From contig NC_057718.1 of NCBI RefSeq assembly GCF_004010195.1, positions 88,393,355-88,457,354 on the forward strand: a stretch of 64,000 nt of DNA, given 5' to 3'. The notes beneath the pieces were generated by a model, which made no database searches, had not been told where the DNA came from, and worked only from the letters and a program-made list of their open reading frames with translations. Both the position numbers and the translations under genes were made by a program. Of this stretch, positions 1 through 64,000 are shown one piece after another. How positions within the stretch are numbered: position 1 is the stretch's first letter; each line of letters opens with the position of its first letter. This DNA comes from Chiloscyllium plagiosum (Eukaryota).

Positions 1-252
1 CTAACTTTGAGTTTAACAGTTATAGCGCTGTGGTTCAAAAAATTACACTCCTATAAAATGACAAATCCACAGAATAAAACATATTTGAATGGTTACTTGT
101 CAGTTTTCGCTAAACATAACCTGGCAAATTTAAACAAGGAGATAGCAGAAAATCAAACAGAGCTCCAGCATGTGAACAGGGAAACAGTTCTTCAAGCATG
201 GCACTGTGGTTAACCTCAGGACATCCCATAGTAGTTTACAACCACTGAACCA

Positions 253-430
253 GAGTCATAGAGATGTGCAGCACGGAAACAGACCCTTCAGTCCAACTTG
301 TCCATGACCAGATATCCTAACATAATCTAGTCCCATTTGCCAGCACTTGGCCCAAATCCCTCTAAACCCTTCCTATTTGTATACCATCCAGATGCCTTTT
401 AAATGTTGTAATTGTACCAGCTCCCACCTA
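253..430 (-). mobile_element. CR1/HER1 LINE 3' end fragment
   Basis: agagtcatagagatgtgcagcacggaaacagacc... is the reverse complement of the CR1 3' tail repeated throughout the window. Confidence 0.8.
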
Positions 431-1239
431 CTTATAGAAACATAGTTTCTGCTGTAATTAAGGAAACGTGTCAATTAATTTTCACACAGCAAAATCTCAC
501 ATGCAGCAATGACTTTGGTTTAATGAATACCACAGAATTTCAGAATGTTTACAGCACTGAAGGAGGTCAGTCATCTGTGCATCCAGGTCAGCTTTGATTG
601 GAGTTCCCAATTTCATATCCTACATGCCACCAATGCCTGATCATTCCTACCCTTACAAATCGGATTGGTAAAGATTAATGTACTGTAAGTCTCTATCATT
701 CTTACTGGGGTAGCAGTTCAGTGGATACCTGTAGTATGCAAGGTTGCAGTTCTAGCCTGTAGGAACTCATTTGAAAGTTAGAAGCTCTGCAGTGGAGGCT
801 ACTTTCTCTGCATGTTAGACATTCTCACAATTCCCCATGCCGCCAATTCATCACTGTCTCCTCCTTCCTCTCCACAATGTGGGTGACACATCTGTAAATA
901 CTGGCCAAGTTTCTGACATACCCCTAGTGCTCATAACTGGAGAGAATTATTTCCACCACTCTAACAAACAACACAATCATGCCATCAAGGTTTAGCACTG
1001 GTGCATGGTAGTACATCCTATGACAGTACACCCTCAGAAAGAATGAGGTCCTCTGAAAACCTGTGAAACATGGATGTCCTGTGTTACTTGCTGCACAAAT
1101 CGAGGCCCTGGAATTCAAAGGAAAATCTAGTCACTTAGTGGTGGCAATGTCCCAGTGTTGACAACCATCATTCTCTATCCTGCCATAGCTCATCGATGAA
1201 ATGAAATCAATATGTGTGAGTCATTTGTAATCCAGCTTC

Positions 1240-4200
1240 ATTTTAATTTCAAAAATAAACTTTATTCATAAAAAAAAGTCTCTTTGTATATATACATTGA
1301 CGCAAAAGCGATTTGGTTCTGCATTGTTGCAAATCAAGCAAACAAACAAAACATTGAACTTTGAAGACAGCCTTGGGTACATTCTTCCCCCCCTTAGCCA
1401 GGGTTTTGTACATGGTGTCCCTGCAGATCCGGTCTATCTTAGACCTCCAGATGAAATGGAGGATGACTTGGATGACTGCGACTGCACAGTTTTGTGGAAT
1501 GGGCCAGACCTGCGCCACATACAACAGAGAGAGTCACACCTGATGACCAGCTTTTTGCCCTCATTGGAAAGGGAGCAGTGCTCCCAAAAGACCAGTTTCT
1601 GCTATACCTTGGCAATGCGCACCTCCCAAGATTTTGTGCATGCCAGAGTCCCTCCAAACCGTATTCCCAGCACCTTCAGGTAATCTGTCCTGATGGTGAA
1701 GGGGATAAAGGATCAGTCGGCCCAGTTCCCAAAGAGTATGGCCTCGTTCTTGCTTCAATTCACCTTAGCTCCCAAGGCCAGTTCAAACTAGTCGCAGGTG
1801 CTCATCAGTCTGCACACTGACAGCGGATCCAAGCAGTAAACAGCAATATCATCTATGTACAGAGAGGCTTTGACCTGCAAGCCCCCACTGACTGAATAGT
1901 CCACTCTCTCAGGCGCGCATCCTTCCTGATGGAATCAGCAAAGGGCTCAAGCAACATACAAACAAGACAGGAGGGAATGGGCAGCCCTGCCTGACTCCGG
2001 ATCTGAACGGGAAGCTTTCAGATTGCCACCCATTGGTTGAGACTGCGCTAACGATGTTGTTGTGGAGCAATTGGATCCAATTGTGGATTCCCTCCTCAAA
2101 GAGAGCACATCCTACATGTGGGTGTGTGATATCCTGAAAAAGGCCTTCTTTGCCCATACGGAATTTCACATTCCCCCCAAGATCCCATACTTCCCGCGGG
2201 AACCTGTGCCCCACAACCTGAGCCGCCTCTGGAATTTTAGTTTTGCCCCTTTTAGGGACATAAAAGGGCAGGCCCTGTATCGACTGGTGCTGCACACCAT
2301 CCACCTCTTCTCCCTCATCCACCGCCCAGACACGCCTTGGCGTGCCCATTGGCCACCGGGCGGTGGGGATCCCCAGTGGAGGGCTCTCCACGCAAGAGTC
2401 CTCCCCCTTTCTCTCGGGGATCTGGGGTGGAGGGTGCTGCATGCGGCAGTCCCCTGCAACCACAGATTGCGGTAGTTCACCAACTCCCAGCCCAACTGCT
2501 TGTTCTGTGGCGCTGTGGAGTCCGTGGACCATGTATATATTGGATGTGGGTGTTTGCACTCCCTTTTTGATTTTCTTAAAAATCTCCTTCTCTGTTTTTG
2601 GTTGCACTTCAGTCCCACGCTCCTGATCTTCGGGCACCCGGTACGGAGGGGGGAGGGCAGGTCTGGGGACCTCCTCGTTGGTCTGCTCTTGGGCCTGGCC
2701 AAACTGGCCATAAACAGGTCCAGGCAGCAGGCCATGGAGGGGGTCGTTAGGGCCGACTGCCTGCCCCTTTTCCGCAGTTATGTCAGAGCCCGGGTGTCCT
2801 TGGAGAAGGAGCAGGCGGTGTCCATCAACACCCTGGAGCTGTTCAGGGAGAGGTGGGTGCTACAGGGAGTGGAGTGCATTATTTCCCCCTCCAACTCTAT
2901 TTTGATTTAATCCCTGCCCTCCCCTTCACTGTTTGGTCACACAGCACTGCCCTTTGACGTGAAGGGCACTGCTTGTCACTGGCCAGTTGGGTGTTTCTTT
3001 TCTTCCTGGTGGTGGAAATTTGAATAAAGATTCGTGCACCTTGTGTCTCTCACTGTGTCTCACACCTGCACACACACAACATGGTCCTGGGGAAAAATAA
3101 GCACAAAAGAAAAGAAAAAATGAAAAAAAAAGAACAGAAGTCTCAGGGGTTCTGTTCACTCTGAGAGCTGGATCTGAGGGAGCTGAATCAGTGTCAAGGC
3201 CAAAAAAAAGACAAAGGCCTTCTCTTGGTTCAGGCTGATGAGGCAGGCGTCCACCCCCTGTCCTGCACGCAGACGATCGTATCCATGAGGACTGTGAGGC
3301 TCTCAGAGATTGTCCTGCATGGTACAGCCCATGATTGATTGGGGTGAATCACTTATCCCACAGCAGACCTGACCTGGTTGGCGATGACCTTAGACAGGGT
3401 TTTGTAACTTGCATTCAGCAGTGAAACGGGTCACCAATTTCTAATTCCCTCCCTCTCCCCCTTCCACTTGTGGATGAGGATGATGATACCTTTCCTCATG
3501 GATTTGCACATGCTCTCTGCCAGAAGCATACTGTTGTACCCCTCCAGCAGGTCCTTGCCAATCAAGTCTCACAGAGCTGAATGCAACTCGGCCGGTAAGC
3601 TGTCACTTCCAGGACTTTTATTCTTTTCTAAGGACTCGATGGCCTTGGTCAGCTCATCCAAGATAACGGCTGGTCCAGTCTCTCCTGCTTGCCATTGTTC
3701 AAGAAAACAGTGATGACTGGGAGCCCTATCTGTGTGTTTTGTGTCATACAGTCTGGCAGAAAAGGACTTGCTGATCCTCAGGATGAGTTGACGTTACCGA
3801 GCCATCTTCCTCCTTCAGGCTGCTGAGAACAGAGTTCTCCTTGTGAAACTTCCAGAAGAAGAAGTGCAAGCAGATCTCATCCTGCCCCACAGTGCGGATC
3901 CTGGACTAGAAGATCATCTTGGGGAAGCCTCTGAGGCAAAGAGTGAGGCTTGCTGGCCCTTCACCTCCTGGAGATTCTCCATGACATTGACCCCCATCGT
4001 CTGCTGCAGGAGTTGGGTCTGCATGGTTTTCTGGAGTCTGGACAGTTTTGCGTGCCTCCCTCTCACCTTCTGAACATCTTTGAGGATAAAGAACCTCGTG
4101 GTGTTCCCCCTGACTGTTTCTCACCAGTCTGCTGGAGACTCAAAGAGGAGCTTCATGGTTCTTCAAGCTATGTAATGTCTTTTGAGCCCCTCAATGTTTC

Positions 4201-4440
4201 CTGGGGTCAACAATTTAATGTTTAGCTTCCATGTTCTCTTGCTCATCCAGTATTGTTACGTCGGCCAGCAGGAGGCAGTGTTCAGAGAAGAACACCTGCT
4301 TGACATCGGTTGATCTGATAAGAACGTGCAGGACACAAACAGAAATCTACCCTTGAGCAGACGACCTGTCAGGCCGTGACCAGATGTAATCCAGCCCTCA
4401 GTTTTTTGCCAGCTCCCTGACTCCCCATCTCTGACTGAGT
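1240..4440 (-). mobile_element. Degenerate Tx1/L1-clade non-LTR retrotransposon (APE endonuclease + RT fragments), interrupted by a second Tx1 insertion
   Basis: Minus-strand motifs GVRQGCP, SLYIDD, SLNQEKAF, PVSLLNASYK, PGSDSLPAE and an APE C-terminal FFSEH-like motif. AATAAA and an A-rich end near 1250. Confidence 0.8.
2150..3212 (+). mobile_element. 5'-truncated Tx1-clade LINE (ORF2 C-terminal zinc knuckle, 3' UTR, A-tail) nested in the older Tx1
   Basis: CLFCGAVESVDHVYIGC zf-RVT motif, stop at 2910, AATAAA near 3024, A-rich tail. 11-bp TSD aaaggccttct at 2139-2149 and 3213-3223. Confidence 0.85.
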
Positions 4441-4804
4441 ATCTTGCAGATGTACCAGTTGTCTCCATGCTAGCCTCCTCTGCCTCAGTGAGCTTGACTA
4501 TCCATATCTTGCCACCTCCAGTCTTTTCCCTCTCCTTTGCGTTTTTGTCCTCTTCTACAAAGGGTGAAGGAACTGTCTAGGATGTAACTGAGTGTTAGAT
4601 ATTCTACTGCTGGATTCAGTGATTTTGATTAATTTGGCTCTAAGAAGCATGCAACACATTGGCCAAGGAAAGTGGACAGTGGATGGGTAAGTTGGGGGGT
4701 GGGAGCTGATAAAATGAGCTGAATGTAAAGGCAATGTGTAGCAGAATGGTGAGACGGTGTGAGGAATAATGGGATGAAGCGGACTAAACACTTTGAAGGT
4801 AAGT

Positions 4805-4943
4805 TAAAAATGTAGTGTTGGAAAAAGGCTTATGCCCGAAATGTCGATTCTCCTGCTCCTCGGATGCTGCCTGGCCTGCTGTATTTTTCCAGCACCACAT
4901 TTTTCAACTCTGGTCTCCAGCATCTGCAGTCCTCACTTTCTCC
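4805..4943 (+). mobile_element. Short Penelope-like pLTR insertion with short 5' inversion
   Basis: 16-bp TSD cactttgaaggtaagt (4789-4804, 4944-4959). Ends in ctcactttctcc like the other copies; partial hammerhead (gcccgaaatgtcg). Confidence 0.8.
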
Positions 4944-6614
4944 CACTTTGAAGGTAAGTGCCAGTTTTCTTTCTCTGAATGCTAAGAGAAAGTTTGTTTC
5001 TTCTCCTTCAGACCACCCCCAGCGGTAATTCCAATGTGAATCTAAATGTGACCCTTGTTCTATATCTACCCTCAAATCTAAGTATTGGTCCCTTTAACAA
5101 AATTGCTCCACGTGCAATCCGCATAAACTTCTGTGCAACTTGGTCACACAAAACTCAGAAATCAAAAGTAATTGATGTAATTAAATTGAGGTTGCAGAAT
5201 TGGACATGCTCAGTTCACACAATTCCATTCCCTTTCGTCATGTGGGAACCATACTCAGATTAATTTTTTGGGGGCCTGAGGAACAGAGGAGGTGATGTGG
5301 TCAGGTTAACTGCAACGCGGATAATGATGCAACAGCAGGACACTGAACACTATTCACATTCGGAACAAGAAAGGAAAATTCAAAGGACAATTAACCATAG
5401 TGGTATTTTGAGGATTACGATTGTCGTGTTCAGGGCTTGACTGCGGTCACAATCAATGGATTAACTATAGCATTGTTCAGAGGATTGACTGTAGTATTAT
5501 TGTCTAAATAGAGCGTGGGAGAAAGCACAGGTTTCCATTATGAGACTCAGGAAGCTAGATGTAGGAGATGGATCACATATCATACCAGCTTTTAATTGCT
5601 TCATCTCCAGCAGCACAAGGGAGAGGTGTTAGACAAATTCGAAAAGCTGAGACAGGATTTAAATTATAGACAAGACTTGGAGCTTTACCAACAGTTAAGA
5701 GTTGTTGGAATGATGAAGTGAAACCTAGTGCTCCACCAAATTCTTCTGAGACAAGAATTATAAATTTTGAATAATAGAATAAAGAGTTTAAAGTTAAGCA
5801 AATGTTACCTGCCTGATCCAAATTTGATGAAAGGGCAAAACAAAAAGAACTTCAGATGAGTTCATTTCATACCATCAGTGACTAAATTGCAAGGACTAAT
5901 TAGGGGGCTAACACAGGTTCAGAAAGAATAGCTGATCCTTGTTTAATCCAGAGGAATTTTGTTTGGAAGTTGCCGAATGGGAACTGAAGGGAATGGACTG
6001 CCATGTGGTATATTTGAACTGTCAGAAAACTTCTGATAAAATGCCATATGAGAGACTTTTTTTGAGATTAAAGGGATGGTTTGAAGATGGAAAGCAAAGT
6101 GTAGGAGTAAATGGATGTCTTTTGGACAGGCAACTAAATGCATACTTCAACGTTTTATGTTTTGACCTTTCATAACTAGGAAAGTAATAGTTAAAGTCTA
6201 GAACTCATTTGAACATTTAGTGAATAATTTGGGAAAACAAATACTGAATGTGGATCAATTTGAACAATTAGACGGAATTAAGAGGAAGGCAGCTAATTTT
6301 AAGTTAGCAAACAGCCTTTACCCAAACTCCTGTTATGTGTTAGGCTCGTAAACAAACTATGTAGTCAGCTTTGAGAATGTCTATTTCTATAAGTTAGTAT
6401 CAAAGACTGTGCTTTGAAAAGGCATGTTCAGATACTCATAAAAAAATGACAGGAAATGACAATTAACAGGACAGATAATTTATTTTACACTGGTATGCTA
6501 CAAATCTGTTCCCTTGTATCTGGTGAACTAAGAAAGCTGCTAGGATGTAACTCAGATATTATTTAATATCTTCTCACTGCAGCGTCTAAGCGGATGTACC
6601 TGAGGGAGTTGTAG

Positions 6615-7020
6615 AGTCATAGAGTCAGAGCTGTACAGCATAGAAACAGACCTAACTCATTCATGCTGACTAGATATCCGAAATTAACCTAGCCCCATTT
6701 GCGAGCATATCCCATATCCTTATAAACCCTTCCTATCCATATACCTATCCAGATGCCTTTTAAATGTTGCAATTTTACTAGCTTCCACCACTTCCTCTGG
6801 CAGCTCATTCCATTCATGTATCACCCTCTGTGTGAAACAAATTGCCCCTTAGATCTCTTTTATATCTTTCCCCTCTCACCCTAAACCTATGCCCTCTAGT
6901 TCTGGACTCCCCCACGGCGGGGGGAAAAGACCTTGTCTATTTACACTATCCATGTCCCTCATGATTTTACAAACTTCTACAAGGTCACTCCGCAGCCTCC
7001 AATGCTCCAGGGAAAATTGT
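6615..7020 (-). mobile_element. CR1/HER1 LINE 3' fragment
   Basis: Matches the CR1 ORF2 C-terminus and 3' UTR seen at 14528-15033. Confidence 0.8.
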
Positions 7021-7226
7021 TCAAAATGGTATCCTCTGCTCGCTACTTCCTTTTCCTTTCTCCTTCTTGGTTTTCATCTTTACAGCAGTTTTCTCCTTGC
7101 CCTCCTTCAAACTTCTTAAATTATCCCGCCCTAGTTCTTAAACTATCCTCTCTACAAAGGCAGACCAGCCTCAGAGTGAGGAGCAGAGCGAGTCCTGGAA
7201 GGAGGCCAGCATGTGGAAGTCTTCGA

Positions 7227-7768
7227 GGAGAAAGTGAGGTCTGCAGACGCTGGAGATCAAAGCTGAAACTTTATTGCTGGAACAGCACAGCAGGTCAGGC
7301 AGCATCCAGGGAACAGGAGATTCGACGTTTCGGGCACATGCCCTTCTTCAGGAATGAGCAGAGAGTGTTCAGCAGGAGAAGATAAAAGGTAGGGAGGAGG
7401 GACTTGGAGGAGGGGCGTTGGAAATGTGATAGGTGGAAAGAGGTCAAGGTGAAGGTGATAGGTCGGAGTAGGGTGGAGGCGGAGAGGTCAAGAAGAAGAC
7501 TGCAGGTCAGGAAGGCGGTGCCGGGCTGGAGGGATTCGGCTGAGACAAGGTGGGGGGAGGGGGGATGAAGAAACTGGTGAAGTCCAAGTTCATCCCCTGT
7601 GGTTGGAGGGTTCCCAGTCGGAAGATAAGACGCTCCTCCTCCGACCGTCGCGTTGTTGTGGTTTGGCGGTGGATGAGTCCAATGACCTGCATATCCTCGG
7701 TGGAGTGGGAGGGGGAGTTGAAATGCTGTGCTACAGGGTGATTGGGTTGGTTCGTCCGGGTGGCCCAA
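7227..7768 (-). mobile_element. Penelope-like element 3' fragment (GIY-YIG C-terminus + pLTR with hammerhead motif)
   Basis: HPVAQHFNSPSH...RRSEEERLIFRLGTLQPQGMN, followed by a pLTR containing ATTCCTGAAGAAGGGCATGTGCCCGAAACGTCGAAT. Confidence 0.85.
7320..7355 (-). ncRNA. Minimal type I hammerhead ribozyme motif
   Basis: AUUC-CUGAAGA-A-GGGC(AUGU)GCCC-GAAA-CG-UC^GAAU: intact core, 4-bp stems I and II, palindromic ACGU in place of stem III. Confidence 0.7.
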
Positions 7769-7974
7769 GGCCTCGTGCTCTGAGGCCTGGTGCGTACAGG
7801 CTTAGATTGGAAAGGACTATAAGGACTGCAGCTTGAGTACTTCATAGACACTTGTTATTCTCATTCTGGACCTTTAAACTCTGCATTCGCATGCTAATCT
7901 ATTTTTCTACTATCTCAAATTCTGTGACAACACTTCAAGTATCTGTAATTAAGATGGCACCAAGAAGCGACATT

Positions 7975-8311
7975 ACTCAGAATCAGATTCCCTACAGTGT
8001 GGAAACAAGCCATTCAGCCCAACAAGTCCACACTGACTCTCCAAAGAGTATCCCACCCAAACCCATTCCTCTACCCTATATTTACCCCTGACTAACGCAC
8101 CTAATCTACATATCCCTAAACACTATTGGCAATTTAGCATGGCCAATTCACCTAACCTGCACATCTTTGGACTGTGGGAGGAAACCGGAGCACCCGGAGG
8201 AAACCCACACAGACACGGGGAGAACGTGCAAACTCCACACAGACAGTCGTCCGAGCCTGGAATCGAACCTGGGTCCTGACGCTGTGAGGTAGCAGTGCTA
8301 ACCACTGAGCC
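7975..8311 (-). mobile_element. HE1-type V-SINE
   Basis: tRNA-like head (ggctcagtggttagcactgc...ggttcgattcc), V-domain gggtttcctccgggtgctccggtttcctccca, CR1-like tail. Confidence 0.85.
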
Positions 8312-8354
8312 CTCATTCAAGTGCATGGGACAATAAAGGCTATTCTGTTTTAAA

Positions 8355-9730
8355 AACAGTCCCAGCTTATTCAGCATCTCTCTATAGCTCAAGCCCTCCA
8401 ACTCTGGCAACATCCTTGTAAATCTTTTCTGAATCCTTTCAAGTTGCACAACATCCTTCCTATAGCAGGGAGACCAGAATGGCATGCAGTATTCCAAAAG
8501 TGGCCTAACCAATAGACAATAGATGCAGGAGTAGGCCATTCTGCCCTTCGAGCCAGCACCAGTATTCATTATGATCATGGCTGATCATCCTCAATCAGTA
8601 TCCTGTTCCTGCCTTATCCCCATTACCCTTGATTCCACTATCCTTAAGAGCTCTATCCAACTCTTTCTTGAAAGTATCCAGAGGCCTGGCCTCCACAGCC
8701 TTCTGGGGCAGAGCATTCCATACACCCACCACTCTCTGGGTGAAGAAGTTTCTCCTCAACTCTGTTCTAATTGGCCTATCCCTTATTTTTTAACTGTGTC
8801 CTCTGGTTCGGGACTCACCCATCAGCGGACACATGCTTCTTGCCTCCAGAGTGTCCAATCCTTTAATAATCTTATATGTCTCAATCAGATCCCCTCTCAG
8901 TCTTCTAAACTCAAGGGTATACAAGCCCAGTCGCTCCAATCTTTCAGCGTAAGATAGTCCCGCCATTCCGGGAATTGACCTCGTGAACCTACACTGCACT
9001 CCCTCAATAGCCAGAATGTCTTTCCTCAAATTTGGAGACCAAAACTGCGCACAATATTCCAGGTGCAGTCTCACCAGGGCCCTGTACAGCTGCAGAAGGA
9101 CTCTTTGCTTCTATACTCAATTCCTCTTGTTATGAAGGCCAGCATGCTATTAGCTTTCTTCACTGCCTGCTGTACCTGCATTCTTGCTTTCATTGACTGA
9201 TGTACAAGAACACCTATATCTCGTTGTACTGTCCCTTTACCTAACTTGACTCCATTTAGGTTCTTGCCACCAAAGTGGATAACCACACATTTATCCACAT
9301 TAATCTGCATCTGCCATGCATCCGTCCACTCACCTAGCCTGTCCAGGTCACCCTGGATCCTCCTAACATCCTCCTCACATTTCACCCTGCCACGCAGCTT
9401 TGTGTCATCAGCAAATTTGCTAATATTACTTTTAATACCTTCACCTATACCAATGTCCTATACAGCCATGATGTGACCTCCCAACTCCTGTAGTCAATGC
9501 TCTGGCCAATGAAGGCAAGCATACCTTCTTCCATTTTCAAGGAACTATAAACTATAAACTTGCACTCCAAGGTTTCTTTGTTCAACAACACTCCCTTAAT
9601 GGTAATTACCTTACCATTAATTAAATTCTGTACTGATTTGCTTTTCCAAAATGCAGCACCTCACATTTATTTAAATTATACTCCATCTGCCATTCCTTAG
9701 CCCATTGGCCCATGATTCAGATCCATCAAC
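8355..9730 (-). mobile_element. CR1/HER1 fragment interrupted by a second CR1-family LINE (8514-9448)
   Basis: ORF2 motifs LVRPLLEYC, LEYCAQFWSP, RRLRGDLIETYK, IQGDLDRL. The inner element is bounded by accaat (8508-8513, 9449-9454). Confidence 0.8.
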
Positions 9731-10019
9731 ATCAAAGGACATTTTTGATTATGTCATTTCTATTGGAGCTTTTAGCTCCCAAGGTAATGTTGAAGATAGT
9801 GGTGTTTGTCCAACTCTTTTCAGTCTAACCAGGGGTTGCTAATTAGAAACCTCTAAGTTCTCCCATTGAAAGGTCTATGTCTAATGCACTGTAATAAGAT
9901 GTAGTAGTATTACTGGAGAATTGACACACAGGTTGAGGTGATATTCCCCAGGGGAGGGGCTGATGATGGATTCCAGTTCCCCATGCCTACTGGTTGCAAC
10001 CACCTCTCGCTCTCTCTCC

Positions 10020-11525
10020 AGAGATGATTCCACTCCAGGACAGCCCAGATGTTCTCCTACTTTGAGGACCGCAGTTTCCCCTCCCCTGTGATCAATGATG
10101 CCCTTAACAGTGTCTCCTCCATTTCCCACACCTTTGCCCTCAAACAAAAGCCCTACAACCATAATAACGATAGAGTCCCCTGGTCCTCACATTTCACCCC
10201 ACTAATCTCCAAGTCCAAAGCATCATCTCCCGCCATTTCTACCACCCCAACACAAAAATGATATTTCCCTCCCTATCCCTATCTGATTTTCACAGGGACC
10301 TTTCCCTCCGTGACTCCCACGTTAAGTCCACACTCTCCACTAGCTGCTCCTCCACACCTGAAACCTTCCCCTGTGGCCTCAGGAGGTGCAAAACCTGCCC
10401 CCACCTCTCCCCCCTCACCTGTATCCAAGACCCCAAAGAATCATTCCAAGTCCTGCAGAGATTCATGTGTATTTCCTCCAACGTGATTTACTGCATCCAT
10501 TGCTCCCAATGTGGTCTCCTCTACATTGGAGAGACTGAGTGCAAACCCGGGAACTGGTTCATGGAACATCAAAGGTCTGAATGCTCCAATCAACCCTACC
10601 ATCTGATTGCCAGCCATTTCAACTCCACTTCCCACTCCCCCGACAACGTGTCTATCCTGGTCCTCCTCCATTGTCAACACAATGCAAACTGGAGGAAGTT
10701 CACCTCATCTTCTCCTTTGGGAGCTTACAACCATATGGCCTCAACAAAGAATTCACCAGCTTTCAAATCTCCCCACATCCCCACCTCATCCAAGGCCCAG
10801 CCCTCCCACTCCACCCTGCCCTTAACCTGACCCTACCTGTCCATCTTCCTTGCCACCCATTCGCTCCACCCTTCCCACTGACCAATTACAGCCACCTCTT
10901 ACATGCATCCACCTATCGCCACCCCACCCACCTTTTTCCCTAGCCCCACCCCATCCTCTACTTACTTTCAAACCCTTTCCCCTCTCCTGACTTGAGGGAA
11001 GGCCACCCCACCCACCTTTTTCCCTAGCCCCACCCCATCCTCTACTTACTTTCAAACCCTTTCCCCTCTCCTGACTTGAGGGAAGGCCACCCCACCCACC
11101 TTTTTCCCTAGCCCCACCCCATCCTCTACTTACTTTCAAACCCTTTCCCCTCTCCTGACTTGAGGGAAGGCCACCCCACCCACCTTTTTCCCTAGCCCCA
11201 CCCCATCCTCTACTTACTTTCAAACCCTTTCCCCTCTCCTGACTTGAGGGAAGGCCACCCCACCCACCTTTTTCCCTAGCCCCACCCCATCCTCTACTTA
11301 CTTTCAAACCCTTTCCCCTCTCCTGACTTGAGGGAAGGCCACCCCACCCACCTTTTTCCCTAGCCCCACCCCATCCTCTACTTACTTTCAAACCCTTTCC
11401 CCTCTCCTGACTTGAGGGAAGGTTCCAACCTAAAACGTTGAATGCTGCTTGATTTGTTGTGTTTTTTCCTGCTCCACTCTTTTTCCACTCTGACTCTCTA
11501 GCATCTGTCGACCTCACTATCTCTC
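10020..11525 (+). mobile_element. Penelope-like element (Neptune-type) 3' portion with GIY-YIG endonuclease
   Basis: CGLRRCKTC Cys linker, NVIYCIHCSQCGLLYIGET, HLIASHFNSTSH and LQPYGLN, followed by a degenerate pLTR. Confidence 0.85.
10919..11422. repeat. Minisatellite, 6 x 84 bp perfect tandem repeat inside the PLE 3' region
   Basis: Unit ccaccccacccacctttttccctagcc...gacttgagggaagg. Produces the 28-aa repeat in ORF 10822-11517. Confidence 0.95.
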
Positions 11526-11582
11526 CCTCCAGAAATAACTGGCTGTGGATGAGCTGTGGAAGACAGACAGGCAGTTATCATT

Positions 11583-12340
11583 GAGTCAGAGATGTACAGC
11601 ACAGAAACAGACCCACTGGTCCAACTTGTCCATGTCAACTAGATATCTTAAATTAATCTAGTCCCATTTGCCAGCACTTAGCCCAAATTCCTCGAAACCC
11701 TTCCTATTCATCCGGATGCCTTTCAAATACTGTAATTGTACCAGTCTCCACCACTTCCTCTGGCAATTCATTCCATACACGCACCACCCTCTGCATGAAA
11801 ATGTTGCCCTTTAGGTCTTTTTATATCTTTCCCCTCTCAACCTAAACTTATGCCCACTAGTTCTGGACTCTCCTATGCCAAGAAAAAGATCTTATCTATT
11901 TACCCTATCCATGCCCCTCATGATTTTATAAACCTCTGTAAAGTCTGTCTCAGCCTCCGATGCTCCGGGGAAAACAGCCCCAGCCTGTTCAGCCTCTCCC
12001 CATAGCCCAAACCCTCCAACCCTGGCAACACCTTTGTAAATCAGAGGTCATGCTTTCAAGGTGAGAGGTGAAAAGTTTAAGAGGGATACACGAGGCAAGT
12101 ACTTCACACAGAGGGTGGTGGGCGTTTGGAACCCGTTGCCAGCAGAGGTGGTAGAGGCAGGCACGGTAGATTCATTCAAGATGCGTCTGGACAGATGCAT
12201 GAGTAGGTGGGGATCAGAGGGATACAAATACTTAGGAATTGACTGACAGGTTTAGACAGTACATTTGGATTAGCTCAAACTTGAAGGGCCGAAGGACCTC
12301 TTCCTGGGCTGTAAATTGTCTTTGTTCTTTGTTCTTCTTT
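11583..12340. mobile_element. Two abutting CR1 3' fragments (11583-12040 minus; 12043-12340 plus)
   Basis: FTQRVVGVWNPLP motif, (ttgttct)n tail, and a reverse CR1 tail at 11583. Confidence 0.75.
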
Positions 12341-12642
12341 CTTAGTATTGACCAAAAATTAAAGGAATAATGTTAAGGGAGGAATAAAGGAACAATGTTT
12401 AAATAATAACCACCATTAATATCACAAAAGAAAATCCACAAGAAAAGTATTCGGTTTATCTACTGTTGAATGTCCCCTTTACCATCTCCTATTCAGACCT
12501 GTGGATGGTCACGTTTGGCTAGGTGGGGAAGCCTAAACCAAAGGTTTCAGATCCATGCTGAGTGTGTACAGATTAGGATCATTGGACAGTAGTGCAACCA
12601 GGAATTGAGGAGTAGCGTTTTCAGATAATGAAAGAGGAAAAG

Positions 12643-15033
12643 GATTCTGGGTAATCCAAGATGGAGAATGGAAAAAATTTCAGCTTGTAACAGGTGCTCC
12701 TTTTTTAAGGTATTTTAGGTGTTGAAGGTGATTTCCTCAAATTCCAGGAACAGCAATTACTGTTTTATATGCTGTTGCATTGTTTTGGAACTTTGGAGAA
12801 AAAAAGTCAAAACAACGAAGGTTACTTCAGATTACAACAGAATCTGGACCAGATGGGCCAATGGGCCAAGAAGTGGCAAATGGAGTTTAATTGAGATAAA
12901 TGCGAGATGCTGCATTTTGGGAAAGCAAATCTTAGCAGGACTTATACACTTAATGGTAAGGTCCTAGGGAATGTTGCTGAACAAAGAGACCTTGGAGTGA
13001 AGGTTCATAGCTCCTTGAAAGTGGAGTCACAGGTAGATAGGATAGTGAAGAAGGTGTTTGGTATGCTTTCTTTTATTGACCAGAGTATTGAGTACAGGAG
13101 TTGGGAGGTCATGTTGCGGCTGTACAGGACATTGGTTAGACCACTGTTGGAATATTGTGTGCAATTCCTTCCTATCGGAATGATTAGATGAGATTAGATT
13201 AGATTCCCTACAGTGTGGAAACAGGCCCTTCGGCCCAACAAGTCCACACCGACCCTCCGAAGAGCAACCGCCGCCACCCCCCGCCGATTAATGTACCTAA
13301 CACTATGGGCAACTTAACATGGCCAATTCAATTGAACCTGGACCCTGGGCTGTGAGGCGGCAGTGGTCATAGCTGAGCCATTGTGACGTAAGAATTGGCC
13401 CCAATGATTCAGTCAACATTTTACTGGTGGCAGGGGAGGAGGGTGCAAATTCAATATAATTTTCCCCCCTATATTTAACAAAAACCTTACCAAGGTGCCC
13501 TGTGGCAATTCGGAGACATTTGGGAGAGCAGGGAGATACTGAAGTGGAGAGATTAGATAGTGTTTGACCCATTGTTGGGGACTGCCAGTTTTAGGATTCC
13601 TAACTTTTAGCAGGACACTCCATTACCTCCGCCCCATTCATTAACCTGACTGAGGACATGGGTCAACTTTCTCCCCCCTCCCCTGTTTTGTGCGAGATGA
13701 AGGAGAGTCAGCATCATCATGTCACCTCCGAAAATAAAACGTCTTGGATAGAAGAATATTCATAAAAAAGGAAATTAAGAAAAGCTAAAAAAGTACATAC
13801 ACGACATTCCATTAAATACAAAACGTTAGAGACTGAACCAAAGTCCAGATACTTTGTTATAAAGATGCTGCCAGACCCCCAGAGCTTTTCTAGCAATTTC
13901 TAGTTTTGATTTGGTTATCAATGTTGTATTAAGCTTTAACAGATTGATAAGATTAGATTAGATTCCCTACAGTGTGGAATCAGGCCTTTCAGTCCGACAA
14001 GTCCACACCGACCCTCTGAAGAGCAACTCACCCACCCCCGACTAATGCACCTAGCACTATGGTCAATTTAACATCGTCAGTTCAACTGAGCCTGGCACCC
14101 TGGGGCTGTGAGGCAGCAGGGGTCAAAACTGAGCCACTGTGACGTAAGAATTGGCCCCAATGACAAAGTCAATATTTTTACTGATGGCAGGGTTGGAGGG
14201 TGCAAATTCAACAAATAATTTCCCCCACTATATTTAACAAAAGCTTTGCCAAGCTCAGTCCCTGTGGCAATTCGGAGACATTTGGGAGAGCAGGGAGATA
14301 CTGAAGTGGAGAGGTTAGATAGTGTTTGACCCATTGTTGGGGACTGCCAGTTTTAGGATTCCTAACTTTTAAGCAGGACACTCCAGACCCAGTCTCTCCC
14401 CCTCCGGGGAGGTAGTGAGGGGTAAATCAGGGCCATCCGTAATTAACACCCACATATCCCTACTCCCTAACATTCCTGCATCCCAGACTTGGGACCAGCA
14501 GTGTCTCCCCCAGCCCCATGCACTCACTGATGTTGTGAAACTTGAAAGGGTTCAGAAAAGATTTACAAGGATGTTGCCAGGGTTGGAGGATTTGAGCTAC
14601 AGGGAGAGGCCGAACAGGCTGGGGCTGTTTTCCCTGGAGCATCGGAGGCTGAGGGGTGACCTTATAGAGGTTTACAAAATTATGAGGGGCATGAATAGGA
14701 TAAAAAGACAACGTCTTTTCCCTGGGGTGGGGGAATCCAGAACTATAGGGCATAGGTTTGGGTAAGAGGGGAAAAGATATAAAAGGGACCTTAGGGGCAA
14801 CGTTTTCACACAGAGGGTGGTGGGTGTATGGAATGAGCTGCCAGAGGAAGTGGTGGAGGCTGGTGCAATTGCAACATTTATAAGGTGTTTGGATGGGTAT
14901 ATGAATAGGAAGGGTTTGGAGGGATATGGGCCAGGTGCTGGCAGGTGGGACTAGATCAGGTTGGGATATCTGGTCAGCATGGATGGGTTGGACCGAAGAG
15001 TCTGTTTCCATGCTGTACATCTCTATGACTCTA
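12643..15033 (+). mobile_element. Internally deleted CR1/HER1 LINE (5' UTR fused to ORF2 3' end), split by the 13185-14527 insertion
   Basis: 12643-12816 matches the reverse complement of 60950-61132. ORF2 motifs LHFGKAN, LVRPLLEYCVQF | DVVKLERVQKRFTRMLPGL; ctatgactcta tail. Confidence 0.85.
13185..14527 (-). other. Antisense duplicated copy of the 5' end of the AKAP12-like intron (16583-17508, then again 16739-~17160); probable retrocopy
   Basis: Reverse complement begins GTGAGTGCATGGGGC, the intron donor, and ends in an (aatct)n SINE tail. Flanked by TGAT at 13181-13184 and 14528-14531 within a CR1. Confidence 0.85.
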
Positions 15034-15130
15034 AGTGTACTACAACCTCTTCAATTAGCAACCACATGAAAAATTTCACTGGACAATGTCAGTGACAAGT
15101 TGACAGGGAATTAGTAAAGGGTTTTTTTTT

Positions 15131-15407
15131 TAGATTACTTACAGTGTGGAAACAGGCCCTTCGGCCCAACAAGTCCACACCGCCACGCCGAAGCGCAAGC
15201 CACCCATACCCCTACATTTACCCCTTACCTAACAGTACGGGCAATTTAGCATGGCCAATTCACCTGACCTGCACATCTTTGGACTGTGGGAGGAAACCGG
15301 AGCACCCGGAGGAAACCCACGCAGACACGGGGAGAATGTGCAAACTCCACACAGTCAGTCGCCTGAGGCGGGAATTGAACCCGGGTCTCTGGCGCTGTGA
15401 GGCAGCA
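15131..15407 (-). mobile_element. HE1-type V-SINE (young, CpG-rich copy)
   Basis: Near-identical reverse complement of 46111-46415. Confidence 0.9.
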
Positions 15408-15569
15408 GGTTGGGGTAATGAAAATCCTCCTTTACAGTTGTTGAATGTTTTATCTGTATTTCTGTCCTGCAAGTCATGTAAATTGAGGGATCCACCAATT
15501 CAAATTACCATGGAATTTGGGAAACAATCAGGTGCAAATGGCCTATCCTTGTTTCAGATTTAGCCTTAG

Positions 15570-15830
15570 AATGACAGAGGAAATGCTGCAGTGTCAGTGT
15601 TGCCTTTCACAACTAGCAGTGTTTCAAATCAGAGCAGGGCGGTTTTCCCCAGATTTCACCACAGCCACAAACAATATCACTAAAACACACTATTTGGTCA
15701 GAGCTACGTTGCTGATGATGTGATCTTGCAGTATGCAAATTAGTGGCTGTTTATCCCACCTCATAATGGTAACTAATTATGCTACTAAGGGTATTTGACT
15801 ACTTATAGTTTAAAACATTTGGGGGTGCCT
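15570..15830 (+). mobile_element. Old SacSINE1/Deu-type SINE remnant
   Basis: aagagcagggc..ttccc..aatatcactaaaac..ttgctg..gcaaatt pattern shared with 27760-28100 and 45725-45990. Confidence 0.5.
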
Positions 15831-15839
15831 TTTAGTCAG

Positions 15840-16492
15840 CTGCAGAGGCGTGAGAGAGAGGCATCTTTTTATGTTTTGCTCAGTTTTTCTGCGTGTTTGT
15901 TACACATTTTAAATAGTTGGGACTTGCGCTTCTGACTAAATATCAGAGAGCTTTGAGGGGTGGGAGTGGAAAGCGGTTGGCTGCCGCTTCCTTGGTCCCT
16001 CCCTGTCCTGTTTCCTATTGGTTCGGGATCAGATTTTGGACCACGAAGAAGCCAGGAGATTGAGGATAGTTATAGAAAGCAGTCTGGATTGGAGTGGAGG
16101 GACTACAGTGAGAGACTGCATAGAAGGAGACAATCTGTCTCAGGAGCTATAGGGTCGAAGTCTGAAGCCAGGACAAGAGGGGCGTTACAATATCCAGCCT
16201 GATCCTAGAGGGGGATCAGTGTCCAGTCTGACCCCTGAGGAGGGGCGGTGTGAGGGAAAGAGGGGGTTACAGTGTCCAATCTGACCGCAGGGGTGGGGAG
16301 GGAGATATTAAGTCTAGCCCCAGGGAGAGTGATGATGGTAGTGTCATTCTGAATGCGGAGGGTCTCAGTGAGTGGAGCTTCGGATGGTGAAGCCGAGCGG
16401 TTTAACGAGCAGTCTGCGGGGGCTTGCCCACAGGCCGAGCTAGGGACCTGTCTTGCCTTGTCTGCCTGAATGACACCCCGAAAATCTGGGAG
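15840..16492 (+). promoter_or_regulatory. Putative CpG-rich promoter / 5' UTR of the AKAP12-like gene
   Basis: Local CpG and GC enrichment relative to flanks. Inverted CCAAT (ATTGG) near 16017 and 16088, GC box GGGGCGG near 16242, directly upstream of the ATG. TSS not determinable. Confidence 0.5.
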
Positions 16493-16582
16493 ATGGGAAG
16501 CGGCATCTCAGCGCAGGAGCCAGACCAACCCAGCCCGAGCGAGCAGCAGGAGGGACAGCGCACTGAGAGAGTGGACGGAGGG
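16493..16582 (+). CDS. AKAP12: First coding exon of an AKAP12 (gravin)-like A-kinase anchoring protein: MGSGISAQEPDQPSPSEQQEGQRTERVDGG
   Basis: ATG in strong Kozak context (gagATGg) in a CpG-rich stretch. MGxxxS myristoylation motif. 90 nt followed by a canonical GG|gtgagt donor (phase 0), in phase with the exon at 57579. Resembles the AKAP12 N-terminus (MGAGSS.../MGATPS...); a paralogue is not excluded. Confidence 0.72.
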
Positions 16583-16940
16583 GTGAGTGCATGGGGCTGC
16601 CGGGGGGGTGGAGAGAAACACTGCTGGGTCCCAGTCTGGGATGCAGGAATGTTAGGGAGTAGGGATATGTGGGTGTTAATTACGGATGGCCCTGATTTAC
16701 CCCTCACTACCTCCCCGGAGGGGGAGAGACTGGGTCTGGAGTGTCCTGCTAAAAGTTAGGAATCCTAAAACTGGCAGTCACCAACAATGGGTCAAACACT
16801 ATCTAACCTCTCCACTTCAGTATCTCCCTGCCACAGGGACTGATCTTGGTGAGGTTTTTGTGAAATATAGTGGGGGAAATTATTTTGTTGAATTTGCACC
16901 CTCCTTACCCCTGCCATCAGTAAAATGTTGACTGCGTCAT

Positions 16941-17163
16941 TGAGCCACTGTGACGTAAGAATTGGCCCCAGTTGTGACCACTGCCGCCCCTCAGCCCCAG
17001 GGGGCCAGGCTCAATTGAATTGGCCACGGTAAGTTGCCCATAGTGTTAGATGCGTTAGTCGGGGGCTGGGGGGGGAGTTGCGCTTCAGAGGGTTGGTGTG
17101 GACTTGTCGGGCCGAAGGGCCCGTTCCCACACTGTAGGGAATCTAAGCTAATCCAATCCATCT
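16941..17163 (+). mobile_element. Internally deleted HE1-type SINE in intron, with micro-inverted head
   Basis: accactgccgcc..., aattggccacggtaagttgccc, gtgtggacttgtcgggccgaaggg and a gggaatctaagctaatcc tail. Confidence 0.75.
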
Positions 17164-17849
17164 GTTAAGACTTAACACAACGTGGACCTAACGAACATTG
17201 ATATTCAAATCAAAATCAGGAATTGCTGGAAAAGCTCAGGGGGTCTGGCAAGGTCTTTATAACAAAGTATCTGGACTTTGGTTCAGTCTCTAACGTAGAG
17301 TACAATGGTTTTATTTAACGGAATGTCGTGTGTGTTACTTTAGCTTTTAAAATTTCCTTTTGTTTTTGAATATTCTTCCATCCAAGACGTTTTGTTTTCG
17401 GAGGTGACACGTTGATGCTGACCCTCCTTCATCTCGCACAAAAACCGGGGAGGGGGGAGAAAGTTGACCCATGTCCTCAGTCAGGTTAATGAATGGGGCA
17501 GAGGAAATCTTTTATGAAAAAGACTATTAGCGTGCCTGAGCGCCAATTAAATTCTCTCTTTCTATGACTGTCTGGATAGACTTACAAAGCATATGTTACC
17601 ATATTGGGAGCGCATTGAAGATCATCGAGCTATGTGAACGAAGGCGATGCTGTGCTAGCGAGGATGAGATGTCCGCAGGCTTTATATCCAGCTCCCTACT
17701 CTTTCATTCCAAATGACTGGAATTATAATGAAAAGTGGAGTCTGCAATACAAATTCCTGGGAAAAAGAATTAGCATTTTGACAGCTGGAATTTGTATCAA
17801 CTATCTCTAATCTCTCACTCTTAATCAGTTTTGTGTTGTGTAGATTAAC

Positions 17850-18900
17850 TGGGGACAATGGGGGATTGTGATGTAAGCAGTGATCTAGTTGGGGAAATAT
17901 ATTAACACTCAAGATGGATAAAATAACATTAAGTATACCCAAACCATCACAATGGGAATGTAAAGCTTGCCCCATTTGGGAGTGGTTGAGCTGAATAGCA
18001 TTTACCGGAAGGGAAGGAGACACTAACTGAAGGATATGGTATAAAATGTAATAATGTGGGAGGTGGTTTACTTGGAGGAGAATAGTCTCATTACACATAA
18101 ACAGCACTTATTGTTTACAAATCTATGTAACTGTGACAGTGGATCAAGTAAAAGAAAGGTATCAAGAATGGAACAAAATATGTTAGAGGGGAATGGTTGA
18201 TTTGCTGAAGTAGCTTTCTTTTGAGGAATGTAAAAGTGGGGCTACTGAAGGAAGAATGGGTAATAGAACTAGAGAGGGACTGGAGGGTGTGTAATTATAA
18301 TAAGGATAGAAAGTTATTAAGCTTGACTGGTATACATCCCAGGGTGCTAAAGGCTGAGGAAAGTGGAGAATTTGTATTATTTTATTCAAAAAATCTTGGA
18401 CATTAACTGTACCACAGTACTGAAAAATGTAAAAAATACTTTTTCAAGAAAGGGAGAAAATTGCGAGTCAGAAGATTGATCAATTAGTTTTACCTGGGAC
18501 GGGAGTAATTGGAGTTTGTAATCTAAAATGAAATTAGTGAGTATTATGGAGTCCCACTTAATGATTAGGTCGTTGACCTTTGCTCTGAATGAGATGATGT
18601 TAGAGAATCTTTTTATCTAGACTAGATTTGATGTCAAATGTTCGAACCTGGTGAAGAAAGTGCATTCTAGCACATTGAGGTTTGGTTTTATTCTGATGAA
18701 ACTGTGCTGCAGCCCTTCCAAGGTCAGTATGTCCTTCCTGGGGTGTGGTACTCAAAGCTGTATGCAGTGCTACAGATGGGATCTGAATAAGTTCAATACA
18801 ACTGGAGGGCAACTTCCTAACCCTTAAATTCCAATTTTCCATGCAGCATTTTGTGCAATTTCTGTACCTGCGCACTGGCTTTTTTTTTGAGATTTCTATA
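17850..18900. mobile_element. Highly decayed CR1 ORF2 remnant
   Basis: GIHPRVLK-like motif and ttttcaagaaagggag; inverted ORF2 3' piece at ~18690-18900. Confidence 0.5.
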
Positions 18901-19204
18901 CTTGGACACCTAAATTAATCTGTTACTTTAACATTTGCAGATAACAAGTGAGAGCATGTCAAACTGAGGATGGCTATAGGAGAGCGTGGCTGACAGAATG
19001 GACCATGCAAAGTGATAAATTGTTGGTTTAGTGGACTTGGGGAAGTCGGTGGGAATGTGCATGAATACTAAGACTCTAACCATGAAGGTCCCCAGAACTC
19101 AGCACCTTCATAACATTTGAAAGTTGACAATTTGCATGCAAAATGCCTAAAAACATGGGAATTTCAAATTTTGGGTTGAAGATTTCAAATGATAAAGGCA
19201 GTTA

Positions 19205-20700
19205 TTCTGTCATGGAAGCAGACCGTTCGGTCCAATCTGTCAATGCCGACCAGATATCCCAACCCTATCTAGTCCCACCTGCGAGCACCCGGCCCATATC
19301 CCTCCAAACCCTTCCTATTCGTACACCCATCCGAATGTCTCTTAAATGTTCCAATTGTACCAGCCTCCACCACTTCCTCTGGCAGCTCGTCCCATACATG
19401 TACCACCCTGTGTGTGAAAACGTTGCCCCGCAGTTCTCTTTTATATCTTTCCCCTCTCATCCTAAACCCATACCCTTTAGTTCTAGACTCCCCGACCCTA
19501 GGGAAAATACTTTGCCTATTTACCCTATCCATGCCCCTCATAATTGTGTAAACCTCTATAAGGTCACCCCTCAGCCTCCGACGCTCCAGGGAAAACCGCG
19601 CAAGCCTGCTTAGCCTCTCCCCTAGCTCAAATAATCCAACCCTGGCAACATCCTTGTAAATCTTTTCTGAACCCTTTCAAATTTCACAACATCTTTCCGA
19701 AAGAAAGGCGACCAGAATTGCATGCAATATTCCAACAGTGGCCTCACCAATGTCCTGTATGTTGATCCGCAACATGACCTCCCAACTCCTGTACTCAATA
19801 CTCTGACCAATAAAGGAAAGCATACCAAACGCCGCCTTCACTATCCTATCTACCTGCAACTTCACTTTCAAGGAGCTATGAACCTGCACTCCAAGGTCTC
19901 TTTGTTCAGCAACACTCCCTCGGACCTTATCATTAAGTGTATAAGTCCTGCTAAGATTTGCTTTCCCAAAATGCAGCACTTCTCATTTATCTGAATTAAA
20001 CTCCATCTGCCACTTCTCAGCCTTTTGGCCCATCTGGTCAAGATCCTGTTGCAGTCTGAGGTAACCCTCTTAGTTGTCCACTACACCTCCAATTTTGGTG
20101 TCATCTGCAAACTTACTAACTGTACCTCTTATGCTCGCATCAAAATCATTTATGTAAATGACAAAACGTAGAGGGCCCAGCACCAATTCTTGTGGCACTC
20201 CACTGGTCGCTGGCCTCCAGTCTGAAAAACAACCATCCACCACCACCCTCTGTCTTCTACCTTTGAGCCAGTTCTGTATCCAAATGGCTAGTTCTCCCTG
20301 TATTTCATGAGATCTAACCTTGCTAATGCGTCTCCCATGGGGGAACCTTGTCGAACACCTTACTGAAGTCCATATAGATCACATCAACCGCTCTGGCCTC
20401 ATCAATTCTCTCTGTTACTTCCTCAAAAAACTCAATCAAGTTTGTGAGACATGATTTCCCACGCACAAAGCCATGTTGACTATCCCTAATCAGTCCTTGC
20501 CTTTCCAAATACATGTACATCCTGTCCCTCAGGATTCCCTCCAACAACTTGCCCACCACTGACGTCAGGCTCACTGGTCTACAGTTCCCTGGCTTGTCCT
20601 TACCACCCTTCTTAAACAGTGGCACCACGTTTGCCAACCTCCAGTCTTCGAGCACCTCACCTGTGACTATCGATGATACAAATATCTCAGCAAGAGGCCC
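19205..20700 (-). mobile_element. CR1/HER1 LINE ORF2 3' half (RT)
   Basis: WRLANVVPLFKKG, RPVSLTSVVGKLLE, QHGFVRGKSCLTNL, YMDFSKVFDKVP, FADD. Confidence 0.92.
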
Positions 20701-21099
20701 ACAGTCTGATTCTTTCAAAAGAAATCACTAAGCACCTGAATTGTAATACTTAGACCCTATTATTTTGTAGGCAAATGCACAGCGAGCTAAGAGATTTTCA
20801 AATTGAATGCATTTACTGTTTGGATCCTTGTGCACATCTCAGTCTTATGGACAATTATTTTGAAGCCCAAATCAATGTGACAGTCGTTTAGCACATGGCA
20901 ATGTCTTAAGTGTTGCATCAATGACCGGTTCTTTGGTTTTTAGGTGGTGACATGAGGGTTGTTGGCCAACATACAAGGAGAATAGTTTTTATTTAGCAGC
21001 ACTTCTTGTTCATTTGGGTTTAAGATTAAACTCTCTAGATTGTTAGCCTAGACTGAGTATGAGACCGTCAATTTGCTTGTGCGTTAGTTGGGATGTTAA

Positions 21100-21390
21100 T
21101 CCTCATCCATTTCACCAGTTTCCTTATTCCCTCCCCACTTTACCCCAGATCCAAACTTGCAACTCGGCACCGCCCTCTTGAACTGTCCCACCTATCCACT
21201 CCACCCTCCTCTCTGATCTATTACCTTTACCCACACCTTCATCTACCTATCGCATTTTCAATCTCAGCCCCTGCTCTGGCCTACAAGCCTCATTCCTGAT
21301 GAAGGGCTTATGTTCGAAATGTTGACTCCTCCTGCTCATTGGATGCTATCTGACTGGATGTGCTTTTCCAGCATCACACCTTTTGACCCT
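21100..21390 (+). mobile_element. Decayed PLE 3' fragment with hammerhead remnant
   Basis: cattcctgatgaagggcttatgttcgaaatgttga followed by pLTR-like sequence. Confidence 0.65.
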
Positions 21391-23471
21391 TTTTGGGGAG
21401 GCCTACTTTCAGTGTGCTTAATGATGTGTTGCTAATTTAAAACAGAGATTCTTTTCTGATAGTTACCTGACGGAGGTCTTTTAAAGTTTTTTTTAATAAG
21501 ATGTTTAAGGTAGATAGAGAGAAGATATTTCCATGTCTGGGAATGGGAGCCTGTAAATATGACACTTGACAAATTCAGTGACAAATTCAGTGAGGAATTC
21601 AGGAGACACGTCTCTTTCTGTAGGAAAGAGTTTAAAAATCACAAACTCTAGGTTATAGTCCAAAAGATTTATTTGGAAGAACTAGCATTCTGTAGCTGTG
21701 GAGCAGGCAGCTGGAGGAAGGAGAGGGGGCCTGTTATCACATCACATGGAGAGGTGGTGCACAGAACATAGATATGTTTAAGGGGAAGCTGGGCAAGTAA
21801 TGAGAGGAAAAGAATGGAAGGAGTTGTTGACAAGTTTAGATGAATTACAGTGAGGGGGAATTATATGGAATGTAATCACTGGCACAGACATGTTGTGCTG
21901 AAAATGTCTTCCTTACTGAAACCACCCTGATTCTTTTCTTCCCAAAGGATTTTTGGAGTGGAGTCAAACTATTGAACAGTATGGAGTGGATCTTATTCCC
22001 CATTTCAGTCATGCAACTTATATCAGTGCAAGTGTCCACAACTTAAAAAATTAAACTAACTCTTCACATTCTAAAATCCTTCGTGTGAGTATAGACATTC
22101 CCATGACCTTTGCCTTCTCCCTTTTTCACCCCTGGTCCCCTGGGAGTAAAGCGAGGAAGGAAAAAATTATAACAAATGCTTCTCTCTGGGCTAATCTTTA
22201 GTGGCAATCAGTGTATCCACGTTAGAGTACTGCAGTTTGCAGTACAGCAGCTGGTATGTTTTGGAAAATGTAGATAGTTCCTTACTTGGAATTAGTGAAG
22301 ATGTAGATACGAGTCTAGTCCTTCCAGTTTAACATATATGGAGAGATTGGAACAGCACTGGTGCATTTAAAGACAGTCTTGATATGTGTGGGAGAACGGA
22401 ATAGGACTGTGGAATTAAGAGGAATTAGAGTTTGGGAGTAAGCTTGCCTGAATTATGAATACCTGAATGGGTCTAATGGCTTGCTTCTGGAATGCTGCTT
22501 CTAGGATTTATTGCAATTTTGTTTCCACACCGAGGCTGTTTTGTTAAGGTTTGAATTTGATTTAGGCAAGCATGGTGGTTGATGTATCATAAACTACATG
22601 CATATTGTAACCCCTTAATCCTGAGTGCTCTAAGATGTTTAGATGTCAGCCAGTTTAATTACATTGGAGATGTCATTCTTTTTTGAGAAAAAGAAACGGG
22701 GTTTTGAATTCTACAGAGTGGTAATGTTATAATCTAATTTTCATAGCTTTCTCAATTAGGGGCAATCAATCCAAACTGAACCCCAAGTTTTCTTGCATAA
22801 AACTTGCCTGGAAAAATGATAAATTGTGCTCCTAAAATAGAGTTCTCTTTCTTTTGATGGATTTGTGCTGATTTGAGTAAACCTGCTGATTGAAGAAGCT
22901 TTAGATACTGGGACAATGTGAGCTTTTGAAGATGAGTGGAAAGGATGATGTTGGTAAAGATCCAGAAATAAGGCAGGTCAATGAAGTTGTGGTCTAAATC
23001 TAAATGAATGGTGGAACTGGCTCAAAAGGACTGAATGGCTTCCTGTTGCTATGTGCCTTTTCCATTACTGTTGACTTCACTACTGGACCTGTTTTTTTTA
23101 TTCTACGTATATCCAGTCTCATTAAATCAATCTGTATTGCTTTTTTGAAAATGCGAATCTGCCTTTCAAATTTTCGCAGTAAAACTGTTGTTTCATCCAA
23201 GCTCCAGGCAATGACTAGTTGTTATTCCTCTTAATATTCGTTAGGCTTCCAATAATTGCTTTGCTTTTGCCTTCCACCAAAATTACACTTGAACTGTAGC
23301 CACACCCACATGCAGTCTTGAAGTGAGCATCTTCAAAACCTGTAGCAAATTTTAATCACCATTTTGTCCAGAATTTCAAATATCGCCATCTATTGTTCTT
23401 TGAAGAAATTTGAAACAACTTAGGAATGAATTTCTGTCTCTTTCCAATTTTGATCAAAATTCATTCCACTG

Positions 23472-23780
23472 AGTGGCTCAGTGGTTAGCACTGCTGCCTC
23501 ACAGGACCAGGGACCCAAGTTTACTTACTGTCTTGGGGGACTGTATGGAGTTTGCATGTTTCCCAGTATCTGTATGGGTTTCCTCCCGCAGTTCAAAGAT
23601 GTGCAGGTTAGGTGGATTGGCTATGCTAAATTGTCTGTAGTGTCCAGGGGGTGTATTAGCCATAGTAAATGTGGGGTTATGGTGATAGGATGTGGAGCTG
23701 GGGCTGGGTGGGATGATCGTTGGAGAATTAGTGCAGACTCAATGGGCCAAGTGGCCTTTTTCCACAGTAGAGATTCTGTT
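23472..23780 (+). mobile_element. HE1-type V-SINE (diverged)
   Basis: gtggctcagtggttagcactgctgcctcac head; gatgtgcaggttaggtggattggc body. Confidence 0.8.
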
Positions 23781-24029
23781 TTATCTTGTTCCAGCAAGTA
23801 GTCAAGAATATGAAGCATTCTGTATTGACAATTATTACTACGTATTGAATAAATTTATTCTGGCCTTGATGTGTTCATACCGATATGAACACATCTGGAG
23901 TTTGTGTTCCCAGCTGTGACTGTACTGATTTCAAGTCTTCACTTCACTTGCCTGAGTATTAATTGGGCAGATCCTCAGTGGTGCTTTCAGCTACTTAACC
24001 GATGAGCTGGAGTTTGCTCCTTCAAAGAC

Positions 24030-24335
24030 AAAGATTTGTCCCTGCGGTGGGGGAGTCCAGAACTAGAGGGTGAGAGGGAAAGATATGAGACCTAAGGGGC
24101 AACATTTTCACAGAGGGTGGTACATATATGGAATGAGCTGCCAGCGGAAGTGGTGGAGTCTGGTACAATTACAGCATTTTAAAAGGGATTTGGATGGGTA
24201 TATGAATAGAAAGAGTTTGGAGGGGTATGGGCCGGGTGCTGGCAAGTGGGACTAGATTAGGTTAGGATATCTGGTCGGCATGGACGAATTGGACCGAAGG
24301 GTCTGATTCTGTGCCGTACATCTCTATGACTCTAA
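24030..24335 (+). mobile_element. CR1/HER1 3' end
   Basis: Standard 3' UTR ending ctctatgactcta. Confidence 0.8.
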
Positions 24336-26053
24336 ACTCTGATCTCAACTTTCAATATCCCCTTAAGTTTGGTGCAGTTACTATGATGGCCAACTTGAAT
24401 TTTATGTAACCCCTTTTTTGATCATAGTAAAATATCTCTAGTCATTCCAAGTGTAATGTTAGGCATTATTTAACACTGACACACATGAGATACTTAGCTG
24501 GCCAAATGTTTGCTTTTGAGAGTATATTTTAAGAAATGTCCTACGAGGACAGAAAAGCACAGAACCTTAGGAAAGAAATTCCAGAGTTTGGGTCCTGGCA
24601 GCTGAAGGCACAGGGAGACTGAAGGTATTTGAACATGTGGGTGAGAATTTTGAATTCAAGCTATGGACCAAACATTCACAGGAGGATGGACCAAAGTTCT
24701 GCAATATCCTGCCTATATTGTAAACCTATTTTTAATAGCTCTCTAAGCGACTGCTAAACTCTATCACAGATTCCTTATAAGGGTGACAGATGTGTATGCC
24801 TTCCTTACTGTTCCACTTAAACAAAAAAATCTACTCACTTAACCAAATGGGAGTCCCTTCAGACACTCCAGTCAAATGACTGGTGTACTGAACCTAAGCA
24901 AATCTGTGCTTTTCTATAATGCGTAGCCATTTAGGAATGTAAACACTCGTTTGTAGTTTCTAAATGCCTGCTTGCTTTTTGGAATGAATTTTGCACAATG
25001 TTTTTCAGACCTGTGCACTGTCATGTAGTATTTACAACTTGGCAGGATATTTGGATTAACTTGCTTATAATCTAAGATAACCTCATTTGCTTGGAAGAGT
25101 TTCTGTAACTATTTAAGAGCCTGTGAGCAGAGTTTCATTTGCTGAGCTTTGCAACTGCTTTTCGTTACATTCAGAGTTTAAATTAAGACGGGAGTTTGCT
25201 CAAGTCTGGCAGACTGTAGCACACAACTTATCAAATTGTCCTTGGGTTGGGAATCATTGTGTTGTTGTATTTCCGTCTTGTAACAGTTTGTGTCATTCCA
25301 GACCTGGCATGTGTTCTAATTAGGAAACAGTCTTCCAGTTCTCTTGGGATCAGTCAGATTTGGGATGGGGGTGGAGGGGGAATGCTGATTTTAAGAAGCT
25401 GCCCTGATGCAGAGAATGTATGTTAGATTTGTAACCGTAGCAAAACCTTAACATTGAGTATGGGAAGGTGGTCAGACAGCAGTGCTATTTTAGGATCGCT
25501 TCCCTGACAGGCAATGACACTTTTATCAGTGCTGTGTAGTCTAGGATCTGTGTAACCATGAAACATTAAATTGGCACCTACCTGGATTGACAAAAACTGA
25601 AGTTGAGCAATGAAACATTTCTGCCAGACTTTGATTCCTGACTTTGTATTTGCAATGAGTTGCAGTTATAAGCCCAATAAATTTTTAAGAAATTCACACT
25701 AGACTGGGTGTATTGAATGGGAAACATTTTTGAAGAAGGGAGACATCTGGATATTTGAAGCTTAGTTGCTTCAATGAGGGTTTACATAGCCATCCTCCAA
25801 TCTGTGTCTCATGGCACTGGCTTCCAGTATTCTGTCAGGAATTTGATTTGAGATTCCTGCTCCTTGGAAGTTGGTTTTAATTAAGGATGTCATAAATGGA
25901 ATGTCAAGTATCTCTATCAATAAACCAGCCTTGCCTTGCAGTTCTGTAAAACTATTGAGGTGGAGAGCAAGGAAGAAATGCCTGTCAAAAAGCAATATGG
26001 AATTTTATATCTAGTCCAGTCTATCTGGGTTGTTCAGGCCAAGTGAGTGTTTG

Positions 26054-26825
26054 TGTTTTGGACCAGACAAAACCCCTTAAAATATATTAAGAAGATAGTC
26101 TAGACTCTAATTTTTTTTTAGTTTAAAGTTCTGTTGTTTTCCGGATGCAATTCGATTGGTCAAACTACCAGGCTTGAAATAAAACACACTTTATTCATAC
26201 ACTATAGCTAAAAGACAGATGAAAGAAAAAATTTGGCTTAACTGTAACTCAATCAAAATGCTTAATAAAATGAGATGTGCTCCGATTAATTTACTGTTTC
26301 AATACAGTAACATACCATAAGCATGCCCTCAAAGGCAAATTCACTAAAATAGATTGTCACGTGTGCAATTCTAGCACAGGGAGTTTTTAGCTGTAATTGA
26401 TGAATAGGAGCTTCCACATCCAGCTTCAAAACCCCAGCAACTGCAGAAAGCTAAAACTAAAAACCCTGGTCTTTGTCTTTGAAGGAGCAAACTCCAGCTC
26501 ATAGGTTAAGTAGCTGAAAGCACCACTGAGGATCTGCCCAATTAATACTCAGGCAAGTGAAGTGAAGACTTGAAATCAGTACAGCCACTGCTGGGAACAC
26601 AAACTCCAGATGTGTTCATATCGGTATGAACACATCAAGGCCAGAATAAATTTATTCAATACATAGTGGAAATTTGATTCCACCTATTCAGGCTGCTTCT
26701 ATTGTTCCAACTTTTGTTTTTTAAAAAAACACCCAATGCCTTGCAAGCTGTTTATTAAACTTGAACAGACTGCTCTCCACCTCATTTTAAAAAAAAACAC
26801 CTTCTAAAGTCATAGTATCATCACA
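26054..26825. mobile_element. Solo LTR related to the Gmr1-type LTR at 61229-61900
   Basis: TG...CA termini (tgttttggaccagac...catcaca) and a 5-bp TSD gtttg (26049-26053, 26826-26830). Start resembles tgttatggaccaggcc at 61229. Confidence 0.75.
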
Positions 26826-27759
26826 GTTTGAGGTGAACTGGCACCCGAACAGAGGGATTGTTATTCCATGTTCACGGAGGTAATTCTGTTCCTGGCTCCA
26901 AGTCGATGTTTCGTATCTCCATTATAAATTCCTTTGTCACTATTTATAGTTGAAATTATCCATTGAAACATGCCACACTGCAATTAGAGAATTCCCCCAG
27001 TGGTAGAAGAAGCTACACAAGACCAAGTTATTATATAGAACCATTTATGAGCAGGAGATGGCCTGTGGGCCAATATCTATGCTAGCTCGAGAATTGGGTT
27101 GACTCACCCCTTTAGGCAGAGGTTTTGGGTGGGAAGGGGATCAATGTTTCTCTCCCTCTTTCACCAATTACTTCAAATTTATGCTTTCTAGTTATTGACT
27201 TCTCTGCTAATGCAAATGGCTCCTTCCTATCATTTGGTTGAGGGCCCATGAAATTTAATACACTGCAAATTAACCTAATGTCTCTTCTGCTCCAAGAGAA
27301 ACAACTCCAAAGTTTTCTCAGGTGAAATTCTCTGCAGCAGCATCATAACTCTTCACTCCCTCTTTGGTGTGATCATCTCTTTCATGTAATGTGGTGACCA
27401 GCATAGAGTGCAGTATTTTAGTTATAGTCCCTAGTATAACCTCATGCTCTTATATATACTCAGTACCTTGGCCAATAAAACATATGCCAACATAACTAAC
27501 CCTCTCTCTGTCTTACCCTCAGTGATTTGCAGACATGTGCTCTGGCATCCCTATGTTTCTCTGCAACCTACCATTTTATTGTGTATGCAGCAGGTTCTGT
27601 TATAGAGGCTCAGAAGAACTTGTAATTGTCAGTAGGTTATGCAGTGTGCCAATTTGTTCAAGGTAGAACATATAAAATGGTCTAATTGGTGTTTGAGGTC
27701 AGAGCATTCCCACCTTGAGTTGGAATGTTGCATTTTTGAACTTCACTTCAAAAGAGTTG

Positions 27760-28100
27760 ACCATGGTCTAGCTGATAGCAGGTTTCTGGGATTGTTGGAG
27801 GTGCCACCTTTTATGATGAAATGTTACGCTGAACCCTATGTGCAGCCTCAGTGGGTATTAAAGGGTACAATTTTTGAAGAGGAGCAAGGATGATTTCCCA
27901 GATGTCTTGAACCATATTTATCAACTCAGCACGAAATCCTGTCACTTTGTTGCTGTTTGGGCGATGTTACTGTGTAAATTAGCTCTGGAGTTCTCTGTTG
28001 TGTATCAGTAATTACCACACACACTATTATTTCCTTGACTGACTGAAATGATTTGGGGCATTCTGTGTTCACAGGAGGTGTTAGATTAATGCAACTTTGT
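27760..28100 (+). mobile_element. Old SacSINE1/Deu-type SINE remnant
   Basis: tttgaagaggagcaagg..ttcccagatgtcttg..atatttat..ttgctgtttg pattern. Confidence 0.5.
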
Positions 28101-28522
28101 TGACTTGCTCCTCCATGTTGTTATGTGCCCACTTATGATGCTGCAGCATTTCGTTTTCATATCTGCTGATCGCTTGCTTGATAAGGTAGGAAGAAGATTT
28201 GAGTCCAAATGTCTAGAAGGGACTTTTTTTTTTTCCCCACAACTCTCTCAAAAATTTACCACTGGATGTGAGGGGCAGCTAAAAATAACCTGCATGAAAC
28301 ATTCACCATGAGAAGTTTTAGCGGCTGTTCAGGGTCAGTGCAGTGCTTTGTCATCAGTGTCTTGTTTTGTTTTTCCCATGTGCACTTCACGTCCCTAATG
28401 GTCCTTTTTTTTATTGGTTTTACATCTGCAGTTGGGTTTGTAGATCTGATTCTTAGCTAGTTAAGCTTATGGATTTCACATAGGTTTAAGTGTTGCAAAT
28501 CAGTAAGTAGAATATATTTCAA

Positions 28523-29764
28523 GGATAGAATTCATCCATTTGCCAGGTTGTGTCGCAATCAGCTTGCTGTAATTTTTAAAAAAAACAGTCCAAGCTGAAT
28601 GGAGTGTGTTGTCAGAGCAAGCCTATTTTCCCTTGGGCATAGTTTATCTGATTAGTCAACTATCTCAGCAGACCAGTTCGTTTCTGGAGTTGGAGGAGCC
28701 CAGCTTTTGGATTGACTCAATTTAATGACTTAATTCAGTCAGTGCTAGGTATGACCTTGCTCTGAACTGGAGTCATATGGATTCTATTCCATGTGACCCA
28801 ATGACAATCTTGTGGTGCAGTGGTAATGTCCTTACTTCTGAAACAAAGTCTGAGTTTAAGGCCTATCTGCCTCAGATGGTGTAATAACTATTGCTCAGTG
28901 CTATACTACTGGAGTAAGCTGACCAGTCTGAGGCTTATTTCTGTAGTAAGCTCTGTGACTACATGATTCACTTTCTGTGACCAAGCCTCAGATGAGGTAA
29001 TCGTAGAATCTTAAAAGAACACCCTAATCTCTTCAAGTACACATTTTATTTCAGTTGTCTACTGAAAAGTTTGTGGAATCATCTGACGCCTCCATTGTTT
29101 AATGTATTCCAGATCTTAGCAACCCTTTGCAAAACTTTCTTTTTTCTAATTATTTTAAACCTGTGACTTATGGATACTGATCTGAGATGGAGTCTTCTAA
29201 AGTCTTTCCTTGTGATACCTCTGTAGCTGCAATTTCCTCTCTCCATTTTATTGTGTAATGTAATGATTTAGCAGCAGACATCTCCTGCAGAATGAGTCCT
29301 ATCTTGCAGCAGAGGTGAAGGATCGTGATGCTGTGGCAGTGAATGGGATTATCTATTTGAGCAGCTCAGCTGGAATCCCAACCTTGCCAGGTGCCTTTCT
29401 ACTTAGAAAGCAATCAATGGCTTTTTTCAAGCTCAAGTGATAAGGGTTCTTCACTTAATTTTGACCCTGACAGGAAGCTGTGGGATAGAATTCCTCCATG
29501 TGCCAGGTTGTGTCACAATCAACTTGCTGTAATAACGAAAACAGTCCAAGCTGAATGGAGTGCGTTGTCAGAGCAAACCTATTTTTCCCTTGTGATTAAT
29601 TTATCTGATTAGTCAACTATCTCAGCAGACTAGTTAGTTTCTGGAGTTGAAAGAGCCTAACTTTTGGATCGGTTCAATTTAATGACTTGATTCAGTCAGC
29701 GCTAGTATGACCTTGTTCTGAACTGGAGTCACATGGATTCTATTCCATGTGACCCAATGACAAT
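28523..29764 (+). repeat. Dispersed direct duplication, ~285 bp (28523-28808 and 29483-29764)
   Basis: Both copies read ggatagaattc...acagtccaagctgaatggagtg...ttctattccatgtgacccaatgacaat with scattered substitutions. Confidence 0.9.
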
Positions 29765-30094
29765 TGCTTGCTTTCACCTTTTAGTCTTATAGTCTGAGTT
29801 GGGGGAGAGCTCATAACCCCTCTGTTGAAACAGTCTAACTATCTTCCAGATCAAAGTTTAATCCACTTTTTTTTTCCTCTAACAATCTGGCAGTTGAAGC
29901 TGCTTTTGTTTTTGAGTTCCTTGGATTTGCCTATTATGAGTTAGTTTTTTTTTAAAAACTTATTAATTTGATGTCCAATTTTGCTAGACTGGAGTTAACA
30001 TTTTAACTTGTTTCTTGCACTATTTCCTTTTTTTAATGGCTTACTTTTATCTGAACTTACTCAAGTCCCATCCATTGTTCACATCTATAGTAGA

Positions 30095-30585
30095 GAGTCA
30101 CAGTTGTACAGCACGGACGTAGACTCTTCAGTTCAGTTCGTCCATGATGACCAGTATCTTAAATTTTTCTAGTCCCATTTGCTGATGTTTGGCCCATATC
30201 CCTCTTAAACCCTTCCATTTCATGTACCCATCCAGATGCCTGGAGCAGTGGCTCAGTGATTAGCACTGCTGTCTCTCAGCACGAGGGTTCAAAGTTCAAT
30301 TCCACCTTTGTGCAAGTGCCACAAAGTCACCTATTCTCCCTGTGTCTATGTTTTTCCTCTGAGTACTCCAGTTTCCTCCCGCAGTCCCACAGATGTGCAG
30401 GTTAGGTGGATTGTCCATGCTAAATTGTCCAGGGATATTGTGCAGGCTAGTTGGATTAACCATGGGAAATGCATGGTTACAGGGATCGAGTAAGGGGTTG
30501 AGTCTGGATAGGATACTCTTCAGAGGGTCAGCGTGGACTTGATGGGCCGAATGGCCTGCTTCCACACCAAAGGGATTCTGTGATT
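30095..30585. mobile_element. CR1 tail (minus, 30095-30240) abutting an HE1-type SINE (plus, 30241-30585)
   Basis: Reverse CR1 tail followed by a gtggctcagtgattagcactgc head. Confidence 0.75.
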
Positions 30586-31099
30586 AGGATGTTAAGCCGG
30601 GCTTGGGGAATAAAAGGAAGCAGTCGAGAAATTTCTTAAGGAAAGGCATCCTGCAAAACAACTGAGGCCAAGAAATAGTGAAACGAAGTACAAGTATTAA
30701 AACAAAAACAGAAATTGCTGGGGAATCTCCAGTTTGAAATCAGAGTTAATGTTTCGGGTCTGGTGACATTTCATGTTTTACAGATACTACAATCTAGTTT
30801 ACTGGTGCAGCAGCAAATCAGGCTAATAGAGACAGTGAGCTTCTTCGACAGCTACATATTATGGCAGGAAATGATGTTGGGATTCTAACCTACAGTAAAA
30901 CAAACACCATTTTGTAGACGTTTAATCATTCTGATCCAAACAAAACCTCTGTTTTCAGACAGATCTGTTAAACAGAAGGCCAAAATCCCAGTCAAGTCAG
31001 AAAACTGGCTTTTCTCCACTTACTGTCACTCCCAAGAAAACTATTGGTTCTGCCGCCTGTGAAGCTAGATTTGTTATTTAAAACTTGTACTCTGAGCTC

Positions 31100-31320
31100 A
31101 CTGAGTTGGTTAGCTCATTTTTGGCAGGACGGTTTGGCTTATGATGCAGTGATGCCAACAGCATAGGTTTCGTTTCTGCACTGGCTGAGGTTACAGTGAG
31201 GGACTCATTCTCAACCTGTTCCCCTGTCCAGTGGTATGGTGACCCTTGGGTTAAACTACCACCAGTTCTCCCTCTTGAGTGAGCAGCCCTATGGTCCGGT
31301 AGGATTATGGTGACTTTATT
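31100..31320 (+). mobile_element. Unnamed tRNA-derived SINE
   Basis: A-box-like gttagctca head, B-box-like ggtttcgtttct, tail ...gcagccctatggtccggtaggattatggtgacttta. Confidence 0.45.
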
Positions 31321-32039
31321 TTTTGCTTGGAGCTCTAAGTCCCCTTGTTTAACTATCCAGCCTAATTTCCACAAATAGACCTCATTCTTACATACAAAAA
31401 AAATTTAGTCTTTCCTGTGTTGGGCACTGTTCTGTTGGATGTTATTTCCTTCATTCACGTTTCTTTTTTTTATTCAACTCACTATTCCACCTTGCTTGGT
31501 ATTTCATCTGGTGCGTTTAAATATCTAGGCCATTTGTAGGTTGCAAGTCATGTAGTCTATATCCCATTGTTGCTCTTTGCCAAACCACCAATTCTTTTTC
31601 ATTCCATGACACTTCAATTTCCAAATTGTTTTGTTTTGGACGATTTTAAAGAACTTGTCTTTGCCAACATTTATTCTAACTCCATCTTACCATTTTAGCT
31701 AGAAATATCTTGTGGATTTTCCATCTCCTTGCTTCTCTGTTCTGTCTTTCTTGGGAGATCGTCTACTTTTGTAGTTTTGGTTAAAAGCCCCAAAAAGCAG
31801 CTAGTCCTGTTTCTCTGCTCTATCCACCTAATCCTGTAAATTCATTTCTCTTCAGTCCCATTCCAAATTTTGAAATCCTGGATTGTTGGCTTCTAAGAAG
31901 TAAAGTGGATCAAGTGAAAATGACCAAGGAGCATGTATGCGGTTGACACTTGAAGACCTTGAGTTTAAACTTTGCTAACCTCATCCATTTTTTTATTATA
32001 CAAAGGAAATTTTATGCAGTCACATTTTAAATTATGTAG

Positions 32040-32430
32040 GGGGAAACCAAAACTGGATTTAAGTTGAGAGGGGAAAGATATAAAAGAGACCTAAGTGGCA
32101 ACATTTTCACGCAGAAGGTGGTGTGTGTATGGAATGAGCTGCCAGAGGAAGTGGTGGAGGCTGGTATAGTGCGTAAAAATGTGTTGCTGGAAAAGCGCAG
32201 CAGGTCAGGCAGCATCAAAGGAACAGGAGAATTGATGTTTCGGGCATAAGCCCTACTTCAGGCTGGTATAGTTTCAACATTTTAAAAGGCATCTGAATGG
32301 GTATGAATAGGAAGTGTTTAGAGGGTTATGGGCCAAGTGCTGGCAAATGGGACTAGATTAATCTAGGATATTTGGTCAGCATGAATGAGTTTTACAGAAG
32401 AGTCTGTTTCTGTGCTGTACATCTCTATAA
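32040..32430 (+). mobile_element. CR1 3' fragment containing a PLE pLTR insertion (32171-32259, minus)
   Basis: FTQKVVCVWNELPEEVVEAG; inner insert flanked by a 13-bp TSD aggctggtatagt. Confidence 0.85.
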
Positions 32431-32632
32431 ATATGCGCTGTTTTGGTTCACGTCAAAGGCTCTGTTAAGTATGCAGTGAGTTTGAGCAGATATTTGGCGG
32501 GATATAAAATACTTTTCACTTTATGCTGGCAATCATGCACGAAGTGAGAATGGTACCCCACCACTTCAGGCCTGGCCTGTTAACAGGTTACAACCTTAGT
32601 TTTGAGGATGGGGAATGGCGGGGTAATAAATG

Positions 32633-32825
32633 TGTTGCTGGAAAAGCGCAGCAGGTCAGGCAGCATCCAAGGAACAGGAGAATCGACGTTTCGGGCATCC
32701 TGAAGAAGGGCTTATGCCCGAAACATCGATTCTCCTGCTCCTTGGATGCTGCCTGACCTGCTGCGCTTTTCCAGCAACACATTTTTAAGCTCTGATCTCC
32801 AGCATCTGCAGTCCTCACTTTCTCC
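32633..32825 (+). mobile_element. Palindromic PLE pLTR mini-element
   Basis: Inverted arms around a cctgaagaagggcttatgcccgaaac core; 9-bp TSD taataaatg. Confidence 0.85.
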
Positions 32826-33574
32826 TAATAAATGGTTTGGACAGACTTTTTTTGTGTGGCATGTTGCATGCACATTACGATGCAGGTGTGCTGTGAGGTA
32901 AAGTATTCCATCATCTGTGAAATACTTGGGATATCCTGAGGTGGTGAAAAAGGTGCTATATAAATGCATGCTACGATTTTGAAGAAAATTGAGATCTTGT
33001 ATCTTTGCCAATATTGCTTGTTTGTGATGTTAAGAATAAATCTAGTCTTTTGTTGTTTCTGGGAAATTGTGCACCCCTTTGCAAATACATTTCTAATATT
33101 CTAACAGTGACGGTAACTTGAAAATAATTTTGATGCTCAGCATTTCTACAATGTCCTTGCTATTTTGAAACTTCCTTAAGTGTTTGCCATTAATCTTGCT
33201 ACCATCTCCAGTGTTCACCTGCCACCTGCTGTTTAGTCCAGCCTGCCTATGGACAGTTATCTAATTAGTCTAAACTCTTGTCTGCTCCCCATAATTCAAG
33301 TATTTCCACTTTGGCCACATTGAAAATGGGTATTGCATAATTAATTTGCAACCAATACACTTTCAGGAAAAAACTCTCCCAATATTGTCTAGCTTTTTAG
33401 CCAATGGCCTTTACTCATTGACTCTACTCTGTTGGTCCTATACTGTGCCTGCCTCTCTCTCTCCTCACACTTCATCCATAATATTCTTCATTTTTGCATA
33501 AACCTGCACCTTTTTTTTTGTTTCTACATATAGGTCCTCAATATGCTTAAATCATGCTTATGAAGCTCCAGAGT

Positions 33575-33900
33575 GGCATAGTGGCTCGGTGGTTAGCACT
33601 GCTGCCCTACAGAACCAAGGATTCTGGCTCAGTTCCAGCCATGGGCGACTCTGTTTGCACGTTTCCTCCAGGTGCTCCAGTTTCCTCCCACAGTCCAAAA
33701 GATGTACAGGTTCGGTGGATTGGCCATGCTGAATTGCCCTTTTGTGCCCAGGGATGTGCAGGCTGGGTGGTTTAGCCAGGGGAAATGCAGAGTTACAGAA
33801 TGGGGTGGGGAGGGGGTGGGTCGAGGTAGGATGTTTTTTGTTTGGGGGGTCAGTGTGGACTCGGCTGAATGGCCTGCTTTCTTCACATTGTAGGGCTTCT
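33575..33900 (+). mobile_element. HE1-type V-SINE
   Basis: ggcatagtggctcggtggttagcactgctgcc head and V-domain. Confidence 0.8.
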
Positions 33901-36237
33901 GATTTGCAGGAGCATATAGTTGTTAATCTGGAGTAGATCCTGCCTTGGAATGTGAATCTAATTTTCCTCTCTCTATTGTAGCCAGTTCCAATCTCAGAGC
34001 TCTGGTTAGCCCTCTTTAAATCTAGACTCCCTGTTTCATGACTTTCCTTTCTTCATTTCAAGACTAACTATGAATCCATCTTTGGTTTTGTTAGAGTGAC
34101 AGTCATTACCAAAAGGTCCTTTTTTCTCATTATAACGCGGCATTTGTTATCACTTAACTAACTTGGATCAAATAAAGTGTGGCCTGCTCTGATGTGCTGA
34201 AGATTATTGCACTGGTAAATCTCCCTTGTTTTGATTTAGTTATTTTTCCTTAAACTTCATCAAGTTATGGTCAGCTTGAAACTTTTCACCATTTCTACAT
34301 GTGCTTTTGTTTCTATGTTGTAATCCTTAAGGTGTTCTGTTAAATCCTTCTATTGATGTTTGCCATCCTAGCCTGTCTTAATTAATCTGTTCTCCTTCTT
34401 CTCTGAAAGAAACTGCATGTGCTTAAATGTTAAACTTTTTTTTTACTTAAGTATTAAAACACCTTTCAAACTCCCCATACTTTACAAAACACTTTTAAAG
34501 CTGGCCTTGTGACACTCAATACTCAGGCTGTTTCCTTATCCATTCTATTGCACTACACCATTTGGCTGGTATTTTGGGGTTCTGGTTTCTCTGACTTAAG
34601 TTGCACAAGAGCTTCCATCTCCACACTCCCTCTTCTGTGTAACAGCGGTGACCATGAATTAAAATGCTCTTCTTTGGCTGTGGAGAGCTTTGGGATATCC
34701 AGAGGTCATGAAAGGCATTACTTCAGTGCAATTCTTACTTTTGAAGTTCTGTCTCCGGAGCAGTTTATATGAATATTATTTATACATATATATGGATTCC
34801 CCTTTGATCTGGTGCAGTATATATTCTGGGGTTCTTTGCACATTTTGTTTATGCCTTTGCTTAAATTGCTGCCTTTGCTGAATGCCAAGAAGAGCTAGTT
34901 TAATTAATTACAATTTAAGTACTTTCAAAGGTTTTCCTTGAAGCTTTGAAGTGTTTGTCTGTTGGCATAGAAGGTTAGTGGTTTCTGCCTGTCAGTTGCA
35001 TTATCAGTAGGATCATTCGTCTACAGATTTGTTTGTCATTGGTGATAAGGGAAAGAAAATCCAGCTAAATATTGGCAAGGATCTTTGACCCAGAACTGAG
35101 GTTATAACTTGGGCTGTTCATATTTTGACTAGGTGAGGAGGAACGTGATAGCTACTTGATCTTTGTCGCCTTGTTTGATTGTACAAATGCATTTAAAATA
35201 TGAAAAATAATGGACATCCCAGTGCAGTGAATGAGGTTAACTGTCCATGTGCTGGTTATAAAGTATTGGTTGTACAGAGCATCAGTTTTCAACAGAACAG
35301 AGCAAGTTTATTCTGAAAAATGACCTGGATTTTAAAAAAATGCCTTGAAGGTTAATATTTGCCCTAAAAATACAGCATAGACACTTAATCTGTGCACACA
35401 ATTAAAAGGAGAGGGAAGAATGTTTGGCCAAATACTAAGCATGCAAGGTGAGAGACAATTTGGAGTTTGACTGTTGGTATTGACAGGCTGTGGAATTTAC
35501 TGGTTCTCAAGTGAAAGGATATATTGATGTGAATGGAGTCTAGAGATGTTTCTATGGAAATTCCAAGGCTCTTTCTGCGCAATTCTCTATCACCTTGCAA
35601 GGATGAAGAAACAGCACTCGCAGCATAGCTGTCAGATTGTAGGGGGACAGCAGCACTTTCCCACTTTTTGCACATTTTTTCATGTCCACACCCAAATGGA
35701 CAAAGTTTAGTTGAACACATAATCTGTCATTGCCAGCAGCAGTTCAAACATCCAGTTTATATCCTGAGAGTTTGGTTAAGTATCATTGCCATCTCATCAT
35801 GGTCCCCAGCATATTGTCTTTAATATATCCTCTGTCTAACTGTTCAATTTCCCAGTGAATTTGTAATAGCGCAGGAAATTGAATTTTTTCAACGTTTCAC
35901 TGAGGTGTGTTGTCTCTGAGCTTCTCTTGGACCAGCCATCTCCTTGAAATGGAATGTGGCAATGAAGTGGTCCCAACTAGCAGCCATTTTTAATGTGAGT
36001 GTATGACTTTGTATCATCATTGCACAAATAAAACAGCACCACTCTCTCCCTGCTCTCCCCCCTAGCAATGTCTACAGAACGTGGACCTCTCACCAATGCT
36101 TCTTGCCCCACCCCAGCTGTTTCATTGTCTCCTCTCCCAGCGCTGGGAGTTAACATCACTTGACCTTCAGGAAATGGGGCAGCAAATTGCCCAAAACAAG
36201 GTTTCTCAACACTGACAATGACTGGGTCACCTTGGAT

Positions 36238-36875
36238 TTTGTTTTATTTACTTACGGGATGCATGCATTGCTGGCTGGATCAGCATTTATTGCCCCTTCC
36301 TAACTGCCCTTGCAAAGATAGTGAACTGCTGCCTTGAGTCACTGCAGCCCATTTGGTGTAGTTACACTGATTTTTTTTTAGGGAGAAAGCTACAGGATTT
36401 TGACCCACTGGCAGTGAGGGGACAGTGAGTGACTTGGACGTGAATTTGCAGCTGGTTGTGTTCCCATGTATCTGCTGTCCTTGTCCTTCTAGATGGTTGG
36501 GGGTTTGGAAGATGCTATCTAAGGAGTTTTGGAGAAATTCTGCAATGCGTCTTATTGATGGTGCATACTATTGCTACTGAGCATTGGTTGTGAAGGGATA
36601 GGTGGGTGCCAAAAACGTAGGTTGCTTTGTCTTGGATGGTGTCAAGCTTCTGCAGTGTTGTTGGAGCTGCACTCATCCAGGCAAGGCAAGGCAAGTGGGG
36701 AGTATTCTACCACACTGTTGGCTTGTTCGTTTGTAGATGGTGGATAGACTTTAGGAGTGACCAGGTGAATTACTTGTTGCATTAGTCCTAGTCTGTGACC
36801 TGCCCTTGTAACCATGATATTCATGTGGCTAGCCCAGCTCAGTTTCTTGATGGCAATCCCCAGGAAGTTGTTATA
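36238..36875 (-). mobile_element. L2/CR1-group LINE 3' fragment, distinct from HER1
   Basis: SVVEYSPLA and KLDTIQDKA-like motifs. Tail (gggcaataaatgctg...cccgtaagtaaataaaa) resembles the 3' end of the SINEs at 40822 and 45990. Confidence 0.65.
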
Positions 36876-37800
36876 AGGTAAGTAAGCAAGATTAATGTGT
36901 TATCCTTGCTTGGTCTGGCCTAGTGATACAAGACCAATAGCAATGTGGTTGACTGTTAACCACCATCTGGGAACGTGCAATAAAAACTGGCTTAACCAAG
37001 GATGATAACCTCTTGTGACTGAATTTAAATTCAAACGCCAGTTGGGGCTTTGATTTAACACCTCCATTGGAAAATAGCACCTGTGACCTTTTCAACATTG
37101 CAGTTTTCAGAAAATCTTAATTACCTATATTTGTAAAATTTGTGAAAATACATTACAAAGCCTTTCGATTATTAGATGTTTGCTGAGTCTCCCATACAGC
37201 AAGTTCCATTTGATTGTAATGGACTGATATTTTAAAAAGCATATTCCATGTCAGATATACAGTCTATAGGCATAAACATTTCAATTTACAGAAATTGCAA
37301 GAGATATAAAGTTTTGTATGCAACATGTTTCACTGTGAGATGCCTTAGTACATTTTCAACATTCTGTCTCTCTCTCTTGATTCACAATGTGCATTCTTTG
37401 TCAGGCACACAAACAGTTCAGTAAGTTCCCAGGTACTCAATGTTCTATGGCTGGAAAGCCCGAGATAGCAACCTTCCCCATTGTTCCTCTGCAGTAGCTG
37501 TCCCAACTTTTTAAGTATCGTTTAGCACATCTTCCTCAACCTTTGGAAGATCCTGGACCTCTGAAAGAGGCAATGGCAACTTGTGGCATTGGGAGATAAT
37601 AAAGTTTCAGGCAGATCAAAGGGCACCTTTTCATTGTGTTGATGGACCCGTAGGCACAGTTGAAGTTTGTCATGTTGAGTCCATGGGAGCAGCCCGTACA
37701 GCACAAAGTCCTGTGTCATAGACACAAGAAATTTAAAATGTAGGAAATAGGATCAGGCATGGTCATTTAGCCCTTCAAGCCTGCTCTACCATCCAATATG

Positions 37801-38942
37801 GTAAAAACAATGACTGCAGGTGCTGGAAATCAGATTCTGGATTAGTGGTGCTGGAAGAGCACAGCAGTTCAGGCAACATCCAAGGACCAGCGAAATCGAC
37901 GTTTCGGGCAAAAGCCCTTCATTAGGAATNNNNNNNNNNNNNNNNNNNNNNNNNNNNNNNNNNNNNNNNNNNNNNNNNNNNNNNNNNNNNNNNNNNNNNN
38001 NNNNNNNNNNNNNNNNNNNNNNNNNNNNNNNNNNNNNNNNNNNNNNNNNNNNNNNNNNNNNNNNNNNNNNNNNNNNNNNNNNNNNNNNNNNNNNNNNNNN
38101 NNNNNNNNNNNNNNNNNNNNNNNNNNNNNNNNNNNNNNNNNNNNNNNNNNNNNNNNNNNNNNNNNNNNNNNNNNNNNNNNNNNNNNNNNNNNNNNNNNNN
38201 NNNNNNNNNNNNNNNNNNNNNNNNNNNNNNNNNNNNNNNNNNNNNNNNNNNNNNNNNNNNNNNNNNNNNNNNNNNNNNNNNNNNNNNNNNNNNNNNNNNN
38301 NNNNNNNNNNNNNNNNNNNNNNNNNNNNNNNNNNNNNNNNNNNNNNNNACCTGACCAGGTAGTCACGGAGGGAACGGTCTTTGCGGAAGGTGGAAAGGGG
38401 TGGGGAGGGAAATATATCCCCGGTGGTGGGGTCTTTTTGGAGGTGGCGGAAATGTCGGCGGATGATTTGGTTTATGCAAAGGTTGTTAGAGTGGAAGGTG
38501 AGCACCAGGGGCTTGTTATGGTTGGAGAGGTGGGGTCTGAGGGCGGAGGTGCGGGATGTAGATGAGATGCATCTTTAACCACGTGGGAAGGGAAATTGCG
38601 GTCTCTAAAGGAGGAGGTCATTTGGCGTGTTCTGTGGTGGAACTGGTCCTCCTGGGAGCAGATATGGCAGAGGCGGAGGAATTGGGAATACGGGATGGCA
38701 TTTTTGCAAGAGGTAGGGTGGGAAGAGGTGTAATCCAGTAGCTGTGGGAGTCGATGGGTTTGTAAAAAAAGAAAATGTCCGTGTCAAGTCGGTCGTCATT
38801 AATGGAGATGGAGAGGTCCAGGAAGGGGAGGGAGGTGTCAGAGATGGTCCAGGTAAATTTAATGTCAGGGTGGAATGTTGCCGGAAACGTTGGATGCTGC
38901 CTGAACTGCTGTGCTCTTCCAGCACCACTAATCCAGAATCTG
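37801..38942 (-). mobile_element. Penelope-like element, 5'-truncated within RT, with inverted 5' pLTR; contains the assembly gap
   Basis: FHPDIKFTWTISDTSLPFLDLSISI (PLE RT C-terminus). 12-bp TSD ccatccaatatg (37789-37800, 38943-38954). Inverted pLTR copy at ~38885-38942. Confidence 0.88.
37930..38348. other. Assembly gap (419 N)
   Basis: Run of n. Confidence 1.
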
Positions 38943-40124
38943 CCATCCAATATGATTGTGTCTGATCATCCCTGTCCTGCATTCTCCTCCTGCCCTTTAA
39001 CCCCAAAAACTATATCTAACTCCTAGAAAACATTCAATGTTTTGGCCTTTACTGCTATCTGTGACAAAGTTCCAAAGGCTTGCCACACCCTGGGTGAAGT
39101 AAATTATCATCTCAGTCTTAAATGACACCAATATCCATAAACTGTGACCCCCTAGGTGTGGAGAAGTTTTGACAGTCAGTACAGGAAACAGAAGAGAGCA
39201 CTAAGGCAACAGTCAGAGATTCTAGACTGAAATCCTTGGCAAAACAGCTAATGAGAAGGTAAGAAACGTTCTTGCGTTCTCCTGTTAAGATCTGCAATGT
39301 TCATAGAATCCTTTGTGTGGAAGCAGGCCATTTTGGCCCATTAAATCCACAGCACATACTACCCTGTAAGTACAATGTTTGAGTTGACATGAGCTGAGCA
39401 TGCTCAAGTGGTCTCTTGTTGTCATGGAAGTTTTACCAAGTGTCTGGATGGAGGTTTTCTGGATTAAAAACCATTGCACCTCTCTAGACCTCTGCAAAGG
39501 CACACTCCTTGAGGAGTTGGCCGATTAGTCTCTTTCCCACCTCAGCGACTTGGAGGGAGCAAGTCCAGAGAAGTGCAGGAAGAGCCTGCTTATTTGAGAG
39601 TTCTGCTGACTAGGTATTCTGTCATTTGACTTTAGCAGTCTGTACAATGAGATGTCCCTTTCCTGCAAGGCCTCTTAGGTGCTACACACTGACAGCTGTC
39701 TGTTGGAATTTAGCTTTCCAACAGTACCTCTGGGATACACCTAGGGTGTCAGCCTAGATTCCATGAGCGGGGCTTTAACCTGTTGCTGAACTATGACTGA
39801 TAAATAACTTGAGTTAATTCAGGGTGTTCGCCAATCTTTCCTCTGAATGGTGGCTGCACACACAACCACCTTCTCTAAGGCACTATACGTGCATGGTTGT
39901 GGTCTCTGGGGAAGAACCTGAAGGTACAGTGCACTTAGATGAATCCACTGCATACTATAAAACAAAATTGTAGGGAATTTTTATGTTGGCACTATGGGTA
40001 GAGGAGAAAGAGCACATGGATGTTGTTGGTCTGTACTTTGTAGTTGTCATACCGCACTGTATTTGTGTGGAGCCTTAACACAGTGAAACATCCCAAGCCA
40101 CGCTCTGGTTACGAAACAATAAAA

Positions 40125-40820
40125 CTGTAAGAGGTGGGAGTAGAGTAGGCCACTGAGTCTACTCTGCCATTCAATGATCTGGTAATCCTTAACTCCACTT
40201 TTGCCCCATAACCTTGATTCCCTTACTGATTTTTAAAAAAACCTGTGCATCTCAGCCTTGAATGTACTTAATGACCCAGTCTCAGCAACTCTCTGTGGTA
40301 AAGAATTCCAAAGATACATCCTCTCAGAAGAAATTTCTGGTCCTAGATACTCACGTCATTCCACATCTAATCCCTCATGTCTCCTAAGAGTTTTGTATGT
40401 TCCAATAAGGTTGTTTCCCACACTGCTAAATTCCAATGCGTACAGGCTCAAACTCTCCTCATAAAACAGTCTCTCTGTTCCTGGTATCAGCCTTCTCTCT
40501 GGACTGTCTCCAAAGCTAGTAGGCCTTTCCTTCGATAAGGGACCCAAAGCTGCTCTCAACATTTCAGCTGTGGTCTAACTAGTCCCTTGGTTTAGCAAAA
40601 CCTCTCCACTTTTTAAACTCCTTTTCCTTTGAAATAAAGACTAACATTTCCTTTTGCCTTCCTTATTACCTGCTCAACTAGATAGCTTTTTGTGATTCAT
40701 GGATGAGGACGTTCCGAATTTCTCTGTTCTGTGGCTTTCTGCAGTCTTTCCCCATTTTAAATAACCTTTAGCTCCTCTATTCTTCCTGCCAAAGTGCATA
40801 ATTTTACATTTTCCCCATTA
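40125..40820 (-). mobile_element. Decayed CR1 3' fragment
   Basis: NLIGTYKTLR and RLIPG motifs; reverse tail gagtaggccactgag... Confidence 0.65.
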
Positions 40821-40821
40821 C

Positions 40822-41130
40822 TGGCGAGGTGATGGCCTAGTGGTATTATCACTGGGCTATTGAACCAGGCTCAAATCCTGCCACGGCAGATGGTAGAATT
40901 TGAAATTAATTTTTAAAAATCTGGAGGTAAGAGTTTAATGATAACCATGGATCTGTTGTCGATTGTTGGGTGAAAAGCCTATCTGGTTCACTAATGTTCT
41001 TTGGGGAGGAAACTGCCATCCTTATGTGGTCTGGCCTACATGTGACTCCAGACCCTCTGGGCAATTAGGAATGGGTAATAAATGCAGCTTTGCCAGTGAT
41101 TCCCTCATGCCATGAATGATTAAAGAAAAA
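40822..41130 (+). mobile_element. tRNA-derived SINE with L2-like tail
   Basis: ggcctagtggtattatcactgg head; ggttcactaatg...gaaactgccatcctt body shared with 45990-46662. Confidence 0.7.
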
Positions 41131-42759
41131 ATTATTGTATCTACTGAGTCTTTGCCCACTCATTTAACCTGTCTATAGCTATAGCCCTTTGCAGACTGTC
41201 CATCCTAATCAACAGTGCATTCACTTTCCTCATCTGAATTATTAATATGTATGGTCAATATCCAAAACAGTGTGTGACACTGAGCCATGTAAGGAGATAT
41301 TAGGCCCGGTGACCATAGATTTGGTCCAAGCCATTGGTTTTAAAAAGCATCAGAAAGAAAGCAAGTGGAGGGATGGGAAAGGGAGGGTAATTACAGATCT
41401 TGATCCTAGGCAGTTGAAGGCACATGCATCAATAATGGAGTGATTCAAAGTTAGAGACGCAATAGAGGCCAGTAGTATTGCATATGAGGAGCTTGTGGGG
41501 CTGAAGATGTTTTGATGGAGGTGTGAGGTCACGTTGGATTTGGTAACAAGATGGAGCATGCTAAAATTGAGGCATTATTGTCTGACTGGGGATAAATACA
41601 GGGGTGTTTGGAGACCAGGACTTCGCAACTTTAAGACATCCTGAGATTATTTGCAATGAATACGACATCTAAACAAACAATCTATTTGGAACTATCTATG
41701 AGCAGTGGTGTTCCAGTAATGCCTGGAGTCACTGGACAAAGCAAATCTCTACTCTAGGATTGAGTGCAGTCTTATCTCTCTCTTGCGCAACATTGCAAAA
41801 GCTTTACTGGGATGACCTGTATCCATGTCCCCAGGCCTCTCCTTGACTGAGTCACTTGCGTACCCTCTGCTGATTACAATACAATATTAAGTGAAGTGCT
41901 GTACATACAGGCTGAGGAACTGTGTGGAGCTTATTTTGAAGGGTGTTTGTGAACTGTGCTCTTAAAAGTATTCTGGCAGGAAATGTTCATTCTGCACAGG
42001 GCTGTGTGCATTTGTGGATTGTTTACAAGAAATATCGAAGGCTGACAGTGCTGTGAGGAATGTGTGGGTCATCTCATTATCAGCAATCTGCAAAATGTCT
42101 GTAAAATAGTTCTGTAATTAGAATGGCTCTCAGTCAATGTTTGCTGTTGTCCTTGCAGATCTTGCTGCATAAACAGAACATAGCAATTGAGTGTGGAATT
42201 CTCATTCTCTTGTTTAAATCCTTTCATAGTCTGAGCCCTCCCTATCCCTGAGCACTACAACTCTCTGATCTCTACTCCGGTTCTGGTCTCTCTCCCATCC
42301 AATATCTGATTAAAATTATCTCCAGTGTCATTCACAGGGATATATTGTGTTAAAGGCACTATATAAATGCACATGGCTGTTGAAGAAGGTGCATATTGCT
42401 ACATATCTTGTGTTGCTTCTTAATCCAGACCTATCAATGTCTCTATATGATACTCGGCCTTCAGATTGAACTTCTTTTTCCACGTCCTTGTTCTGCCTAA
42501 TGTTGTGATTCCCTCCAGGATTCGCCTGAAACATGTCGTGGTATTGGGCACACCATTCACCCCCACCAATGGGCACATGTCTTGGCCTATGTGAGCCTCA
42601 TACTTGGGGAATTCCCTTTCTCTATCTCCGCCTAAAACTTTGAAGCTTTTGGTGACTTACCCCAGGAACCCCTTCAGTTTGGTGTCCGTGTTTTTTTTCC
42701 CTCTGCCTCTGTTCTTGCAGATATGACTAAATCAAAATGTTCAATTCGTCTATGCTGAG

Positions 42760-43355
42760 CAGATATCCTAAATTAATCTAGTCCCATTTGCCAGCATTTG
42801 GCCCATATCCCTCTTAAACTCTTCTTATTTATATTCCCATCCAGATGCCTTTTAAATGCTGTAATTGTACCAGCCTCCACCATCTCCTCTGGCAGCTCAT
42901 TCCATACACACAACCCTCTGCGTGAAAACGTTGCCCGTTAGGTCCCTTTTTAAATCCTTCCCCTGTCACTGTAAACTTATGCCCTCCAGTTTTGGACTCC
43001 CCACTCCCAGGGAAAAGACCTTGGCTTTTTACCTTATCCATGCCCCTCATGATTTTATAAACCTCTATAGAGTCACCCGTAATTAGAATGGAAATAATTA
43101 GGGTTAGGGTTAGACAGGTTAAATGAGTGGGCAAAGACTCAGTAGATACAATAATTTTTTCTTTAATCATTCATGGCATGAGGGAATCACTGCTTGAGGA
43201 AGAACAGCCTCAGCCTCTCCCTATAACTCAAATCCGCCAACCTTGGCAACATCCTTGTCAATATTTTCTGCACCTTTTCAAGTTTAACAATATCCTTCCT
43301 ATAGCAGAAACCAGAATTGAATGCAGTTTTTCCAAAATGGCTGAACCAATGTCCT
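42760..43355 (-). mobile_element. CR1/HER1 3' fragment(s)
   Basis: IEVYKIMRGMDKV motif and reverse 3' UTR. Confidence 0.75.
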
Positions 43356-43420
43356 TGTGGAAAGCGCTTTTTTTTATGGTGCGGTGGTTTGGATGAGATG
43401 CCAGGTGAAAACAGTGAATA

Positions 43421-43665
43421 GGAGAAAGTGAGGTCTGCAGATGCTGGAGATCAGAGTTGAAAATGTGTTGCTGGAAAAGCGCAGCAGGTCAGGCAGCATC
43501 CAAGGAGCAGGAGAATCGACGTTTCGGGCATGAGCCCTTCTTCAAGAATGAGGAGAGTGTGTACACTCTCCTCATTCCTGAAGAAGGGCTCATGCCCGAA
43601 ACATCGATTCTCCTGCTCCTTGGATGCTGCCTGACCTGCGCTTTTCCAGCAACACATTTTCAGCA
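43421..43665 (-). mobile_element. Palindromic PLE pLTR mini-element with two hammerhead arms
   Basis: ~100-bp inverted arms centred on gtgtacac (~43560); 14-bp TSD gaaaacagtgaata. Confidence 0.9.
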
Positions 43666-45724
43666 GAAAACAGTGAATAACCTATTTCGAGCAAACGCTG
43701 GCCTCTACTTCAAGTATTTCTTAAGGTGATGGGAGAAGGAAGTGGGTTTCTAAGAATGTCCATCAACCTGTTTGTTGCTTTTAATTAAAAGTACCACAAG
43801 TCATTGCCTCCAAGTCAACATGAGGACAAACATATAGGCTCTTGGTTCAGTGGGAACAGTTGTTCAGATCAGCGTTCTGGAATGCACAAAGGCTAATAGA
43901 TAACAAGTGACATTAGTGCAAATTCAGCTCAAAGGGCAAGATAGAGATGGTGACAAGTTGGGTATGATTAGGCTGAAATTTCCATCCTGCAGGGCCTTCA
44001 GGAAGGATTAGCAAAGGGTTGTAGCAAAACTTGATCAAAGTCAGTTATAGCAGGAAGTGGGGCTCGAGGGAATCGGATGACTATTTAGGAGAAGAAAATC
44101 AGTTATGGGGAAACGATAGGAGATTGGTGCTAGGTAATAGAACCACTGAAGGTGTGATGCTGAATGGCCTATTTCTGTGCTGTAACAATTCTTGGATTGC
44201 ATATCCTGAGGTATGATACCCAAATGATTTGTTTCCATGATAAATTAACTAACCAAAGTGGGATTTTGTGACAGTGAGCCCAACATAATAATTTGGTCAT
44301 CTTTTAACTGCATTGTTTCTGCCACTGAAGATGTGTGGACGTGATTTTATTTTTGGGCCCATCTGTTCCTTTTGTGTTTTGAGAGAGATTTATAAACAAA
44401 TGGATAGAATTCAACAAACCTGGTTCATGTGTGTGACCCAAGAAATTAGTTTCTGTTGAAGGTGTGAATCTAAATCCAGGCATTTATTTTCAAAGGGCAC
44501 ATTTAGATTAGAAGATGGGTGAATTGACTTCTGTTTTTCAGAATGTTGAGCTTCATTCGGAATTGTATGAATTGTCTCAGCTACTGTGGTGGAACTTGTC
44601 ATAGCTGTCAAAATGTGAGCAGTGTTTTCAGAGCAGGTTGTTCGATGTAGATTGGCTTTTAGACCCTCACTGAGAAGAAAGGTCTTTAGAGAATTGTTTC
44701 CAGTAGTTATAGCATCAACCAGATCTTGGAAGAGCTACCTAATGAATGTAAGGTAGAAAAGGTATACACTGACTGCCTTGTCCGCCTGTTTGCTGTAGGT
44801 TTGTTCAGAGTCGGGAATGAAGAATGTATATAGTCATAGATGTACAGCACGGAAACAGACCCTTTAGTCCAACTCGCCCATGCCAACTATGAGGACCTGT
44901 TTCAGCAAGACTCCATAACCAGAAGGGACATGTTTTAAAGTGATTGGCAAAACAACATGGTGAGCCACTATAATGTGAAAAACATCTGAACAAATAGTGG
45001 AAGATTAAATAAAAGCTTTTAAAATGAAATTAGATAATATGGAACGAGCTGCTGAAGGAAGTGTGGAGGCTGGTACAATTACAACATTTAAAAGGCATCT
45101 GGATGGGTACTTGAATAGGAAGGGTTTATAGGATATGGGCCAAATGGTGGCAAATAGGACTAGGTTAATTTAGGATATCTGGTCGGCCATGGACAAGTTG
45201 GACTGAAGAGTCTTTTTCCAAGCTATACATGTCTGTGACTTCGTCATAGAGTTATACAGCACAAATTTGAAAAGGAAAATTTTGCAAGGATAAGATTAAT
45301 TGAATACTTTTATCTAAGGATCAACACTAACATGCTGGGCTGATTAGCCTTTCTACTGTATTGTTTTGGATTTACTGAGCTTCAGGAGCAGATTTGCCAG
45401 TATTGTGGCAGATAGGTTGTTTAGTGGGTCCCTAGATTATGATACTTTATACTACTTCTGATATTGGCTTGAAACCAGCCTAAGTGGATGAAGTGAATGT
45501 TTTATGCGGCTGCATTCATCAGCATGGTAAAAGGTTGAAATGTGCTCTGAGTAGGCACTGAGAAAAATAAATTTCCCTCCAGTGAGTAAATGACTCCTGG
45601 TAAAAGCTGCTCTGAGCACTGCCAGCTCTGAACTCTGCCAAGTCTTCAGTTAGCATTGGGTACTGTAATCTCATTACCCCATACTTTTGTATTCATCATT
45701 TCCAATTGTTGTCCAGGGCTTAGT

Positions 45725-46740
45725 GCTAGCTTTATCTGAGGCAAATGGTCAAGGTTGAACTGCTGACAGTGCAGTACTCCCCAGTACAGTCAGGGGGATC
45801 CTTTTCTTTGAATAGAAGGGGACTTTGCCTTCCTCCTTGGATGGAAATGAAAACCCTCATTGCACTATTTTGATAGGCAACAACATCGTACCTAATGTCT
45901 TGGCCAATATTTATCTCTCGACCAGCAACACTGATGTAGTAATTACCATTACTTGCGCACACGTCAGAAAGAATTCCCCACAAAGCAGGGGATGTGATGG
46001 TCTAGTGCTATTATTACTGAACCAGAGACTCTGGTAATGTTTTGGGGTCCTGGGTTTGAATCCTGCCATGGCAGATGGTGAAATTTGAATTCAATAAATT
46101 CAATAAATAGTGGGCGGCATGGTGGCACAGTGGTTAGCACTGCTGCCTCACAGCGCCAGAGACCCGGGTTCAATTCCCGCCTCAGGTGACTGTGTGGAGT
46201 TTGCACGTTCCTCCGTGTCTGCGTGGGTTTCCTCCGGGTTCTCAGGTTTCCTCCCACAGTCCAAAGATGTGCAGGTCAGGTGAATTGGCCATGCTAAATT
46301 GCCCGTAGTGTTAGGTAAAGGGTAAATGTAGGGGTATGGGTGGGTTACGCTTCGGCGGGTCGGTGTGGACTTGTTGGGCCGAAGGGCCTGTTTCCACACT
46401 GTAATGTAATGTAAATGTCTGGAATTAAGAGTCTAATGATGACCATGAATCCTTTGTCAGAAAAGTTCATCTGGTTCACTAATGTCATTTAGGGAAGGAA
46501 ACTGCCATCCTTCTCTCGTCAAATCTTCTCAAAACTTGCTAACTGCCATCCTTATCTTGTCTGAACTACATGTGACTCCAGACCCACAGCAATGTGGTTG
46601 ACTCTTAACTGTGTTCTGGGATTGGCAATTAATGCTGACCATTATCGCCCGTGAATGAATAAGCTTCACTTACCATGCCTTGGCCACTAAGCACTCCAAT
46701 GTCCAGCAGTTGTGAAAGGTACTACATAAATGCAAGTCTG
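45725..46740 (+). mobile_element. Triple-nested SINEs: SacSINE1/Deu-type containing a tRNA-SINE (~45990-46662) containing an HE1 (46111-46415)
   Basis: Each outer element resumes after the inner one (gaattcaataaa | tctggaattaagag; ...tactacataaatgcaag tail). Confidence 0.7.
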
Positions 46741-47449
46741 TGTCTTTCTTAGCCATTTTTTTTCATTGTTGCATTGTGTTTTCTCATTAGCCACTTGTGG
46801 AACGGCATCCCCTGTTCTTTCAATAGCTTTTTTAGAAATAGCTTCCAATTTCGCTATTTAATTTTTGCAGTGAACCCAGAGTTTTGTAATTTCCTTGTTC
46901 CTCCTAGTTGGCAAAAGTTGCAAAATCATTCCCTAAACTTCTGAAAACCTTTTGTAATCTGGAACACCATTATTAAATAAACCTTTTTTTTAATTCTGAA
47001 TTCCACATTACTTCCTGACATCCTCTTATTCACTACATCTTTGCTACCATTAACAGCCCCACTTAATACCAGTATCCATTTTCAATCCTGTGAAGTATCT
47101 TGCAACTTCATTCCCTAGAGACTGTGACTACTGAAGTAACTATCCATTTCATGTTAGAACCTCTCTGCCAGCAGATAAAGAAAACTTTCAACCCTTTGGT
47201 CTTGGCTGAGTTTGAAACCATGTTCCATAAATGGCAAGCAAGTGGGTAACTCGCTGCAAAACCACCCCGACCCCAAAACCAGGCAAGATCATAGGAGTTC
47301 CCTCCTACATGGTAGACAATTTTGTTAAATCTGTATTATTAGGGATGCGACAAGGAACACGATCGTGTTTATCTGGAAGCTGTTAACATAAAACAAGATT
47401 TGTTTGGTTTGACATGCACAGTGAGAAACAGGCTTATGAAGCCAATCTT

Positions 47450-47900
47450 TAGATTAGATTCCCTAGAGTGTGGAAACAGGTAATTTGGCCCAACAAGTCC
47501 ACACCGACCCTCAGAGTAACCCACCCAGGCTCGTTCCCCTACCCCTATATTTACCCATGACCCATTCCTGATGAAGGGTTTTTGCCTGAAATGTCAATTT
47601 TACTGCTCCTTGGATTCTGCCTGAACTGCTGTGCTTTTCCAGCACCTCTAATCCAGAATCTGGTTTCCAGCATCTGCAGTCATTGCTTTTACCTAATGCA
47701 CCTAACAACACTATGAGCAATTTAGCATGGCCAATCCACCTGTACCTGCACATCTTTGTGACTGTGGAGGAAACCAGAGCATCCGGAAGAAACCTATGCA
47801 GACGGGGAGAATTTACAAACTCCACACAGGCAGTCGCCCGAGGCTGGAATCTGGTTCCTGGTGCTGTGAGGCAGCAGCGCTAACCACTGAGCCACCGTGC
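47450..47900 (-). mobile_element. HE1-type SINE interrupted by a PLE pLTR (47563-47692, plus) that starts at the hammerhead
   Basis: SINE halves flank cattcctgatgaagggtttttgcctgaaatgtc...cagtcattgcttttac. Confidence 0.8.
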
Positions 47901-48644
47901 TGCACATCTTTGTGTCTAGACAGACTTGATATTCTTACACTCAAAACCTCTGAAGAGTACCATTAGCTATAAATGGTTTTAAAACTTGGGTTTATGTTAA
48001 ACGTTACACTGAAACATTATAATACTGCAATTTTTGTTCTGCAATCTGACTGCTCAATAGATTATATTTATGTGGTGTCTTTAATATAAAAGTGTCTCCA
48101 ATGGCACTTCGCAAGAGTGTTATAAAGGAAATTTGACACTCCAGTCACAGTGATGTTGGGAAGATGGCCAAGCATTTGTGGTTAAAGGTTTTCAAGAACA
48201 TTTCTTCTGCCACTCATTCTTCCTTTTTTTTAATGTTTCGGGATTGACTTCCCAGGCCTTGCATTTCAAAGCAGCGGAAGTGTCCAGTCCCTGATGGTGC
48301 AGAGATTTAAAGTTGGGGATTCATGAGGGGCTGTAATTTCAGGAGTGTAGATATCGTGAGTGTTTTTTTGTTTGCTTCTGATAGCTTTTTAACAGTTTAT
48401 TTTTTACAAAGAAATTGTACTCTCTATTTCAATATAGCCATTTTAAAACCGCAACAGAATGCAAATTGCAAAAAATGAGTAAGAAATGGCAGAATTTGGT
48501 ATTCATTAGATCTGTTGATTTTAGAGAATTAAAAAAATAAATTTTGCCAATATTTGAAAAGCAACAATAAAGATTTCCAGTCTTGGATCAAGACTGAAAA
48601 TTTACATTTTATTTTTCTTTTGATTTTTAGTGCAGAGCTAGATA

Positions 48645-48925
48645 GCAGAATCCTAGAATCCCTACAATATGGAAGCAGGTCATTCGGCCCATTGAGAGTC
48701 CTCCAAAGAGCGTCCCACCTGTCCCACCCCATCCCTGTGATCCCACGTTTCTCATGGCCAATCCACCTAATCTGCACATCGTTGAACTGTGGGAGAAAAC
48801 CAGAGCACCCACGGGAAACCCTCGCAGAGACAGGGAGAACATGCAGACTCCACATAGTCACCTGAGGGTGGGACCCTTGCACTGTGTGGCAGCAGTGCTA
48901 ACCACTCAGCCACTGTACCATCTGG
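48645..48925 (-). mobile_element. HE1-type SINE
   Basis: Reverse head gcagtgctaaccactcagccac and V-domain. Confidence 0.75.
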
Positions 48926-48944
48926 GTGTCAGGTTACATACAAA

Positions 48945-51500
48945 CAGATGAAATAAGAACAGGAATAGACCATTCAGCCCCTCGAGCCTGCTTTCTGATC
49001 AATAAGGGCGTGGTTGATCTGATTGTGGCCTTAAATCCACCGACCTACAATAACCTTTCACTCTCTCTTGATGAGAATATACCACTGCCTTATAAATATT
49101 CGAGTACTCTGCTGCCTCCACCATTTTTCTGGATGGAAGATTCCAAAGTCTCATGACCATCAAAGAAAAATTTGCTGCCTCCACTGTTTTAAATAGCTGA
49201 TCCCTGAATTTTAAACATTGCCCCTCATTCTCAATTCTACCTTTTAAGAGGGTTCAGCTCTCACCTCCACCCTATCAAGACCAATCGGGATCTTTACATG
49301 TTTCAGTCAAATCACTTCTTGCTCTTAAGCTCCAGCAGTTATAATGGTAGCCTGTCCAATTCTTCCATGTAAGATAACGCATGCTTCCCCCTCCGGTAAA
49401 CCTTCTCTGAACTACTTCCAGTGCCTTTACCTGTTCCCTTGTGTGACCAATATAGTATTCCAGAGTTGGTTTCATCAATGCCCTGTGCAAAATATGCATA
49501 AACTCCTGTTTTTGTATTCAGTTCCTCTTGTGCTAAATGATGTTGTTTTTCATTCCCTAATTACTTGCTATACATACACACTAACCTTCTGTTAATCATG
49601 CACAGATCCCTCTGCATCGAGCTCTAAAATTTCACTATTTAAATAATACTGTCTGCCAAAATTAGTGGGTGGCACAGTGGTTAGCACTGCTGTCTCACTG
49701 CGCCAGAGACCCGGGTTCAATTCCTGCCTCAGGCGACTGTGTGGAATTTGCACATTGTCTGTGTGGGTTTCCTCCGGGTGCTCCGGTTTCCTCCCATAGT
49801 CCAAAAATGTGCAGGTTAGGTGAATTGACCATGCTGAATTGCCCGTAGTGTTAGGTGAAGGGATAAACATAGGGGAATGGGTCTGGGTGAGTTGCGCTTC
49901 GGCAGGTCGGTGTGGACTTGTTGGGCCGAAGGGCCTGTTTCCACACTGTAAGTAATCTAATCTTAAAAAAAATTAAGCAATTTCACATTTTTCCAAATAC
50001 TACGTTGGCAGATCTTTGCTCATTCACTTCACCTATCTACTTAATTTTGTGGCCTCCATCACAACATCTCTGCATTGTCAGTAAATGTACTTAGCATACC
50101 TTCAGGTCCCTTCGTCCAAGTCATTGAGATAAATTGTGAACAGTTGAGGACCCAGCTCTGATTCCTGTGAAACACCACGTGTAACATTTGACTAACCTAA
50201 AGAAGACCCACTTATGCATGCTGTTGGCTGACTAGCAGGAAGACTTTTCTTCCATCCAGGCCAACATGCTGTCCCTTGGAACTCCATTATATGAAATCTA
50301 AATACAGTATATCCACTGGGTCTCCCTATTCACAACACATGTTACCTTAAAGAACTCCAATCATGTTTAGTCAATCTATTTCTCTTTCACAAAGCTAGGT
50401 TGACTTGGGCTGATTGTCTTGACCTTATCGAAGTGTCCTGCTATAATTTTAATCACTGCTTCTAACATTTCCCTATGACACATGCTAACCTAACTGTGCA
50501 TTTTGAAAAAGCAAAACAGAGCAGGACTTTAATGGTAAAGACCTGGGGACTGTTGCTAAACAGAGAGACCTTGGAGTGCAGGTTCATAGCTCCTTGAAAG
50601 AGTAGGGCTACATGGTAGATAGGATAGTGAAGAAGGCGTTTGATATGCTTTCCTTTATTGGTCAGAGTATTGAGTACAGGAGTTGGGAGGTCATTGGTTA
50701 GGCCACTTTTGGAATGTTGTGTACAATTCTGGCCTCCTTACCGGAAGGATGTTGTGAAACTTGAAAGAGTTCAGAAAAGACTTGCAAGGAGGTTGCCAGG
50801 GTTGGAGGGTTTGAGCTGTAGGGAGAGGCTGAATAGGCTGGGGTTGTTGTCCCTAGTGCATTAGAGGCTGAGGGGTGACCTTTTATAGAGGTTTATAAAG
50901 TCATGAGGATACAATAAATAGGTCTTTTCCCTGGGCTGGGTTAGTCCAGAACTAGAGGATGAGAGGGGAAAGATATAAAAGTGATCCAAGGGGCAATGTT
51001 TTGACACGGTGGTGCGTGTATGGAATAAGCTGCCAGAGGAAGTGTTGGAGACTGGTACAATTAGAGCATTTAAGAGGCATCTAGATGGGTCTATGAATAG
51101 GAAGGGTTTAGAGGGATAAGAGCCAAATGCTGACAAATGGAACTAGATTATCTGGTTAACACAGATGAGTTGCACTGAAGGATCTGGTTCCATGCTGTGT
51201 ACATCTATGACTTTGTTTCTGGTCTCCCTATTGAATAAAGGAGTTGCATTTGCTATTTTCCAATCTAATGGGATTGTCCCACATGCAAGGGCATCTTGCA
51301 AAGTCAAAACCGACCTATCAACTATCCCACTAGCCACTTCTTTTAAGAGCTAAATATGAAGTTCATTAAGACTTGGGCACTTGCCAGCCCTCCGCTGGCG
51401 TAATTTATTCAGTACTACTTCTCTGGGGGCTGAATGTTCAGACTCCCCCCACCTCTTGTCTCCTAATTTATCCCTGGTTCTGGGATGTTACTTGTATCTT
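48945..51500. mobile_element. Decayed minus-strand CR1 with nested HE1 SINE (49665-49962, +) and younger HER1 3' fragment (50495-51213, +)
   Basis: LEVVQRRF and WKIANATPLF (minus); LVRPLLECCVQFW...KLERVQKR (plus); SINE head at 49666. Confidence 0.75.
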
Positions 51501-53477
51501 CAAGAGCAACGACTGCTGCTAACCCCGCCCAACTATTACGTCAATGTTATTAACTAACAGAGCCACTTTCCACCTTTTGTTTTCTAGTTTCGTGTAGGAT
51601 TCCTGTAATCCCTTCAGCATTACTGTCCCAATTCAGTCATTCAGCAGTTATGCCTTTGTAAAAGATGCTACCAGATCATATATATTTACTTCTGTTTGTA
51701 GTCTGTTCATCTCTTGTTTCAAATTCCACGAGCACTTCAATACAGAACCACCTTTGAGTTTGATCCTTTAGTTCATGTACGGTTAAAAGATCTATGGAGA
51801 ACAGAAGGTTTGCATTCACACAGTGCCTTTCATCATCTCCAGGTTATGCTAAAGCGCTAACAGAGCCCTGATGAAATTCCACCAATAGTGGAGTTCCTCC
51901 TTTAAACATTTCATCACCCTGCTCCTTTTTAAAGCACTGTATTTTTAAAAAAATCCTACACGTTCTGTCTTGACATCTTTCCCTTTGACCCATGTCTGAT
52001 TTCGGCTGATGCGTCCCTGTAAAGTGCCTGGATTTGTTTTGCAGTCTTAAAACAGCTATGAGTTCAAATTGTGGTGGTGGTGAAGAGAGCTGGTTGATCT
52101 GAGGTCATTTTCCAGTGTAGTGCCATCGCGTCTAGTTTGACCACTGGACCCTCTTCCTCCCTCCCCCACCCCACCAAAGTTCTATGTAACCCTTGCAAGG
52201 GCAAATCTGGTAAGTGATGTGAATCTTGCCCACTGGAGCTGTCGAAGATAGATAGACTGGTTTGTGCCTTTTATTTAGGCTTAATATCCTGTCACCTCCA
52301 GCTGTACTTGGTCTGAATTGGGTAGTGTGCAGTTGGGAGAAAGAGTTGCCTTGCTAACTGGGGGTGAGTGTACAATGGATGTCACAAGGGTCATGATGTG
52401 ATCGTGTTTGCAGTGTGAGTACAAACTAATCTAAACATTTGGAAGAGAAAGGAGTGTTGAAAGAGAATGTCTTGAACCTTTTTAAGGGTGTAATGATCAA
52501 ACATAAGTTAGTGACATTTTTAAAAAAAAATGTTAAATCTGGCACCAAGACATCAGTATGATTTCAGGGTAAACATACTCTGATTTATTTTTGAGTTCAC
52601 TGGTAAGTGAGTGTTAACACTCTGCAGTGATTAGATTTGTTATCTTGTGCTTTTGAGTTTTCCTGTGAACCACAGGCGAAGGATCGAGACTTATGATCAG
52701 TACTGGTACATTCAAATTGAAACTGAGATTGTGTGCTTCACAATTCCAAAAAAAACTGCATCACTTTGAGTCTGGAGACAATACTAAGGAAAAGGAAGGT
52801 GGTTTCACCCAGGAAATTTAGCAGAGGAATTTGAGGGACATTCAAGAATAAAATTTGATGGAGCAAATTGTCATGTTTACCTCAAACCTGTTCCATAAGT
52901 AAACATTGGGGGGGGTGGGCTGGCTACCAAATTCCATCAAGTGTTTGACTTACAAAGCAGTGGGGTTGATCTGCAGAGAATTGTGCCAAATCATGTCTGG
53001 ACTTTCAGCTCAACAAGGGACAATGCTTTTCGAGAATGCAAACAGGACAATACCAGCTCCTATCCTCCTATGCTTTTTAAAGTTTATTTTGATTCTACAT
53101 GTCTCTGTGAGACCATGCTCTCCCTAAATGCGGATAATCAAGTCCTAGTTTCACACCCACTTCACAGATACGCAGGTGATGCATTGTATGCAACTAACAT
53201 CTCAAACTACAACTTGGACTTCAAGCCTGTGGTAGATAATGTGCAGTCGCATGTATTATATTGAGACTCCATGAGAATAGAGCTTGGATTGCACTTAAGA
53301 TCACTTCTCCAATTTAAAAAGTTGGAGTCCTTGCTGTAGGAGATTAGAAATGGGGTGAGGCTAGACTCCAAACTAATGAATAGATAACAAACTCGTTATG
53401 GAGATCCATTTCATTTTCGTGTAACATCCAGTCACTGCTTGACTTTTGGATCTAGTGGAGCGTTTTTTTTTAAATAG

Positions 53478-53670
53478 AGACCTGGCAGGTCCATCTGCGG
53501 AAACTAAAATGTGTAATGTTTTGGTCCAGTGACCCTCTTTCAGAATGCCCTTCTGGTGAAGGGTCACTGGATCTGAAACGTTAACTCCTGTTTTCTCTCC
53601 ACCCATGCTACCAGACCTGCTGAGTTTCTCCAGCCATTTGTTGCTTGCTCAGATTTCCACATCTGCAGTT
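53478..53670 (+). mobile_element. Second family of PLE-pLTR-like mini-element, partly palindromic, with decayed hammerhead
   Basis: ttctggtgaagggtcactggatctgaaacgttaa, preceded by its inverted copy. Related pieces near 30700-30780 and 54400-54500. Confidence 0.6.
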
Positions 53671-54812
53671 CCCCTCTTTTTTTGTGTGTAGAGAATTTGG
53701 TCAGGTCTGTCACCTACAAAATTTTAAACTCTGTCCTCACACAGTTTAAGCCGCAGTTGGAATATTAAGCACACATCGTAGGATGCTGGAACAATGGAAA
53801 GTAGGCAGTGAAGATTCTGTAAGGATGCCACCCATGAAGAGGTAGCTAATTATGCTTTGCCTTACATGGGACTGGCGAACTATGGCCAACATAATGTCGC
53901 CAATCACTGTCGATTGTCATCCCCTTCACTCCAGCACAGGTTGTCATCTGCGCTAAGTGTAGTTGCCAGGCCGACTCCTAGCCAGCCCATCAGTGTTTTC
54001 TGCCTGGTGGTGTCCATTCTATTTCCTCTGGTGGAGGTGGATATCCCAAAAGGTGAAATATATTTGCTGCTAGCCTTCGCTATCTCTATCCATCACAATA
54101 TCCAGCAAGCACCTCTGATCTGTCTCCAGTGGCGTTTTGGGGGTGATGTTTTAGGATATAGTTAGGAAGAAATGCTGATGTTCAATGACTTTGTGGTGGT
54201 GGGGTGGGAGGTGGAGTTAAAAGGAATGAGTTCAGATATTTGGCAGTTTAAGACCGTTTCCATAAAACCAAAGTGGGGTAGTTGACATTTCTGCATTTAT
54301 CAAAAAAAAGCCTTGGGCTCCTGAGCTGTAAATAGAACCTTCAAATGTTTAAAAAGGTACAGGGGTGTGGGATCCTTAAGTAGGCCTTTCATTTATGTTC
54401 AAAACAAAAGCTCAAATTGCTGGGAAAACTCAGGTCTGGCCACATCTGTGGAGAGAAAGCAGAGTTAATATTTTGGGTCCAGTGAACTTCCAACAGAACA
54501 GGATTTGCATTTATGTAGCATCATGTGCAGCCTCAACATCCTGAACCTTTAGCCTCCTCCATTATGAACAGGTGAAATGTAACTTGCAACAGCCATTTGG
54601 TGCACCACAAGTTGTCACAATCAGTAATTACAGCACCACCGTTACTTGGTAACATTGAATATTAAGTGTTAGCCTGGACCTTAGGGGAGAGATGTGACAC
54701 CTCTGACAGCGTAGCACTTCCCTGCAGAACTGCACAGAGGTGTCGGCCTGAGTTTGTGCTCAAGTTGAGAGTGAGACTTGAATGTAGCATAGCCTTTGGT
54801 TTGGTGAATGGA

Positions 54813-55029
54813 GGAGAAAGTGAGGTCTGCAGATGCTGGAGATCAAAGTTGAAACTTTATTGCTGGAACAGCACAGCAGGTCAGGCAGCATCCAGGGAAC
54901 AGGAGATTCGACGTTTCGGGCACAGGCCCTTCTTCAGGAATCAAGAAGGGCCTGTGCCCGAAACGTCGAATCTCCTGTTCCCTGGATGCTGCCTGACCTG
55001 CTGTGCTGTTCCAGCAATAAAGTTTCAAC
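54813..55029 (-). mobile_element. Perfect palindromic PLE pLTR mini-element
   Basis: 90-bp perfect inverted arms (54845-54934, 54943-55032); 13-bp TSD tttggtgaatgga. Confidence 0.92.
54905..54942 (-). ncRNA. Intact minimal hammerhead ribozyme motif
   Basis: GAUUC-CUGAAGA-A-GGGC(CUGU)GCCC-GAAA-CG-UC^GAAUC with a 5-bp stem I. Confidence 0.72.
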
Positions 55030-57578
55030 TTTGGTGAATGGACCAAAACTGAGGTAGAATTGTTGGACTGGCTGAGTCCTGAACGCCTTATTTGATTTCC
55101 AGCTCTGCACATAATTCATGGTTTATGTCTTCATACTCTCTATTTTATACTGGCTTTCAATCTTTTGTACTTTGGCAATTGATGTTGAACTGTAGTTTTT
55201 CATCCCTCGTCACCACCCTTCCCAGTGCAGATTTAATGGGCTGAATGGCCTCTTTCTGCACTGTAGCGATTTAGTCATTCTATGTCTGACCCTTATTGAT
55301 TCCAGACCCACGCATCAGCTCTTCTGAAGTGTCTCAGCAAGCCTTTCTGTATCCTCCGAATGGACAATAAATTCAGACCTTGCCAGCATGTCATCCACAT
55401 TCCGGGAATCAATAGGAACAAGATAATATACTGCTTCAGCTATTTACCCCATCTTCCCTGCAAATGGTTTCTGCCTTGAGAGATTTGTTGTCTGTCTGTC
55501 TTGGTTTTCATCAAATAAAAACTGATATTTAGCAGCTATTTGTCACACACCAGTGGAGGAGATGAGATGCGCTGGGTGCCTTTGAGGCACATTGCAATAT
55601 GCAAATCTTATCAATAATCAGGAGTCTGAATGTCTGTGGATCCTTGCATTTAAAAGGGAATTTTTTTTCGCTTGTTGAATCAGGCTCAAAGGTCCTGTGG
55701 CCCCTAAGGGATTTACCAGCTCCCTATCTTAAACCCACCTAAACAATGGGTGTTGCTACACTCTGCTGATTATATGTCCTTATGCTCAGACTGGCTGGAA
55801 GGTCTAGCCTCCATCTTCCAGTAGTTACTTGTAAGTCTTTGGTGTTCTCCCTACAAAGAGGTTTCTGTTAATGGTAACACAGAATATCTCACCCCCTTCT
55901 GCAAAGAACGATGTGGTTGCAAGAATTAAAGCAGCAGGCTGAATAAAAACCAAAATGAATGAGAGAAGTACAAGGTTACTGAAGTAAACATGAGATTTTC
56001 TGCTTGGAGAGAAAAATATGGGCCATGTTAGAATCCATCTTGTGCCTGTGGTTAAATAAAACTCCACCTGAATCTGGTTGAGATGTTTGTATCTAGTGGC
56101 AGTCAGTTGAAGATGTAAATTTAGCAGGAGCACATTAATCAGGGATAGTTTGTGTAGTCCCAGCTATGTTAGTTTGATTGTTTAATGGTGTATGTACTGG
56201 TCGTTGTTCCAGTTTGCTTTCTGAAATTTTGCTCATACAGAGTGTAAAATCCTAAGTGTGGAAGGATGTGTGTGTGTGCGCTGAAAGAGCTACCCAACGA
56301 ATTGCAGTCCCTGGAAGGACAACAGGAACATGGGCCATTCAGCCCATCAAACCTGCTCGACCATTGCTTAGGATCATGGTCAATCTATGTCAATTCCATT
56401 TGCTCACCGTGATTTGATTTACTATTGTCACATGTACCTAAGTATAGCTCCACTGCTGTTCATGTGGAAAATGCCTTTCCCAATTCCATTCTTTAGTCTA
56501 ATGTTAAGATCTGATTTGCTCACATATTTAAAAATAACAAATTTAAAATGCTTTATTCACATCAACCCACTGTAAATTTCTATACTTCAGGCAATGGAAG
56601 CCAAGGTTATTCGGTTTTTTAACTCTTCAACTCCAATAGCATTTTCATCCCTATACCTTTAATTCCAAATCAATCTCATTTCCCTTTTGGTATTTGAATT
56701 TGCTTCTGACACTTTTTTTTGAGGCAGCAATCCAAATTCTCAGTAGCTGTTACAATCTTTTTATTATTCTTCTCTTTTTTTGCTAATTATCTTGAATCTG
56801 TGTCCTCTAGTTTTCAGTCTCCTGACTGAAAACTATTTCTCATTTTATTTCATTGAAAGCTCTCATTGGAATATCACATTCCCTGCATTCAGACTTGAGC
56901 AGAGATGGGTGTGACAGAACCAGAGCATCTTGGAATGTAGAATGTGTCACTTGAGTGTGTTTCTGTCCTTCAAAAGATTCACTGTTTCTCTTCAGAAACA
57001 TGAGCAACATGTCAACAGGAAGAGAATATCTGCTCCCTATAGCCTGTCTCTCTCAGTCCTGATAATCTTGTGCGTAAATAAACTGCTCTCTCTACCCCTG
57101 TCTGAAACTGTAGGATCCCTTAGCTGAGAGAGGCAAATTATAAGCCTTGAGGTTTATGTAGAGTCCCTACAATGCAAATAGAGGACATTTGGTCCATTTG
57201 AGTCTGCATCAATCCTCTGAAGAGCATCCCATCCCATCCCCCATAACCATGTATTTACCATAGTTACCATATTTACCATAACCATGTAGTCTGCACGTCC
57301 CTGAATGCTCTGGGTCAATTTAGAATGGCCAGTCCACTTCAGGTGAGGGCCTAGTCTTGGATATTATTCTGACCTGCTTTAGGTGACAGAGTAACCTGAG
57401 TGAGCACTCTTTTCCTGATGATTCTATTGTTTGCTGTTTTGTATAAGGTCATCCCTACCCTTTCCAGTAACCGGCCCAGCTCTGAGAGATGTGAAACTTT
57501 GGGTGAATGTAGTGTATGTCATTGTTAAAGTGTAAAACTAAAATGAATCTACCCTCACTCACTTCCCTGTTTCAACAG

Positions 57579-57690
57579 CCTGCTCAGGAGAATGGCCAGA
57601 TTTCCGGAATCCATAGTAAATCAGAAGATCAAGAGCCGCTCGATGGAAAAGTGGAGCATCTCAATGTCCAGGAGGAAGCCGTTCGTGAAG
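57579..57690 (+). CDS. AKAP12: Second coding exon of the AKAP12-like gene: PAQENGQISGIHSKSEDQEPLDGKVEHLNVQEEAVRE+G
   Basis: Pyrimidine-rich acceptor (cacttccctgtttcaacag|CCT) and donor GAAG|gtgagt. 112 nt, phase 0 to phase 1. Similar to the AKAP12 exon LLQKNGQLSTINGVAEQDE...VIVTE, which has the same phases. Confidence 0.78.
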
Positions 57691-57744
57691 GTGAGTGAAT
57701 GAGACTTTTTTTTGTTTCAAAAGGGGTTGAGGGGAAAGCAACGT

Positions 57745-58020
57745 CAGAGTCATAGAGCATGGAAATAGACCCTTCAGTCCAATCAGTTCACACCGATCAT
57801 TTTCCAAACTAAACTTGTCTGACTTGTCTGCATTTGGCCCATATCCCTCCAACCTTTCCTATTCATGTACTTATCCAAATGCTTTTTAATGTTGTTACAG
57901 TACCTGCATCTGCCACTTCCTCTGGTGGTTCATTCCACACACGAATCACCCTCTGTGTAAAATTGCCCTTCGTGTCCATTTTTAAACTTACTTCCTCTCA
58001 CTCGAAAGATATGCCCCCAG
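57745..58020 (-). mobile_element. CR1 3' fragment
   Basis: Reverse CR1 tail agagtcatagagcatggaaatagacc. Confidence 0.75.
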
Positions 58021-58774
58021 GCAATTGGAGGCAGCTCTGCTGTGGTGGGTGTGACCTTTTGCTACTGAGTTTGGAGGTCAAATTGGCCCAGACTGGATGA
58101 AGATTGCCTCTTGTTTCACCACTAAGAATTGTATGTATCTTAAAACAAAACTAAAGGGACAGAATCAATTCAGTCCCCACTGAGCACATGCCAACAAAAA
58201 CACACTGCCAACTTGTTTTAATGACTGGATTACTATTTACTGATGAGTCAGTGTGAAAACGGTGGAGGATGAGATTAGTCTTTTTACTTGGACCAGAGGC
58301 GTTTGAAAAGTCGGTGTAAAGTCAGCTTTACTCTGCATCAATTTGCTGGATTTAACCTGGGATTGAGATGCCGGAAATCGATAGATATCATTGGCATAAT
58401 ACTTTCCTTCCTTATGTGCAATTTGAGTAAGAAAATGAGTGTTAAGACTTGGGTGGGGGGAGTGGGGAGAAACCTGTTTCAATGGTGATTTGAAAGCTTT
58501 TCAAAATTCCTTGTCTTGACATTTTGGGAAACTGCTTATGTGGGTTATTCTTTTCAGAAGGAATTGAACTGCTCTCTGTACTTGTAAATCCATGCAAGTT
58601 GAGACTGCTTTGAAGTTGTTTAGGGTATCATGGAATGCGGCTCTTAGAGTCGTAGATTCATACTGCACAGAAACAGACTCTTTGGTCCATAGACTCACCA
58701 CCCTCTGCATGAAAAAGTTGCCCCTTGGGTCCCTTTTTAAATCTTTCCTCTCTCACCTTCAACCTATGCATTCC

Positions 58775-61132
58775 AGAGTCATAGGGATGTACAGCACAGC
58801 CACAGGCCCTTCGGTTCAACTCATCCATGCCGACCAGATATTCCAACACAATCTAGTTCCACCTGCCCCATATCCCTCCAAACGCTTCCTGTTCATATAC
58901 CCATCCAGATGCCTTTTAAATGTTGCAATTGTACTAGCCTCCATCACTTCATCTGGCAGCTCATTCCATACACGTACCACCCTCTGTGTGAAAAAGTTGC
59001 CCGATAGGTCTCTTTCATATCTTTCCTCTCTCACCCTAAACCTATGCCCTCTAGTTCTGGACTCCCCCCACCCCAGGGAAAAGACTTTGTCTATTTATCC
59101 TATCCTTGGCCCTCCTGATTTTATAAATGTCTATTAAGGTCACCCCGCAGCCTCCGATGCTCCAGGTAAAACAGCCCTAGCCTATTCAACCTCCTTTCTA
59201 TAGCTCAACTACTCCAACCCTGACAGCACCTTTTGTAAATCTTCTTTTTTTTTTGAATCCTTTCAGGTTTCACAACATCTTTTTGAAAGGAAGGAGATCA
59301 GAATTGCACGCAATATTCCAAATGTGGCCTAACCAATGTCCTGTACAGCCGCAACGTGACCTCCCCAAACCCTGTATTCAATACTCTGACCAATAAAGGA
59401 AAGCATACCAAACGCAGTCTTCACTATCCTATCTACCTGCGGCTCCACTCAAGGAGCTATGAACCTGCACTCCAAGGTCTCTTTATTCAGCAACACTCCC
59501 CAGGACCTTACCATTAAGTGTAGAAGTCTAGCTAAGATTTGCTTTCCCAAAATGCAGCATCTTGCATTTATCTAAATTAAACTCCACCTGCCACTTCTCA
59601 GCCTATTGTCCCACCTGATCAAGATCCCATTGTAATCAGAGGTAACCTTCGTTGTCCACTACACCTCCAATTTTAGTGTTATCTGCAAACTTACTAACTA
59701 TACCTCTTATGCTCACATCCAAATCATTTACAGGGGAACCTCGAATATCCAAATGAGATGGGCAGCCACACATTCATCTTCTCTATCCTCCTATTCCTGC
59801 CCTCACTAGCTTGTAGCACCGGGAGTAATCCAGATATTACTACTCTCGAGGACCTCCTTTTTTTAAATTCCTGCCTAACTCTTTGTAATCTCCCTTCAGT
59901 ATCTCAACCTTTTCCCTTCCTATGTTGTTGGTTCCAATGTGTACAATGACCACATGCTGGTCCCCCTCCCCCTTGAGAACATACTGCACCTTCTGAGACA
60001 TCCTTGATCCTGGCACCAGGGAAGCAACACCCCATTGAGTTTTCACTGCTGGCCACAGAAACATCTGTCTGTACCTCGGACTAGAGAGTTCCCCAACACA
60101 ATCGATCGCTTGAAACCCGATGTACCCCTCATTACATTAGAGCCAGTCTCCATACCAGAAACTTGGCTGTTCATGCTACATTCCTGTGAGAATCCATCAC
60201 CCCCTACATTTTCCAAAACAGCATACCTGTTTGAAATGGGGATAGCCACAGAAGACTCCTGTACTACCTGCCTACCTCTCTTACCTTTCCTGGAGTTACA
60301 CTCACATAGAGGAGTTATCTGTGACTCCCCCCGCCCCCCCCATCACCACCACCCCTTCCTATGACTGCCATCCATCATATCCCCATGATCTTGTAAATTC
60401 CTCATTGCCTCTAACTGTGTCTCCATCCAATCCGTTTGATCTGATAGGATTCACAACCAACAGCATTTATTGCAGATATAATCCTAAGTAACCCGTAAAC
60501 TCTCCTCAAACTCCCACATCTGACAAGAAGAGCATATCACTCTACGAAGGGCCATTTTTGCTTCTTTCAATCTGTGGACCCAGAAAATAGCACTGTCTTA
60601 CTCCTCTACAAAACACTGCTCCAGGTTAAATTAATACTTATGGCTTATATTTTAAGTTTAATCGAGACCTATCTCAATAAAACAAAAAAAATCAACAAAG
60701 AACCCACTTTACTCACTACTGCAGATTTACTGTAAGACTACGCTTAAAATATGCACTTATCTGTTTCTGTGCTGTGACTGCTCCCAGGCAGGTTTGTCAA
60801 AGATCCGTTGTGAAGTTCACTGTTTGTTAATTTTCCCAGACACACTCCGACGTCCACTGATAAATGAATTTCAAACAGCAAAGTCAATAACTGCTAACGG
60901 TCAGTTAGCAATGTGGGTTTCTTTCTCTGTTCTTCTCCCTTTTAAAAGTGCTGTTGTTTTAACTTTTGTTTTCTCTCCAAAGTTCCAAAACAATGGAACA
61001 GCATATAAAGCAGTAATTGCTGCTCCTGGAATTCAAGGGAATCTCCTCCACAGCACCTAAAATACCTCAAAAAAGGAGCAGCTGTTACAGCCAGAAAATT
61101 TTCCCGTCCTCCATCTTGGATTACCCAGAATC
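58775..61132 (-). mobile_element. CR1/HER1 LINE with 5' UTR and ORF1 remnant (Zn finger + SGNH esterase), central ORF2 deleted
   Basis: ORF1 start MALRRVICSSCQMWE at 60555, YICNKC, SIVLGNSLVRG, VHIGTNNIG. Jumps at ~59733-59755 to the ORF2 3' end (FTQRVVRVWNELP). Confidence 0.85.
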
Positions 61133-61228
61133 TAGATCTGTCCACTGAAATCAACTTGCGTGCTTTATTGAAGTTGTTTCCTTTGTTGTACTGAAACCTG
61201 TGCTAGTGATAATCTCTAGAGTTATATT

Positions 61229-61900
61229 TGTTATGGACCAGGCCAGAACCCCACCCCTCCCCAAAAAAAACATTTCAGGAAAGTAGCCCAAACCCTATCT
61301 TTGCTAGATGTTTGAAGCAGGTGTAGAGCAGAGATTCCAGGAGGGATACAGCTGGCCCAATCACTTGGTTTCAAACAAAACAATTTATTTACACGATTAT
61401 TGAATGCAACACCAAGAACAACAGAATACGGAATAACTTAACCTGTCTGAAAACCCAACACACAATCCCAACTTAATGATGCTGTTCCAAATTCCTGCAA
61501 CAATTTCCATAAACACCCCTTGGCAAAAAAGATCAAATCAAACACTGGGCCTTTTAGGAGACAGATGGCAGAGGGTCTCAGCATGGAACATCTTCTTCCA
61601 TGTAGCTGTTTCTTGGACCAGCGGCCTCACTGCCTGCTTTCAGGGAACAGCCAGACTGCTAAAACCAAACCAAATTAGAAAAACTGAGCTGGGGGAACTG
61701 GCCACTCCTCTTTCATTGAACAAATGTATTTTTCTAAAAGCTTGTAAGCCTTTTACCTGAGGGGAGTATCTGTTAGCTATAATCAAACTGATCCCAGAAC
61801 CCTTCAAACCTAGACTTTTCGGAATTGCTGCTTTTATGACCTCTGGGGAGGAAAAATGCCAAGGATAGTATAAAGTTGTTAAAGGAGCACTGTTGTCACA
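61229..61900 (-). mobile_element. 3' LTR of Gypsy (Gmr1-type) retrotransposon
   Basis: TG...CA termini; adjacent polypurine tract (reverse complement of tctccactctt, 61901-61911) between the LTR and the pol remnant. Confidence 0.8.
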
Positions 61901-64000
61901 TCTCCACTCTTGTTTTTAAAAAAAAATGAACCATCAATATCCAAAGATGGCTTCATTTTAAAACCCCTTAATTTTAAATTGTTAGTACACTACAACACAC
62001 ATGCGTTAGGTTGAAATAATCATGCAAACATGAACTATCACATTGTTGTCTATTTTAATCCCAACACCAAATGCCTCTGTTTCTCATTCACGTCTCGGCA
62101 ATGCGTCGGCAATCACAATTTCTCGTCCTGCCACATGCACAATTGCCAAATTGAATGGCTGTAACAACAAGCTCCATCTAAACAGTCTGGCATTTTTGTC
62201 CTTCGATTTCTCAACAAACTTCAATGGGTTACAATCAGTGTATATGATTGTCTCCAATACATCACTGGTAACATAACTGAAATGTTGTAACACCAGCACC
62301 AAGCTCAGTCTCCTCCTCAACTATCAAATATTTCTGATGAATGTTCAAATTCCTGGAGAAATATCCAATAGGTCTTTCTGTGGTTCTCGTCTTCCTGTCA
62401 GAGCTCAGTACTGACACCCATATCACTAACTTCAATAGCCCCTTGAATGGCTTTGTGTAATTAAGTATGGTTAATACTGGGGCAGTGGTTAACACAGCTT
62501 TCAGGCTGTCAAATGCCTTCAGGCAGTCCGCTGTCCCACTGAAACTACTTGCCATTCTTTAGCAATTCAGTGAGGGGAGCAGCCACACTGCTAAAATTTG
62601 GTATGAATTTTTCAATAAAATCCACTCAATCCCAGGAATTGTGGTACTGTTCTTTTTGTCAGTTGGTATGGGAAAATCCCCAGTTACCTCTTTTTTTTGT
62701 TTTTGTATCCTGTGGGTCCATTTGTCCATGTGCAATAACACAGCCCAGGAAGATGACTTGGGCTTTAGCAAGTTCACTCACTTTTAGCCAGGTTTATCAC
62801 CAAGCCTGCCTTCCGAAGTTGATAGAACAAGTCTGATAAATGTTGCAAATGTTCTTTCCATGTGTGACGAAAAATCACCAGGTCATCAATATATATGACA
62901 CAATAGGATAATCTAGCAGTGACTTTATTGGTTAGTCTCTGAAATGTGGCTGGCATGTTTTTCATACCAAATGGCATGACTTTAAACTGATACAGTCCAT
63001 TTGGCGTGATGAAAACAAATTGTCTTTGCTCCTTCGGACAAAGGCATCTGCCAGTATCCTTTGGGCAAGTTCAACTTAGAAATAAGTTGCGTGTCCCACT
63101 TTTTTTCAACAGTCTTCCAAACGTGGAATCAGATTTGCATCAGCCTTTGTACCTGCATTGACTTTGCAACAGTCCAAACAACCGTTGGGTACCATCTGGT
63201 TTTGGCAGCATTACATTGGGTGAGCTCCAGTCACTGTAACTCACTTCAATTATATCGTCCTGGAGCATGCGTTCAATCTCCTTTTGAGCCTGTACCAACT
63301 TTAGAGCTTTATGTCTATAAGGATGTTGCTTAATTGGAACAGCATCTCCTGTATCTACATCATGCATAACTAGGGTAGTACTTCCCAGCCTATTTCTACA
63401 TATCTCTCCATGTGACAGTAATAACTCTTTCAGGTCATTTCAATTTTCCTTTGGAAGGTAACTCAACAATTTTATCCCAATTTTCGATAACTTCCTCACT
63501 GTCTAATTTAATAAGGAATGTCCAATTCCGAATCCTCTGAACTTGGTTCTTCCTGCTGTGTTGTCACCTATAACAGTCTTCTCTGGCTTTCCTTCCCTGT
63601 CAAAATATCTTTTGAGCATACTCGCATGACAGCCTGAGATTTCTTTCTGTCTGGAGTCCTTATCAAATAATTCATCTCATGCAATTTCCTTTCAACTTGA
63701 TATGGTCCACCTAACGTTGGAAGTAACACTAATACCTTATCCCTAATCACAAAATTGCAAGTTTTTGATTTTTTAAAAAATCTGCTTGTTGTTTAATTGT
63801 ATGCTGTGATACTTAAAGTGCTGTCTAGCCAACTTCCCCGTTCTACTTAAATCATTCCCTAAAGGTTTGACACATGGTCCAAATATGTGGTCTCTGAATT
63901 CTGATTTACCAATTTCTCCTTAATCAATTTTAACAGTCCTCTCACTTCATGCCCAAAATCTAATTCACTTGGACTGAATTTGGTCAATTCATTTGGTGCA
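61901..64000 (-). mobile_element. Degenerate Gmr1-like Ty3/Gypsy pol (integrase C-terminus - RT - RNase H)
   Basis: In order on the minus strand: FGHEVRG and GPYQV (IN); PIKQHPYR, MPFGMKNMPATFQR and YIDDLVIF (RT); RPIGYFSR, YTDCNPL and IADALPR (RH). Frameshifted. Confidence 0.88.

Follow-up and report, generated by a model that had tools for sequence, protein, structure and literature searches.

A ~1.3-kb insert upstream of the predicted AKAP12 gene of Chiloscyllium plagiosum, inverted relative to its source and interrupting a CR1-like LINE, is a copy of the first 926 nt of intron 1 of that gene, with its start exactly on the first intronic base and its end in the tail of a SINE that the intron carries. 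We favor, with moderate confidence, the explanation that a CR1-type LINE copied the 5' part of an excised or 5'-cleaved intron, starting from the embedded SINE tail, and inserted the copy locally. All positions refer to the window, by which we mean the whole 64,000-nt stretch of DNA that was analyzed.

Anatomy and copy number of the insert

The source segment, which comprises the first 926 nt of intron 1 (16583..17508, plus strand), carries a SINE in sense orientation at ~16955-17160; we refer to the stretch 16737-17153 as unit D. The insert is flanked by the two parts of a 5'-truncated CR1-like LINE, both on the plus strand. The left part (12830..13184) has an approximate left boundary and ends in TGAT (13181-13184), and the right part (14528..15033) starts with TGAT (14528-14531) and extends to the 3' hairpin and tail of the element. 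Both were delimited by alignment to the other CR1 copies of the window, the left part up to ...cggaa[A/G]GAT and the right part from TGATgttgtg onward.

Read in RNA sense, the insert, which lies on the minus strand, is composed of four pieces. P is a copy of the first 154 nt of intron 1 (14386..14527; 135/141 identical, with a 12-13 nt indel relative to the source). It is followed by unit A, the first copy of 16737-17153 (13942..14385), with its SINE at ~13945-14142, and by Sp, a copy of the intron spacer 17161-17508 (13623..13941; 283/317 identical at aligned positions) that contains a ~50-nt repeat motif. Unit B, the second copy of 16737-17153 (13185..13622), holds 214 nt of intron and an internally deleted SINE (~13185-13385), the (AATCT)n tail of which abuts the CR1 flank. 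The order is therefore 16583-17508 and then a second copy of 16737-17153 (P-D-Sp-D), with two SINE units, and the insert is not colinear with the intron.

A BLAST comparison of 13100-14650 with the window aligned 13622-14527 to 17508-16583 on the minus strand at 82.6% over 956 columns, which bears out the match of the insert to 16583-17508 claimed in the initial annotation. The substitution-only identities given above for P and Sp exceed this figure. By the same program, unit B is 80.8% identical to source 17153-16737, and the SINE-bearing units 13182-13622 and 13942-14385 are 87.6% alike. The homology has an exact limit at 14527/16583, where 14527 is the complement of G+1 of GTGAGT. With the limit marked by a slash, the minus strand of the insert reads ...CACAACATCA/GTGAGTGCATGGGGCTGG and the source ...GACGGAGGG/GTGAGTGCATGGGGCTGC; past this point there is no alignable sequence, and the insert contains no exonic base and no extra base. 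The claim that the insert starts at the first base of the intron with zero exonic bases thus holds to the nucleotide, and the distance to the source, originally put at ~2 kb, measures 2,056 bp on the same contig.

Outside its repeated parts, the insert is locus-specific in the 3.56-Gb genome. The 143-nt piece that starts with GTGAGT occurs in two genomic places (two candidates, two scored), namely itself and the source, the latter at 90%; 14150-14527 occurs in three, namely itself, the source, and the second unit of the insert. The spacer query recovered itself and the source, plus 50 short matches that all fall in the one ~50-nt repeat motif. This motif and the 3' part of the SINE (1,917 first-look candidates) are the only repeated parts. 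The insert is accordingly not a high-copy interspersed repeat, the three non-SINE queries having 2, 3, and 2 full places, and the GTGAGT segment, on whose low copy number the initial annotation depended, is not a high-copy repeat either. Self-BLAST of 33 SINE/repeat loci for local flank duplicates returned only SINE-SINE pairs and one tandem duplication, and a search of 12800-17800 gave no Rfam match at E<=1. Nor is the insert a processed pseudogene of spliced exons with poly(A): its content is intronic, with no exonic base and no A tail.

Splice donor, SINE tail, and target site

The host gene is AKAP12 (gravin), as judged by the WSK-motif domain PF03832, which lies downstream on the same strand and appears to be spliced to exon 1. 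The coding part of exon 1 (MGSGISAQEPDQPSPSEQQEGQRTERVDGG; 16493..16582, plus strand, phase 0) was located by tblastn with residues 22-77 of P0001, a Chiloscyllium punctatum gene model that carries PF03832 (precomputed); the alignment ends exactly at 16582. Residues 78-113 of P0001 and 36-73 of P0002 align to exon 2 (PAQENGQISGIH...; 57579..57690, plus strand), the 3' end of which was placed from GTGAGT only. Its acceptor (57578/57579) is canonical and is preceded by ...tttcaacag. Intron 1 consequently spans 16583-57578 (40,996 nt), and only its first 2% is copied in the insert. A protein search of the genome placed the large exon of P0001 at C9:88488818-88492114 (92% identical over residues 112-1232), and an AKAP12b model of Mustelus asterias has the same N-terminal architecture, joined before PVQKNGQISGIH; the exon 1 end and the exon 2 junction are common to the gene models of two other sharks. 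The donor at 16582/16583 is well supported by the spliced alignment of shark AKAP12 gene models and by the canonical acceptor. With the donor supported by gene-model alignment, the 5' end of the insert appears to be of the kind that an RNA 5' end or a truncation would leave.

At its 3' end (13185), the insert terminates in the (AATCT)n-type tail of a tRNA-headed SINE on the minus strand, in agreement with the earlier observation that it ends in the tail of the intron-embedded SINE. The initial annotation calls this SINE HE1, a putative assignment. The tail of unit B, AATCTAATCTAATCTCATCTAATCA, agrees with the canonical tail of the family: the unit ends ...GGGAATCTAATCTAATCTCATCTAATCA, and the canonical tail in 27 aligned family copies is AATCTAATCTAATCT(C/A)ATCT, so that the 3' end of the insert coincides with the canonical tail end as defined by these 27 genomic copies. 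In the intron the SINE is in sense orientation, its tail pointing downstream on the gene strand within 16583-57578, and it would probably be transcribed in sense as part of the intron. When folded, the SINE 3' end and that of the host CR1 adopt a common two-level hairpin, their stems differing by compensatory changes. By its canonical tail and this modeled structure, the 3' end of the insert is of the kind that a partner LINE would recognize; a tail shared between SINE and LINE had been asserted previously, and the part of this that we find is the common 3' hairpin architecture in the host CR1-like LINE.

The interrupted CR1 copy reads cggaaTGAT, then the insert, then TGATgttgtg. Six further CR1 copies from the window were compared: five have a single ...ggaa[A/G]GATgttgtg, and the sixth is not alignable at the site; the T of TGAT is specific to the interrupted copy, with A or G in the five others. 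The element is otherwise continuous across the insert, with its target preserved to the base, and the uninterrupted, single-copy form of the site would read ...ggaaTGATgttgtg.... Because it interrupts the CR1, the insert is the derived state. The left TGAT is equally readable as the last unit of the tail (...ATCA is present in the tail of unit A) and may be tail microhomology and not a true duplication, so that the target site duplication (TSD) would measure anywhere from 0 to 4 bp. The clean split of the CR1 and the TGAT on both sides stand as first described, but their reading as a TSD is ambiguous. Ordinary copies of the SINE, 17 of which were printed and inspected by eye, also show no clear TSD, and this feature consequently does not discriminate between explanations.

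Age of the copies and origin of the insert

The insert is an old copy. Over 370 ungapped columns outside an inversion block, unit A differs from the source by 43 substitutions, unit B from the source by 37, and unit A from unit B by 41, with 21, 15, and 17 private substitutions in unit A, unit B, and the source, respectively; the three are mutually equidistant, at ~10-12%. These counts rule out the grouping of A with B that the BLAST identities would suggest: the higher A-B identity arises because the source has a 23-bp deletion and a 29-bp micro-inversion relative to both insert units, and not from substitutions. When the SINE part was polarized against the 27 family copies, no column had a derived state common to A and B only, and four columns were derived in A and the source but not in B, with the same base in three of the four. 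Differences from the family majority number 7 in unit B versus 16 and 17 in unit A and the source. Neither pattern would be anticipated had A and B been copies of a single sequence; the counts are small, and the four columns include one CpG site and one likely CpG reversion.

The equidistance of A, B, and the source makes a later internal duplication unlikely and, together with the lack of columns derived in A and B only, indicates that the copying of both units roughly coincided with that of the remainder of the insert. We considered several ways in which the order P-D-Sp-D might have arisen secondarily. No simple tandem duplication after insertion turns P-D-Sp or P-D into P-D-Sp-D, and the equidistance likewise speaks against one. 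Later repair synthesis from the source, adding D-Sp, predicts that A is nearer the source than B is, which the distances (A-S 43, B-S 37) contradict. Had the enzyme read through the branch of a lariat, or gone round an intron circle, some position would be joined to 16583, whereas the observed junction is 17508/16737; for a back-splice circle, the junction retains GTAAT and TGGAG, and no splice signals were therefore used.

Under the explanation that we favor, a CR1-type ("stringent") LINE reverse transcriptase would have taken the 5' part of AKAP12 intron 1, as RNA, for its template and written the copy into a nicked CR1 element that lies 2 kb upstream of the gene. Priming would have taken place at the 3' hairpin and (AATCT)n tail of the sense intronic SINE, the target ...TGAT-3' pairing with ...AUCA of the tail. 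A first run of cDNA would extend from 17153 back to 16737 and then continue at 17508, either by a jump of the enzyme to a second intron RNA fragment or by copying the transcript of an allele in which the 772-nt unit 16737-17508 was then present in tandem, a duplication since lost. The cDNA would then have been extended as far as nucleotide 1 of the intron and no further, perhaps because earlier cleavage of the 5' splice site had left a template (lariat intermediate, lariat, or debranched intron) that ended there.

Two features of the insert carry a cost for this retrotransposition. The order P-D-Sp-D is not given by a single run of reverse transcription, and an extra event is required. The tail-primed intron copy proposed in the initial annotation accounts for the splice-site 5' end and the SINE-tail 3' end, but a single run predicts only 16583-17153; the insert is not a colinear copy of one RNA, and its 16583-17508 plus 16737-17153 calls for either a jump between templates, from 16737 to 17508, or a source allele with a tandem duplication. 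The other cost is distance. The usual pattern of unlinked sites is not seen in this one case, and random retrotransposition to a site 2,056 bp away in a 3.56-Gb genome would be a coincidence of roughly one in a million. The short distance thus obliges us to assume local capture of intron RNA, and it may reflect the tethering of that RNA to chromatin.

These same features are what an inverted insertional duplication at the DNA level would lead one to expect. In such a duplication, replication template switching of the FoSTeS/MMBIR type, or a DNA fragment captured by end joining, would have filled a break in the CR1. We regard this as the main rival, credible but rather unlikely; the coincidence of one end with the splice site and the other with the SINE tail would then be due to chance or to fragile sequence. 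Short separation (2,056 bp), inversion, and an extra internal junction are the usual marks of local template switching, and the junction overlaps of 3-4 nt (GAT/TGAT, 13184/13185), 1 nt (13622/13623), and 0 nt (14527/14528) are compatible with it; insertion-based duplications with structural modification are described in humans in the portion of PMC7188851 on which we draw. Against this, RNA features define the positions of two breakpoints out of four, one being intronic G+1 and the other the canonical terminus of a sense SINE tail, and by a rough estimate the joint chance of both is ~1e-5 to 1e-6; the FoSTeS/MMBIR family of mechanisms predicts nothing about splice sites or SINE tails. The target is moreover preserved to the base, and there is no other low-copy duplicate in 9-22 kb of the window. 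Should a DNA-level event nevertheless be the correct explanation, the insert is no more than a small inverted duplication of an ordinary kind, and the positions of two of its breakpoints are coincidence.

The remaining alternatives differ from the favored retrocopy of a spliced-out or 5'-cleaved intron in how they treat the splice site. LINE-mediated copies are commonly 5'-truncated at arbitrary positions, and an unspliced pre-mRNA or other transcript copied from the SINE tail could have ended at +1 by accident while sharing every 3' feature of the favored explanation. We regard this as improbable: if ends are random along ~1,150 nt (16353-17508), we estimate that a copy would end exactly at +1 about once in 1,000, a G at both -1 and +1 is not an initiator-like start, and a block by U1 would be expected some bases inside the intron and not at +1. 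The sole point in favor of a third, lost or unsampled element with a GTGAGT end is that the homology block opens with a splice-donor motif; on this view both copies descend from that element, and the present donor came, as with introners, from its insertion beside exon 1. This appears very improbable, given that the genome searches gave no third copy, the exon junction is common to two other sharks, no terminal repeats or insertion marks flank 16583-17508, and Rfam finds nothing in 12800-17800. Misjoining or duplication of a contig can practically be dismissed, as collapse and duplication errors yield near-identical copies; those observed differ by ~10-12% in substitutions, in several indels, and by an inversion, and both junctions lie within a CR1 copy that continues in register.

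A fuller version of the retrotransposition account, which we put forward only tentatively, would make the insert a vertebrate germline footprint of spliceosomal intron RNA that was reverse-transcribed and re-integrated: an intron still tethered to its gene as a lariat intermediate or lariat would have been seized by a CR1-type LINE through its embedded SINE tail, copied to the 2'-5' branch or the free 5' end, and inserted locally.

Significance and comparison with known systems

To our knowledge, the known retrocopies of cellular RNAs are almost all of mRNAs, small stable RNAs, or snoRNA-bearing pieces of introns, and a literature search outside subscription journals returned no retrocopy with an end set by a 5' splice site and none that came from a lariat. 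If the favored explanation is true, RNA from the first step of splicing is accessible to LINE reverse transcriptase in the germline, and a "stringent" LINE needs no more than an embedded SINE tail to be recruited to a host RNA. If the fuller version is true and general, sense intronic SINEs let stringent LINEs copy the 5' regions of introns rather than mRNAs, and the copies would show splice-site-delimited ends and a bias toward the neighborhood of the source gene. The case thereby bears on duplications by non-L1 LINEs, on local retro-insertion, and on the old question of the return of intron RNA to DNA. It also tells what to look for in a scan of annotated shark, reptile, and bird genomes, namely inserts of low copy number with a SINE tail, an end at a splice site, and a source nearby.

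The insert resembles the products of SINE mobilization by stringent LINEs (HE1/HER1 in sharks and rays, UnaSINE/UnaL2 in eel) in that it ends in a SINE 3' hairpin and short-repeat tail, and in that its locus has a CR1-like LINE of the same hairpin architecture. In the sections of PMC3747384 considered here, HE1 is listed with a HER1 tail, and stringent 3'-end recognition and tail slippage are described. Unlike a free Pol III transcript of a SINE, the insert would, on balance, represent 0.9 kb of Pol II intron RNA upstream of the embedded SINE, and unlike the SINE copies made by stringent LINEs, it would owe its 5' end to splicing under the best explanation.

Alu elements embedded in 3'UTRs, with the processed pseudogenes attributed to them, are reportedly an example of a SINE acting as a handle for the retrocopying of host RNAs. 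The likeness is that a SINE inside a Pol II transcript recruits LINE machinery to that RNA; the 3'UTR-Alu case concerns spliced, polyadenylated mRNAs and L1, whereas the insert is an intron fragment with a CR1-type tail. Non-LTR reverse transcriptases are also said to switch templates end to end, and a tripartite chimeric pseudogene is reported as an example of a chimeric retrocopy formed by template jumps of LINE reverse transcriptase. The insert differs from such chimeras in that one intron supplied both of its pieces, and its junction is explained equally well by a source allele duplicated in tandem.

Type 2 snoRNA retroposons (snoRTs), as covered by the part of Weber 2006 (PMC1687206) used here, are likewise germline retrocopies of intron-derived RNA and not of mRNA. 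According to the same part of that paper, RNA processing sets their ends, some of which lie near the branch point; the copies are dispersed, each with the 5' end of a mature snoRNA at its start, an A-rich tail, and an L1-type TSD of ~14 bp. The insert is not a member of this class: it has no snoRNA (by Rfam) and no A tail, its start is a 5' splice site, and 2 kb separate it from its source. Insertion-based DNA duplication (Takahashi and Innan 2020, PMC7188851) similarly re-inserts a low-copy segment with its internal order rearranged, but the models in the portion of that paper considered here would not lead one to expect a splice site and a SINE tail as its ends. Spliceosomal intron transposition and introners, in the portion of Ares et al. 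2024 (PMC11146597) consulted, share with the favored explanation the return of excised intron RNA to DNA. Unlike introners, the insert creates no new intron; it comprises the first 2% of a 40,996-nt intron, antisense to the gene and without the 3' splice site, and its target is an intergenic LINE.

Structure of the insert and its target site

Within the 64,000-nt window (G000:C9:88393355-88457354; genome of 3.56 Gb), BLAST of 13100-14650 against the window aligned 13622-14527, inverted, with 16583-17508, the start of AKAP12 intron 1 (82.6% over 956 columns), and 13192-13622 with 17153-16737 (80.8%); it also identified direct repeats at 13182-13622 and 13942-14385, 87.6% identical to each other. 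In gene sense the insert (13185-14527, minus strand) has the order P, D, Sp, D, the corresponding source segments being P (16583-16736), D (16737-17153, with a SINE inside) and Sp (17154-17508). The initial annotation had placed both ends of the insert correctly and overlooked the second D copy; we call the two copies unit A (13942-14385) and unit B (13185-13622). At its 5' end the minus strand of the insert reads ...CACAACATCA|GTGAGTGCATGGGGCTGG and the source ...GACGGAGGG|GTGAGTGCATGGGGCTGC; because the two agree only from that base, homology begins at the G of GT, with zero exonic and zero extra bases. At the opposite end the insert closes with the second SINE copy's tail, AATCTAATCTAATCTCATCTAATCA, which is canonical among 27 aligned genomic members of the family. 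The inner junction, 17508|16737, has a 1-nt overlap and lacks splice signals. An internal deletion of ~105-130 bp relative to the family is common to all three SINE copies (A, B, source), indicating that they descend from a single ancestral SINE insertion.

The insert splits a single plus-strand copy of a CR1-like LINE (flanks 12830-13184 and 14528-15033), the interrupted site reading cggaaTGAT|insert|TGATgttgtg. In five of six other CR1 copies from the window, ...ggaa[A/G]GATgttgtg occurs once, and the sixth is unalignable there. Since the CR1 is otherwise continuous relative to these copies, the insert is the derived copy, and every base of its target is retained. The left TGAT allows two equally good readings, a target duplication of 4 bp or the final unit of the tail (...ATCA is present in the tail of unit A), so the duplication amounts to 0-4 bp. 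By eye, no evident target-site duplication was seen in 17 ordinary copies of the SINE.

Genome searches, sensitive enough for a source copy of 86-90% although much older copies could escape, placed the 143-nt intron-start piece at two genomic positions and 14150-14527 at three (itself, the source and unit B). Besides itself and the source, the spacer gave 50 short matches, all confined to one ~50-nt motif; high copy number within the insert is limited to the SINE's 3'-terminal 160 nt (1,917 first-look candidates). Because only this SINE part and the motif are repeated genome-wide, the objection that the segment starting with GTGAGT might be a high-copy repeat fails, the non-SINE pieces having two to three full places. 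The motif itself (about 13860-13911, equivalent to about 17215-17265) occurs at at least 50 genomic places, often as two inverted copies lying 100-150 bp from each other on one contig, and has a MITE-like look. On another chromosome, a 266-bp tandem duplication of 98.9% identity (L018:559-1089) adjoins a SINE copy.

Relative ages of the two units and the source

A three-way alignment of A, B and source, leaving out a 29-bp inverted block, contains 312 columns identical in all three, 21 private to A, 15 to B and 17 to the source, five in which all differ, and 43 gap columns; every pair therefore differs by ~10-12%. In the SINE part, changes were polarised with the 27 family copies at columns where at least 60% of these had the majority state, which kept 138 columns (6 gapped, 103 unchanged, 29 derived). 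Of the derived columns, nine were found in A alone, nine in the source alone and three in B alone; A shared four with the source and B shared one with it, three were common to all copies, and none was confined to A and B. No stem common to A and B was thus found among the 29 derived SINE columns, which makes a later duplication inside the insert unlikely as the origin of the second unit. BLAST makes A and B look close to each other because the source carries two derived changes that neither unit has, a 23-bp deletion flanked by TGC (~16829) and a 29-bp micro-inversion (16941-16970) covering the start of the SINE head. Divergence between copy and source is lower in P (6/141) than in Sp (34/317), as would fit constraint on the source beside exon 1.

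Over 132 ungapped columns, B differs from the SINE family majority at 7, A at 16 and the source at 17, and B lacks the four derived states present in A and source. This pattern could be due to CpG recurrence or reversion, or may hint that another SINE RNA supplied the 3' end of unit B.

The probable AKAP12 donor site

An ORF of 30 codons from the ATG at 16493 (MGSGISAQE...VDGG) is 87% identical to P0001, the 1,746-aa AKAP12 model of Chiloscyllium punctatum, which has the WSK motif (PF03832). By tblastn, P0001 residues 22-77 align with 16415-16582 and stop at precisely 16582, while residues 78-113 align with 57579-57683, immediately upstream of which the window reads ...ccctgtttcaacag; a protein search of the genome located the large exon on the same strand, 79 kb downstream of exon 1. 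The AKAP12b model of Mustelus asterias has the same architecture (MGAGVSAQE...|PVQKNGQISGIH). Such gene-model comparisons lend good indirect support to 16582|16583 as a real donor. Since the alignments end at 16582 and resume at 57579, intron 1 is predicted to span 16583-57578 (40,996 nt), of which the copied portion is the first 926 nt only.

The N-terminus of P0001 lies 47 aa upstream of MGSG, and its residues 1-26 and 22-77 match window 16353-16582 in different reading frames; in C. plagiosum, translation more likely begins at ATG 16493, which yields an MG... N-terminus. Intron 1 also contains an assembly gap (419 N at 37930-38348), an inverted repeat pair (23837-24034/26470-26667; 198 bp, 98% identity, 2.4 kb apart) and a direct repeat pair (28523-28808/29483-29764; 287 bp, 89%), and both pairs may be termini of other mobile elements.

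Origin of the insert and comparison with known systems

Both outer ends of the insert coincide with RNA landmarks: one is intron nucleotide 1, the other the terminus of a SINE tail in sense orientation. The observation in the initial annotation is confirmed and its interpretation partly supported: the ends fit RNA copying, while the extra 17508|16737 junction and the 2,056 bp between copy and source complicate it. We lean, with somewhat better than even confidence, towards retrocopying of intron RNA with a splice-delimited 5' end. Target-primed reverse transcription would begin at the embedded SINE tail and end at the RNA end left by 5' splice-site cleavage, on either a lariat or a debranched intron. 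The inner junction would need either a jump of the reverse transcriptase from one fragment of the intron RNA to another, or a tandem duplication of 16737-17508, since lost, in the allele that was transcribed. Both template-jump chimeras and pseudogene formation helped by an embedded Alu are known for L1-type elements.

The main difficulty is the distance, which is very unlikely under random retrotransposition and is expected if the insert is instead a local duplication by DNA-level template switching, a family of events that the extra internal junction also fits. We nevertheless regard such an origin as rather unlikely: chance alone would have had to place two of the four breakpoints at the splice site and at the end of the tail, the target is intact, and no other low-copy duplicates were found in 9-22 kb. 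The remaining probability is divided among a 5' end that arose by chance, a third element since lost, and an artefact. Copying of intron RNA prevails only if its capture is inherently local, an assumption that is plausible because intron RNA exists mainly at its own gene; the case is built on a single old locus.

Stringent LINEs recognise 3' tails and thereby mobilise SINEs. The 3' end of the host CR1 (14975-15033) and the SINE 3' hairpin (13185-13265) share the same two-level fold, with compensatory stem changes (GUGUGGA/UCCACAC versus GCAUGGA/UCCAUGC) and fold z-scores that are not significant by themselves. As their tail repeats differ (catctctatgactct in the host CR1, (aatct)n in the SINE), the true partner of the SINE is probably a sister subfamily of this LINE. 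HE1/HER1 of sharks and rays are among the stringent-LINE tail pairs in Table 1 of PMC3747384.

No Rfam match to a structured RNA family was found in 12800-17800. Intron-derived retrocopies are known in the form of type 2 snoRNA retroposons, which start at the snoRNA, have A tails and long target-site duplications, and depend on L1 (PMC1687206). The literature searched, mostly outside subscription journals, describes no retrocopy that has a 5' splice site as its boundary. The insert also differs from intron transposition as treated by Ares et al. (PMC11146597), because it created no intron. If intron RNA was indeed the template, the insert would add a new form to the ways in which LINEs copy cellular RNA.

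Follow-up and report, generated by a model that had tools for sequence, protein, structure and literature searches.

A truncated, inverted Penelope-like element insertion carrying a minimal hammerhead motif in an AKAP12 intron of the shark Chiloscyllium plagiosum

A short, perfectly paired genomic hairpin that contains an intact ribozyme core raises the question of whether it is a functional ribozyme element or the inert remnant of a larger transposon. We addressed this question for a locus of the shark Chiloscyllium plagiosum within a 64-kb stretch of contig NC_057718.1 (hereafter the window; all coordinates refer to it). The locus holds the only perfect inverted repeat in the window with arms longer than 24 nt and a spacer of at most 60 nt. 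Its left arm (54844-54934) is 91 nt long and 100% complementary to the right arm (54943-55033), and the two enclose an 8-nt loop at 54935-54942, of the length that a previous sequence-only reading had seen. That reading gave the arms as perfect and 90 bp long; perfect they are, at a length of 91 bp, or 87 when the 4 nt common to the right arm and the right-hand direct repeat are discounted. The z-score of the hairpin fold is -27, and none of 200 shuffled sequences folds equally well. A 13-bp direct repeat, which we infer to be a target-site duplication, flanks the element at 54800-54812 and 55030-55042, with the first 4 nt of the right-hand copy also extending the arm as microhomology. For a 13-mer match at fixed junctions, the chance expectation is about 1.5e-8.

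The element is less symmetric than its first description as a palindrome implied, as 31-35 nt (54813-54843/47) fall outside the arms at one end only. Its layout is that of two copies of one Penelope-like element (PLE) 3' end, arranged head-to-head and with the 13-bp direct repeats on both sides. The direct copy, on the minus strand at 54813-54942, comprises the last 130 nt of the PLE (pLTR end plus tail) and starts at hammerhead stem I. The inverted copy, on the plus strand at 54943-55029, is tail-less and covers unit positions 9-95. One copy thus stops at the tail end and the other 35 nt earlier; the tail itself (54813-54847, minus strand) belongs to the direct copy only and measures 35 nt, or 31 nt if the 4-nt overlap is assigned to the arm. 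The loop is made of the first 8 nt of the direct copy, and its letter 54942 is absent from the parent-like copy described below.

The hammerhead motif occupies 54905-54942 on the minus strand and consists of stem I, the core, an extra A, a 4-bp stem II and an ACGU palindrome, with a predicted cut after 54910 under the descriptor in the part of PMC4209133 that we consulted. All 14 core positions checked are present (the C3 U4 G5 A6 G8 A9 / G12 A13 A14 A15.1 U16.1 C17 set). The extra A follows A9 and precedes 10.1, stem II is closed by G10.1-C11.1, and the ACGU palindrome at 15.2-16.2 replaces helix III, so that both the complete minus-strand core with stem I GAUUC/GAAUC and the type I form, whose stem III gives way to a palindromic tetranucleotide, were correctly recognized at the outset. 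Stem I has 5 bp in the focal copy; because the parent-like copy has a C at the first G of this stem, only 4 bp of it are inherited. C3-U4-G5 are missing from the plus-strand arm, hence the inverted copy holds no complete hammerhead, and CTGANGA does not occur on the plus strand of the element. The hammerhead scan that had been proposed as a check gave a divided answer: a check of the motif found 14 of 14 core positions, and an Rfam scan of 50000-60000 yielded eight matches at E<=5, none of them a hammerhead. In the portion of PMC4209133 covered here, an Rfam match is not defining, and a dedicated descriptor was used instead. The focal motif closely follows the metazoan PLE minimal hammerheads (min-HHRs) described in that portion (Cervera and de la Pena 2014), sharing with them the type I form, the missing helix III, the palindromic 15.2-16.2, the extra nucleotide at 9/10.1, the G10.1-C11.1 pair and a helix I of 4-5 bp. 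It differs from the Schistosoma motifs of the same study in its helix II, which has 4 bp versus 7-8 bp, and in lying inside a 91-bp duplex. There, min-HHRs are mostly solo motifs of truncated PLEs, some of them close together on opposite strands; no shark min-HHR is named in the main-text portion of PMC4209133.

To place the 130-nt unit, we compared its minus-strand sequence to the window by BLAST and obtained nine strong loci, having set aside four weak matches to other families and two twelve-base chance matches. The closest copy (7355-7227) is 97.7% identical to the focal direct copy over 129 nt. It is the end of a parent-like, 5'-truncated PLE of the same subfamily (7227-7767, minus strand) that retains a GIY-YIG C-terminal remnant, a 3' UTR and the same 130-nt end. 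The GIY-YIG remnant (7767-7570) shows 81% and 75% identity to two Chiloscyllium punctatum proteins, the sole two matches among five candidates. Those proteins have RT and GIY-YIG Pfam matches that are weak and under the curated cut-offs, and the window remnant alone has no Pfam match. Because the closest copy sits downstream of a GIY-YIG remnant matching RT/GIY-YIG proteins, we take the unit to be the 3' end of an endonuclease-bearing PLE, and the PLE pLTR origin proposed from the letters alone is upheld by this arrangement. One of the two matched C. punctatum proteins carries a Cys-rich linker, which would point to the Neptune/Nematis clade under the scheme in the part of PMC8557442 that we consulted. 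Exact-pattern scans of metagenome and of viral contigs returned 0 matches each. In the open literature we found no publication on this shark PLE family; supplements of the papers cited here may list shark motifs.

Inverted arms recur across the family. Five of the nine loci carry an inverted arm together with a 9-16 bp direct repeat (13 bp at the focal locus, 14 bp at 43k, 9 bp at 32.6k, 12 bp at 37.8-38.9k and 16 bp at 4.8k), which bears out the suggestion of an inverted 5' pLTR arrangement. The other four comprise one solo copy with a 13-bp repeat and three loci without a clear repeat. The locus at 37789-38954 (minus strand) ties these stubs to the published PLE layout because an RT/linker remnant lies between its arms: an inverted tail-less pLTR piece, the remnant, an assembly gap and a pLTR with tail are found there with 12-bp direct repeats. 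Direct copies stop at unit position 130 in seven of the nine loci and near 95 in two, and the outer ends of the five inverted arms fall at ~95, 95, 92-96, 85-90 and 99. The 5' starts of the nine direct copies are spread, with four within unit positions 2-5, one at ~12, three farther upstream and one cut by an assembly gap. The 35-nt offset between the copy ends agrees with the 30-40 bp PLE tail, as given in the parts of PMC8557442, PMC3846280 and PMC11167929 that were available to us. The fixed 3' end is confirmed by the 315-390 contigs per DNA run, in three runs, that break at 54812/54813 into unrelated flanks. Contigs that extend beyond the tail end (54812) share a weak consensus on the element sense strand, a pyrimidine tract followed by TAG. 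This resembles a splice acceptor 3 nt past the usual 3' end and may reflect an intron in the intact PLE.

Because centres and arm lengths vary among the loci, the hairpin is best understood as made anew at each insertion and not copied whole. This bears directly on the idea that the complete hairpin moves non-autonomously in one piece, in the manner of a MITE or a retrozyme, for which its small size, terminal inverted sequence and direct repeats could speak. Against it stand the differing centres and arm lengths of the five inverted loci, the 31-35 nt beyond the arms at one end and the lack of any tandem array of the unit among the five arrays found in the window, and we regard it as very improbable. 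MITEs have terminal inverted repeats at both ends and copies that are uniform in structure. A MITE identity was rejected, given the tail outside the arms and the variation in centre and arm length among the five loci. Non-LTR retrozymes, in the part of their description consulted (Li, Clavereau and Pollet 2026, 10.64898/2026.07.22.740005), resemble the focal element in that they derive from PLEs, are short, have no coding capacity and bear a type I hammerhead; they are reported in one chondrichthyan. They are, however, head-to-tail tandems with at least two hammerheads, whereas the focal copies lie head-to-head and contain one complete core. A retrozyme identity was likewise discarded, with no head-to-tail hammerhead units at the focal site or among the five arrays.

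We are highly confident that the focal element is an insertion by an endonuclease-bearing PLE. The best explanation overall, which we consider likely, is a dead-on-arrival, probably lineage-specific PLE stub with a passenger hammerhead. Within this explanation we lean, with some reserve, toward a staggered double nick and two-primer cDNA synthesis. The RT-endonuclease would nick both target strands 9-13 bp apart, and cDNA would be primed from each nick, one at each of the two RT start sites bounding the PLE tail. Both cDNAs would then stop at the hammerhead front and be united by end-joining. As reported in the portion of PMC11167929 covered here, a PLE protein acts on both strands in vitro, cutting them and extending from two tail-delimiting start sites, and hammerhead cleavage is not needed. 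The template was not a hammerhead-cleaved RNA, because the copies span the whole core and do not start at the cut site. At this single junction, an extra G, together with an initiator-like sequence at the unit boundary of the parent, suggests a capped RNA start. Building on this, one could propose that the stub template would be a short capped RNA beginning at stem I, with the extra G as the copied cap, and that double priming would routinely yield a self-antisense hairpin. The ribozyme would thereby be silenced by the very reaction that inserts it, and shark introns would go on receiving species-specific perfect duplexes, numerous enough to supply ADAR editing or small-RNA silencing of the PLE family and so to act as a brake on transposition. 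We consider this extended proposal doubtful.

A fold-back route, in which the tail-primed cDNA loops near its own 3' end, copies itself and joins the other strand through 4-nt microhomology, would be an alternative way to build the same structure. The focal arms are identical, including at both in-arm positions that differ from the 7227 copy, as self-copying would have it. Microhomology of 3-5 nt is found at the outer arm end of the focal, 32.6k and 4.8k loci, the 43k copy has a palindromic centre, and self-priming is discussed for rotifer PLE palindromes in the part of PMC3846280 that we consulted. The focal centre shows no microhomology that would account for the joining step under double priming, and fold-back fits there equally well; the lack of a self-complementary primer at this centre weighs against fold-back. 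The outer ends, moreover, cluster near the tail-less end, where two solo copies also stop. At two older loci the arms differ at positions that vary between subfamilies, which suggests separate templates and could also reflect decay. Taken with this evidence, fold-back is a possible but rather unlikely origin, and we retain double priming as the preferred one. L1 elements offer a partial parallel to double priming in their twin-priming 5' inversions, where the inverted piece is primed from the second target strand, with microhomology at the outer junction and a target-site duplication. In L1 twin priming the two pieces derive from separate stretches of a single RNA. Classical L1 twin priming was therefore rejected here: it does not duplicate sequence, whereas the same 87-91 nt are present twice at the focal locus.

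Among known PLEs, the EN+ element Pen2a_Av offers a close likeness in layout (Arkhipova et al. 2013, PMC3846280; scheme in Craig et al. 2021, PMC8557442). In the parts of these papers covered here, it too combines a head-to-head inverted pLTR, less long than its direct counterpart, with a 30-40 bp tail on a single end and a short target-site duplication; the focal element differs in having no ORF and no second direct pLTR and in being reduced to 217 nt. The Poseidon element PAc of Anolis carolinensis (Frangieh et al. 2024, PMC11167929) is similar in that its hammerhead lies in the pLTR, ~100-130 nt before the 3' ends, in that two 3' ends are split by a tail and in that both strands can be extended. 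PAc belongs to the Poseidon clade, whereas the proteins closest to our element bear a Cys-rich linker, a clade contrast drawn from the linker motif, and head-to-head products were not reconstituted in the portion of the PAc study covered here. The focal element is, in sum, a truncated inverted PLE insertion with a standard minimal hammerhead, of a kind already described. What the locus adds is its orientation relative to a host gene, a folding penalty and its absence from a related species.

The host gene is AKAP12. The focal element lies in an AKAP12 intron of ~41 kb (16583-57578, plus strand) that is bounded by consecutive exons and makes up most of the 64-kb window. The exon ending at 16582 (16493-16582 in the window) and the exon at 57579-57690 are both on the plus strand with canonical splice signals, and they align with adjoining stretches (residues 22-77 and 78-113) of a C. 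punctatum WSK-motif A-kinase anchoring protein. The AKAP12 identities of 82-89% suggest a shark that is related to C. punctatum and probably distinct from it. Because the host exons are on the plus strand and the core is on the minus strand, the complete hammerhead is antisense to AKAP12. The AKAP12 pre-mRNA would carry the hairpin only, with the core-less copy. The placement in a host intron and the duplex of about 90 bp in the pre-mRNA, both anticipated earlier, agree with the intron boundaries and with a computed plus-strand duplex of 91 bp (-198.8 kcal/mol). Two further features were observed. On the host sense strand, the antisense of the PLE tail resembles a splice donor at 54817-54825 (plus strand), outside the hairpin, and the exon scan called a donor in the 7.2k copy. 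Upstream of the first of the two exons, 13622-14527 repeats, inverted and at 83%, the initial 0.9 kb of this intron (16583-17508).

Could the hammerhead still act? We assessed folding by equilibrium, protein-free calculation. The 130-nt unit alone folds as a hammerhead with stem pair probabilities of ~0.96-1, and in the parent-like context the stem I probability is ~0.01, with 2.8 kcal/mol required to force it. In the full element, with or without ~200 nt of flank, the stem II probability is ~1e-19, both stems are at ~0, and forcing the hammerhead fold carries a penalty of 51 kcal/mol. A thermodynamic cofold of two 40-nt copies gave a best structure without an ACGU helix. On the minus strand no kinetic window would be expected, because the antisense arm is transcribed first and would bury the core. 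The ribozyme is thus predicted by these calculations to be silent in the focal copy, and we regard the hammerhead as a passenger inherited from the pLTR. The term "ribozyme hairpins", used in the sequence-only reading, does not suit an element whose core is sunk in its own antisense arm and whose host sense strand has no complete core.

Conservation across the family tells a similar story. In a small sample of eight direct or solo copies with subfamilies mixed (the truncated 4.8k copy and four inverted arms excluded), mismatches to the consensus number 8/112 in the core and 31/368 in the flanks, and all 14 core positions are kept at only two of the eight loci. A core conserved above its flanks, the lack of which was one of the two refuting conditions named in the earlier account, was not found, and in this small, mixed-subfamily sample there is no sign of selection on inserted copies. 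In the part of PMC4209133 consulted, a min-HHR monomer shows no cleavage and dimers have low activity; in that of PMC11167929, the anole PLE hammerhead cleaves with protein assistance, and cleavage is dispensable for insertion. These results weigh against the view in which a currently active PLE spreads working ribozyme hairpins, the focal one being subject to cleavage or dicing that affects the transcript of the host gene. Several observations are compatible with that view, namely the 14 intact core positions, the hammerhead fold of the isolated unit, the location in an AKAP12 intron, the absence from a related species and the existence of RNA reads from other family copies. The 51 kcal/mol penalty, the antisense orientation of the complete core, its lack of excess conservation and the near-inactivity of published monomers and dimers all oppose it, and we judge it quite improbable.

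If AKAP12 is transcribed, the 91-bp intronic duplex is predicted to be the only plausible source of an effect at the RNA level, most likely a neutral one, with possible ADAR editing. Nuclear ADAR editing is plausible for intronic inverted repeats; Dicer would be less likely to reach a duplex that lies in an intron. In one RNA run, of which ~2% was read, depth fell almost only on repeats, and 98% of 1601 reads continue unlike the locus.

The age of the insertion is less sharply constrained than the perfect arms had been taken to imply. With 0 differences in 200 paired sites and a mutation rate of 7e-10 per site per generation, given for the epaulette shark in the part of PMC10587355 consulted, the 95% upper bound is ~21 million generations. 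Because the bound reaches so far, perfect arms are weak evidence of a very recent event, and the statement that they imply a very recent insertion was too strong. Comparison with a related species is more informative. One 554-nt contig of that species (depth 11, one run) aligns to 54463-54796 and resumes at 55039 without the element, and because it crosses the site in this way, the insertion is probably lineage-specific. The related species differs from the window at 167 of 4328 nt (3.9%; six long pieces listed), and an insertion before the split should have accumulated ~3.9 changes over the paired sites, where none is seen (P ~0.02, assuming equal rates and no conversion). The contig skips 242 nt, 12 more than the 230 of a clean empty site. 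The 13-bp repeat claimed earlier stands as a repeat and as a putative target-site duplication. The claim of an active PLE fares in a similarly mixed way. Lineage-specific activity is supported by the absence from the related species; current activity is unsupported, with no intact PLE ORF among the 38 window ORFs of at least 120 aa.

The 12 extra nucleotides would suit an older insertion whose arms were kept identical by slow mutation or conversion and which was later lost in the related species between 3-nt repeats, and the low mutation rate would allow up to ~21 million generations. Such a history has to contend with the ~3.9 expected substitutions, with the 97.7% identity to a dispersed copy and with the diverged arms of the other inverted loci, which indicate that conversion is not general; we find it improbable. 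An assembly artefact arising from a chimeric fold-back read is the remaining alternative to a lineage-specific insertion. Perfect palindromes may be library artefacts, and two conspecific DNA runs (two of the eight of that species) gave no junction-bridging contig among the longest pieces and the 15 of 550 joints listed. The 13-bp repeats, the tail beyond the arms and the same layout at four older, diverged loci make an artefact scarcely credible. Near the element, at 55068, one conspecific run and the related species have a 4-nt insertion relative to the window, and because they have it in common, it is the window that is derived here, having lost these few nucleotides 26 nt away from the element.

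Taken alone, the locus is probably a neutral intronic stub and matters little. Young shark copies of this kind keep both junctions unaltered and could inform how PLEs form inverted pLTRs and tails, an origin still called unresolved in the parts of the PLE literature covered here. If such hairpins are edited or diced, a genome that mutates slowly would draw on them for large amounts of lineage-specific intronic dsRNA. The insertion could further serve as a presence/absence marker to tell close shark species apart.

The window contains other repeats of note. A second, more distant PLE remnant with linker and GIY-YIG (10028-11422, plus strand) is 44-46% identical to two C. punctatum PLE proteins, and its 3' region carries a tandem array of six perfect 84-bp units. 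A sister PLE-end family has left older copies at 53519-53665 and 54400-54498, at most 1.3 kb from the focal element, one sister copy having a 21-nt inverted repeat around its 5' end. Perfect 82-bp inverted repeats at 41094-41175 and 43111-43192 are separated by 1.9 kb of sequence that is mostly unique in the window, and on its inner side the right copy passes into a telomere-like repeat. Another pair, 198 bp long and 98% identical (23837-24034 and 26470-26667, 2.4 kb apart), could be the ends of a DNA transposon or of an inversion. At 61600-64000 (minus strand) there are broken RT/RNase H/integrase-like reading frames, which we presume to be of Gypsy type. Finally, a stretch beside a LINE fragment (50735-50789, plus strand) weakly matches positions 1-57 of U6 snRNA (E 3.7, under the gathering score) and is possibly a U6 retrocopy or a chance match.
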